From the NCBI RefSeq assembly GCF_006345805.1, contig NC_042999.1:140802001-140866000 (forward strand): a DNA stretch of 64,000 nt, given 5' to 3'. The stretch's first letter is position 1, and every line of letters begins with the position of its first letter. The notes under the pieces are model-generated. The model worked only from the letters and a program-made list of their open reading frames with translations, was not told the origin of the DNA and did no database searches. The position numbers were made by a program, and so were the translations under genes. Shown here in pieces: positions 1 through 64,000 of the stretch. The stretch is from Octopus sinensis (taxonomy: Eukaryota).

Positions 1-263
1 CCAACCCATCTAGTAAGGCAGTAACTTCAAGTAGGGGTCGCCTTACACTGTGACTACCCAGCCAACTCATGCCAACATGAAAAGGCAGAAGTACACGCAC
101 ATATACATATGGAGTGCAGAGATGGCAATGTGATTAAAGAATTAGATTACCAACTATATGGCACCTTGAGTATAAGCCTTCTATTACAACCTTGAGCTGA
201 CCAAAGCCTTGTGAATAGATTTGGTAGATGAAAACAGAAAGAACCCAATGTGTGTGTGTGTAT

Positions 264-301
<38 letters not shown>

Positions 302-915
302 AACCACCTTCACACTGGCCATCTTTGTCCTCTCCTGTCCCCAAAAAACCACTTTATCTCTTTCCACTTCCAGTCACATCAGCAATATAACTACACTTGA
401 GCTGCAGGTGATTTTTTCCCCCCTTCTTTGGACTCTTCCTTTTTTCCTTTCCAGCAAAGAGCTATGCTCAAAATGTGAAAAACTCTCTTTTTACTGAGCA
501 TCAAACTAATATATTCCATGTGTACATCCTCTTGTTTGTTATTGTTATTTTTAACATCATTTATTTGATTTCACACACACACACACATTTAATGCCCAAC
601 TTCATTCTGGCAGGGGTTGAATGCTATGACAGGGTCTGACAAGTTCAGAGTCAGAGGAATATGTCACAAACCAATTTCTATTTTGGTGTGCTTACTACAT
701 TTGGATGCCCTTCTTAATGCCAACCACTTAAGGGAGTGTACAGGTTGTTTTTCATGGCACCAGCACTAAATATATACATATATATGGAATTGTGTGTATA
801 TGTGTATACACACATACTCAATATATACAATATATAATATATATTATAATATGTATAAATATAATATATCATACTATGTATAAATACATGAATATAGAAA
901 TATATATAAAATATA

Positions 916-1115
916 AGCGCAGGCATGGCTGCATGAGTAAGATATTTTCCAAGTGCATATTTTTGGATACAGTCCCACTGTGTGGTTACTTGGGCAAGTG
1001 TCTTCAACTATAGGTTAAGGTCGATGGGGAAGAGTATCTGATCACAGAAAATTTGTCTGTATGAATTTCGTCCAATCAAAGCATGCATGGAAAAGCATAT
1101 ATCATAACAACGTAA
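916..1115 (+). mobile_element. tRNA-head SINE (family 1), degenerate copy
   Basis: gcgcaggcatggctgcatgagtaag...gatacagtcccactgtgtggttacttgggcaagtgtcttc is similar to the intact copy at 5076. Confidence 0.7.
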
Positions 1116-1605
1116 AACAAAAATGTATAATATACTGTATATTGTTAGTATTTTAATTATACAGTAGTTCATCCCACAGGTATAACTCCTACTCTTCAAT
1201 ATCTCTCATTATTTTCTCACTTCCATTCATGCACTCTAAGTAGTTAGACCACTACTTTTTGTCAATGCAGAATCAACATCTTTGGTGGTGAATACATACC
1301 TTATAACTAAATTACTGCATTCTTATTTATTCCCTAATGCATTGATGTAAGCATACTGTAATGTGGGTGCTTAAAAATTGTTATTTTCATGCATATTAAT
1401 GTTATTATTACTTTCTTTTTCTTCAGAAAAGTTCTGTCAAAATTCATTTCAATTTATAACACAGAAGCCAATGGAAGAATAGGTGTCACAATATGGAATT
1501 CCACTTTATGACAAAATTTTCTGAAGCACAATGTTTCTGTAATGTTAGGGATGAGATGCAAATGTGTGTATGTGTGCATATACATTATATATGATGTGTA
1601 TACAT

Positions 1606-1650
<45 letters not shown>

Positions 1651-4600
1651 TTTGAGAAGAATTGATATTACAAGCATTGAGTAATAGTAGTCATTCTTGA
1701 ATGTAAGGAAACAATGTGAATTAAAAATGCATTTGCATAGCTGTAAATGCTGCACACAAAGATGAATACAGACTAACACCTAACAACTTTCTATTTATTA
1801 TTTTTCTCTTTTATCTTCTCTTTTTGAAGTGTGAAGTAATTTAATTTTTGTCATGTCTCATATCTTGTGAGAAAACAAAAAAAAGGAAATATAAATATAT
1901 AAATTCAAAATTTTTTAAAAACATTTGTTGCGTAGTTGAATAAGTAATTAAAATAATAAAAGGATGAAGAAAAAATCCAGGTAGTAATAATATCACTAGT
2001 AACCCAGCCAAAATGTTGATTTATCTCTGAAACATTTGTCTGACTCAGATAAAGTACTAAAGAAGAGAAATGTGAGTGTAAATATGAATATGCACACACA
2101 TATTGCAGCTAAAGATGTATGTGAGAAAGAAAGAAAGAAAGAAAGAAAGGTAGATAGATACAGATCAAGTGATGTTAGAAGGGGATAGAAAAGAGGAGAA
2201 AACAACCCATTAGCTCTAAAATAAAACAAAAATAACATGATAGCTGAAAAGAGGAAGTGAAAGCACTACAATAAAAGAATATCTGAAACCAGAGATATCT
2301 GTACATCTTCGTATCAAAAATACATAAAAAGACAAAAAAATTTTTACAATCAGAATATAGATATATAGCTAGATTAAAACAAAGTGAGAACATCTGATTT
2401 TGTAGATAATTATTTTGCAAAGCAATTTGTATACAGAGTTTTATGCTCAGGAGGAATACAACTGTTATCCTTTCAAGTTGGATACTTTGTATGTTCCCTT
2501 CCATAAACACTTCTGCAAGCTAGCAAAAACCCTTCTGGAAATAGCAGCCAAATCTTACTGAAGTCAGATCCTACCATCTAAATAATGAAAACCTATGGGA
2601 TAATTATAGTCCAGATATATCTGAAAACAAGACAGGAAGATTGTAGTTGGAGTGTCTTTAATCATAGATCTGCTTGATCAGATCAGAACTTAGGCTAAAC
2701 AACACCAGCAAATACTTTTGCTCCTATGAATTTGCTGACTATATAAGACTTATACCAAAATTTACTTTATTTTTCACTTAACTACTTCAAAAATCTTTCA
2801 TTTGGACATATTAAAATATCACCCAATCCTTTCTCCTCAGCTAGCCCTGTACACAATGGATATCTCTTAACTACTTATGTTTTAGCTATGTCAATGCAAC
2901 TGCTAGCTTGCAAGTAATTCAGATAGAAAACTTACTATATAAGGCTTATCCAAGTCTTTCAGCCCTTATACTAAAATAAATATAAAATGAGGAGGTTTTT
3001 CTAGACTGATAAGATTTGCAACAATATCCATATGAAGAAAGTGAGCAATAGCTGAACACTGCTAAAATGCACAAGAGGATTTAAAAACTGCCACAATGCT
3101 CTTCTGAGTAATGCAATGAATTATAGAGATACGGCTAATTAATGAAAAATTTCAAATCTAATGCCTTTATGAACTCTAAACCAGTGAAGTAAATCAGAAT
3201 TTATCATGAATTTCTATAGTATGAAGCAAATGAGTGACAAATACTCCTTGGTAAACAAGGTTTAACACAAAATCAGAAGACACAGCATAAGTGTTTCTGT
3301 CATAATTCCCTATTCTTTGCAAATTGTATTAACACTATATTCAGATTTTCAAAATTTTTCTAATCTCACAAACAATTCCAGATAGCTAAACTGTTTGTTT
3401 GGATGATTTGAGAATAGAAGGATTTGATATATATATGAAATAATAAAAGGAATAGGGTTGGCATAAAGTTGGTAGATTAGGCTATCAAGGACTGTTGTTT
3501 TGGCATAGTAAGAAACAGAAAGCAGATAATAAATGTAGCAATAGTTTTGAACTGTGTGTTTATAAGCAGTAGAAGTAGTTTTGTTCCTTTTATGATATAT
3601 TATGTCTGATATTTTGGTGCAGTTTAAGAAGACTAATTTTCTCAAGCCTTCAATGCAAGATGTTTGGAGAATCCTTACTCATAGCAAATGCAAAAATATG
3701 GCAGAAAGTTTAAAGGTTTCATGCATACTTAAAAGTGAAAATGACAAGGTTGACACAAATGAATAGAAGTAGAAGTTCTGTTCTATTATAATCTGTGTGG
3801 TATCATATTAGAATACTGAAAACTTAAAAAATGAAGTAGTTGAGCAAGTGTCTTCCACCTATCTTGAGTCAACCAAAATCTTGTGAGTGAAATTTGGTAA
3901 GTGGAAGCTCTGTATGTATGTGTGTGCATGCGTGCATGGATGCATACACACACTCACACACACACACATGTGTATTGGGGATGATAAAAATCAGCACTTC
4001 AAGCAAAATTAACTCATAGTATTTTGTTTGATCAAATACTATCTTGGTTGGTTTCCCTACTCTTATTCAAGTTTACCTTTTACTTTCTTCTACTGCTAAT
4101 AAAATAAGCACCTAACAACTGGGATCAATATCATCAACTAAAATCTTTGAAGGCCCCAGCATGACCACACTCCAATGAATAAAATCAGTAAAAAAATGAA
4201 AGAATAAAAACAAGAAACTCAGCAAAGTAATGGAATTAAGCTTCAAACAAATCAACACAGACATATAACTGCCAAACACTATTCTAAATGACATTTTCAA
4301 TCATTTTTTTAATGGAACACTTTTCTAACATGAACTCATAAATTTACATATATATTCAAAAGTATCCCTTGAATGATACAAAAAGCCTACTTGTTTTACA
4401 ACTACAGTATGGGATAGAATGTGTATCATGATTAGGGAATGATTAAGAGGGTTAAGTGAGAGTGATGTAAAACTTAAAAAGAATGTAATAATCTTTGTAA
4501 CTGTTGAAGAATAACTGGATTAAGTTATCTAAACTGCACTCAGCAACCCACTGGAATATACTTAGGAACATAAAACAAGATTTCGTAGATATATTTTTAA

Positions 4601-5075
4601 ATGAATGAATCTTTTAGTGATGTATTTTTAGCATGGTTGTATGACTTGACATAATGCACTCATAGAACGTGACTTTTATGGGTCAAAATTTGATAGTTAT
4701 TTTCTGTAATAGTAGATATACATAAAAGAGCAAACTGTTTAATATGGTTCTTGGGGAAAAGGTTTTGGGAAGGAGTGCAATTAGAAGTACCTAAAAGATA
4801 TTTTCAGTGATGACTGAAGCAAAATGAAAACACTTCTGAGGAAACCAACATTAGGAAAGAAAGAACCTATAATGGTTTTAATGTTATACAATCTTATAAA
4901 ACAAGATGATAAAATCAGGTGAATTAGATTTCTGCAACTGACCTGCAAGTGTTATAGTTCTTTCAGTCACCTGTTCTTTAAGTGATACAGTTTTGTTTAG
5001 AAAGAAATCACCGTGCAAACAGGTTTTGGTAGTTTTGATGGGGTCTTGGTTGGAAAGCAACATAAACATAACATA

Positions 5076-5240
5076 GGCGCAGGAGTGGCTGTGTGGTAAG
5101 TAGCTTGCTAACCAACTACATGGTTCCGGGTTCAGTCCCACTGCGTGGCATCTTGGGCAAGTGTCTTCTGCTATAGCCCCGGGCCAACCAATGCCTTGTG
5201 AGTGGATTTGGTAGGCGGAAACTGAAAGAAGCCCGTTGTA

Positions 5241-5303
<63 letters not shown>

Positions 5304-5500
5304 CTGTGTTTGTCCCCCTAGCATTGCTTGACAACCAATGCTGGTGTGTTTACGTCCCCGTCACTTAGCGGTTCGGCAAAAGAGACAACCGATAAAATAA
5401 GTACTGGGCTTACAAAGAATAAGTCCCGGGGTTGATTTGCTCGACTAAAGGCGGTGCTCCAGCATGGCCGCAGTCAAATGAGTGAAACAAGTAAAAGAGT
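5076..5500 (+). mobile_element. Near-intact tRNA-derived SINE (family 1) with central (TA)n
   Basis: A-box-like tggctgtgtggt, B-box-like ggttcagtccc, core ttgggcaagtgtcttc, internal (TA)n/(TG)n and tail gtgctccagcatggccgcagtcaaatgagtgaaacaag. Partial copies near 150-260(-), 13975-14135(-), 40725-40870, 43090-43205, 44965-45135(-), 48925-49110, 53600-53785(-) and 62112-62335. Confidence 0.9.
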
Positions 5501-6061
5501 ATATGCATAGACACATACCAGCATGCACCTAAGACATCACATTTTTATAATAAAAGTACTGCTTGTTGTAGGCAATAAGTGAATAACAGAAGGAAAAGGG
5601 TCAACTCCAGTACTAGATTCAAAAGATATGATGTGTATCTAGGTTTCGAAGTAATATATGCATAAAAAATACATAGATGCATGCATGCAATAGCATATCA
5701 GTGTGATACACATACACACTCACTCACACATGTAAATGAAAACGGGGGCTCTTTAGCCTTGCTGTACGCAATCTTTAGTATTAGTGAATTGATAAAAATG
5801 TACTCAGTCTAAAGGAGTTCACAGTAGGAAGAACATCCAACTATAAAAACAGATAAAAATATGACATACATAACAACAAAGTCTGATGATTAGCTCTGCA
5901 GCTGTGTGTATTCCTGATGACAAAGGACTGTAACAGGTAGCAAAATGCTGTGAGACCTATTCAATCTGTGCAAGCATAGGAAATGACAATGAGTAATATG
6001 AAAACGATCAAAATTTGTGTATATCTATATATTTTAAATAACAGAATAATATAATGTAATA

Positions 6062-6113
<52 letters not shown>

Positions 6114-7984
6114 GATGCTATCAAAGACTGTTGTTCTAGCATTGTAAGAAACAGAAAGAGGACACAATGAAAGTAGTAATATTTTTGAGCTGTGTTGCAG
6201 TAGAAGCAGTTTTGTTCCTTTTATGATATATTTAAATTACTTTTAGAAAATCTTAATATATTTGTTGCTTATGATGAAAGAATAGCCAAAATATGGGTGG
6301 AAAACTGATACAAAAAGTAAAAGAGTTTAAAGCAATATATGTTTTAATGTTGATCTACAAATCAAAAGAGCAAGTGGGAAAAGTTAGATCAGTAGGCACA
6401 AAGAATATGAAAAACATCTGCTTATCTTGAGAGTGAGACATTATCAGAACAAAGATTTATAGAGATTTTATTATTAGTTTTATAAATTGGTGAGATATAT
6501 AAGAATTATTAAACATTTTATGTAAAAGATAAAAATAGAGGTAGAAAGTTTAATTCACAAGTAACTTTAGTAAAAATATAATAGAAACGAATATAAGGTG
6601 GGATCCATTACATTATTGTCTAATATCAAAATCCAGCAGAGTTCACTGACAAATCGACTAATTAGATGAAATGAAAATGCACTCCAAATGACAGACTATA
6701 GGAAGAAAAATAGAGTTTATGGAGGAAACATTTGCTAGCTATAGATTCATATTAGAATATAACATTTATTGAACCAATAAGGCAATTTCCATACTTTTAT
6801 TACTAAAACTGAGGTAAGAAAGATATGCAAGCTATTTCACTTTTTCATACTAGTTTAGCTTTTAAAAATAACAATGTCAAAGGGAATATAATTTTTCATT
6901 TTGATCTTTAAAATAGGAAATAAACAACAACATTCCAATCCAACAATATTGTATGAATAAATAGATTTTAAAATTAATAAGGAGGAATTTCAAGAGATTA
7001 TAAAGCCTGTTCTTTACACTGGGCTGACCCTGTATCCATCAAATGAAGTTTAGTGTGAACGAAAGAGTAAGCAAGAAATCATTCTACTTGAAATTTTACA
7101 AGAAATTTATTCTTTTCTAAAATCTTCCATGATCTCATAATTAAATCAACTGTAACCAAGTTGTTTGGTAATAAAATATTCTTAGTGTTGTGGTAGTTGA
7201 TAGTCATGTGGTTAGAGTATTTTGGAAACCATTTGGTTCTTTATGTAAAAAATATTCAGTTTCTTTTCATAATAGCTAAGATTATGGGAGTCTTGGCGTG
7301 TTTTCTCATGTCACCTGGCAAACACAGTAACAAAGAAACTATGCAAAATTTGTTGCTGACTATATTTTATGGTGTGGATTAGAAATATTATATTGTGTTG
7401 TAGACACTAGAAAGGTTGTCCTATGCAGGAGAACTAAAGAGCACTGCCCCCTATCATATATCAGTTCTAATTTTGAAGTTATTGACCTCCTATAATGTGG
7501 CTTGTAGACTTCACATCACATTCACACATTCCATTTTTTAAACACAGTTTCTACAGCTGGATATTCTTCCTATTACCAACTACTTTACATCATGTATTGG
7601 GTGCATTTTATTGTATGAGCAGCACTATAGGATTTGTCTCACATGGAGAAATTAAATACTCCCCTCCAACCTGTAGCAATTTTTATTCAGAGTTTTTATC
7701 TTCTTTGCTGTAGTGTGGTTTGTGGAAAAGTTTTTAATACTGCTTAGCTCTGTAACCACTTTGTTACTGTAACACTTACAGGGGAATTTAAAACATTTTT
7801 TCTTTATATATATATACATGTATTTGTGTGTGTATGTGTGTGTGTGCATATGTATGCCCACATGCAATTTGCTATAAAATATTTTTCTCAAATAAAAATT
7901 TATTTTGTGCAATTCATTTTCTAAATATGATGAAATGTATTGCCTAAATCAAAGAAGTCTATAAAAAAAATAATTATGCTACAA

Positions 7985-8203
7985 TATTGGCTTCAAATTT
8001 TGCCACAAGGTCAAGAATTTTGGGGGCAGGGTTAAGTTGATTACATCAATTCCAGTACTCAACTGATACTTATTTTATCAAACTTGAAAGGAATGAAAGG
8101 CAAAGTTGACCTTGGTGGAATTTGAACTCAGAAGGTAAAACCAGATGAAAAGCTGCTAAGCATTTTGCCTAGTATGCTAAAAATTCTGCTATCTTGCTGC
8201 CTT
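7985..8203 (-). mobile_element. tRNA-derived SINE (family 2)
   Basis: Reverse complement of the element at 15878-16110 (ttgaaaggaatgaaaggcaaagttgaccttggtggaatttgaactcag). Confidence 0.85.
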
Positions 8204-8273
8204 TAATGATGCTATAATATTAAATGAAATACATAAAATGTATAAACAATATAGAATTATATAAACTGTTATA

Positions 8274-8765
8274 TCATCCTCATCGTTTAACATCCACTTC
8301 CTATGCTGGCATGGGTTGGATGGTTTGACTAAAGACTGGTGAGCCAGATGGCTGTACCAGGCTCCAATCTGATCTGGCAGAGTTTCTACAGCTGGATGCC
8401 CTTCCTAACACCAACCACTCCGAGAGTGTAGTGGGTGCTTTTACGTGTCACTGGCACGAGGGCCAGTCAGGTGGGACTGGCACTGACCACACTCAAATGG
8501 TGTTTTCTACATGCCACCTGCACAGGAGCCAGTCCGGCAGCACTGGCAACGACCTCGCTCAAATGCTGTTTTTCACGTGCCACCAGCACAAGTGCCAGTA
8601 AGACGACGATGGTAATGATCAAATGGTGCTTTTTACGTGCCATCGGCACAGGAGCCAGTCAGTGGCCCTGGCAACGATCACACTCAGATGGTGCTCTTAA
8701 CATTCCACTAGCACGGATGCCAGCCAGGCAGTGCTGTCATCAGCCACATCAGCGAATTTGATTTC
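8274..8765 (-). mobile_element. RTE-LINE 3' UTR fragment (or SINE sharing that tail) with internal tandem units
   Basis: tcatcctcatcgtttaacatcc...gatgcccttcctaacaccaacc, followed by repeated ~55-65 bp units containing ggtgctttttacgtgcca. It is the reverse complement of the 3' ends of the RTE copies at 33010 and 49840. Confidence 0.85.
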
Positions 8766-9879
8766 TATAAAATATATTAAATAAATTCCATTTAAACATT
8801 ATTAATATTAGTGTAAGACAGCTAAATAGCAAAATTGACAGGGTGCTTGTATTTTCTTACATCCATTGTTCCCACAACACTGCAATGTATGCTTATGCAC
8901 ACATATTTTGATATCAGTACAAAAAAGAAATTATGTGCACAAGAAATTAATGTGAATATAAAAGGTTACACTAATATATTAATTGATCATATAAATTCAG
9001 TATGCACATGCTTTTCTCACAGAAAACAAGATTTTTTAGCACACTGACTATTAAATGTTGTTATTATTACTTGCAACCTTTAATTTGAGTTTAAATTTTG
9101 TCACAGTTAACTTTGAGTTGCAGCTGCATGGGGGATGATAAAATATCAGTCATGTACAAGGCTAAATTTAATTGACTATACCCAAGGGCCAAGGAACAGG
9201 AGGTGCAGGTGGTGCACTTGCACCCCTAAAATTTTTAGCAGGTGCAAAATCAACATCTGCAGCTTCTACATAAGTATTTTTTAACCTTTTTACCCTTGCG
9301 TAATCCTTCAAATAAATTACGTGTCTCAAGGAACCCCTGCAGAAAAAAATTATATACCATAGCTTTCTCATATTTTTTCATTTGTAGCTCATGTGGTAAA
9401 ATATATATATATATATATATACATACATATATACACAAAGTATGGGGGGTTTAGTTCACAGGTGATCTAAATGATTAGGTACACTAGGTAAGTGCTGTAA
9501 CAGATTACTGGGGCTCCAAAGTTGTAGCCACGACAGTAGTTATGGAGCCATTGCAGATTTCCAGTGCAGTGGATATATAATTGTTAAACAGGATGTCAAA
9601 CATTAAGGCAAGGCAAACATTTCAAGTCATATACAATATTATTATAGGAAGAAATTCAAAATCTTACACCTGTTTCTGGGATATACCCATGAATGGGATA
9701 TTCCATCATCAGAGACAAATAGGGGGCAAAAAATATGGAAAATGAGAATGGTATATATTAATAATATGACAACATAGAGAAAAGGAGTAAAAGAATAAGG
9801 AGATGGAAAGAGAAAAGAAAAAAGAAGCATAACAGTTCACAGTTCAACTTTCTGAATTTATAGAAACCAAAGAATGAGT

Positions 9880-10130
9880 CCTTAGGTGCAATCCTGCGTA
9901 GATCCACAAGTTTAAGTCTTTAGGCACAGAATTACCTTTAAAGGTAAATATTTCTGTCCGCTTTGTAATGATAAAATGTATTTCATCCTGTTCACAGAGA
10001 ATCCTCTTTTAAACACGTTTAAAGAATGTGTTTATCATTGCAAACATAGGCAAAAACATACCTTTAATGATTTCTGCCATTCTATAAAAATTCGACCTTT
10101 AACTGTCTTCTTACATTTCACCTCCACTAA
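9880..10130 (+). mobile_element. Penelope-like element relic (GIY-YIG endonuclease C-terminus)
   Basis: Translates as GKYFCPLCNDKMYFILFTENPLLNTFKECVYHCKHRQKH, resembling the PLE C-terminal pattern CxLCxxEKxxI...LLNxRxE...CRHxxK (recalled pattern). Confidence 0.55.
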
Positions 10131-11020
10131 ATATGTCTAATTCTAAGCCTTTAAGATTTATTCCTCTATATCTCTCCACTATTATGACGTATATTTGCCA
10201 TTTGAATATGGCTAACCCTTAAGGGTGGATGCTACTGTAGTTTGTAGCCCCAGGAGGACACCTCCTCCAGCTGGCTATAGACACACTTTCTGTGCCCTAT
10301 CAGTATTTGCGAAGGGAAGCCATCCTTCCCGTCTTCAACTTATGATACACACGGACTTGAGTTTCAGAGTATTGACCCGTCATCGGCGTGTGACAATCAT
10401 AGTTGTCCTCATGAGACTTATCTCACTATTAGTTTTCTGCTAATTTCTTTCTTTCTCCTCCTTCTCTTTCTATAAACTGCCTTTAAAATTATATCTATTA
10501 ACAGTTTTTTTTAAAAAAACTTGCTAGTGTTCCCTTCCTCATATATGCGATCATCACATTCTGTTAAAATGTCTTACTGATGTGTTTGGTTTCTTTTGTT
10601 TCCCTGATGAGAAGATCGCATTGTTTTACATCATTTTATTCCTTTTGTACCAAAAGAGCATCCCAATATTTTATTACTCATCTTTTTTCTACTTGACCAG
10701 TGTGTAGGTGTAGGTAAGACCTGTAATTTGTTTCATCTCCTGCCTAGCATTCAATTCAACCCCCCCAGTTTATCTTTTCACTTTTCATTCTTTTCTTCCC
10801 TTCAATTCCATCACTCTCTCCTTCTCCTGAGCACTCTCATCAAACCTTTGGAACACAAGCACCACTATTTTCTTTCTGTTTTTTGTTAGTTTTTGTCATG
10901 TAGTGTCCCACATTTTGAAATACATGCAATTTGTACTTTTACTGTTTATGTTTGCTTCGCTTGATATTAAACATTTTAATATACAAAATATACTTTACAT
11001 TATTATATATACTATACATT

Positions 11021-11288
11021 AATGCAAAAGGCATTGTGTTTATTGACTGTCTTCAAAATGATCACACCATCAGTGGAAAGTTCAATGCCAACTTGCTAAG
11101 GCATTTATAAAAGGCTATCAAGACTAAGCTCCCAGAAAAACTGATGAATGGGGTCTTGTTTCATGAGGACAATGCTTCAGCACACAAGTCCTTGGTTTCA
11201 ATTGCTGTTGTGTATGACTGACTTTGAACTGGTTGATCTCCCTATGTTAGTGATTTGGTTCCATCTGATTATCATCTGTTTCCCAATA
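11021..11288 (+). mobile_element. Mariner (DD34D-type) transposase relic
   Basis: NAKGIVFIDCLQNDHTISGKFNANLLRHL*KAIKTKLPEKLMNGVLFHEDNASAHKS, then after frameshifts FELVD and DLVPSDYHLFPN (cf. FHQDNAPAH and YSPDLAPSDYHLF). Confidence 0.85.
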
Positions 11289-13906
11289 AATTTTTCAGTT
11301 ACCCTGAAGTTTACAGAGACCTTTTTGATTTAAATTTATCCTAAAGCAGTGAGTTTACTAGAAATTGCAGAGAGCTAAATTACTTTTTCTCCCTCCACAG
11401 TCTAATTACAAATTCCACCTGAGTTGAATTTTCACTCCAACCACAAGGAATGTTGCTTTTTAACCTTAGTTCTACCCTGATCAAATAGACCTATAATTAA
11501 GGATATTTTGACGAGAACTCTCCTGTTTGTTTTCGTTTTTTCTTTCAGGACATAATGTATCTAGGATTTCCTTATTACGTAACTCCTTCCTTTTGATGAA
11601 ATATGTGTTATACTAGGTAGCTTTGATTAACTACAAATAGCTTCTTCAACAACAATTAGCCTGCCTCTAGGTACGAAATCAATGTCTATATTAAGTTGTA
11701 TTAAGCATACACACATGCAAACAAAAATATCTTATCCATGTGCATGAAATTTAATAGTGTTAAAGTTATGCAATCGAGGAACAATTTTAAGATAAACTGA
11801 AGTTACAAAATATTTTAAGATTAACTAAATATACTAAATTGTGAGAAATAGTTTCAGATTCTGCAGAAACAATATTGGCAAATTCTTGGTAAAACAGAAT
11901 AAGGAGGAGAAGCTAGAAAACTATATATTATTTTTTTTCCTTTTTCCTTTTGTCTTTTGAGAAACTGCAATAGTCATTGTAGACTTTGGCAGGCTGTCAA
12001 TAACCCATAGCAGAAAGAATGAATATATGCAGAGAAGCCTGATATTCAGGGCGAAGACATTCTACAAAAAGGTCATCATAGCAACAGCCAAAGTAGATGT
12101 TACAAAACAGACTAAGTTTGAAGATATAAAAGTCAGCTTAAATAAGACACCCATTTCTTAGCTTTGAGAGGAGAATCTAAAAGTAACAGTTGCCAATATT
12201 AAAAAAAAAACTGCTTGAATTTTTACATTGGCAGAGATAAATGCAGATATCAGAACTACTTAAATGGTACTGATGATGGCTGAAGCTTTTTTTTTTATAT
12301 ATATAATGTATGATTTAATCTTCTTGATATTATTTTATCTTTCTCTCTCTCTTAATTTTATTTATTTATTAATTTTTTACAGTAAGTGAGAAGGTATGAA
12401 CAATAGAGTGCAGGAGTAGATACATTTATATATTCCAGTTTAATAATTCAAGACGTTAAGTTCAAATTCCTAAGATATTGCTTTTTTATCCCTCTGGGCT
12501 GATAAAATACATACTGGTAATTCAGTAATGTTGACTATATGTCCATAATGTAAATGAATACATTTTGTCATTAGAAATAAAATAAAAAAATAAGTGTATA
12601 ACATAAAGTGCACTAGTTCACTTAGTTTGAAATAGGCACTCTCTTCACTTCATAGCTGAGTTATTAACTTAGTCAACTACATCCAATTATACATAAAAAA
12701 AATTGCAGCTCAAGTAACTCATTCAAACAAAGTCTACAACTTGTCAAATATGCTACAACACTTGATCTTACACTTGCTTTAAACAATGAACAAATCTAAA
12801 AACAAAACAATTTAGCCAATCAATACTCAAGTGGAAACTTTGATGTAAAAATATTGATTTCTAACATAAGCATAATGCCACTAGAGCGATCACATTTGAC
12901 TGGTGATTATTTTATTGTTCCCTTACTCACCAAAGGATGGCAAAGTCAACTCTTAAAGAGACATAACTAAATACTGCACAAAATTTTTCTTCTATGCTCA
13001 ACTAATCCTGCTAAATACTTCCTGTTAAATTAAGATGAAAACGATGTATAAAATGTGCAAAGAACAGTGATTAAGGAGCAGTCAATCCAAAACAATAGTT
13101 AAATATTAAAATAAATAAAATCTTAGTCAGCAATAGCTTTAGCAGTTGTCAGCTGTCTTCAAATTCCAATCCCAAATGCAAACTAAGCAATATAAACAGA
13201 TCTATATCTCTCAAGATTATATGACTTTAAAACTGCCTAATCAACATGCAGTTTTTCCTCACTTGTAAAATTACACCACATGAACATTCCTTCACCTTAT
13301 CCTCATTGTTAATATTGCTGCCTGAATTTTATTTTATTCCAAGATTCTGCTTCAAACAATATGTATATTATTTTTAATCAAAAACTGAATAATGTTGAAC
13401 TAAACAGACCAAAATATATATACAGATGTATAGAGAAATAACAACAGTTTTGAAATATATTATTCTAAATTTGTGCATATGCATGTATGTGTAAATATAT
13501 GGTGTTAGCCAGTAATTGTCCTATAGTGACTGGTTTCCTGAAACAATATTGAAGCACAATGAAGCTTATATTCAAGTGCATTTGGTAAAAAGTATGTGTA
13601 ATACCATTTTAACATCCACTTTTCCAAGTTTGCATGGTCAGATGGAAATTGTTAAAGCAAATTTCCTACAGCTGGATCCCTTCCTTGTTGCTATCTCTCA
13701 ATGAATGACACCAATAATATGACAGTGATACCTATTTTCAACTATCACAGGATGTCAAGATGAGAAGGCACAAATATACACTCAACTCACATATACATAC
13801 ATATATACCATCATCATCACTTAACGTCCACTTTTCCAAGCTTGCATGGGTCAGATGAAATTTGTAGGAGCAGATTTTCTATCTCAGATGCCCTTCCTGT
13901 CACCAG

Positions 13907-13961
<55 letters not shown>

Positions 13962-15877
13962 CATATATATATATATGAGCTTCTTTCAGTTTCTGTCTAC
14001 TAAATCAGCTTACAAAATTTTGGTCTGCTCAAGGGTATAGGAGAAGTCACTTACTCAAGGTGCCACATAGTAGGACAGAACCAGAAATCACATGGTTGGG
14101 AAACAAATTTCTTAACTACACAGCCATGTCTGCACCTATATTTAATGTATATGGATGTTGTCTTCTGAATCAGTTCTTTGGAATTACCACATGTCTAGGT
14201 AGACTGTAAAAGTACATTTCTTGTACATTCCATTCTTAGGTTGATTTCTATGGGTGGATGCCCTTCTTAACACCAACTACTTTAAAGAGCATACTGGGTA
14301 CATTTTATAATGTCACCAGCACGAATGTTGTATCCTTGGTGCAACAAAAGTTACATTTGGCTCTACTCAGTTTCTACACATTCATTAACCATTTTTCAAG
14401 TGTGCTGGGTGCATTTTATTATGGCTCTAAAATTGCTTTGCATCCTGCCAGAGTAAAGAGTTCTCATTATTCTACATTATCTTTATTCATTCAACACAAC
14501 TTAATAAAAGGGGGTTTTGCAGCAAGATGAACTGGGGTGTGAGAGTGAAAGAAGAGAGAGTATGATGGAAAATAAAGTGACTAGAGTGAGAAGGTGTTAG
14601 GAGTAGGAGTAAAGGAAGAGAAACAGTTGAAGAGAGTAATTAAAGAGACACTGTAATGGTAGGAAATAACAGGAAAGAATCAGTAACAGAAGCTACATGT
14701 TTGCTGGTACGAGAGAGTGATAGATATCAATAATGATAATGTTGTGAGAGGTAAGAGAAGAGAGAGAGTATGATGGGAGACAGAGAGATTGGGTGAAAAG
14801 GTGGTAGGAAAGGGAGTATGTTGAAAGTCATCCAACCCATGCCAAAACCAAAGCGCAGATATAAAAATGATCATCATGATATATCGACATACATATGTAC
14901 ATATATACAGAAGCACATACATGTGCATATATAAATGTACACACACACACACAAACAAACAAACACACACACACACCACCACCAACATCATTTTATCTCT
15001 TCTTGTCATGCTACAATGGGTTGAGCAGTCATTCTGTTCTGAATTAGTTCTTATTCAGAATTACAGCTTTTCTAGATGAGCCAGAGGACCACATCTTCCT
15101 TGCACATGTAATTTTGGTTTGGTTTCTATAGCTGGATGCCCTACCTAATGCCGAGCACTTTACAGAGAGTACTGGGTGCATTCTATAATGGTACCAACTC
15201 TACAGACATTGTCATGTCCTAACAATACCAAAAAGACTGTTTGACACCCATGAATCCCCTCACTCAGCAATCATTTGACAGTGTGTCCTGAGTAGATTTA
15301 TTGTGGTAACAGCACCAGTGGGGTTAGATAGCACTCCATAAGACTAGAGTCATATAAAAACATACACTACATATACTATATATGTAGGTATGGTGATTTT
15401 ACAAGTTTGCATCAGTGAGTGTATATGTCAGTGTATGTGAAAGAAAGCATGAGTGTGAACATATGGTCTAGGAAACTATCACTAAAACACCTTCACCTTT
15501 TAACTGTTACACTAGCTACTTACACTGAAGCAGCCACAGCATATGCAAGTCACACAGGTATTTGTGCATGTTTGATCAGTTTATTAAATGTTACTGGAAG
15601 GTGGTTAGCTAAATAAAGAAGTTTAAAATTATTAAATGAGAATGGCATTCTCAGAATATAGTTTTTTTTTCCTGAAGCAGAACACTTACTGAAATACCAT
15701 TTTGGGCTGATATGAAATGAAAGAAAAGAAATATGTGTGTGTGTGTATGTGCATGTGTGTATATAAATATATATATATACATATATGTGTGTGTGTGTGT
15801 TTGTATATATATATGTATATATGTGTATTTGCGTGTGTGTATATATATATGTGTGTGTGTGTGTGTATATATATATA

Positions 15878-16110
15878 GGGTGGTGAGCTGGCAGAATCAT
15901 TAGCATGCTGGGCGAAATGATTAGTGATATTTTGTCTGCTGTTACTTTCTGAGTTGAAATTCCACCGAGGTCAACTTTACCTTTCATCCTTTCGGAGTCA
16001 ATTAAATAAGTACCAGTTATGCACTAGGGTCGATGTAATCGACTTTATCCCCTTGTCTGTCCTTGTTTGTCCCCTCTATGTTTAGCCCCTCTGTGGGCAA
16101 TAAAGAAATA
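15878..16110 (+). mobile_element. Near-intact tRNA-derived SINE (family 2)
   Basis: ggtggtgagctggcagaatc head, gagttgaaattcc B-box-like motif and central gtcaactttacctttcatcctttcggagtcaattaaataagtaccag. Further copies near 16705-16950(-) and 47565-47740(-), plus fragments. Confidence 0.88.
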
Positions 16111-18689
16111 TATATATGTATATATATATATACACACACACGCATATATATCTTGAAAATTATAGGTAAGTGAACACTGAAAATTACTAAATATTTAAGT
16201 TCCAAGATATATAAGTTTAGTGCTTATATAATTATTTTCCTGCGAGCAAAGTAATTTAATATGACTTTTACATCTTTTCCATAGTCTGCTTAAAAATATT
16301 ATACACAACTAAAATCTGCCATTAAGAAGTACACTTTAATATGTTTAAAGATATGTAATAAACAAGCAATTAGTTTTAATTTAATGCAATAACAAATTTA
16401 AATATGTTACAGCTTTACAAACCAAAGTAATCCGATGCAGAACTGAAGCTAGATACATGAAATATAAATATCTTGTGGTGAATTCAACAGCTGTTATGAT
16501 AAAAATGATTTCATTTTCCTGGATATAAATGTTCTTTTAAGTGTTTGTGGGGAAAAGGGTATAGAATCAATGGAATTAATACACAAAATTTCTTTTATCA
16601 ATGACAAGAAAAAAAAATGCAACATCAACTGTGGCAGATTCCAAACTCAAAATGATTATCTATGGAAAAAGATTCTGTAATACATGGTTGCCTTTCTAAA
16701 TCACCTATAAAACAATTATTTTATAGGTATGACCTAAAACACCCAGCCCTAAAATTTGCACAAAGCAACTTTGAGAGGAGAGGTTTAGTCAATACCATAA
16801 ACTCCAGTACTAGACTAGTACTTTATTTTATTGATCCCCAGAAGGATCAGAGCCCTGGCACAACTTGAACTTAGAATATAAAGACTTTGAGGAAATACCA
16901 CAAGGCATTTTCCAATGCTCTAATGATTCTGCCAGTGTGCTGCCTTCATCACCTATCAAATAATAATAATTTCTCATTATAGCAATTTCAAATTTAGTTC
17001 AAGATCAAACTTTGAAAAGAATTAACCCAGTACTTTCCTAGCAATCATGTTATATCAGGTATGACAAAACAAAGTTAATTTTGAAAACAGGTGAGATTAT
17101 AGAGTAAAAGGTATTTTGTCTGGCACTTTTTGGATGAGTTTTATGAAGAATTTACAAGGAACTGAACTCATTTTTGGATATTACTTATTTTATCAACCTA
17201 GAAAGGATGAACAATGAAGTTGAATTCAGGTGCACTTTGGAAATATGACACACCAAACTAGGCTTTTTAAATAGTACAGCTTTTACACCAAATCTATTAT
17301 TCATCTGACTCACTTTTTATATAAGAGGTTAATATCCCTAATGAGCTATTTTGTTATTTTTTGCTGATTAAATTCCACCAAAACCCAACACCAATGTATC
17401 CCCCAAATCTCACAAAAATAATCATACATTTTTGACAGAGAGTCATTTTTTTCTTACATATGCTGACTGTATACACATATGCTGTGGGTGATGGCCATCA
17501 ATAAAACATTGCACTTCCAACTTGAACATCTGTGAAAGACAATATACAACTACAACATGGTGTCACAAGTGTTCAGCTAAATCAGATTATTGACTTTACA
17601 TATATTGTACAATTGCAGTTAAATAGACTTTAACTGAAATAATTGACTGAGATACTTTGCTGGTTAATGAAGACCATTAAATGGCTGAATACCAATTCCT
17701 AGTTCCTAACCCTATTTTTGGTGTTAATGTATCTATAAAATGTATTTTAAAGTTTCTGGTGGTTACTGAGGATGAATCAACCAATAAAGTCAAAATTGCT
17801 CCACTACTATGCTCCATTGGTGAGCAGAGTAAAAATATTTATTATAGTTTTACAAGAAGAAGGCCATAATGACAATTTCTAGAAGCTTAAATTAATGGTT
17901 GAGAAACAGATTTCTTACTATCAACAAAATAGTAGAAATATCAAGGACTATTTGATGAAAATGTAAAAAGTAAGAATAAAGTTGACTTAAAAAGAAAAAG
18001 AGAAAAATCAGTTTTATGCACTATCATGATAATGTTTCTCGATGATGATACACTGTTATATCATGGTGTCAGAAGATTCAGCTGTGATGCTAGTTACAAA
18101 TTTAAAGTTCAGTTTTATCTTTTAAATAGAAAACAGTTCTATAAATGTGGTAATCAAGCCATTTTACAAAAGTAAGCAAGTTTAAAACAGTTGTTGCTGA
18201 TGATCTAGTAGTAGACCTGATGAAAAATAATAATAATAATAATCATTATCATCATAGTCTTTTAATGTCTGCTCTCCATGCTAGCCCAACCAAGGACTGG
18301 TAAGCCAGAAGACTGTACCAGGCTTTAATTTGATCTGGCAAGGTTTCTACAGTTGGATACCCTTCCTAACGCCAACAACTCCAAGAGGATAGTGGGTGCT
18401 TTTTATGTGCCACCAGCACAAGAGCACTCAGAGAGTGCAAACCTCTGCCAAGGCAACACCAACGTCCTCTCAACAATTAGCCAGAGATGATTTTTGAAAT
18501 GAGAATATCTGAAATAAACTCAACTGCTCTCACAAATGAGAATATAGATTACTGTATAGAATTATATTATATATTGTACATACATATTAGCACTTTACAA
18601 TATACTTACATATACACATACGGTAGACAATCAGAGAAAGACTTCAAAGTCAACGTAAGATCATAATACTTCATGTAAAGTAAATATAA

Positions 18690-18871
18690 CAAATAACACA
18701 GAATCCTTGTCCAGTACTGGATCGATCCCAAAATTTAATCAGTTTGTGCCAGTCACGAAGTCAAACATCCCTGAAAGTTTCACCTGAATCCATCCAGCGG
18801 TTCTTGAGATATCTTCTCCACAGACAAATACAACTGAAAGCAATACATCTGCCTTCGCTAAGGTGGAGGTA
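18690..18871 (+). mobile_element. Non-autonomous Helentron-associated (HINE/pearl-like) element, 3' part
   Basis: tttcacctgaatccatccagcggttcttgagatatc...acagaca, ending in the palindrome tacatctgcc-ttcgctaa-ggtggaggta (18844-18871). Confidence 0.6.
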
Positions 18872-18892
18872 GCAATAATAATAATAATAATA

Positions 18893-19225
18893 AATAACAG
18901 AATAGACAACACAGCAGAAAGTGATAAGTGTGGAATCTGTGGACAAAATGCTGAAACCGTATGGCATATTACCAGCTAATGTACACCACTAATCCAGAAG
19001 GAATATAAGAGATGCCATGACAATATAGCCAGGCTTGTCCATTGGACACTTTGCTACAAGTATGGACTTGACAGAGCAAAAAATTGGTATGATCACAAAC
19101 CTGAAGGCATCGTCGAAAATAGAAATGCAAAGATCCTATGGGATTTTATGATTCAGTGCGACCATGAGATAGAGAATAGGAAGCCAGACAGACTTAATTG
19201 AGAAAGAAAACAAACTATGCTAGAT
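18893..19225 (+). mobile_element. R4/Dong-clade non-LTR retrotransposon fragment (CCHC plus restriction-like endonuclease)
   Basis: DKCGICGQNAETVWHITS*CTPLIQKEYKRCHDNIARLVHW...WYDHKPEGIVENRNAKILWDFMIQCDHEIENRKPD. Confidence 0.85.
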
Positions 19226-20186
19226 CAATTACTACCAATAATCATGGTTGGGTAAGAGTGACTGAAAGGATAAGTAAAAGAAGTCATAACATTAATGATA
19301 GTCAGCAAATCATCATCATTCATTAACATCTGGTTTCTGTGCTGACATGGGTTGGATGGTTTGACAGGGTCTGATGAGTCAGAGAACACTGTCTACTTTG
19401 GCTGTCTATTTTTCTATAGCTGGATGCTCTTCCTAACACTAACCATTTTACATAGTGTACTTTTTGTGTGACACCAGCACTAGTGGTGATTGCCTTTTAA
19501 TTTGCAGGGCTGAACTCCTAAAATGTCCTCTATAAATGAAAGAAAATAGTAGAGAGAGTGAGTGATGATTCTAAGCAAAGGCACAAAGGATAATAAGAGG
19601 AGAGTCTGTCAGGGAACAGAGAAGGAATTTGTGACAGGGATTATTGAGAAAAAAGGAGGGATGGAACTGAGAGTTGATAGAATAGGTTGTGTAAGGCAGG
19701 GGAGGTTCTAGGTTTATCCAACATGGTAAAGAGTATGAACAGAAGATGAGAGAGAGGAATCTTGAGTCATTGAATTAAATGTGCAGGGTGGAAGATTGTG
19801 TAGTTAAGTCAGAGAGGGAAAAAGGAGAAGGGTGTTGAGGAGGCAGAAAAAGCTGTGAAGAAGGCAATGAGAAGGTCAGGAAGTAGATACTAGAGGGCAC
19901 AAGAGGTAGGAAGAAGAGGAAGAGCAGAGTGTGAATGCCTGAAAGTAACACAGATAGAGAGGCAGTGACAAGGATGAAGAAAGAGAAGGATGGAGTAAAA
20001 CAGTGAGTGGGTGCAATAATGGAAAGATAGGATAGACAGTATCCTAGAGGTGTAAGAGTGGGTAGTGAGATAAAGTAAGAGGAGGTGTTGTGAGGCACAA
20101 AAAGTGCTGTCAGAGGTTAAAAGACATTGTTATACTTGAAATCCAGAGATATTATGAAGGTACATAAAATCTGGTTAGCCAAAGAA

Positions 20187-20244
<58 letters not shown>

Positions 20245-23200
20245 TTATATATGTATATACCTAAGTATGTACTTATATATGCACATCATACAGTTACACA
20301 TTAAGCTACAATTTTTTGAAACCAAATAGAGATACACGTAGGGTGGCCTTAATTTACATAACTGTATAATATATCTCAATTTTATACCTAATTCATTGTA
20401 ACTTTAAAATAATTTTAAATATGAAAAAGCTACACTGTGGGAATAATAAGAATGAAAATATGTTTTTCTTTGGTATTGATATATGGATAAAAGAAAGAGA
20501 ATGAGGGTTCTTCTGGCAAACTGTTTCATGATCTGTTGATGCACCTGGCTTCCTTCCCCAGTCAATGGCCTAGGTAAGTTGCAATATAAAGCAGTCATGA
20601 ATTAGGCTAGCACTTAAATGGATAGCCTGCTTTGCCTATACACGCACATGCATACTCATACTAAGTAAGCATTTGGCATAAATAAATCATGTATGTTGCT
20701 TATATCCGAACATCAGAATAGAACAATTTAATGTGCTGCCAGGATAATGTTAATGAACAATGATACACAGCTATAACACCTACTAATATTTTATCATGGA
20801 CATTGACGCAGAGTATGTCAAATGTTTAATAAGATCAACTTAAGCATTATATATACATTATATGCCATACTTTTAAAGGACAATATACTATGTTTATACA
20901 TAGCATCCATCTAATATCTATAGATCAAGGATGATGTAGGTGCACAATAATGTGCTGTTCAATAAGCAGATAATCTGATGCTGCCAATTTTGTTTTTAGG
21001 TATGGTTAGCCATTGGCTTTTCTTTGAAATGCTCTTCTACTCATTGCCAGGTCTTATTTTCAATCTGCTGGGTGCCTACACACCACCCTTTAGATTACCA
21101 ACTATAAACATATTAACAGGAAAATTGACAGAAATAGTACACTCATGTATAAGTAACACTGATTATATATTGGTGATATTAATTAGATCCTTTATAAACA
21201 ACAAACTATTCCTTTAATACTATTTATTTAGGCTATTTAGTACACCTCCATTCAAAGTAAAAGCATGCAATCCTGAATAATCAATTATTGATGAATATTG
21301 CATGATAACTTCTATTAATTTGTCAAAATCTGATTATTTAATATTTATTAATATTGAAATTAGAATCACTAATTGATCAACGTTTGCTTGGTTGAGATTG
21401 TTGATATTTCTAACTTGCACAGTTTACATTTTCTAATAAAAAGAAAGAAGAAAATCTGTTTACTTAACAATGCTTAAATTCTGTTAAAAGAACGTTTAGA
21501 GAGAATTAACAAATGTTATTGCTAGAAATTGGAACGAGTGTATCTAAAAAAGCAGTTCTTTGGTTTGCTGATCTAAGAAAGCTAATCAGGATTTCTTACA
21601 TTGATATATAAGGAAAGATATTTTTGATTGACTCAACACTAGTACATATTTTATCCAACAGAAGAGAGAGAGAGTTTATAAAAATCAACTTTGCATTATT
21701 TCAATATAGTGACAAAACAAAACAGTTTAAAGCATTTAGTCTGGCACTTGTAAGAGTATGAATAAGGATTTTAAACTTAGGCAATGCAGAAGTGTACAAC
21801 TTGATTTGTGTTTTACATAATTACAATTAATTCCAGTACTTTACTATTAATTTTATCAACCTCAAAAATGACCAAAGGCAAAATCAGCCATTGTAGGATT
21901 TGAATTCAGAATGCAGGTGGGATTTTACTAAAAACCGCTAATAATTTTACCTATTGCCTACTGAATCTTCTATTGAGTGAGTTTTTGCCAACCAGTCTTC
22001 AAAACTTTTGTGTGTAGTAGCAGCACCTTTGAATCCACTGTGTCTTACTTGAGATTTGCAAAAGGTAAGCACTGGTTAATAATAAATCAGAGTAGTTTAA
22101 TACTGTTAATTCTCTTGTAGTCTTATGAGTAAAGAGGCAGAAAAGTCTATGGTATTTGGCTAAAATATATAACTTCCAATTCATCTACCTGTAATAGAAA
22201 CCACTGACTGATATATTTCAGAGTATAAATAATAATAGTTTTGTGGAATTGAAGATGCTGAGTTCAATCAAGAAAAGCTGTATATCTTCATAATACTACA
22301 AAAACCTGAATTGAGTACTTGTCTATATGTATCCTTGTAATTCAAAAAGGGTCAGATTAAATAAGAATGATACCAATGAAACTGTCTCTAGGATTTGTTT
22401 ATATTTCCATCATGAATCCTTGCTGCATGTTCAACTTGTATTTCTTATTTAGTTTTAATTATATTTTAACATTCTAAATATATTTTAAACAATCAATTAT
22501 ATAGACTTTAAGTTCAAAGCTGATATAATTTGATCACAAGTTTATTTGATACTAAAAGATTATATTTATAACCACCGTTATAATTCAGTATTAATAATCA
22601 ATAACAATGATTTTCTTAATGCTTAGGCTACTTGGCTGATATTTATTTTACTAAATCTACACAAAATGGCAAAGTCTGGCCCAACAAGATTTGAGCTCAG
22701 AAATATAAGGACCGAACTAGACACCAAAGAATGTTCAAGTGTTTGGTTCTGTTCTTTATGCAAAATCATCTACCTTATAATAATTCATGTTATTTACCCA
22801 TCACCAAATAATGTAATCCAATATCTATTTACTAGACTGATAACAATACAGGAAGTTTAAATCTTTTATTTGATTAAATGGTATAATGTGTTTAGAAGGA
22901 TATATAGCTTTAGTCAAAATATCTTTTTATTTCTTTTCCATACATTCAATGTTTTTTAAGATTTTGAGAATAAATGAGTAATATTTTCAACTAAATTGCT
23001 ATCTATAATGAACTAGCATTTATGTAAGTATATTCAGGATATTACAAAATGCTTCATAATTATGAATATTTAGCCATACATTGGGAGATATTGTGTAGCT
23101 TGTATGAAAGAAATCAAAACTAGCATGTGAAGTTTATTTCATACCTTGCTGCTTAATTATTTTCATACCTATTTACTCATCAAGCAATGCAAGAATATAA

Positions 23201-25479
23201 CTGCATGATGCTGAGTCAATATCTAGAATGACTTACCATTTTTATGGGTAATCAACTGCTTACAACATTTTTTTTTCACATTTTCCACCTACATTTTTGT
23301 ACTTTTCTCATCTTGAAAAGCTAATTTTAAAAAGAAACTTATTAGCTATTTCTTGTATAACTGCTGCATTTTCTCTAAGTCAGTGTTGTCATCATCATTA
23401 TTGTCATCATTTAACATCCTTTTTTCCATGCTTGCACGAGTTCTCCTATCTGAGAAAAGTATAATCTGAAAGGGCCAGACAATATTTCCCAGGGAGATGT
23501 ATAAATGCACCAATATAGAAAACATTTTTTGAAATTCAAGGACATTCAAATATATATTGTAGATATTCAATTTACTGTCACTTTATACAAAAGCATTAAG
23601 AAATTTCAGTATGATTTTGTGACATACAGTACCATTACAGGGGATAAATATAACAATCATAGCAAGTGACAATTAGGTGCAAAATATTTTACTATGTCGA
23701 ACATAACTCGACATCATACTTAACCATATTCAGCTTTCTTTGTTAGTTCGGCTCCTATATTTACATCAAGTTAAACCTACATTACCCTTATTTCTCCAAG
23801 GCCCATATACCACTTGCACCCTTTTCCCTACATAAATGAACTAAGACTCGTTTCCATTTCTATAGTAATCTGTTTATTTGCCAATAAAACATCCTACAAG
23901 TCTTCCTTAGCAGCAAGAATGGAAGTTATTTATGCACTTCCATCATAAGTAAATACCTTATCTACATTCTAAAGTAACACTGATAATGCAGTAATGTTTA
24001 ACAAGAATAAAAGCTGTATTTATCTCTAATAAGAAATACCAAAAACCTGCATGAATAACAATCAACTGAAAGAATCTTTCATTAGACATACATTAAAAAA
24101 TGTCTTTACTGACCTTCTGGAAACCAAATACTCTTAACATAGCTACATATATTTTGAAGCAATTTACTTTTATCTTCAAAGTCAGTTGAATGTAGAATTT
24201 GGTTTGTTCATTCATAAGGATTGGTGAACTCTCTAAAACAATAAAAGTTTTGTTTGTTTCTTTTGTATATCTCTAAATCTCAGACTAATGTGGCACCTGT
24301 CAATTTAGTCATATTTTCTCTTTTCTTTCTCCTCCCATTTTTTAATAAACAAGAGCCCTAATATCATTCAGAAATATTTTTGTCTAAGTTTATCTTATCC
24401 TGTAGTAAACTTACAGAAATCAGGGAGAATATTTAGCACACCAAACTAAACTTCCCTGTTCTTTGTCTCTCATACACCCAGAATATGCTTATAACCGAAC
24501 TTATTTTCTGGAATTAAATTCCTTGCCAAGAGTTCATCACATTAACAGCAGATAATGAAACAAAGCCAAGCAATTATTCTGAGGATATCTAATAAATAAC
24601 TAATAACTATAATAATTTTTTTTTTATTAAAAGCTTTAAATTTTAATAAATTTCTAATTAATAGTGAATATTAATACTTTTAGCATTTTGTTTACCAGCT
24701 TGTGCTTACCGAGTTCATTTTGTTCCCATTCAAAAATGCAACATGAAACAAGGAGAAAAGTAATCCTTAATAGAAATTAGAAGTGTAATATTCAGGCATG
24801 TATGAATGGAATTTACCTACTTATCAATTTCATAAGTTAATGCTAACTTTCCATTCATCCTGGATAGAACCCTTGTAATAACAGCAAAACTAAATCCTTG
24901 ATATTAACATGTACATATAGTTTCTAAAACCCATTTAAATCATTGTTTAGTAAGGTAGTGATCATAAATATCCACAATACAATTAGTTGTCTGAAACAAT
25001 GCTCCTACAAGATAGTTAAACATTCTGCGCAAGATTGATCAATTAAGAACCTGCTGTTTCTAAGTCAGAACCAGGGTACTTAATGCGAAATAATTGGAAA
25101 GCACTTCTATTATTGACAACAATCACAAGCTTAAATTTAGATAGTTGTGAATATGGTATCTTAACAAAAGGTTAGGCTGATTTTTAAAGGTCAATAAAAC
25201 TAAGGAAACAGGGATTTTAATAATGCAAATTGCAATGCTTACACCTAAGAAACAAATGTTAAAAAGAATAAGAAAAATGTAGTTAAAATACAATGAAATA
25301 AGACAGTAATACTTTTAATCTAAAGTATTCAAAGTATGAAAAGTAAAGTCCATTTGTGTTTGTGAGAGACAGAAAAATGAACATAGCTAAGGATAATGTA
25401 TTGGACTACTGAATAACATTTTTTAGTTCATGTCTTCAGTCATTTCATTCTGTCTGTGGGATGGAAAATAGGTTCCAAG

Positions 25480-26010
25480 CCTTTCTATACAAGTTAAACA
25501 AATGGCAAATATCTTTTATTAGACAGGGGTACTACTTAATGAAGAGAATGATATGGGTAATGAGAGGAAGGTAAATGACCAAATTGGGAGTGCATAGGTA
25601 GAGCTGTTATGGGGAAAATCAGCTCTGAGAAACAGAGGCCAGTGTAGAGGTGGTCCAAAAAGCAAACAGAGGAGACAGCATGTCTGTGGATTAGAGATTG
25701 GAATGTATTGGTGACTTCATGTCAATCAATCACATGGTTTCTCTTTGGATGCATTTTAGGGTGCCTGTATTTTAAACAATAGTACCATCCCAGACACGCT
25801 ATATTCCATTGTTTATCACATTTGAGGGCTAGTGTTTTTTGGTGGAGAGAGGGGTTCTGAAGTATTTTCTAGGACAGAAGAAAAATACCATTCTTTGAAG
25901 TACAGTTTTCCTAGTTTAAGATGTGTGTTCACTACAAAACATCTTCAATGTCTTGGTTGCAAAAGGTTAGGAAGAAATGAAGGATTGTATTACCTATAGA
26001 GTAGCAGGTT
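25480..26010 (-). mobile_element. Old CR1/L2-group LINE RT C-terminal relic
   Basis: Broken minus-strand motifs resembling HLKLGKLYF, RKYF, RVWDG and IQRETM*LI; heavily disrupted. Confidence 0.4.
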
Positions 26011-26202
26011 TATTGAGGCATAGAATGAAGAGTGTGAATGACAAAATTGAGAGAAATAGTGCACTCATAAATAATAGCACTGATTATATATTGGTGACAT
26101 TAATTAGAACCTTTATAAAAAAAAACAAATTATTCCTTTAATACTATTTATTTAGGCTCTTTAGTACACCTCCATTCAAAGTAAAAGTATGCAATCCTGA
26201 AA

Positions 26203-26696
26203 AGTGAGATCACAGCTGTAGCCAACATTCTGTGCATGAGGAGACTTATTGAGTCAAGTAAATCACAACCAAATGGAAATTGTAGTTGTGGCCGTTACCA
26301 GTGGTGGTGGCATGCGATAAGCACCATTCATTCATGCGTGGGTCACTGCCAGAGCTGCCTGACTGGCTCCCTGTGCTGATAGCATGTAAAAAGCACCTTC
26401 TAAGCGTGGTTGATGCCAGCCCCAATGCCCTGACTGGCTCCTATGCTGGTGGCACATAAAAAGCACCATCTGAACGTGACTGATGCCAGTGCCACATGAT
26501 TGGCTCCTGTGCTGGTGGCACGTAAAAAGCAACCACTACACTCTCAGAGTGGTTTGCATTAGAAAGAGCATCCAGCTGTAGAAACATTGCCATATCAGAC
26601 TGGAGCCTAGTGTGGCCTCCTAGCTTGCCAGTCTCCAGTCAAACATTCCAACCCATGCCAGCATGAAAACAGACATTAAACGATGATGATGATGAT
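26203..26696 (+). mobile_element. RTE 3' UTR fragment with tandem units and (GAT)n tail
   Basis: gaggagacttattgagtcaagt, repeated ggcacgtaaaaagcacc-type units, then agcatccagctgtagaaac...gacattaaacgatgatgatgatg. Confidence 0.85.
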
Positions 26697-26772
26697 GACA
26701 TATATATGTATGTATATGTGTATATATATATATATATGTATGTATGTGTGTGTGTGTGTATATATATATATA

Positions 26773-27356
26773 CAGGGTGTCCCAAAAGTCATTGATGAGT
26801 TTCAATTTTTAATGACTTCCTAAACTTTACAAATAAATGCATGAAATTTTGATACAAATAAAGGACATAATGGAAATTAATATGCACAAGTCAAATTTTG
26901 CAACACCACTACATCACATAAGAAAAATGATATCGCTTAAATGGCAGCCATTTTCAGCTTCGCATGCCCATGCTCTTCCCAAAACTTGCACCATAACACC
27001 CTCAAGAGTTTCAGACCCCACTTTTCTGATTTCTCTATTGATGTTCTCCTTCAGTTGCACCAGGGTATCTGGTTTGTTGATGTAAATCCTCTCTTTCAGG
27101 TATACCCACAAGAAAAAATCTGGGCTAGTCAAGTGTGGTGAATGTGAAGGCCAGTGGAAGATTATTCTCTCTAAAGTGCTGCCGTAGCAACTGCATTATT
27201 TCTCTTGCATTATAAGCAGTTGCCCCATCTAACTGGAACCATGTATGAAGTCTACTTTGAATGACCTTCATGACATAGGCGATGTCATTTTTCATATGTG
27301 ATGTAGTGATGTTGCAAAATTTGACTTGTGCATATTTATTTCCATTATGTTCTTTA
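26773..27356 (-). mobile_element. Internally deleted mariner-superfamily element (rosa/DD41D-like) with long inverted repeats
   Basis: TA|CAGGGTGTCCCAAAA terminus. Minus strand gives WFQLDGATAYNAREIMQLLRQHF and HWPSHSPHLTSPDFFLWVYLKERIYINKPDTLVQLKENI. A 77-bp inverted repeat spans 26860-26936 and 27279-27355. Confidence 0.8.
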
Positions 27357-27812
27357 TATTTCCATTATGTTTTTACATATAAAAATTTACTAGGTACTGG
27401 AAATGTGTAACAAACCAAACTAACTAAAATAAGACAGGGTGGTAAAAAGTTTGGGAAATTACCACCGCTGTTAAAAACAAAGGGTTTCTTTCATTGTGCA
27501 AAAAACATTGTACAACTTGCTTAAGAAGTGCTATGTCACACAGTAGTAAGACATAAAGATTGTAAGCTTTGTGTAGGCTGGAGAAAATAAAGTGAGCATG
27601 ATTTGAAGATTGTGTTATATTTCAAGTGTGATTTATGATAAGGAATATGGCAAACTAATAACTAATCCAACCTATGCTGAACCATTGCTAAGTGTTCAGG
27701 ACATAGGTAGGCATATATATATATATCATATGAACTTACTAACTCTACTGGCATAAAAATGCAAACTAAGATATGGACGATGAGTATATTCAACAAAATT
27801 CAGTTTTTGATG

Positions 27813-27813
<1 letters not shown>

Positions 27814-27879
<66 letters not shown>

Positions 27880-28239
27880 AATTATTGTATACAGTGTTCA
27901 GGTGCACCACAACTTGTCAAAAGTGCATATAAAGTATATGCAGTAATGTACAAATGTCTGGAAAGTAAACAGTGTATGAGTCAGATACATGCTTGCGTGT
28001 GTATGGAGGAGAGAAAATCAGGTGTAATGTTGGCGAATCTCAGGAAGCATGAAAGTTTTGAAGGATGCAGTGCTCCGACAACTAACAACTGATGCCGGCA
28101 GTTTGTTCCATACTTCAGCAACTCTTAGCGTGAAAAAATGTTTCCAAAAGTCATGGGAGCTGTGCTGCTTTCTGACTTTGTAAACATGTCCACGGGTGTT
28201 AGACGAGTGGAGTTTGAAAAGGTGCTCAGAGTTATGTTT
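27814..28239 (-). mobile_element. 5'-truncated CR1 LINE 3' end with (ATT)n tail
   Basis: Stop-free minus-strand frame NSEHLFKLHSSNTRGHVYKVRKQHSSHDFWKHFFTLRVAEVWNKLPASVVSCRSTASFKTF...*, then a 3' UTR and about 19 ATT units (27814-27870). Confidence 0.88.
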
Positions 28240-29160
28240 CTCACTAGCACTAACTAGTATAAGTACAAAACAGACAAGTCACTGCACAAAATTTCTAGCT
28301 TGCTACAGTCTCTCAGGTGATAATGCACAAGTGTGCATGTATGTATACATATACATATGTGTATATTTGTAAATACATACCTTACACACAAACTTAAAAC
28401 ATATGTTTATTCAAAAACACAAACATATATACAGACACATGCATAAACATTTACAGGGAAAGAGAAAAAGCAAGAAATATATATTGTGTGATAAAGAGAT
28501 ATTCTATGTGATATATATATAGTGTGCCTGTATAAGAGAGATAACTAAAATAGCATGTAAAATAGGAGAAAATAGCAAGATTGACTGATTATATGCATGT
28601 ATTTATGAAAGAGAAAAAATGAAACAATGAGGAGAAATTATGCATATATTACTATTAAATGTGTGTGGGTGTGTATATGTGTGTGTGAGAGAGAGAGAGC
28701 TGAAGAGAAGAAATGATTATAACGTGCACATTATTTTGTCCTTCAGGAATAATGAAAGCTAAAGTATGGCTGTGATGAAGTGGGAAGAAAATAATATAAA
28801 ATAAAGCTGACAACTTTTATCAAATTGTAATAATTGATAAGTAATATCTACCTAAAAAGGAAAAGAAGGCAAATGACACAGCAGAAGAAAAGCAGGCAGA
28901 CAGGAAATTCTTAGAAATCACTGCCTTGAAGAAGTCTATGTGGTTTTGAGTAGCCCTAAGATTGATAACAAAACTATTTTTTTTAAAATTATGAAGAGAA
29001 GCTCAATGATGTTACACAGTTGTTACTGCAAACAATTTTTTTTTTTCATGTTCAGTTTTTTTTTACACTATTTGTAGTTATTTAAAATTGTTAGTTTTTC
29101 TTAAGCTTCATGATTAATGACTCATACGGTGATAAAACTACTACTACTACATGTATCATA

Positions 29161-29595
29161 ATAATAATAATAATAATAATATTCCTTTCTATTATAGACA
29201 CAAAGCCTGAACTTTTGGGTAAGGGGGGAAAATCAACTTCACTGACCCCAGTGCTCAAGTAGCAATTATTTTATTGAATCTGAAAGGATGAAAGGCAAAG
29301 TTGACCTTGGTGGCATATGAACTCAGATTATCAAGATGAATGAAGTGCTGCTTGGCATTTTGTCTGGCATGCTAACAAAGCTGCCAGCTTACTGCCTTAA
29401 TAATTCTTTCTACTATAGTCATAAAGCCTAAAATTTTTGGGGAGAGGTTCAGCTAAATACATCAACCCCAATACTCTGCTGGTACCTGTCTTGACCCCAT
29501 AAGGATAAAAGGCAAAGATGACTTCAACAGAATTTAAACTCAGAATATCAAGACATACAAAATGCCATTAAGCATCTTGTTCAGTTTGCTGCCTT
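29161..29595 (-). mobile_element. Head-to-tail dimer of family-2 SINEs
   Basis: Two successive degenerate copies, each ending ctgcctt-aataa on the plus strand (at about 29398 and 29595), preceded by (AAT)n. Confidence 0.75.
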
Positions 29596-29599
29596 AATA

Positions 29600-30960
29600 A
29601 TAATAAAGCAAGCCAGAATCAACACCAAACTGGATTCTGAAAGGACAAGTAAACCCTAATTCCCCAAAATAAAGACACTGTACACCCACAAAATTATAGG
29701 CTAATAACCTGCCTATCAACTATCTACAAAACCCTCACATCAGTCATCTATAACTGGCTTATAACCTGGAAAATAACAATGTCTTATCAGAAGAACAAAA
29801 TACATGCTAGAGAGGGATGTCTGGTTGAAAGGAGCAACTGCTGGTAAATCAAACCATTATAGAGGACTGTAAGAGGAGAGAGACAAACCTCAACATAACT
29901 TGGAGTGATTACCAGAAGGCATTCAACAGTATATCATGGATACTGGAATCTCTCCACACAAATAAAGTAGCTTCAACACAAGAAATAAAACTTGCAATGG
30001 TAAACAGGAAAGCCAGAATAACACTGAAAAATGAATCACAAGTCATTAAAACATGCCCTGTACCCATATGAAGAAAGATTTTCTAAGGAGACTCGCTGTC
30101 ACCTCTGCTTTTCTGCTTTGCTCTGACCCCACTAACAAACGTGTTAAATGAAACCACCATGGATTATACATGCTATGGACAAACAATAAACCAGTTCACT
30201 AAAAATGCCACAGAACAGAGAAACCTTCTAAAAATTGTCCATAGTTACAGTAAGGACACTGAGATGAGCATGGAGCTGGACAAATGTGCCAAACTACACT
30301 GATATATTGATCTCACATGACAACATAACAAAAAAGGTCAAAGAGACAAAAAACAACATGAAAACAGAACTACAAAACATACTAAAGAAGAAATGGGGAG
30401 AAAACTTGTTCCATGGCCAATACCCTGCAAGGTTTGACAGAGAAGAAGCAAACCTAAGTAAAAGCCAACAATGGCTCAAGAACTCTGGACTAAAAGCTGA
30501 AATGGAAGGACAAGACTGATGCCTGACCACAAACAACTATAAAAGCAAACTAATGAAAACAAGCCCTAACACCAAATGCAGAATATGCAACCATCATAAT
30601 GAGACAGTTGACCATATCATCTCTGGTTGTCCAGTCCATGACAAATCTGAATATATATAGAGACATGACTAAGTAGTTATATCCATTGGAAAATATGCCA
30701 ACACTACAACATAAAAACTGACAATAAATGGTATAGACATGTGCCAAATATGACAACAACCAGGCCACAATCATCTGGGATATGCCTGCTTAAACTGACA
30801 AAGAAATAAAGCTAATCGCCCAGACAACAATCAAGGACTGGAAAAAAACCCACCTGCTTACTGATAGACATTGAGGTATTTTTGACTAAAATATTGCTCA
30901 TAGAGAAGTGGAGAAACTGTCAAAGTACAAAGACCTCAAAACTGGAGTATACAAGTTGCT
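29600..30960 (+). mobile_element. R4/Dong-clade retrotransposon, disrupted RT-CCHC-REL region
   Basis: EQLLVNQTIIEDCKRRETNLNITWSDYQKAF, GDSLSPLLFCFALTPL, GLDKCA, LFHGQY, KCRICNHHNETVDHIISGCPV, a WD...TDK...ANRPD-like segment and EVEKLSKYKDL; many stops and frameshifts. Confidence 0.88.
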
Positions 30961-30964
30961 GGAA

Positions 30965-31125
30965 AACATAGGTGGAATTGGCTGAAGAAGGAAACACTGA
31001 AAAAAGAGAGTCAGGGCACTGTACTGGCAACATAAGACCAAGCTTTGGTTATGAATTGGAGGATCAACCTTAGGAATGAGCAAGTGTCTTCACTGTGCTG
31101 CATCTGTAATAGAGTGGACGAAACC

Positions 31126-31128
<3 letters not shown>
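30965..31128 (+). mobile_element. Second R4/Dong-type fragment (pre-CCHC region)
   Basis: WNWLKKETLKKESQGTVLAT*DQAL...SSLCCICNRVDETI; cut off at the (TA)n array. Confidence 0.7.
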
Positions 31129-31182
<54 letters not shown>

Positions 31183-31185
<3 letters not shown>

Positions 31186-32341
31186 CAAGGTTGACCATGG
31201 AATGATATGTCACAAAACACGGGGACTCGGCATCACAGGTAAAGTCAGAGAGTGGCTCCATGATTTCCTAAGGACAGGAGCCAAACTGTGGCAGCCAACA
31301 GAGCTCTCTCCACAGAGACACCAATAATGAGTGGAGTGCCCCAGGGCACTGTGCTGGGGCCACTGCTTTTCATGGTAGCTCTATCGGATATGCCATCAGT
31401 GACAGAGGCAGTCATGCTTACCAGCTATGCCGACAACACAAAAGTCGCACAGTCAGTCATGGAAACCTCTGATGCTATGCTCTTATAGAAAGATCTAGAT
31501 GCCATCTATACATGGGCTGAGGATAACATGCAATTTAATGCAAGTAAATTCCAGGCCCTCCGCTACCAGTTAAGCACTGCTCAGGAATCCCGACATCAGT
31601 ACGTTGAACCAAGTGGAGCAACGATCCCAGAATCAAATAAAGTGCGTGATCTTGGAATAGAAATGCGCAACAAAATGGTAGCAGTATCCAGAAGACTGGC
31701 TGGTTGGATTCTGAGAACCTTCCAGACAAGGGAGCAAGAAACTATGATGACACTATGGAAGTCATTTATCCTCAGCTGACTGGACTACTGCTCTCAGCTA
31801 TGGTTACCTTATACTACAAGGACGATAGCAGAGCTTGAAGCAGTTCAACGACATTACACAAAGAAAATTGCATCAATGGAACGATTGAGCTACTGGGACA
31901 GGTTGAAAGAGCTGCGACTCTATTCCCTGACACAAAGGCAAGAAAGGTATGCAGTGATATATATATGGAAGATACTGGAAGAATTGGTACCAAACTTTGC
32001 AATAAAGAGCTATACCAGACCATGAACAGGATGTCACTGTGCTGTCCCCATTGTGCCGACTGCTTCATCTTGGGCAAGGCCGATGTACTGCCCACAGTTG
32101 TTTAACTGTCTGCCAAAGCATCTGAGGAGCCTCAATGGAGTGGATGTAGACGTTTTCAAATGTGAAGTTGACCTCTGGCTTGCCAGGATCCCGGATGAGC
32201 CAATATCTAAGCAAGAATCTCAAAAGAGGGCAGTAACATCAAACTCCATCCTTCACCAAAAGCCGCTCCGACAAAGGTGGAAAGTGGAAAGATGATTACA
32301 ATGACAGTGCTCCAGCATGGCCACAGTCATTGAACTGAAAT
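31183..32341 (+). mobile_element. 5'-truncated CR1-clade LINE (RT domain to 3' end)
   Basis: DKVDHG, SGVPQGTVLGPLLF, SYADNTK, MQFNASKFQ, VRDLG, LDYCSQLW, LEAVQR, PQLFNCLPK; stop at 32295, then a short 3' tail. Confidence 0.92.
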
Positions 32342-32347
32342 ATATAG

Positions 32348-32630
32348 GGCAGCGGTCTTGCGGTCATAGGATCGCGGTTTCGATTCCCAGACCGGGCGTT
32401 GTGAGTGTTTATTGAGCAAAAACACCTTAAAAGCTCCACGAGGCTCCAGCAGCGGCTGGTGATCCCTGCTGTACTCTTTCACCACTCTTTCTTTCACTCT
32501 TTCTTCTGTTGGCCTGCTTGCTTAGCCAGCAGGGTGGCGTCATTCGAAGGCTAAAACAATGCGAACGCATTGTGACCAGCGATGTGTAACAGCATCTGAT
32601 GGTCTGGTCGGTCACGTGATCACGTGATAT
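32348..32630 (+). mobile_element. tRNA-derived SINE (family 3), 5'-clipped
   Basis: B-box ggtttcgattccc, GC/CpG-rich body and terminal cacgtgat-cacgtgat duplication. Confidence 0.6.
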
Positions 32631-32699
32631 AAATATATATATTTATATTGTATATAAATATATATATTTATATGGAGAGGATTGACCTGTAAGAGTCCT

Positions 32700-32990
32700 T
32701 AAGCTGGTGCCATGTAAATGCACCTGTACAGTGCCACATAAAAGCACCTGTGCAGTGCCGTGTATAAACACATGTGGTGCCATGTAAAAGAACCCATGTG
32801 GTATCATGTAAAAGAACCCAGTAAAGCGGTTGACGTTGGGAAGGGAATCCAGCCATAGAAACCCAATCCAAATCAGACTGCAGCCTAGTGCAGCTCTCTC
32901 GCTTGCCAGTTCTGGTAAACCCATCCAACCCATGCAAGCATAGACTGAGGACATTAAATGATGATGATGATTATGATGATTTGATGCATA
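32700..32990 (+). mobile_element. RTE 3' UTR fragment with short 22-24 bp tandem units
   Basis: Five units like gtgccatgtaaaagcacctgt, then the common tail ending gacattaaatgatgatgatg. Confidence 0.75.
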
Positions 32991-33009
32991 TGATGCATAT
33001 ATATATATA

Positions 33010-33600
33010 TCAAACGTTGGGCCTCACAGAAGCAATGACGAAAGACCGAGATCTCTGGAGATATGCTGTGACTGCAAAGACCCGACAAATAACCTGAGAT
33101 CATGGCTGTTTCCAGCACCAGTTTCACATAGCAGCCCCAGCCCATCCAAAGTACCTTGGATTGCAGAACGACCTGCACTGCTTACCTTGGATCGTAGGGT
33201 GACCTGCTGTGCTTGAGGAGACCTATTGAGTCAAGTACATCAACATCAAAATAAATATCAAATGGAAATTGTAGTTGTGATACCTGTGCCGGTGGCACGT
33301 AAAAAGCACCATCTGAATGTGGCCGATGCCAGCGCCACCTTGACTGGCTTCTGTGCCGGTGGCACGTAAAAAGCACCAACTGATCGTGGTCACTGCCAGC
33401 CTCCCCTGGCACCCGTGCCAGTGGCACGTAAAAAGCACCCACTACATCTACGGAGTTGTTGGAGTTAGGAAGGGCATCCAGCTGTAGAAACACTGCCAAA
33501 TCAGACTGGAGCCAGGTGGCTGCACCTGGCTTCCCAGACCCGGTCGAACCATCCAACATGTGTTAGCATGGAAGACGGACGTTAAACGACGATGATGATG
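33010..33600 (+). mobile_element. 5'-truncated RTE LINE (ORF C-terminus plus 3' UTR)
   Basis: QTLGLTEAMTKDRDLWRYAVTAKTRQIT*, followed by a 3' UTR with ggcacgtaaaaagcacc units and a (GAT)n tail. Confidence 0.85.
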
Positions 33601-34822
33601 ATATATATTTGTGCATATGCAATGTTTTATTGAAACTATAAAGAGTCATAAATTGTTACTCAGTTTCATGTAGTTTATCATCAGATAGTCAAGTGTACTT
33701 AAAGTAATGCAATGGTTTATAAGTATTTTTATGCATATATACATATGCATGTATACATGCATATATATATGTATGTATATATATATATCACCAGCTTTTA
33801 ACCAATCTTCTCTTTGATAGAATGTAGAGAACTGTATCATGCTCCAGTGTTTACTTTGACAATGTTTCTACAGCTTGATACCCTTTCTAATGCCATTCAA
33901 TTAACAGCATGTACTAGCAAGGTACTTATGTATCTCAGAAGACAAGACTTCTATTGGTGGGGTGGAGCTACATAGAAATGGAGGCAGCTTTATGCTAGGT
34001 GATATAAGGTTAGAATATGTAGGAAATGGTGTTTCTTTCTGTAGAAGTGATTCTTGATTGCTCACATTCAACAAGAGTGGGTGGGAGTAGTTATGAGGAT
34101 CTAGAAAGAGAAGTAAAGATGTTGGTGACAATGTGGTCCCTGGGGGAAGAAGAACAAAAGGGTTAATGGATAGGAGTAGCAAGAGTATGTGTAGAGAAAA
34201 TAAAGTATGGTAAGAAATGAGGCTGGGGTGCGAATATATTGAATGATGAATGAGGGTTTAGGCAGTGGGTATCCATGATAAATATGAGATGTTTGGAATA
34301 TATATGAATATATATACGTGTGTGTGTGTGTGTACATACACATATATACAAATATATAAATATATATATATATATACTGTATGTATATGTGTGTGTGTGT
34401 ATGTGTGTGTGTGTGCCTATATATATATATATACACACAGTTGTACATATGTAATCTATTTTTGTATGTGCAAAATTGTGTGTTTGTTTTGCATGTATGG
34501 AGATAAAGAAAAAGAGGGAGAGTAAGAGATTCACATGAAATGGAATGTTCTTGTTCTATGTAATCTAATGTGCATGAAGAAACAAGAAACAAATAAATAT
34601 CAACAACAAAGGCAGCAAGGTAAATAAAAGGAAATGTAAAAGCAAAACAAAAAAAAAAATACTTAGAGATAAAGGAAGCTGATCTAGAAGGTTAATATCT
34701 TTAAGTAATCAGTTGAATGAGTGAAGAGAGAGAGAGAAAGACAGAGAAGAAGAGAGAAAGTTAGAATGTGTGTATGTGTATGATCAAGGGATAGAGAGTG
34801 TGATAAAACACAGAGCAAATGA

Positions 34823-34862
<40 letters not shown>

Positions 34863-34939
34863 GAGAAAACACTGTTAGGAAAAAAAACAGTTAAATATAA
34901 CAAAATGAATGCTAGTCTATAGTTCACAGCTAAAACTCT

Positions 34940-36550
34940 CTCATATTCAGAGTAGTGGCAGCAGTAATGGTGGTGGTGGATGTAGTAGTTAAAGTGCAGG
35001 TGATGTTGCTACTGCTGCTGATAGTGGTGGTGGTGGTAACAGTGACAGCAAAGGTGGTTGATATGATGGTTATGATAGAAGCAATGAGATTACAGATGTG
35101 GTGGTGATCATTTCCGAAGTTGACAACAGGTGGTGATAGTGGTGATGCTTCGATGATTGCAGCAGCAACAGTGATAGTGGTAGCGTCTGTGAAGCAGCTA
35201 AGGAGAAGAGAATATAATTATGATGATGATGACAACAAAGACAACAATGATCGTGATGTTAGTGGTTACAGTGGTAGAATGATGTTTGTAGTTGTAGCAA
35301 TGAGTGAAAGACAGTCAAAGCAACAAGGGAATGGCAGCTACTCCAGCATCATCATAATAATCACAACTAGTGCTACTACTGTTAAAAATAATAATAATGA
35401 TAATAATATGCTAAACATAATTTCTACTTCGACTGATGATATTTATAAAGCAACATGGGAACCTCTACGTAGTTGCTGAACCTGCTAGAAAAAGCAGCTA
35501 TATCTTCTTTTACTCACATCATAGTTTTAAATAAGGACACAGTAGTCCTAGATACCTCGACACAGATGGTCATGGATAAAATACTTTTGATCAACACTGA
35601 CCAAAAGCTAAATGACAACTGATGATGATGAGGACTATAGTAGTAGTAGTAGTAGTAGTAGCAGCAGTAAACAGTGGTAGTAGTGGTGGTGGGTGAATGT
35701 ATTGTCTGCATCAGTAGTAGTATATAATGACAAAAGTAATGACAGTAGGTTGTGGAGGCAAGAATATGACAATATAAAGCTACAGGTAGGAACCTTTCAT
35801 TTGTTAGTGTTATTAAAGATGAATGATGGCAATGATGAGGACAATAACAATCATGACAATGACAATGATGATGGCAATGATGACGATGAGATCAGTGACA
35901 ATGGTGACAATGGTGATGATTATGATGATAATGGTGATGAAGATGATGTGGATAATGACGATGGCAACAATAGTGATAATGATGATATAATGGCGACATT
36001 GGTACTATTGACGTGAGTATTAATCAATAAAACAAAAATCATAACAAAAATATAGTCTATGCTGAAGTAATAATATCTACTAGAAAGAATTATTGCCGTT
36101 GTTAGTGTCATGGTCGTAGTTGTAGTAGTAGTAGTAATGAAAGTAGTGAGGAAGGTGGTGTTGGTGGTAGTGTTGATGGAAGGCTGTTGTGAGAGTATTA
36201 GTATTAACAGTAGTAGCAGTGGTGGTGAAACTTGTTTGGAGGTGGTGCTGATAATGTTGATGGAGAACTTTGTAGTAATAGTAGTAGCTGTCAAGGAGGT
36301 GGTAGTATCAAAAGTAGTAGTAGTGATGGTAGTGAAAGTTTTTTTTTTCGTGGGGGTGGTAGTAATGAAAATATTAGTAGTTGTAGCGGCTATCATGGCA
36401 GTAATAGTATTAAAAGCTAGAACAGTGGTGGTGAAAGTAGTTATAAAGGTGATGGTGGCTGTAGTGGTAATATTGTAGTAGGTGTAGAGTTGATTGTTAC
36501 AGTAGAGGTGGTGGTTATAATAATAATGGAAGTAGTAGTAGTAGCAGCAG
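34940..36550. repeat. Low-complexity trinucleotide mosaic (GTG/GTA/GAT/AAT)
   Basis: About 1.6 kb of interleaved gtg, gta, gat and aat repeats; the source of the spurious poly-V, poly-D and poly-T ORFs. Confidence 0.9.
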
Positions 36551-39312
36551 TAGATTTCACATTGCTACAAACTTCTAACTGTAGACTGTATATGTTAAAT
36601 AAACCAAGATGTAGAAAAATGTGTCTAGAAGTGTGTATGCATACAGGTATGTATTAATTCATGTATGCATGCATATATGTGTAACAGTGTAGGCATACTT
36701 GTGTTCAGTGACAATAAGAGATATTGGATGTAAGAGTGTACATATACATGTGTATATGCATCATGTGCAAAATTGTAGGCATACTGACATACAGCGACAA
36801 TGTGAGAGACTGTAAGGTGCTATATATTTGTGTGTGTATTAATTCTCATATATATATATATATGTGTGTGCAACTGTGTATGTGTACTGGTGTGCATTGA
36901 CATCAAGTAAAACCTATATGAAATGTTACTACAAGACTCTACAAATTGACTAAAATACAGTGAGCCTTTCCTCAGTAAATTAGTGAAAAGGTCAATTAAA
37001 CCGACTAAAGAATCTACAGGTTTACATTTCTAATCCTTCAAATTATACTGCAAAACTAGTAGTTCACATCTATCTGATGTACACACCAGAAAAATTCTCT
37101 AAGTCTTCAATCTTGAAAAAGAAAGGGAGAATATGAATTTGTAGTGTTTGTGTGCAACATACTAATGAAATTTCACAAAGAACTTACAGTTGCACACAGC
37201 AAGAAATCAACTAGATGTAAACTACTTAAGTGATGGTTGGTATAGATGTTAGAGAAACTTCTAATGAAGTATGTTAGACATCACTGTAGTGGATTTCAGA
37301 TTCTATAATGGCCTTTTCCAGCTTCACAAAATTTATGATGAGCCCATGAAAGCTATGTCTCTTATTGACAAACATTGAAATAAAATTAAAATTATTTAAA
37401 AGATTGATTATATTTCACCACCCTTAATGAAACATGAATGATTTTATAAACTCATATCGTAAAACGTGCCGGTGGCACGTAAAAAGTACCCACTACACTC
37501 TCAGAGCAGTTGGCATTAGGAAGGGCATCTAGCTGTAGAAACTCTGCCAGATCAAGATTGGAGCCTGGTGCAGCCATCTGGTTCGCCAGCCCTCAGTCAA
37601 AATCGTCCAACCCATGCTAGCCTGGAAAGTGGATGTTAAACGATGATGATGATGATATTAACTGCTCATCAATCTTAACTAGGATCACACTAAGATGTTA
37701 CCATTAATGAATTGTCACAAACTTCAGTTGTTATATGATCAAACCTGATACATAAGACAAGGGAAACTATATAAAGATAAAGGTGAGTGTAAGTAAATCA
37801 GGATTAAGTTGGATATCATGTTTCGTCTGAGGTATACATAGATGGCAATGTAATTAATAATGCACGTGTATTTTAGGCAGATTGTAATTTGATATTATTT
37901 CAGGCAGTGTCATATGATACGTAAGACAGATTGTGAATGAGTATTTTAAGAAAATTAAGTATGTTGACATACAGGCTAAGAGACTAATTACTCATATTTT
38001 GTTATTCTAAAAGCTAAATTAAAGATTAAGAGAAAGACCAATAGTAGTAGGATCAATAGAAATGGTAACATGAAAATATTTTGACAACAGTTAACAAGAA
38101 TAGTTTTCATGTTTTTTATAGTATAACATCTTAGGGAACTATACAACTGAACTGGAAACAAATGTGACATATGATACTGAACAATAACATAAATCTCAAG
38201 AATAAACCCACATTCAAATGAGTTTTGAATGTAGCTGGAAATTAAGATGCATTAAATGCTGTTACCAAAGGATACCAGAAAGCATAGAAGTAAAGTTAGA
38301 GAATGAAGTTAGAAAAGACTCAGAAGTATTTTAGTTAACCCCAGTTGTTGAAAGAAAACTTTCTTAAAACTTTCAATACACAGTTTTATAGGAAATAAAT
38401 ATAAAAACATGCATAAAATTAAATATTACATAGAAAGTGACTAAATTTTAGAACCAAATTTCAGTCTTCAATATAGTATATTAGAAGCAGATTTGACCAT
38501 AGACTGAAGCTGTTGCATTATTCTTTTCATTAATGCTACTTTTTGTTTTTTTAAGTCAATAATTTAACTCCAACCATTATCTCCTACTTTAACACCATCA
38601 ACATGTGTTAGCTACAGCAAATCTAATAAACTAAATATATTTTGTTCATTTATTTCAGTGTTTGGAGCTATGTATCCATGAAGTCTGCTAGGCATTTCCT
38701 TGAGCCTAATGACCTTATCAATATGCTATCACCTTCAAACATTGTATCATCTGACAAACTCAAGTCTTTTGGCTTTGTTTTAAATAAATCAATTCATCAA
38801 TATAGAAAAGTGCAGTTGTGCTTTGTCTCTTCATAACTTTTAACTATCACTCTATTACTTTCACTTCTTATCTAATTAACATCATGCAAACAATTACGAA
38901 TTGCTGTCACTTTAATCAACTTGAATAACTTTCCTTTCTGCTATAAATATTGGAGTTTCAGTAAAAGATGACAACAGCTGCCTTAGGTTTCAGGAAAGAA
39001 AAATTAAAAAGCTCAATGCAGGTAGACTACAACTGAAGCTGATTATTGGCCTATTTCCTCACCCAAACTAAATCATGCAAAAGTCCACAATACAGCTATG
39101 TCAAGAGATTACACAAAATAAAGTATTTCAACTGCTTTAGTTTTATAATATAAATTGTCATTTCAAATTTGAAATACACACACACATATAATATATATCA
39201 CAGTTTCATTCCATACTTGATTACAAATGCCTGATGAATGAGAACGTGAAACTCTAAATAGCAGTTTTTTGTGATGTTTTTACAACTTTAATAAAAAAAA
39301 AAGTACATACAT

Positions 39313-39362
<50 letters not shown>

Positions 39363-39551
39363 ATTCAGTTGAATTAGGTACTTAAGTTGAGGCACTAAGT
39401 CAGTCTGGTATTATCTGCACAGCTCAAAGTAAGGTGAATAAAAAGCAAATAAGTAACAAGGATGTCAAAGTATTTGTACATTGCGGCACTAATACCTTGA
39501 TATCCTTGTTACTTATTATCTTTAAAGCCAGGAATTTTTCAGCCTCCCCTC

Positions 39552-39618
39552 ATGTGTGTGTGTGTGTGTATATATATATATACATACATGTATGTATATA
39601 TATATATATACATACATG

Positions 39619-39664
<46 letters not shown>

Positions 39665-39762
39665 TACATATATATATACATATATACACATACATGTGTA
39701 TATATATATATACACACACACACACATACATACATATATATATACATATATACACATACATG

Positions 39763-39798
<36 letters not shown>

Positions 39799-39800
39799 AA
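39552..39800. repeat. Compound (TA)/(CA)/(TG) microsatellite with an internal ~65-bp duplication
   Basis: The block (ta)n-(ca)n-tacatatatatatacatatatacacatacatg occurs twice in tandem. Confidence 0.85.
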
Positions 39801-41804
39801 CGCACAAATAGATAATACACTCAACCCCTACAACTTCTCTCCTCATTGCCCTTATCATAATAACTCTTCCTTACTAATCACCTGAAATTACCTTCCTCTC
39901 CCACACCCATTACTTCCTTCCATCTTATCTTTCCTTCATGTATCACTTTACTCATCCATGTAATAACCTGGGGTACCACTATATCTCTTTCTACTCACAC
40001 ACTACCATATTACTTTTCACTTCCCTCCAGTTACCCCATTTCCTAAAAATGTTCCCATTATCAACAATAAACTTGCTTGATTCCAATATAAATTATCTTG
40101 GAACTTAAGGGACCATCCTTCCCATGCTGGCATGGCAGGTGGACTGACCCATCCTATCACTGAGCCAACCTACTCAACTTACACCATTATTATTATCATA
40201 TAGTTTTCTTCCCCCTCTCCTTCATAATAACCTTAATTTCACATTTCTATCTTTCTCTTCTAATCACATCCCTACACTATTCCTTTTCTTATTCTCTACA
40301 TTACCATCCTACCACTATAAATTAGTTCCTTTCCAACATGGGGTGCTCTCTTTTGCTTCGTAAGCTACAAGGTGAATCCAGTAGCGCGTGTACCAAAAAA
40401 ACCCACCCACTATACTCTGGTAATTGATCCAAACAGTGGCAATGCAGGGCTTGAGAGGGTTTTTTTAGTCTTTCTGTTGCCAAGACAAACTTCTACTGTG
40501 TTAGTGCAACAGAAAATGCTCCCAGTTTACTTTGGAAAGTGGTTGATATTAGGAAGGGCATCCAACTTCAAAAACCATGCCAAAGATGAGACAATACAGG
40601 AAGATATGATCCTCCAACCCAGTGGTTGCTGTTAAACTGTTCTACTCATGCCAGTATAAAAAGCAAATAAAAAATGATATCATGATAATTATCATGATAC
40701 ACACACACACACACATATAGTTAGGTGCTGGCATGGATGTTATGGTTATGAAGTTTGCTTTCTTGCTTTCCAACTACATAGTTTCAGTTTCAGTCTCACT
40801 GCGCCTTCAGCAAGTGTTTCCTATTGGGCCAACCAAAACCATGTGAGTGGATTTGATAGACAGAAATTACATATGTATATGTATGCGTGTATCCATGCAT
40901 GTACGTCTTTGGGTTTGTTTACTTATATTGCTTGTATGAATGTGTAATGTGATCAGTTTCAACTGTCAACAAATCATCTTAGCACTTCTTGCCTTTGAAG
41001 CCATGTGGAAGAGATCTATTACTGGAAAAACAGATAAGGTCTGTGTCAGGAAGGGCAACTGCTTCTAAAACTGCTTCAAATAATGCATTCATCCAACTCA
41101 TGTAAGCATGGGCAACTGGACATAAAGCAAGCAAATTATGCATATAATTATTCATTTTTCATTCATTTGTATGTGTTTCTCTATGTCAGCATGGTTAGAT
41201 GAATATATTATTAAAACATTATTTCATATTTAGATGCCCTTCATATGTGTAAATCAAATGAAGAGTACATTTCTCTTGAGATCTGTCAAGAGTTTTTTTT
41301 TACAGCTTTAGTTTTAGAAGCATTACCAGATAGTTTCCTTTCAAAAGACATTGCACATTGATTTGTAATTAGTTTAAAATCCTAGCTTCATCTCAGCATG
41401 TTATACTGCATTTTAGAACATGAATAAATATGTCTGTTCAGGTAACTATATTGCAATTTTGACAAATTTAGTTTTCTAATTTCCAGTTAAGAATTGTAAA
41501 ATGCTGCTTCTTAATGCATAATTCTCTGTTATCTTTGGTTCTTTTTTGAAATTTTTCTTCAATTCACGTGTCAGCTTTTAAAGTAATTTCACATTTCCTC
41601 TCTGCAATGCTGCTATTTGAAATATTTAAATATTTAAATATGCAAGAACATTACAAATTGCAGCTAACATCCTATTTAATTTTTTTAAACAAAGAAATTA
41701 TTTGAATAAGATATTTCCACCTGCTTAAAAACTAAATAACATATTAAAAATATATGAATTACACACACTCACAGACACATATATGTACATACTCGCATTC
41801 CATT

Positions 41805-41965
41805 GGTCATCACAATGAGGATTCCAGTTGATCTGATCAAGAGAACAGCCTGCTTGTTAAATTAACATGCAAGTGACTGAGTACTCCACAAACATAGATT
41901 CAGCATGACACAGAATGTAACAAGGCTGGCCCTTTGAAATAAAAGTACTACTCATTTTTGCCAAC
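41805..41965 (-). mobile_element. SINE fragment (family 4 variant)
   Basis: Minus strand ttggcaaaaatgagtagtactttt...tttcaaagggccagccttgttac shares ggcaaaa(a)tgagta with 43590-43760. Confidence 0.5.
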
Positions 41966-41970
41966 TTTAT

Positions 41971-42018
<48 letters not shown>

Positions 42019-42415
42019 TGGTGCTCTAGCATAGCCACAGTCAAATGACTGAAACAAGTAAAAATATATTTATATATAATGAGAGTGAAATAATGTTATG
42101 TGCAGCTACTAGGGCATCCAAAATGAGAAAAAAAATAGAATTATATGGAAATATTCTTTCATATGTTCTCTCACTCATAAGAAAAAGACATCACATAATA
42201 ATAAAGCAAAAACAAAAAGAAGGCCTGTGCAGTTCACTCCCCTTAAGAGAAGTTTCTCTCTGCTTCTTACTCTGAAAGCAACCATAGGTGGTAGCACCAA
42301 CAGTTGCTAGTCAAATTTCACATGTATGTGTGTGTATATATATATATATATATAAAGTTTTGAATTAAAAGCAGCTCTTGTAATATAAATATTATTAATC
42401 ATACATACATACAGT

Positions 42416-42864
42416 ATGTGTTTTGTTTATATACTGAATTTGCTGTGGATAACATCCTAGGAATGCTCCTTACACAACACCGGGCTTTAAAGAACACCTG
42501 AATGTCACAGAACAGGTGAAACAACTTACCTTGGAATCACCAAGAACAGTAGAAATCAATATTTTGCCATTATTATGGCTTATCAATACTGTGTACTCAG
42601 ATCATCTTGAAACGAATTGAATCTTTGGTCTATGACTCACATGCAAATAGACCAGAGATCCAATTTGTTTCAAGATGATCCAAGTACATGGTATTGATAA
42701 ATGACAATAATGGCAAAATGTCAATATCTGCCAGTCTTGCAGATTCCGAGGCGAGTTGTCTCACCTGGTACATGACATTCAGGTGTTCTTCAAGATTCAG
42801 TGCTGTGTAGGGAACATTCTCATGATGCTATCCACAGAAAATTCAGCATATAAACAAAACACAT
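42416..42864. repeat. 449-bp fold-back (palindromic MITE-like) element
   Basis: Arms 42416-42633 and 42647-42864 (218 bp each) align as reverse complements without gaps, about 44 mismatches by hand count, around a 13-nt loop. Confidence 0.95.
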
Positions 42865-43589
42865 TCTTTTTACATGCCAGTGGCACATAAAAAGCATCCA
42901 CAACACTCTTTGAGTGATTGGCATTAGAAAGGGCATCCAGCTGTAGAAACCATACCAAATCAGATTGGAACCTGGTGCAGCTCCCCAGCTTACCAATTTT
43001 CAGTCAAACCATCCAATCCATGCCATCATGAAAAATGCATGTTAAATGATGATGATGAGGAGGATACGTTAAGTTTTGTCATCAATAAATCACATAGTTT
43101 CAGGTTCAATCTAACTGTATGGCACCTTGGACAAGCGTCTTCTATAGCCCTATGGTGACCAAAGTCTTGTGAGTGGATTTGGTAGGCCAAAACTAAAAAA
43201 AAGCCCACCCCTTCCCCTACTAGATGTGAATAGCCATGCAGATCCTCTACATGAATCTGTACTGCCCCACCCTCCGACTCATAATTCTAGTCTCTTGTCC
43301 ACCAGCATAAAGCTGACCTCTACCCACCAAGGTTTGTAATTCTGTGAGCTGCCTGGCAACCTCAGTAGTGCAGTTGATACAGAAAAGCATCCAGTCCATA
43401 CTGAAAAGTGGTTGGCATTAGGAAGAATATCCAGACATAGAAACCACACCAAACAGATATTGAAGTACAACACAGACCTTGGCCACATTGGATCCAGTCA
43501 AACCATCCAACTCTAACATTGAACATGGACATTAAATGAAGATGATGATGTATATATATGCGCGCACACACACACATAAGGTCTTTTCT

Positions 43590-43760
43590 GAGTCATAGGC
43601 TTATGAAGCTGGTTTCCCAGATTATGTAGTGTATATATTCCCACCTGGACAGGATGCCAGTCTATTGCAAGATTACTCATTTTGCCAGCTGAGTGGACTG
43701 GAGAAATGTGAAATGAAGTGTGCTTTGCTCAAGAACAGAATGCATCACTCAGTCCAGGTG
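43590..43760 (-). mobile_element. SINE fragment (family 4, V-SINE-like 3' part)
   Basis: Minus strand ttcttgagcaaagcacacttc...ccagtccactcagctggcaaaatgagt...gactggcatcctgtccagg. Confidence 0.55.
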
Positions 43761-43965
43761 ATTATATATATATATATGTGTACAACTGTGTATGTGTACT
43801 GGTGTGCATTGACATCAAGTAAAACCTATATGAAATGTTACTACAAAACTTAAGATCATATCTATATCGTTTATAGAAATACATAAATCTGGAGGAGAAG
43901 CACACTCTTAGATATAGAGCCGTTAATATTATAGTGGGGTAGGCTGGTTTATAGGGTATATAAGG

Positions 43966-44500
43966 TGCAAGCATGGCTGTGTGGTAAGAAACTTGCTTCC
44001 CAACCACAAGGTTTCAGGTTGAACTCTTCTGCATGACACCTTGGGCAAGTGTTTTCTATTATAGCCTTGGGCCAACCAAAGCCTTGTGAGTGGATTTGGT
44101 AAATGGAAACTGAAAGCCCATTGTATATACATATATATACAATGGGCTTTTTTATATATCTATATATATATAATGGCGTTAGGAAGGGCATCCAGCCGTA
44201 GAAACATTGCCAGATCAGACTGGGCCTGGTGCAGCCTTCTGGCTTCCCAGACCCCAGTTGAATCATCCAACCCATGCCAGCATGGAAAGTGGACACTAAT
44301 CGATGATGATGATGATGATGTATGTGTCTTTATGTCTGTGTTTGCCCTCCATCACTGCTTGACAACCCATAAGTTAGTGGTTCAGCAAAAGAGACCAATT
44401 GAATGAGTACTAGGATTTAAAAAAATTAAGTTCTGGAGTTGATTTGTTCAACTTCAAGGGAGTGCTCCAGTATGGCCACAGTCAAATGACTGAAACAAGT
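43966..44500 (+). mobile_element. Family-1 SINE interrupted by a nested RTE 3' end
   Basis: SINE head 43966-44125, RTE tail about 44175-44320 ending (GAT)n, then the SINE 3' half resumes to gtgctccagtatggccacagtc. Confidence 0.8.
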
Positions 44501-44576
44501 AAAAGAATAAAATAAAAATAAAAGAATACACATACACACATACATATATCATATATATATATATAAATATAAAAAT

Positions 44577-44630
<54 letters not shown>

Positions 44631-47242
44631 TATATATATATAGATAGTCAAAGACTTATTGGGTGTCTTGAAGAAATGTTTAGTCTAGTACTTCCTTAAA
44701 CAATGACAAACATTTAATTTACTTATTTGCTTCATGTCATATTTTGTGAACAACACCATTCTTAGTTACATGTTTCCAATAGGCTAATTATTGGTTCTTT
44801 GCATTTATAATGGAAAGAGGGACAAGGGACTGTCTGTGAAAACCAGGTGAAACAACTATCACAAGGAAATTTATTTGAAAGTAATGGCTTATTGGCTTCT
44901 AACTGATCTGTACATTTTTCACTGATATGCATTGCTGAATGATATACACATGTATATATATACAATGAACTTTCACACAGTTTCTGTGTCTACCAAATTC
45001 TATTCAAACAGCACTGGTCAACCTAATATATTTAATTGTTCAATATATTTGTTCACTGTACAACACAGTGGAATCAAACCCAAAACTACTTGGTGGCAAC
45101 GCAAATTTCTTAATCATACAGCCATACCTGCACATTCACAAACATACTCCAGTGGTAAGTAAAGTCCAATATGTAATTATTTTAGATAGAAATTTTGAGG
45201 TGGCTTCATTTATCTTAATATTCTGATATACCAATTACAAAATGATAAATTTTTGTCAAAACGGCAATGGTGGTGGAAGAGTAGATGGAGGAGAAGAAGG
45301 AGGTGGTGTTGATAATGGTTATAATGCTACTGCTGCTGCTGCTGATAATCTATTAGAAATCTTAAACCTAGTACCGCAAGTTAACAAAACATTCATCAGT
45401 TATGCAATGCTCATACTGCCAATAACAACAATTAGCTGTATAACTCTGTAATACTTAGTTACAGCTAGCTAGGCTGAATTACTTCAGTAACTTTACCAAT
45501 AGTATGAAAGAGTACCAGTGGTGTAACATACCATAGCCATAAATTTATACTTCTTTGAGCACAAGCTTATGACCCACTTGACTTGGTTGGTTATAACTTT
45601 CATATCACAAGAAAACTGGGGTAAAAAGCATGTGTGTGTGTGTGTGTGTGCACGCATGTATGTGCGTTTGTAAGTGCATGTAATATGCTAGTATATATAA
45701 TACTTTTAAGATGAAATATACTTTACATTTGGAGATTTTAAAGCTAGATACTATCTGTTGATGACAACTTAACAAAGTAAAACAGTGAAATACATTTTTC
45801 CTTCCTGATCCTGTATCAACTATCAAGTCTCTTAAAAGAGATATAGAAAATAGTTAAACAATGTTCATCTGTATTGGGATGAACAGAGTATTTTATTGAA
45901 TACAAAATTAAAATCTAAAATTAGTCATAAGATACCTTCATGAACAGAGCAGACAAATAAACAATATAATACTTTATAGTTAAACAGAATTTTTTTTCAC
46001 TCTGGAAATGAAAGAAAGAATAAAGTCACATTGTTTCTTTCTTCATAACAGCACTTTCTGGCTACAATTTGCCTAAAAATCTCAAATCTACTTGGAATGA
46101 TGCCAGCCAAAGTAAAGTCAATGTAATATGAAATAATAGTTCATTTCAAGAAAAATGAACAGAATAAACATGTAATGTTCTGGAAAGTAGTTCAGTATGT
46201 TTGTGAGCCAGTATTGGAAGCAACAAGCTGAAGCATTTTGTTGGCCAAGAGCATAAATCTGTAAAAAGATGAGATTAATATCATAGACATGTCTTTGGCA
46301 ATGGGATAGATCACTGGCAATAGAAGAGATCACAGAAAATACTTTAGGAAAAAGACTGTGTTAGCCAGTTATCAAGATAGTTCCAGAAACCTTAACCCCA
46401 ATCATAAAATACCCATTTACAATGGGTTTAAGGTTGGTCAAACTATTACAGGCACATTAAGATTTAACCAAATGCTTCACATACATAAGTTTGATCAGAA
46501 GAAATTCTCTGAAAGATATAAAATAATCTCATGAAAAATTAAAAAGTTTTTAATTGTTTTGTTAGATACCTGAATATCCGAGTAATTTGTTAGTACCAGC
46601 ATTGGTACACTGCATAAGATTTGAACTGGACTATTATTTGCCAAATGTATTTTGTTTTAGCTTTATAAATTACTAGAATGAATTTTATTACTATCAGATT
46701 ATGGTACAAAGCCTCTGAGCAAATGAACTTCAGTCTAAACCGCAGTATAATGTAAAATAAGTACTGACATATATGATTTAGTGAGTTAAGAAATTTGAAT
46801 AAAAATGACAAACTTAGTGAAGAAAATTTTCATATTTTTGGCTCTTCCCTTTTTTTATGTCCAATACATAGCATTCTCAAAATACTTTCAATGCAACAAG
46901 CAGGACTTTTTTTTTTATCAATTTAGACCCTGCCATATGGTCATGGTATCGCTTTGTTATTGTAATCTTACTTCAGAACCTGAGATCTTCCTTCAAATTC
47001 AGCTTTCACCTTCCAGTTATTAGCTCTATCTTAAAGTTTGGGTTTCAGCTTTCATTTGTTTATACTTCTGTGTTCTCCCTTAATTTCCTTTTTACCAGCT
47101 TAAATTGATAAGCAAGTTCAGTAATTATGTAGTGGCTCCCTTATTTTAAAACTATGACGATGACGGCGATGGTGATGATGATGGCAATGATGATGATAGT
47201 GATAATAATGATGATGCTGATGACCCAAAATATAATACACAC

Positions 47243-47340
47243 ACACAGGTCTACATCAAGTGCCTGGAGGAGGTAGTGCTGCCCTGAGTCAAGAGGGTGG
47301 CTCCTGGCAACAGGACTTAGCACTGTACCACACAAGCAGT
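47243..47340 (+). mobile_element. maT/DD37D-like mariner transposase relic
   Basis: YIKCLEEVVLP*VKRVA, then WQQDLALYHTS (cf. WQQDSAPxHTS). Confidence 0.65.
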
Positions 47341-48409
47341 ACTATGCCACACAAGTCTTGCTAAAACCAGTGACCCAACACCGTTGCTGGTGATATTACT
47401 TATGTTACCATTTCACAGAACCAATACTGCCATCACCGTTACTATAACCACCTTTATCCACTTCATCATGTGCCAAACTCTCAGTTCTCCATTACCATCA
47501 TCATCATCACAGTCTCCTACACCATCAGGTCAATATCACTATCACCACCATCACAGTACTATTCTTTTCTACTCTAGGCACATGGCCCGAAAATTTGGGG
47601 GAGGAGGCCAGTTGATTAGATCGACCCTAGTATGCAACTGGTACTTAATTTATTGACTCCAAAAGGATGAAAGGAAAAGTCAACCATGGCAGAATTTGAA
47701 CTCACATATGAAATATTGCTAAGCATTTCACCTGCCAACTTGGTTAGCATTTATTCTGCTTTTATCAATGAGATCATTATCGTTTAATGTCCATCTTCAT
47801 GCTAGCATGGGTGGAACATTTTAGCCAAATGGTGCGCAGCTCAGACATAGTTTGGTGAGCATGTCAAGGATTCTTTATTTTGATCACGCTTGAAGAAATA
47901 ATTGTTTGGTTATATTTAGGAATATTGTTGACAAAATTCCTGCTTTCATTGAATTCTGTTGCTACTATTCCTAGAGTTTTCTAGAAATTTTTCACTGGCC
48001 TCCTACTGAGCTCATAGGAAAGCACCTACTGCAGTACCAAGTACAAACAAATACAATCTAAAGAGGTGTGCAGTTAATATTAGGTTGTTAAATTATGTTA
48101 TACAGGTGGGGGGGGGGTCCTAAATGGGTAAATCTAATGGGGTCCACAAATGGAGGTATGTTGGCTGAAAATTTAGGCCCAGATTGAAATGAAGCTAATT
48201 AAAACAAGCTAACCCATGGTGTAGAAAGTTCAGTTTAGTAAAATTAGTTGCAAGTACAGCCTTTGCTGACATGGCGGGTACATGGTCTCATAGAAGACTC
48301 CACTAGAGTGGACGCAAGCGCTAATATATGATTTATAAAAACATGTGACATATTAATAAATATCTGTAAATATAAAACCACCCAGATTTTTGAGTACCTT
48401 ATTTCTCCT

Positions 48410-48432
48410 AATATATATACATATACACATAC

Positions 48433-48465
<33 letters not shown>

Positions 48466-48577
48466 CACACACATATATATACATATATATATATATATAC
48501 ATATGTTTATGTATGTATATATATATATATTATATATATATATATATACATATGTTTATGTATACATATGTTTATGT

Positions 48578-48629
<52 letters not shown>

Positions 48630-48655
48630 GTTTATGTATACATATATGTTTATGT

Positions 48656-48705
<50 letters not shown>

Positions 48706-48749
48706 GTTTATGTATACATATATGTTTATGTATACATATATGTTTATGT

Positions 48750-48795
<46 letters not shown>

Positions 48796-48920
48796 GTTTA
48801 TGAATACATATATATATATATATACATATATACATACATATGTATATACATACATATGTATATATATACATATGTATATATATCAATATAAATACATATA
48901 TATTTATTTATTTATATACA
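48410..48920. repeat. Compound (TA)n array with repeated catatgtttatgtata units
   Basis: About nine 16-18 bp units interleaved with (TA)n runs. Confidence 0.9.
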
Positions 48921-49839
48921 CATATATATCTGTGTGTGTGTCTGTGTTTGGTTCCCACCACCACTTGACAAATTGGTGCTGGTGTGTTTATGTTGCTGTA
49001 ACTTAGTGGTTCAGCAAAAAAAGACCAACAGATAAGTACCAGGCTTTAAAATAGAAAATAAGTACAAAGATTGATTCAATTAAAACTAAAATTCTTCAAG
49101 GTGGTGCCCCTCCATAGTTGCAAGAATTAAAAGCTTAAAAGGTGTCAAAGAATTATTATAAAATACATTGAAATAAAGATAGTAAAGTATTTTTACAATT
49201 GAAAGAATTAAAGTAGCAAATCAGGACAATTCCAAGCATGTGTATATGATATTGTGTGTGAATACGTGCACACACACTCATACATACACTTATGTACATA
49301 CAAATACAAATTTTTGCAATAAAGATACAATAATAGAAAATTGTATGTATTGAATTTGTATGTGCAAGATGAAGAAAGTATGTTCTATCTGCATCAAACA
49401 GAATATTAAGTACAAAACCAGAATATACAGATGAATACTACATATAGTAACTTTCATTTCTGCCGAATTAGCCAATATTACTTTAAATTCAGCAAGCTAA
49501 ATTTATGTTTAAAAAGATATATAATACATATTATGATTCTCATCACTATCATTGTCATTTTAACATCCACTTTTCCATGCTTACATGGGTTAGATGGAAT
49601 TCATTCAAGCAATACGTACACACATATAAACATACGTTATATACATATATTCTAATACAAACACACACATATTAACCAATAGCTATAATCATTTGCTGTA
49701 ATTAGAAGACCAGTGTATGTTATTCTTTGTTAGAGATATATAATCTTGGAAAAGCAAACAAATTAAACACCTGAGCAAAAACCAAAGTCTTAGTAAGTAG
49801 GAAGGCAGACAAATCATAAATCACTTCTGGTAGATGGCC

Positions 49840-51045
49840 CTACTTGATCTGGAGAAAAGATGTGGGTAGAAACTCCATAAGATGTACACGGTGTAAGCTA
49901 TGGACAAACAAGAGGTGCAACAATATCAGAGGAAGGTTAACAGGGAAAATAGCTTTTGTGTGTGGAAGATGTACAGGCACAATAAACACTGAAAATGTAC
50001 AGAAAATAGACTCCATTAATTGCCAGAGGGCAATAAGCCAGAGGTAGTAGATAGCTTCTGTCATCTAGGTGACCAAGTTAGTAGCTGAGGTGGGTGCTCC
50101 AAGAGTGTAGCTGTGATAATAAGATTAGGCTGGCAAAGTTCAGAGAGCTCCTACCTCTGCTGGCAACAAAGGGTCTCTCTCTCAGAGTAAAAGGTAGATT
50201 GTATGATGCCTTTGTGCAAAAAGCCATGCTATATGGCAGTGAAACATGGGCTGTGACAGCCAAGGACATGTGTATGCCAGTATGCTTCAGTGGATGTGCA
50301 ATGTCAGTGTGCTTGTTCGACAGAGCGTAAGCATCTTGAGAGAAAAGTTGGGCATAAAAAGCATCAGATGTGATGTGCAAGAGAAATGAATGCACATGGC
50401 CATGTGACGTGTATGGACAAGGACAGCTGTGAAGAAGTGTCAAACTCTAACAGTGGAGGGAAACTGTAGAAGAGGTAGACTCAGGAAGTTATGGGACAAG
50501 GTGGTGAAGTATGATCTTCAAACTTTGAGCCTCACAGAGGCAATGAATAGTGACTGAGACCTTTGGCAATACACTGTGCTTGAGAAGACTTGTCAAGCCA
50601 AGTGAAATCATAGTCATGGCTAATGCTGGTGTCACGTAACTGGCAACCATGCCAGTGGTACATAAAAAGCACTTTTTGAGCATTGGGCCTCACGGACACA
50701 AAGAGGCTGATGCCAGTGGCACATGAAAAGCTCCTTTCAAATGTTGGGCCTCGCAGAGTCAATGACTGAGACCTTTGGTATTATGTCATGCTTGAGAAGA
50801 AGATCCATCAAGCCAAGTAAAATTGCAGTTGTGATAGATACTGGTGTCATGTAAATGGCACCCATGCCGGTGGTACGTAAAAGTACCCATTACACTCTTG
50901 GAGTGGTTGGAATTAGGAAGGGCATCCAGCCATAGAAAACATGCCAAATCAGACTGGAGTCTGGTGTAGCTTCCCAGCCCTGTCAAACTGTCCAACTGGT
51001 GTCAGCATAGACAATGGACACTAAATGATAATGATGATGATGATT
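49840..51045 (+). mobile_element. 5'-truncated RTE LINE (Cys finger, RT C-terminus and 3' UTR)
   Basis: RKDVGRNSIRCTRCKLWTNKRC...FVCGRC, EVVDSFCHLGDQ, KFRELLPLLATKGLSLRVKGRLYDA, MLYGSETWAV and DLQTLSLTEAM; duplicated 3' UTR units and a (GAT)n tail. Confidence 0.92.
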
Positions 51046-51959
51046 TCTAAACACAGTGAATTTATTGATATGTATTTTTTTTTTATTCTTATTGAAAAAC
51101 TAATTTTAAAACTTCAAAAACAAGCTTGTATTTTGGCTAAAATTTCTTTTCTATGTAACCCTCCAATAGTACAGTTTATTGTTGAAAGCAGCAGGACACT
51201 ACATTATAGGCAACTGTTTCATTAGATTACAGCAGAGGTCTCAAATGCTACTCTAGGCTTGAAAGTTATAATAAATCAACAGTGTATATTTCATATCTAA
51301 GTAAGACATTTTTGATTTTGTCTCAGCTTACCTCATTGAAGAATAAGTACCAAGCCTTCAAGGAAGAAGTAACCTATAATGGACTAACTTATTAAACAGG
51401 ATGAAATTTGCTTCTGATTTTCTCAATACTACATAAACTGAATTTAAGCAATGGCTGGCTTCTATTGTTGATGTTCTTGTTTTGCTCCAAGCCAGTTTTG
51501 ATCAATCACATTTATGATTAAAGACATTCAAACCATAACCACCCAGTCATTCCTTTTTGAATATTTTCACACATAGTATACATAAAACTAAATTAACCAA
51601 TGCAAACTTTCTTTTTTGAGATGGTAGGATAAAAATCTGAGATTTGGTTGCTATTTCTAGTAGGTTAGATGATCATATAGAGTCTTTCTGGATGACACAT
51701 CCTGTTTTTGTTCATCATGTTGCTCATCATTTATGGTTGTTTAAATATTTTTGGAGGCAGTGAGTGACATAAAGATACAATTTACAGAAAATTCAAAACT
51801 TTAATCTCATCTTTAAGAGATCAACTTTAATTTTTCCCAGTTTTAGACAAATGCATTTAAAGAGAAAGCATATTAGATCTAGTAATATCAGATCTATAAC
51901 TTCTGCTTTCTTTGGGAATATTCAGAAGACTAGTGTGTATGAAGGATATAATGCAACAA

Positions 51960-52200
51960 GTACAACACAGTACAAACACAGTGATTGGATTCATCAAAGA
52001 AACAACATTCTAAAACCACTGACTGGCAGAACTAGGTGACAGGATAAAATTACAATTATAGTAATCTACAAAGCATTTGGTAAGCCAATTCCCAACTACG
52101 CTATGTATAGGATCCACAAGCCTAAGACAAGAAGAGGAGAAAACTTTAGTCTACTGTGCAACTGTCTCTGCCAACAAACTACTGTTCTGCATACAGGGGA
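51960..52200 (+). mobile_element. Old LINE RT C-terminal relic
   Basis: RNNILKPLTGRT...IYKAFGKPIPNYA resembles the RNNILKALAG...YKA...NYA motif of AP-endonuclease LINEs. Confidence 0.5.
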
Positions 52201-52534
52201 AAACTATTTTGACAACTGTAACTGATACCTGACTGCGACAAATATCAAATACTGACAATAAATAGGAATCAACTTTTAAATTTACCTTTTTCTCACTAAT
52301 AGACTAATATCTTCTGAAGCATTATGGTGGAAACTTTTACAATAATCATCTGAACCAGAGTGTTGAGTGTCTTCCACAATAAGTTAAAATCCAAGTACCA
52401 AAGCTTATAATTTGCAGAAAGAGACCTTGTGAGACCTCTGATAACAGGTTGCTGTCGACTCTCACAGAATCAACCAGAACAAGTAAGAGCAAGAGCTCTG
52501 AGAAGTAAAATGATGATGATGATGATTTGAAACA

Positions 52535-52780
52535 AGAAGAATTTGGAGTATGAAAACTGTAAAGGTTGTGCCTATAATAATTAGTGCATTGGGAACTATA
52601 ATCAAAGATATAGACAAATGGCTGAATGAGATGGGAGTAGAATGTCCTGTAGAGCTTCCACAGAAAGTTTGCTTCTCAGGCACAGAAAAGAATATCAGGA
52701 GAGTTCTAAGCACTTGAAAGATTATTGAAAGGTTGTAAATACCTAAGGTTACAGATAGTAACCTACTACCCATATAAATC
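52535..52780 (+). mobile_element. R4/Dong-clade retrotransposon extreme C-terminus
   Basis: RRIWSMKTVKVVPIIISALGTIIKDIDKWLNEMGVECPVELPQKVCFSGTEKNIRRVLST*. Confidence 0.8.
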
Positions 52781-53055
52781 CTACCAGAAATAAGACTGAA
52801 TCTGAGTCAAATCAATAACACAAAAGAAGGAGGAGCAGCAGCAGTAACTTATTGTCCACAGTGCTAAGGTGCTCTACATTATAATTTGTTATAACAGGTA
52901 TATTAAATTAAGCTGTGGTCGTGGTTATGAAAATTATGAGTGCTACAAAGGATACAGTATATCATAAATGAAATTGTATGGTATGAATAATAGAGTAAAT
53001 GTTTAATATTGTAATTATTAAGGCGAGTGAGTATATGTTTAATATTGGAATTATT

Positions 53056-53250
53056 AAGGTGGTGAGCTGGCAGAATCGTTAGCACACCAGACGAAATGCT
53101 TAGCAGTATTTCATCTGCCACTACATTCTGAATTCAAATTCCGCCGAGGTTGACTTTGCCTTTCACCCTTTTCAGGGTTGATTAAATAAGTACCAGTTAT
53201 GCACTTGGGTCAATGTAATCGACTTAATCCCTTTGTCTGTCCTTGTTTGT
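53056..53250 (+). mobile_element. tRNA-derived SINE (family 2)
   Basis: aaggtggtgagctggcagaatcg...ctgaattcaaattccgccgaggttgactttgcctttcacccttttcagggttgattaaataagtacc. Confidence 0.88.
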
Positions 53251-55869
53251 GATCATGTACTGCACATCATAATCATCGTTTAATGTCTGTCTTCCATGCT
53301 GGCATGTGCTGGACAGTTTGACAGGAGCTGGCTAGGCAGAAGCCTGCACCAGAGAATTTTATTATTGCATCATTACTATTGAGATGTAGCTATGCATTTA
53401 TACATATATGATGATGTGTATGTATGTACATACACACATATAAATATGATATATATATATATATTAGTTTGTTTAGTGTCCATTTTTCCATGCTGGCATG
53501 GGTTTGACAGGGATATGTTTTTTTTAAGTAGGTAAACATATCACTATTTCACTTAGTGAAGCTGAGGGATGTCAATATATGTGTTGCTCTCTATCTCACA
53601 GACATACACACATGCACACGATGGCTCCTCTACAGCTCCAGTATACCAAGTTCATTCACAAGGTGTTGTTCAACTCAGGGCTGTCATACAAGACACTTGA
53701 CTGAGGTAATGTGCAGCGAGATTGAATTCAAAACTATATGATTACAAAGCAAACTTCTTAACCACATAGTAATGCTTCTGTTTACACACACACATGCACA
53801 CCTTAACTTGTTCTTCGCTTTTAGTCTTTGAGTCTCATCCAAGTTTTGCCCTCTCACAATACTATGAATGCACAATGTTTTAGTTGCAATGCAAGCAATT
53901 CTGAATTTAAATGGAAACAAAACTAGTCAGTAGCTCTAACACTTTCTTGAAATTAATCCTCCAGACTTTTCTAAACACTTTATCTTTTGCATAAACTTTT
54001 TTAGATTACCTTGGAAACATCTAGGATTATTTCTATCGAATTTCTTCAGTTTCATCTAATTCTAAATTAAAAACTCTATTTAGCAAGTAACTCATGACAC
54101 ATTTTGAAAACAGCTAAACTCTTAGTAGCTATTTAAAGTAGATTAACAGCTGCTGTTATCCATTTCTCATGTTTGCTCCCAAGAAAACCAAGTTAATGTG
54201 TTTGACATTAGTGAAACAGTCACAAATAACTGTCAAAAGAAGGAGTATTTTAACTTTCTCCAACTGTAATTGTAAAAGAACAAGCAGGATTTATTCTCTT
54301 TGGGTGACTATCTAATGTCAAGCAAGAAAAGAGCCTGATATGAAGAATATCTGAAGAAGCCTGCGAAAAGATGATAATGATAATAAATTATTAAACTCAT
54401 ATAAAACTTTTGAGTTAGAAGGAAGAAAAATGAGTAATCAATAAAGCCAAATCTTTCAAAATGGCTTTAGTGTTGTAATTGTTATGTAAATATATTTATA
54501 TCTAATTGTATTGTGTGTATATATAATAAAATGTAAGCAAATGTTTACTGTTTAATTGTAGGTTACAAAATGTTCTATAATTTTTTTTTTAAATTACAAA
54601 ATATTTTAAAACATTATACAGAAAGCTATAGTTATTCCATTAGAATAATTCATTGAAATTATGCAGATAGTCATGTTATTGATTTTAAAAAAATATGCAT
54701 TAGTGTACATTATCAAGAAGCTTATTGTTTAAGGAAATCTAAATAAAGACAACCATTTCTTTTTTTCGTTTTTTTACCTGTATCTAATATTTATTTATGG
54801 ATAGCTTGTAAAAGAAATGTACATCAAAGGATGTAGTTGCAGTCTAGACTATTCACAGTTCTTCTAATCACTGCTGTCATTGCATGTCCTAGGCCTTACT
54901 AAATGTTACCAGGTTATATCGAAATCGAAAAAATAGAATAAAACAAGACATGAGTATTGATTACATTCAGACCTTTACAGGCACAGACACTGAATGCTTT
55001 CTATTCATAGAAAAAGTTATTTAGTATTCACTAACAGTTCTCTATGACACTGCCATATCATATGTAACTATTGTGAAGCTATTTTTTTCTTTTTCTGTAA
55101 TTTGTATTTTTTTTTATAGTTCTCATTCAACATTGGATTCTGAGGGAAAAGAAATGAAAAAGATGTAAAAGAAATTTTTATTAAGAGTATAAGTAAAAAA
55201 AAAATGTATCTGATAAAATAGGTAAGAAGATAGAAAATAGTAGAATCTTTTTCTTTTTTTTGTATTTTTATAAATTAGCTTTTAAGATTAAAAAAGAATT
55301 AAATTAATTTTCCATAGAGGATTTTTAGCAAAACAGGTTAGATCTGGAATCATGAATACTTCAGTAAATAAATAATGATAACACAAGTATGATTGATTTA
55401 AGTAAAATATATACTTATCTCTTCTCTAGGCTAAAAGCAATTGCATATACTGACATGTGTGCATGTGTGTGTGCATGTATGTATGATACATACAAGCACA
55501 TACCCCCACCCACCCCCACACACACACAGTTATCAATACGCATACACATTTTACTTTGCAGCTATTGAACAATTAGTTACAAGTTTCCAGCAGACTAATC
55601 ACTGGCTCTCAGCATATTTGATGGTCAGAGTGACAAAGGGTTGTCTCATATTTTGGAACCAATAGCACAGAGAGCATCTTTTAAATTTAAGTGTGCTCGT
55701 CTCTTAGTTTCCTTTCTGATGCTTATTGCTTTATAATGTCAAGCGGTAATGTAAACAAATGATTTGAATTTGGTATGATTTCTATATCTTCTATCTCACT
55801 TATTAGTTTTACTTCTCTTTGACAAGGGAATAAAAAAATCTAACCAATATTAGATGCCCTTCTACTGCT

Positions 55870-56050
55870 TCCATCCAGTTTATAAATTTTCATTGTACAC
55901 ATTCCTTTATCCAAATCACAATCAGTCTTTTTTTTCCCTATCTTCTACATTCATTTCCATCACTCCTCTCATCCAGAATCTTTCATTCTTTCTAAGCACA
56001 TGACTTAACCATCTCATCCCATTTCTGGTTCTATTCCCATAATTCCCTGC
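55870..56050 (-). mobile_element. Old RTE-like ORF C-terminal relic
   Basis: Minus strand MRWLSHVLRKNERFWMRGVMEMNVE resembles LRWFGHVxR...M.V.G. Confidence 0.45.
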
Positions 56051-57550
56051 AGTTCACAGTTTGTCATCTTTCCAATGGCAATGTAGGAATTGTGATTGTG
56101 ATTTATGCAGATGGTACAAGAAGAAAAGATATAAGTTTAATCTGTTGGATGTGCAACATTAACTTTCATAAAAAGATGCAAATGACCTGACATCAACAGA
56201 CTCATGCAGGAGAAACAATTCTGCAGGTATGAAGATGTATGCTGAGTGAAAATTGCCATGTGCAATAAAAATGTACCAATAGCAAAAGGGCAACAAAATT
56301 GGCACAGGAAAAATAGAAGTTAGTTTTGATCTCAGGAAGTTCAGTTTTACAGATCAGATGGGACAAGACAAGAGGAGTGGTTATGAGCAATACTTCAAAA
56401 TGGTTACTCCCATACTGACATACAAAAACAGTCATTAAAATGATGATGATGATGATGATAGCTAACAAGTATAAACAAAATGAAATAGCTGCAATAGAGA
56501 ATCAAATATAGGTTCTCTAATGAAATGTGGATTGTGAATCTATTCCATAGAGCTTACCAGTATTACAGAGCCATCACCTGCAGAATGTAAATGTATCTGA
56601 CTATAGATTGTGATAGGTTCTGTTCATAAAATGCTACTGATATGCACAATTTATAGAATTACAAACAAAAAGTAAGTTTTTCAGAAGCAACTGTTACAAA
56701 TCTAAAAACCTTTCACGTTTTATTTTTGTATTAATGTTAAAATTTGTTCAGAACTTGCTTGATTGCTTAAGTGGAAATAAACTTCAACATTTTACACCTA
56801 CTAGATAAACATTTCTCAGAGGAATGCAATACATACAGAATTTGTAGTTATATAACCTACAGAAATTCACTTTTACCAACAATTTTATTAAATGGTCCAA
56901 ATACTTTCCTGTCAATAGGTCTTCCTTTGGACACTGCCCTAACTACATTCAAAGAGATCAATGAATATAAGTATTTTAAATAAACTACAATAGAAATAAT
57001 AGCTGGGATATCATTAATAGTAAAGATGCATTGATTAATGAACCAACAATACTGAATGAAATACATTCAGTCACAAGGAAATATAAAATTTATGGCAAAT
57101 CAGTTCAGATTAGGGTTAAGAAGAAACTGTTGTTCAGGTGAATAATAATTTTAGCAATTTACTAGAATGGTATTACAGCAACTAATTCAAGAATAGTTTA
57201 CAATCTTTCCCACAAGTCACAGAAAGTGATTAATGGTAAGTTTCTCCACATGGAATGTTCAACATGGCATAAGGCCAAGAATCATACTTTGTAAATACCA
57301 TCCCAGATGAGGAAGGGAAGTGAAATCCATGGCAATTCTTTCAGAATGCTTCAACATGAAATTTATATGAAATGGGCATCTTTAAAAAAACTTAGTTTAG
57401 AAAGAGAAAATATTGAAAGTTTATTTGATCTCTTACTTTGTGTCTTTCTCCTTCTGTCTCACTCTCTCTCCACTCTCTTTCTCTGTCAGAGACAAAGTTG
57501 GTATTTATGACTTTGGAAAAGCTATATGCAAAAGGAAGCAGGAACCTAAA

Positions 57551-57755
57551 CAAGATAGCAGTTTGCACACATGCATCATACAATTTACTTTTCACTCTGA
57601 GTAAGAGGCCCTTTGTCACCAGTAGGGGTAGAAGCTTTCTGAACTTTGTCCAGGCTATTCTTATTCTGTTGGTAACACTTTCTGAGCATCCACCCCAACT
57701 ACAGACTTGGTCACCTAGGTAGCAGAAGCTATCAACTACTTCTAGTTTCTCCCCT
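57551..57755 (-). mobile_element. RTE LINE internal fragment
   Basis: GEKLEVVDSFCYLGDQVCSWGGCSESVTNRIRIAWTKFRKLLPLLVTKGLLLRVKSKLYDACVQTAIL; same family as 49840. Confidence 0.9.
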
Positions 57756-57784
57756 TGGCATGTGATGGAATCATGAAAACTAAC

Positions 57785-58240
57785 TGATTTGGAGGACTGT
57801 CATTGATGAACTTCTTGATATGACTGGTGCGTCCTGGAGCTCCTGCCAATGAATTTTAAGCAAAGAATTGTGAATGAGAAGAGTTACAGCAAAATTTGCA
57901 CCTCGATTGCTCATGTAAGATCAAAAGCAGTCATGACTGGATGTGTGTCAAGAACTGGAAGAAGAGTTGGAAGATGATCCAGACCTATTTTTAAAGGTCA
58001 TCACTGGTAACAAAAGCTGGTGCTATGGAATTTGCAGATATGGAAGAGGTGAAAAAAAAATGACAGAGGCATTAAAAGGAATCAGTCCAAGCACTGCTTC
58101 GAATAGTGGAAAATGCGCCTGAATTGATGCATTGCTTCAAATGGAGAATATTTTGCAGGCGATAAAAGTGTAAACATGTAAAACTACATGAATAAAATAA
58201 TATTGCAAAATTCCAGTTTCTTTTGGGTACCCCCTTCTAT
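57785..58240 (+). mobile_element. Internally deleted mariner (DD34D-type) with 3' TIR
   Basis: MRRVTAKFAPRLL...DPDLFLKVITGNKSWCY joined to FADMEEVKKK...CIASNGEYFAGDK; ends aattccagtttcttttgggtaccccct. Confidence 0.85.
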
Positions 58241-58327
58241 ATATATATTGATTCTCAGTCTTATGGTTAAGATCAAGGTCTAATATTTACTCTTAACAGT
58301 TTTATATATATATATATATATATATAT

Positions 58328-59230
58328 ACTTGCTGGTGCACCCGATAATTCCCAGGGATAAAGATGTTCTATTGAAATGCTTTATTACTCTGATATAAGA
58401 AAGCAATTTTGTTACAACTACCATAGAAAGTGTATTTTCCACGAAAAAATACAAAAAAGGAGGAAGGGATTGTTGGAGGTTGGTGAGAGAGGTTTTCAGA
58501 GGTTGGCGAGAAAGATTGTCGGAGGTTGGTGAGAGAGGTTGTTGGAGGTTGGCGAGAGGCAAAGACATTATTCTGCTTAGCAAAGGCATCTGGGAAATGT
58601 ATAACTGCTGTCATTCACAGAAAAACTATTGTTTTACCATGAGAAAAGCACTGTTAAATAGTCAAGTGAAATTTGGCAATTGAGGATCGAATCCACGCTA
58701 AGCCTGCATGAAGCCACTACAAATATGTTGTGGAATAAAAAATGTATCTACTGTCATGGAAAAAGTGTAAATGCAGAATTATCATAGTAATGGGCATTCA
58801 AAAAAGTATGTATGTATAGAAATGTATAATCTTTAATGTTTAAGATTCAAATTAAGGAAGTGCAATAATAATGTTTAGCAGCTCAAAACTGTGAGTAGTG
58901 AAATGCAGAATTAGGTCAGCTGATTGTGAGAATCAAATATTGATCGTTTCGCTAAAATCTGCAGGTGGTATGGGTTATTTCCCTTGGGTTGTTTAAATAA
59001 AATATTAGTAATATGTAGTAGATAGAAGGATCCATTGGAAAGGGCCTATTATCAATTTTTTTCAACAATCTAAGTATGTCACGAGGTTTCCAGACTCACG
59101 TGTCAAATAAAGTATAAAAGTGATATTGTCTGCAAAAATTAGAAATAGGACACAAAAAATCAATATTCAAAGTAATCGAACATAATCAATCAAATTTCCC
59201 TTGAATGTTTAAAAGAAATATCGTACAGGT
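58328..59230 (+). mobile_element. Unclassified non-autonomous element (possibly Helentron-like) with a 23-bp minisatellite
   Basis: Begins after (TA)n with cttgctggtgcacccgataattcccaggg and contains four 23-bp units at 58470-58561. Classification is tentative. Confidence 0.4.
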
Positions 59231-61307
59231 GCCATGGGTTCTAATTAGAAATTATCTGAACATGGAAATAATTGTAGGTTATAAGAAATGAATGTTATTT
59301 GAAACTGGAGTTGTGTTAATAAATTGATGTCTATCTATCAATTTCTCCATTTTCTTTTCTTTTCTTATACATCCATATAAGAAGAAAAGAAAATGGAGGT
59401 TAGGAAGTAAATAAATTGTTTATTATTAACAGCAAATTGGTCATCTTCACTTACAGCCAATTAATACTCAATAAACATTAAATTTACATTTATGGGACAT
59501 GAGCACAATATCATCAGAGGAAAAAAGATGTATATTTGGATTTATATGTGTGCTTATGAATTCATTTTAAAAGTGAGAATTTGGCAGCAAGAGCACTAGA
59601 ATTGAATATTTAAAAAATCCTAGATTGTTGCACCAGAATTCAAGTCACCAAAATATCAATCTAGTTTTTCATTCATTCACTGATACTTAAGTAGTAGGAA
59701 TTATATTTGACAGAGTGTCATATATGCCTACCGTTTAGTAATAGCTAGTGAAAATAGCCTTCAAATTTGTCTCTAGTTACATGTTGATCACTTTTCTAAA
59801 TGTTATGCAAAGTATTAACTTCAAAAAATTCACTGATATATTTTCTCAGGATTTGTAATCACTTGATATTATAAACTATTTGAAATCTTTATCCAAATAG
59901 AAGGGTGAAGAGTTAATTCAAACTATTAAATTGATGCCTTTTAATCTTGCTAACAAGATGAAAACATTAAAAATATTGATAAAAAAAGTAAGAGTTTTTA
60001 TATGTAGAGAGAAAACATGAGTCATTGATATTATTATATGTGTAATAACAAACGCTGAAAATTGTTATGTTTAACATATATAATAATCACAAAATCTTGA
60101 CAAACTGCTGTAAGTTTCAAGGTTAACCAAAGCTTTTGTTGCAGTGTGTCTCCAGCCATGAACGTCTGCTAGTAGAACTTTAATATATTGACTTCAAATT
60201 TATGGCTTAAAGAATATGTGGTCTCCATGGTAGTAGGAAGTTATGAATGAAATTTAACAGGCTACACTGAGAAGGACAAGCAACTAAACAAAATACCAAC
60301 TCTAATTCTATCTTAAATGATTTTCATTACATGCTAGAATATATAAATATACGAAATAAGAAAACTAACAAAGGAGAGATGAACTCCATGACTGGTGGCA
60401 GGTAGCTCATAAGGAGATTCAAAATATCATTTCTAATTCCATCAGGTTTACAAATAAAATTTATAAAGTTTTAAAACTTGGTTAAACATAATTGGAAAAT
60501 AGATAGAATTCAGTTACAAATATAGTTAAATATTACTCAAATAGAACTATCAACGACAGAAATCAATAGAAAAATAAATTCATAGAAATAAAGATGTTTC
60601 AAATGAAATGGAGAAATTGATTCAGGTATTTCCTTCTTTTTTTTTTTCTTTTCAATTTTTCTTTTAAAAATGCAAAAAAAAAAAGCTTTTTTGTTTTTTT
60701 ACTTTATGTTTAGATCATGAAAATCATGGGATATTGAATATTTCAAAAAATTATGAGTATTATGATAATGCAATATAAATGTAAGAGAGTGAAATGAGGA
60801 AAATGTATACATCACCCTTTCTTGCCAGACTCCATCTTGCTGTTTAGTGCACTTTGTAAACTCCAATAATGCAAAGGTGTTTCCAGCAAAAATGAATAGT
60901 GATGGCTTTGACTCCCAACCCAGACAACCAAATCTAACCCTCAAAAAAATCATGCAATATACAGAAAATACTGGGAACAAAAATTAGTATATGATATTCT
61001 AAAATAAGACAGAAAAAAAACTGAAGAAACAATCAACAAAAAATTTTCCCCCTAAAATCAACTTAATCTGTATCATTAAAATTAAGCCATATAATTTAAA
61101 ATAATTAAAATATAAAGAAAAACATGTATAATACTCTCATATTAAAAAAATAAAATATTTAACATGAAAAAATATAAAGTAACATTTAAATTTATCCCAC
61201 ATTTCTATTTATTGGTTAATATTAACCACAAGCTTTTCTAAACAAATTTCCCAATAATACACACACACAAATACACAAACACACACACGTGTTGCTTTCA
61301 ACATTAA

Positions 61308-61317
61308 GAAAGGATAT
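61308..61317 (-). promoter_or_regulatory. U12-type (AT-AC) 5' splice site ATATCCTTTC
   Basis: Minus strand reads GAA TGG AA|ATATCCTTTCTT: a full minor-class donor consensus at the codon position where Cav1 genes are known to carry an AT-AC intron. There is no usable GT donor at this boundary. Confidence 0.92.
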
Positions 61318-61720
61318 TTCCATTCTACAATCCGTATACAGACTTTCCGGAGTGGGTTTTTTAGGGTCAGACAGAACATCGACCGTGCCGGCCGAATGTT
61401 CTGCTGAGCCTGCTTCCGGATGTTGACCCGTTTCCGGGTCATGTTGGTTACCGTGGTGGCAGCCAGCGCTGTAGCCCAGGCAGAACTGAGGGGTTTGGCA
61501 GGATCGGTCCCGGCTTCAGGGCCAGTAGTGGAACTAGTAGCCCCCTGTTCTTGTGATTGAAGTTGACTAAAGTTTTGCAACGACTGTGACAATGACTGTT
61601 CTCCCACTGCCGTCCGATCTTGGCTGAGTATCCCCCGTGGGGGCCTAGAAAGTGTGTTACTGGTAGCAAAACTACTGCTGCTGCTACAGGCTGCTGTATC
61701 CTTCTCATTATGTGCTGCCC
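61318..61720 (-). CDS. Cav1 (CACNA1C/D-like): Internal coding exon of an L-type voltage-gated calcium channel alpha-1 subunit (Cav1), N-terminal cytoplasmic region
   Basis: Minus strand: acceptor tctttttgcttatttttcag|GG, then 133 uninterrupted codons ([20 protein letters not shown]...[58 protein letters not shown]), then AA| (2+399+2=403 bp). The last ~25 residues match the Cav1 signature [26 protein letters not shown] that precedes IS1. Confidence 0.95.
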
Positions 61721-61760
61721 CTGAAAAATAAGCAAAAAGAATATTGAAACAATCAATTTT
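61721..61760 (-). promoter_or_regulatory. Major-class (U2) 3' splice acceptor and polypyrimidine tract of the upstream intron
   Basis: Minus strand ...tgattgtttcaatattctttttgcttatttttcag immediately precedes the open exon frame. Confidence 0.8.
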
Positions 61761-62395
61761 AACAAATAATGTAAAAAGGTAAGTTAAAATTAATTCAATT
61801 CAAAGTGTCTCTAGCATAAGCATTGGTTAAGTGTTCAAACTGCTATATGATAAGTAGGAAACCTTACTGCATATAAATTTGCCAGTGAAGCCAAATGTTC
61901 ACCAGCATTTAAATTTTCTTTTTTTCTTTCTTTTTTGCTTTTTTATTTTGTCTGAAAAGCTAAGTTATATATTTACAGATTCAATTTTGGACCCTGAAAT
62001 GAATATAAAAAATATGACTTTATCTTAGTAGTTATGTATATAAACACAATTTTAAAGAAGTGTACCTTTCTATTGTTCCCCAAGTGAAAAATATAAAACA
62101 ATAGCCTTGGACATGCAGCCAAAGTTGTTTCACAACTGAATGGTTTGGGGTTCAGTCCCACTGTGAAACACCTTGAACAACTGTTTTCTATCATACTCTT
62201 GTGATGCCTTGTGAGTGAATTTGCAAGACAGAAACTGAAAGAAGCTCACTTTATGTGTATGTGTGTGTGTGTGTGTGTATCTGTTTGTTTCTTCTTGTCT
62301 TGATATCATATGATAATCGTAAATAAATATCACCAGCAAATGAACAGCATTTTTTTGTTTTCAATCTTTCATGAGAACATGTCTGACCATGGGGA

Positions 62396-62829
62396 AATAT
62401 ATTGGATCTTTTTGGTTTGAAGGGCAGTTTTTTCTAGCGGTGTCATGTGAAATTGTCACCCATAATTATGACCCTAGTATCAATCTATTGCATTTCAATC
62501 TGTTTTAGAGTTAGGGTTAGGGGTGGGGGGAAGGGTATCTTTTTTTCTTCACAAATGTAAATAAACCCAATCTGTTTCTTAAACAAGGGACATATTCATA
62601 CGGCACAGAATGTTTTTTACCTCAATAGACGTCAGTGATTGGTTGAAATTGCAAAAAATTGAAGAAAAAAAACAACAAATATCTTACAAACCATAGAATT
62701 TTCTCAATAAAGCCAAGAGAAAAAGATGTTTTATAAACACATTCTACCAGTATACGAAGTTTAAAATTTTTTGGTTACCTAGAAATTATGTTAAAAACTG
62801 CCGTTCAAACCGAAAAGATCCAATATATT
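62396..62829. mobile_element. MITE with ~37-bp terminal inverted repeats
   Basis: Left aatatattggatctttttggtttgaagggcagttttt; right aaaaactgccgttcaaaccgaaaagatccaatatatt (2 mismatches). Confidence 0.88.
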
Positions 62830-64000
62830 TGGAGAAAGGTGAGGGTTTGAAACAAGGAGGGCATCCAGCTGCAGAAAATCTGTGTAAACAAATTCCATCT
62901 GACCCATGCAATCATGGAAAAGTAGATGTTAAAGTAATAATGATGAGTTTTAATGTCTAAATTTTTAGTATATTGTTCCTGTTGTAAACAATGCTTTAAA
63001 TTTAGAAGTAAATTGATATTAAAATTCTATACTGCCTGGGATGTCAAAATCAGATTGGTTTCACTCATTGCACAAATTTTGACCTCTGAAATTGTGTTGG
63101 CATGATAGAATCATGAAACCACAGATTGGAGAGTTGTAGATCTTCAAAAAGATTTCCATTTCTATGAAGAACAAATTTTTGGTACTAGATATAATTTTTG
63201 ATACTAAATATAAACTAGATATAATCCACTGATCCATTGCTCCAGGTATACTATGTCTTTATTTAGTGGAGAAATATACTCAATCTAAACCACTGAGTGA
63301 ACCACCACATGATTGCTTGACCCGCTAGAAAAAGCAGTAAATCCTTCCTCAAATCACACCTCACCATTTTAGGAATTAACACATTTTCTTTATATATCAA
63401 AATTTCAACTTTTCCTTGATTTTTGTCATCATAAGAATAATTTAATCAGTGCTACTTTTCCATAATAGTGGGAAAGTGTCAAAATTTTGTAGACATGATC
63501 AAATACAAGAAAATCTTTATCTAATTCTCAAACCTGTAAAAATAATTACATTATTTAGTCTTAAATATTAAGTGTGTTATCACTCTATTTGGTCATTGAG
63601 GGAGGTTTGGTATGTGTCGTAATTCAGCCTTGCAGTGCATATTCTTCTTTAAGTTACTGAAAATTTGCAGACATGAGATATAAACAGCTGCATATCACAG
63701 ACATGAGATATAAACAAACTGAAATGGTTCATCTGGGAATCAAAACTATTTCACAGACTTAGCTTGCCAAGAGATTGCCAGCACTTTACAGCATTTGCAT
63801 ATTATTTACTTCAAGTTAATATTAAGAAGAAAAAAAAAACTTTGCTTGGTAAAAAATGCTTGACAAAAATTGTTTCAATTGATTTACAAACACGGAAAAA
63901 GAATGATACATATAAGCATTTTATATATTTCAGGTTACTTCCACAGCTGTCAATTATCTCATGAACTCAACTGCATCTTAGCAAGTTTTATTCCAAATAT

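What the first reader, a model, noticed from the sequence alone, without database searches (positions are those of the whole stretch)
61300..61330. Minor-spliceosome AT-AC donor at the ancestral IVEWK|PFE boundary of an invertebrate Cav1 gene
Seen: the exon ends TGG AA| and continues ATATCCTTTCTT, a full U12 donor, in codon phase 2. Established: vertebrate Cav and Nav alpha subunit genes carry an AT-AC intron at this position before IS1. Inference: this cephalopod-like genome retains the ancient minor intron, so L-type channel output may be rate-limited by the minor spliceosome. Read-through gives a misleading WKYPF that gene predictors may absorb into the CDS.
Basis: partly seen in the sequence, partly recalled or inferred. 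Interest (0 to 1): 0.75.

Follow-up and report, generated by a model that had tools for sequence, protein, structure and literature searches.

The report
Conserved minor-spliceosome donor in Cav1 gene
An N-terminal exon of an L-type calcium-channel gene ends in a perfect minor-spliceosome (U12, AT-AC type) splice donor at the position just before the first membrane segment, which is real but is the already documented ancient intron shared by nearly all animal calcium and sodium channel genes.

Summary
On the minus strand, a 403-nt exon (61720..61318) encodes the N-terminal cytoplasmic part of a Cav1 (L-type) alpha-1 subunit. It ends ...ATT GTA GAA TGG AA|ATATCCTTTC. This is a 9/9 match to the U12 donor consensus, in phase 2, at the residue where human Cav1.2 and Cav1.3 end "IVEWK".

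Relatives support it. Six further independent lineages (a 98% and an 86% relative, two land snails' worth of data, a horseshoe crab, two unnamed invertebrates) carry [A/G]TATCCTTT at the same base. Sequence identity collapses right after it. Where the acceptor could be read, it has a TCCTTAAC-type branch site 9-13 nt before AC (or AG when the donor is GT).

One part is missing. The acceptor of this gene is not in the window. No IS1 exon lies in the 61.3 kb downstream, so the intron is at least 61.3 kb and only its donor half is shown.

The finding is not new. Published work already describes this "D1S1" U12 AT-AC site as conserved from choanoflagellates and snails to humans. The idea that the minor spliceosome limits channel output here is untested analogy with rat Cacna1c.

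The parts
61318..61720 (-). Cav1 N-terminal coding exon, 403 nt. It enters in phase 1 (xGG), has 133 full codons (AAHNEKD...CIRIVEW), and leaves in phase 2 (AA|).
   Evidence: Open frame. It matches Cav1.3, Cav1.2 and Cav1.1 N-termini with E 1e-8 to 3e-7, ending at IVEWK. Identity to L008 is 83.9% without gaps, against 41-49% in the flanks. In the conserved half, 15 codons differ synonymously only and 1 non-synonymously.
61309..61317 (-). U12-type AT-AC 5' splice site, ATATCCTTT (followed by C).
   Evidence: Exact match to the published consensus ATATCCTTT (PMC6259924, Fig. 6 legend). It is conserved 9/9 in L002 and L008, and as [A/G]TATCCTTT in L001, L006, L009 and L011 at the same base.
1..61317 (-). 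5' part of the minor intron. It is at least 61,317 nt; the acceptor and branch site lie beyond the window start.
   Evidence: tblastn with four IS1/IS2 exon versions and a motif scan find no IS1 exon (TIFANCVALA) anywhere in the window. The only two TCCTTRAC sites (36290, 47863) are not followed by a PFE-coding exon.
61721..61740 (-). Ordinary U2-type 3' splice site of the upstream intron (tctttttgcttatttttcag|GG).
   Evidence: Pyrimidine tract plus CAG. Conservation with L008 starts at the base after AG.
61440..61490 (-). NSCaTE-type calmodulin-binding motif with downstream Met: [17 protein letters not shown].
   Evidence: It fits LSxxWxxx(I/L)xxxx plus a Met 0-10 residues downstream, as defined for protostome L-type channels in PMC3634016. 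The same SAW.TALAA block is present in P0003-P0008.
61318..61394 (-). Conserved pre-IS1 segment [25 protein letters not shown](K).
   Evidence: It aligns to human alpha-1D residues 90-126 and alpha-1C residues 73-124.
61250..61290 (-). (GT)n microsatellite inside the intron, 27-67 nt after the donor. It contains the best nearby cryptic GT site, CAC|GTGTGT at 61288.
   Evidence: It differs in length from L002 and is absent from L008.

Best explanation
Window 61309-61317 (minus strand) is the 5' splice site of the ancient U12-dependent ('D1S1') AT-AC intron of a Cav1 (L-type) calcium-channel alpha-1 gene. The intron separates the cytoplasmic N-terminus (...CIRIVEWK) from transmembrane segment IS1 (PFE...). 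Inferred mechanism: U11 snRNP pairs with ATATCCTT, U12 pairs with a TCCTTAAC-type branch site close to a terminal AC that lies more than 61 kb downstream, and splicing joins TGGAA to (A/G)CCNTTYGA to give ...EWK-PFE.... What is shown: the exon, its Cav1 identity, the donor, its positional conservation, and the U12 acceptors of the orthologous intron in relatives. What is inferred: the acceptor in this genome, actual use of the donor in RNA, and any kinetic (rate-limiting) consequence.
For: The donor is a 9/9 match to the consensus, in phase 2, at the IVEWK boundary. The same motif sits at the same base in seven lineages, while everything after about +10 diverges. Window against L008: exon 83.9%, donor 100%, next 100 nt 41%. 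Orthologous introns are complete U12 introns. Candidula L001: ATATCCTTTT...ttccttaacttgttgaAC|A GCA TTT GAA. L011/L012: ATATCCTTTT...cccttaaccgatgtgcAC|A CCG TTC GAG, about 142 nt. L010: tccttaacctaatgtattgcAC|ACCG. L006/L007: GTATCCTTT...ttccttaatccagcttcAG|A CCA TTC GAA. A correctly spliced Bradybaena model reads EYK|AFEIL. Literature: the D1S1 site is U12 AT-AC in almost all Cav and Nav genes, including the snail Lymnaea (PMC6259924, PMC3634016). Rat Cacna1c intron 2 is a minor intron (PMC8767276). Molluscs, with Octopus sinensis included in the survey, retain many minor introns (PMC10639083).
Against: No RNA evidence for this species was available. The acceptor and branch site of this gene are not in the window and could not be retrieved from a close relative. 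The motif RTATCCTTT alone occurs at chance frequency in the window. A moderately good GT site (CAC|GTGTGT, 7/9) lies 29 nt downstream.
Confidence: 0.9

Rival explanations
1. The ATATCCTTT is a chance match, and the exon is really spliced by the major spliceosome from a nearby GT, for example CAC|GTGTGT at 61288, which would add about 10 residues (YPFLMLKAT..).
For: RTATCCTTT occurs 3 times in the window against 2.15 expected. A 7/9 GT site lies 29 nt downstream.
Against: That GT lies in a length-variable (GT)n tract, is absent from the 86% relative L008, and would change the phase. The extra residues are not conserved: P0001 reads [10 protein letters not shown] and P0002 reads YPFYISRVMR. The U12 motif is kept at this base in seven lineages.
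Confidence: 0.04
2. The exon is a dead fragment or pseudogene, or the frame simply reads through, so no splicing happens here.
For: No further Cav1 exon is found in 61 kb downstream or 2.3 kb upstream. The read-through frame stays open for 36 more codons.
Against: There is strong purifying selection in the conserved half against L008: 15 codons differ synonymously only and 1 non-synonymously, with no indels in 403 nt. Conservation stops at the splice sites. The window is AT-rich and about 12% self-similar dispersed repeat, which together with the absence of other coding sequence fits a very long intron.
Confidence: 0.03
3. It is an AT-AC intron removed by the major (U2-type) spliceosome, like the 'AT-AC I' class.
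For: AT-AC termini alone do not prove U12 dependence. This is established knowledge: Wu & Krainer 1997, cited in PMC2831892.
Against: The donor carries the full U12 box TATCCTTT, not an ATAAGT-like site. Orthologous introns carry TCCTTAAC branch boxes 9-13 nt from the 3' end and no pyrimidine tract.
Confidence: 0.02

Closest known systems
D1S1 U12-type AT-AC intron of four-domain voltage-gated Ca and Na channel genes (Spafford et al. 1999 as cited; Fux et al. 2018, PMC6259924; Taiakina et al. 2013, PMC3634016), including Lymnaea LCav1
   Same: Same position (end of the N-terminus, before IS1), same donor consensus ATATCCTTT, same gene family (Cav1), same phylum-level context (mollusc-like relatives).
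   Different: Only the donor half is visible here. The intron is at least 61 kb, against 0.14-6.6 kb in the relatives read here. The species is not identified.
Rat/human CACNA1C intron 2 (minor intron; PMC8767276)
   Same: Orthologous boundary IVEWK|PFE. The exon alignment ends at residue 124 of alpha-1C. Minor-spliceosome dependence was shown there by U6atac knock-down.
   Different: The functional dependence was measured in rat cardiomyocytes, mostly on intron 13. Nothing was measured for this gene.
U12 GT-AG subtype at the same site (L006/L007 here; Drosophila Ca-alpha1D keeps one GT-AG U12 intron, PMC2831892)
   Same: Same U12 boxes and position in L006/L007.
   Different: Terminal dinucleotides are GT-AG instead of AT-AC. 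Whether the Drosophila intron is at this site was not checked.

Membership tests
U12-type (minor-spliceosome) intron, AT-AC subtype | 5' splice site /ATATCCTT(T) immediately after the exon | tested here: met
   ATATCCTTT at 61317..61309 (-), 9/9.
U12-type (minor-spliceosome) intron, AT-AC subtype | Branch-site box TTCCTTRAC about 10-20 nt upstream of the 3' splice site, with no long pyrimidine tract | not testable with these tools
   The acceptor is outside the window. The feature is met in the orthologous introns of L001, L006/7, L010 and L011/12.
U12-type (minor-spliceosome) intron, AT-AC subtype | 3' terminal dinucleotide AC | not testable with these tools
   Outside the window. AC is seen in L001, L010 and L011/12, and AG in L006/7 where the donor is GT.
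U12-type (minor-spliceosome) intron, AT-AC subtype | Removal depends on U11/U12/U4atac/U6atac (RNA evidence) | not testable with these tools
   No transcript data for this species. Shown for rat Cacna1c in PMC8767276.
U12-type (minor-spliceosome) intron, AT-AC subtype | Positional orthology with a known U12 intron | tested here: met
   The exon alignment ends at IVEWK of alpha-1D residue 126 and alpha-1C residue 124. The D1S1 site is described in PMC6259924 and PMC3634016.
Cav1 (L-type) calcium-channel alpha-1 subunit gene | N-terminus with the NSCaTE motif and the pre-IS1 block (A/S)(L/M)FCLTLKNP(I/L)R..CI.IVEWK | tested here: met
   [13 protein letters not shown] and [23 protein letters not shown]. 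The top PDB matches are all Cav1; Cav2.2 reaches only E 0.48.
Cav1 (L-type) calcium-channel alpha-1 subunit gene | Four six-helix domains with an EEEE selectivity filter, and a C-terminal IQ domain | not testable with these tools
   No further exon of the gene lies in the window.

The most novel reading that the evidence does not exclude
The donor belongs to a minor intron of more than 61 kb, which would be unusually long for a U12 intron. In that case Cav1 expression in this animal's excitable cells would depend on slow minor-spliceosome pairing across a very large, repeat-filled intron, making it a natural control point. The (GT)n tract next to the donor might act as a cryptic-site or modifier element.
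Probability: 0.1. Interest if true: 0.4.

Novelty: already known. Interest (0 to 1): 0.15.

Why it matters
The main value is practical. The site is a dependable landmark for annotating Cav and Nav genes. It is also a known trap: a phase-2 U12 donor translates as K-Y-P, and public models either insert junk residues (Candidula: YPFLNFF) or stop there (Tachypleus: EWKYPL*). Biologically it adds one more lineage to an intron already known to be kept from unicellular relatives of animals to humans. It shows that the intron can grow beyond 61 kb without losing the exact U12 donor. It does not open a new question.

Tried and rejected
- **IS1 exon in the window.** I searched with tblastn (a human-like probe written from memory, then snail and other IS1/IS2 exons, word size 2, E up to 100) and with an FANC/NGWN motif scan. 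Nothing was found.
- **TCCTTRAC sites in the window.** Both sites (36290, 47863) were read; neither precedes a coding exon.
- **Acceptor from the same or a close species.** The IS1-only hits with a 'T-PFE' read-through (P0127, P0130) came from unrelated compact genomes in environmental samples, not from the runs holding the close relatives.
- **P0005 (Bradybaena).** It could not be located on a contig.
- **Organism identification.** The run and assembly accessions occur in no held paper. ARAGORN found no tRNA or tmRNA genes and Rfam gave no match.
- **Wu & Krainer 1999.** The paper is not held, so its content is cited only through papers that cite it.
- **Upstream start-codon exon in 61721-64000.** Comparison with L008 found nothing conserved.

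Full report
**What is in the sequence.** The feature is on the minus strand. Read 5'->3' on that strand, the window shows a pyrimidine tract and CAG (61740..61721), then an open frame from 61720 to 61318. The frame ends ...CGG ATT GTA GAA TGG AA, followed by ATATCCTTTCTTAATG. The exon is 403 nt. It starts with two bases that complete a split codon, has 133 full codons, and ends with two bases (AA) of a Lys codon, so the downstream intron is phase 2. The motif ATATCCTTT occupies 61317..61309.

**Is it more than chance?** The motif RTATCCTTT occurs three times in the window against 2.15 expected, so the motif alone proves nothing. The argument rests on position. The chance of ATATCCTTT at one given base is about 1.6e-5. 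It sits on the base where the protein alignment to Cav1 structures ends: the query's last residue K aligns to residue 126 of alpha-1D and 124 of alpha-1C, "IVEWK".

**What the exon encodes.**
- A 60-residue stretch of its translation, from KPLSSAW to the end, was searched against solved structures. It matches human and rabbit Cav1.3, Cav1.2 and Cav1.1 (E 1e-8 to 3e-7). The best non-L-type hit, Cav2.2, is at E 0.48.
- It contains [17 protein letters not shown] (61490..61440). This fits the NSCaTE calmodulin-binding motif, with its upstream "LS" and downstream Met, described for protostome L-type channels (PMC3634016; coordinates).
- It also contains the pre-IS1 block [23 protein letters not shown].
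- No other Cav1 exon is present in the window, either in the 61.3 kb downstream or in the 2.3 kb upstream.

**Comparative evidence for the donor.** A homology search with the exon returned eight predicted proteins. I fetched genomic DNA for several of them:

| Locus | Source | Relation to the window |
|---|---|---|
| L002-L005 | Logan runs SRR1186938x/9x | 98% protein identity |
| L008 | ERR3431203 | 86% protein identity |
| L001 | land snail Candidula unifasciata | Cav1 homologue |
| L006/L007 | unnamed ENA assembly | Cav1 homologue |
| L009 | horseshoe crab Tachypleus | Cav1 homologue |

. All of these loci have [A/G]TATCCTTT starting at the third base of the same Lys codon, and their sequences are unrelated from about +10 onward.

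In a three-way alignment, window against L008 gives:
- 48.8% identity in the 80 nt before the exon;
- 83.9% across the 403-nt exon, with no gap;
- 9/9 in the donor;
- 41% in the next 100 nt.

In the conserved C-terminal 60 codons, 15 codons differ synonymously only and 1 non-synonymously. The exon is therefore under purifying selection, its 3' limit is TGGAA|, and the first nine intron bases are themselves conserved.

**Comparative evidence for the rest of the intron.** This cannot be checked in the window because the acceptor is not there. It is met in the orthologous introns:

| Locus | Donor | 3' end of the intron and start of the IS1 exon |
|---|---|---|
| L001 (Candidula) | ATATCCTTTT | ttccttaacttgttgaAC\|A GCA TTT GAA |
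| L011/L012 (compact environmental genome, intron about 142 nt) | TGGAA\|ATATCCTTTT | cccttaaccgatgtgcAC\|A CCG TTC GAG |
| L010 | not on the contig | tccttaacctaatgtattgcAC\|A CCG |
| L006/L007 (GT-AG subtype) | GTATCCTTT | ttccttaatccagcttcAG\|A CCA TTC GAA |

. Among short genomic ORFs that cover the IS1 exon, the residue just before PFE is R in 21 cases and T in 2. R is the reading of AG|A/G and T is the reading of AC|A/G. Many of these ORFs also show the translated branch box (FLD, SLT, SLN). This suggests, by inference from translation only, that both U12 subtypes are common at this site. In one insect-like genomic contig (L015) GAATGGAAGCCGTTCGAG is contiguous, so the intron has been lost there.

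**Rival readings.**
- **A nearby GT donor.** The best candidate is CAC|GTGTGT at 61288, 7/9 to MAG|GTRAGT. It lies in a (GT)n tract that varies in length in the 98% relative and is absent in the 86% relative. It would change the phase, and the added residues are not conserved.
- **Read-through or pseudogene.** This conflicts with the selection pattern and with the sharp conservation boundaries.
- **A U2-dependent AT-AC intron.** This does not fit the TATCCTTT box or the branch boxes seen in relatives.
- None of these rivals can be formally excluded without RNA data from this species.

**Gene-prediction trap.** Six of the eight predicted proteins contain K-Y-P after the true exon end. The NCBI Candidula model inserts YPFLNFF by forcing a GT (ttG|GTcctt) and the AG that lies 2 nt past the true AC. 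The Tachypleus model stops at EWKYPL. The Bradybaena model is spliced correctly (EYK|AFEIL).

**Comparison with the literature.**
- Fux et al. 2018 (PMC6259924, section 7 and Fig. [quoted passage not shown] They show it for human, the snail Lymnaea, cnidarians, Trichoplax and a choanoflagellate. They give the consensus as ATATCCTTT / TTCCTTRACYCY.
- Taiakina et al. [quoted passage not shown]
- Rat Cacna1c has minor introns 2 and 13, and U6atac knock-down lowers Cav1.2 protein and L-type current (PMC8767276).
- A survey of minor introns in more than 3000 genomes includes Octopus sinensis and notes that molluscs are relatively rich in minor introns (PMC10639083).
The feature is an orthologous instance of a known thing.

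**What remains inferred.**
- Actual use of the donor in RNA.
- The AC acceptor and branch site in this genome.
- The taxon. The window is AT-rich (about 33% GC) and repeat-laden. It carries at least 11 copies of a SINE-like element that I recall as typical of octopus genomes, but I could not test this.
- Any rate-limiting role of minor splicing for this channel.

**Verdict.** Novelty is low. The only mildly unusual aspect is the intron's size of at least 61.3 kb.

Noticed in passing
window 26359-26698, 33283-33602, 8273-8714, 37466-37656, 42880-43061, 44174-44319, 50856-51041 and others: A dispersed SINE-like repeat family with at least 11 copies, about 12% of the window in self-matches. Its 5' part has 66-70-bp tandem sub-repeats (..CTGGTGGCACGTAAAAAGCACC..) and it ends in a (GAT)n tail. 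This was not tested. ARAGORN finds no tRNA genes and Rfam gives no match.
   Followed up: partly
window 61250-61290 (-): A (GT)n microsatellite starts 27 nt after the U12 donor. Its length differs from the 98% relative L002 and it is absent from L008. It contains the only fair cryptic GT donor nearby.
   Followed up: partly
L001 18684-25246 (Candidula); P0003, P0007: Public gene models mis-handle this intron. The Candidula model inserts YPFLNFF using a forced GT...AG pair, the AG lying 2 nt past the true AC. The Tachypleus model terminates at EWKYPL.
   Followed up: yes
L015 3270-3300: An insect-like genomic contig has GAATGGAAGCCGTTCGAG contiguous. The N-terminus, IS1 and IS2-3 are in one exon that ends ATAGG|gtaaga. 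The D1S1 minor intron and the next intron have been lost in that lineage.
   Followed up: partly
There are 21 R against 2 T, which suggests that the GT-AG subtype predominates at this site in that sample. This was verified at DNA level only for L006, L010 and L011.
   Followed up: partly
window 34000-38000; 35920-36396 (-): A region of strong positive GC skew (0.27-0.43) with ACT/ACC-rich low-complexity sequence that gives a Thr-rich pseudo-ORF. It is probably a degenerate trinucleotide repeat.
   Followed up: no
window 39569-39798 and 48411-48929: Long (TA)n / (ATAT)n microsatellites of 230 and 519 bp.
   Followed up: no
window 38267-38275 and 52947-52955 (-): Two further GTATCCTTT matches lie on the gene's strand inside the intron. 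This is at chance frequency, and no coding exon precedes them in the tblastn scans.
   Followed up: partly
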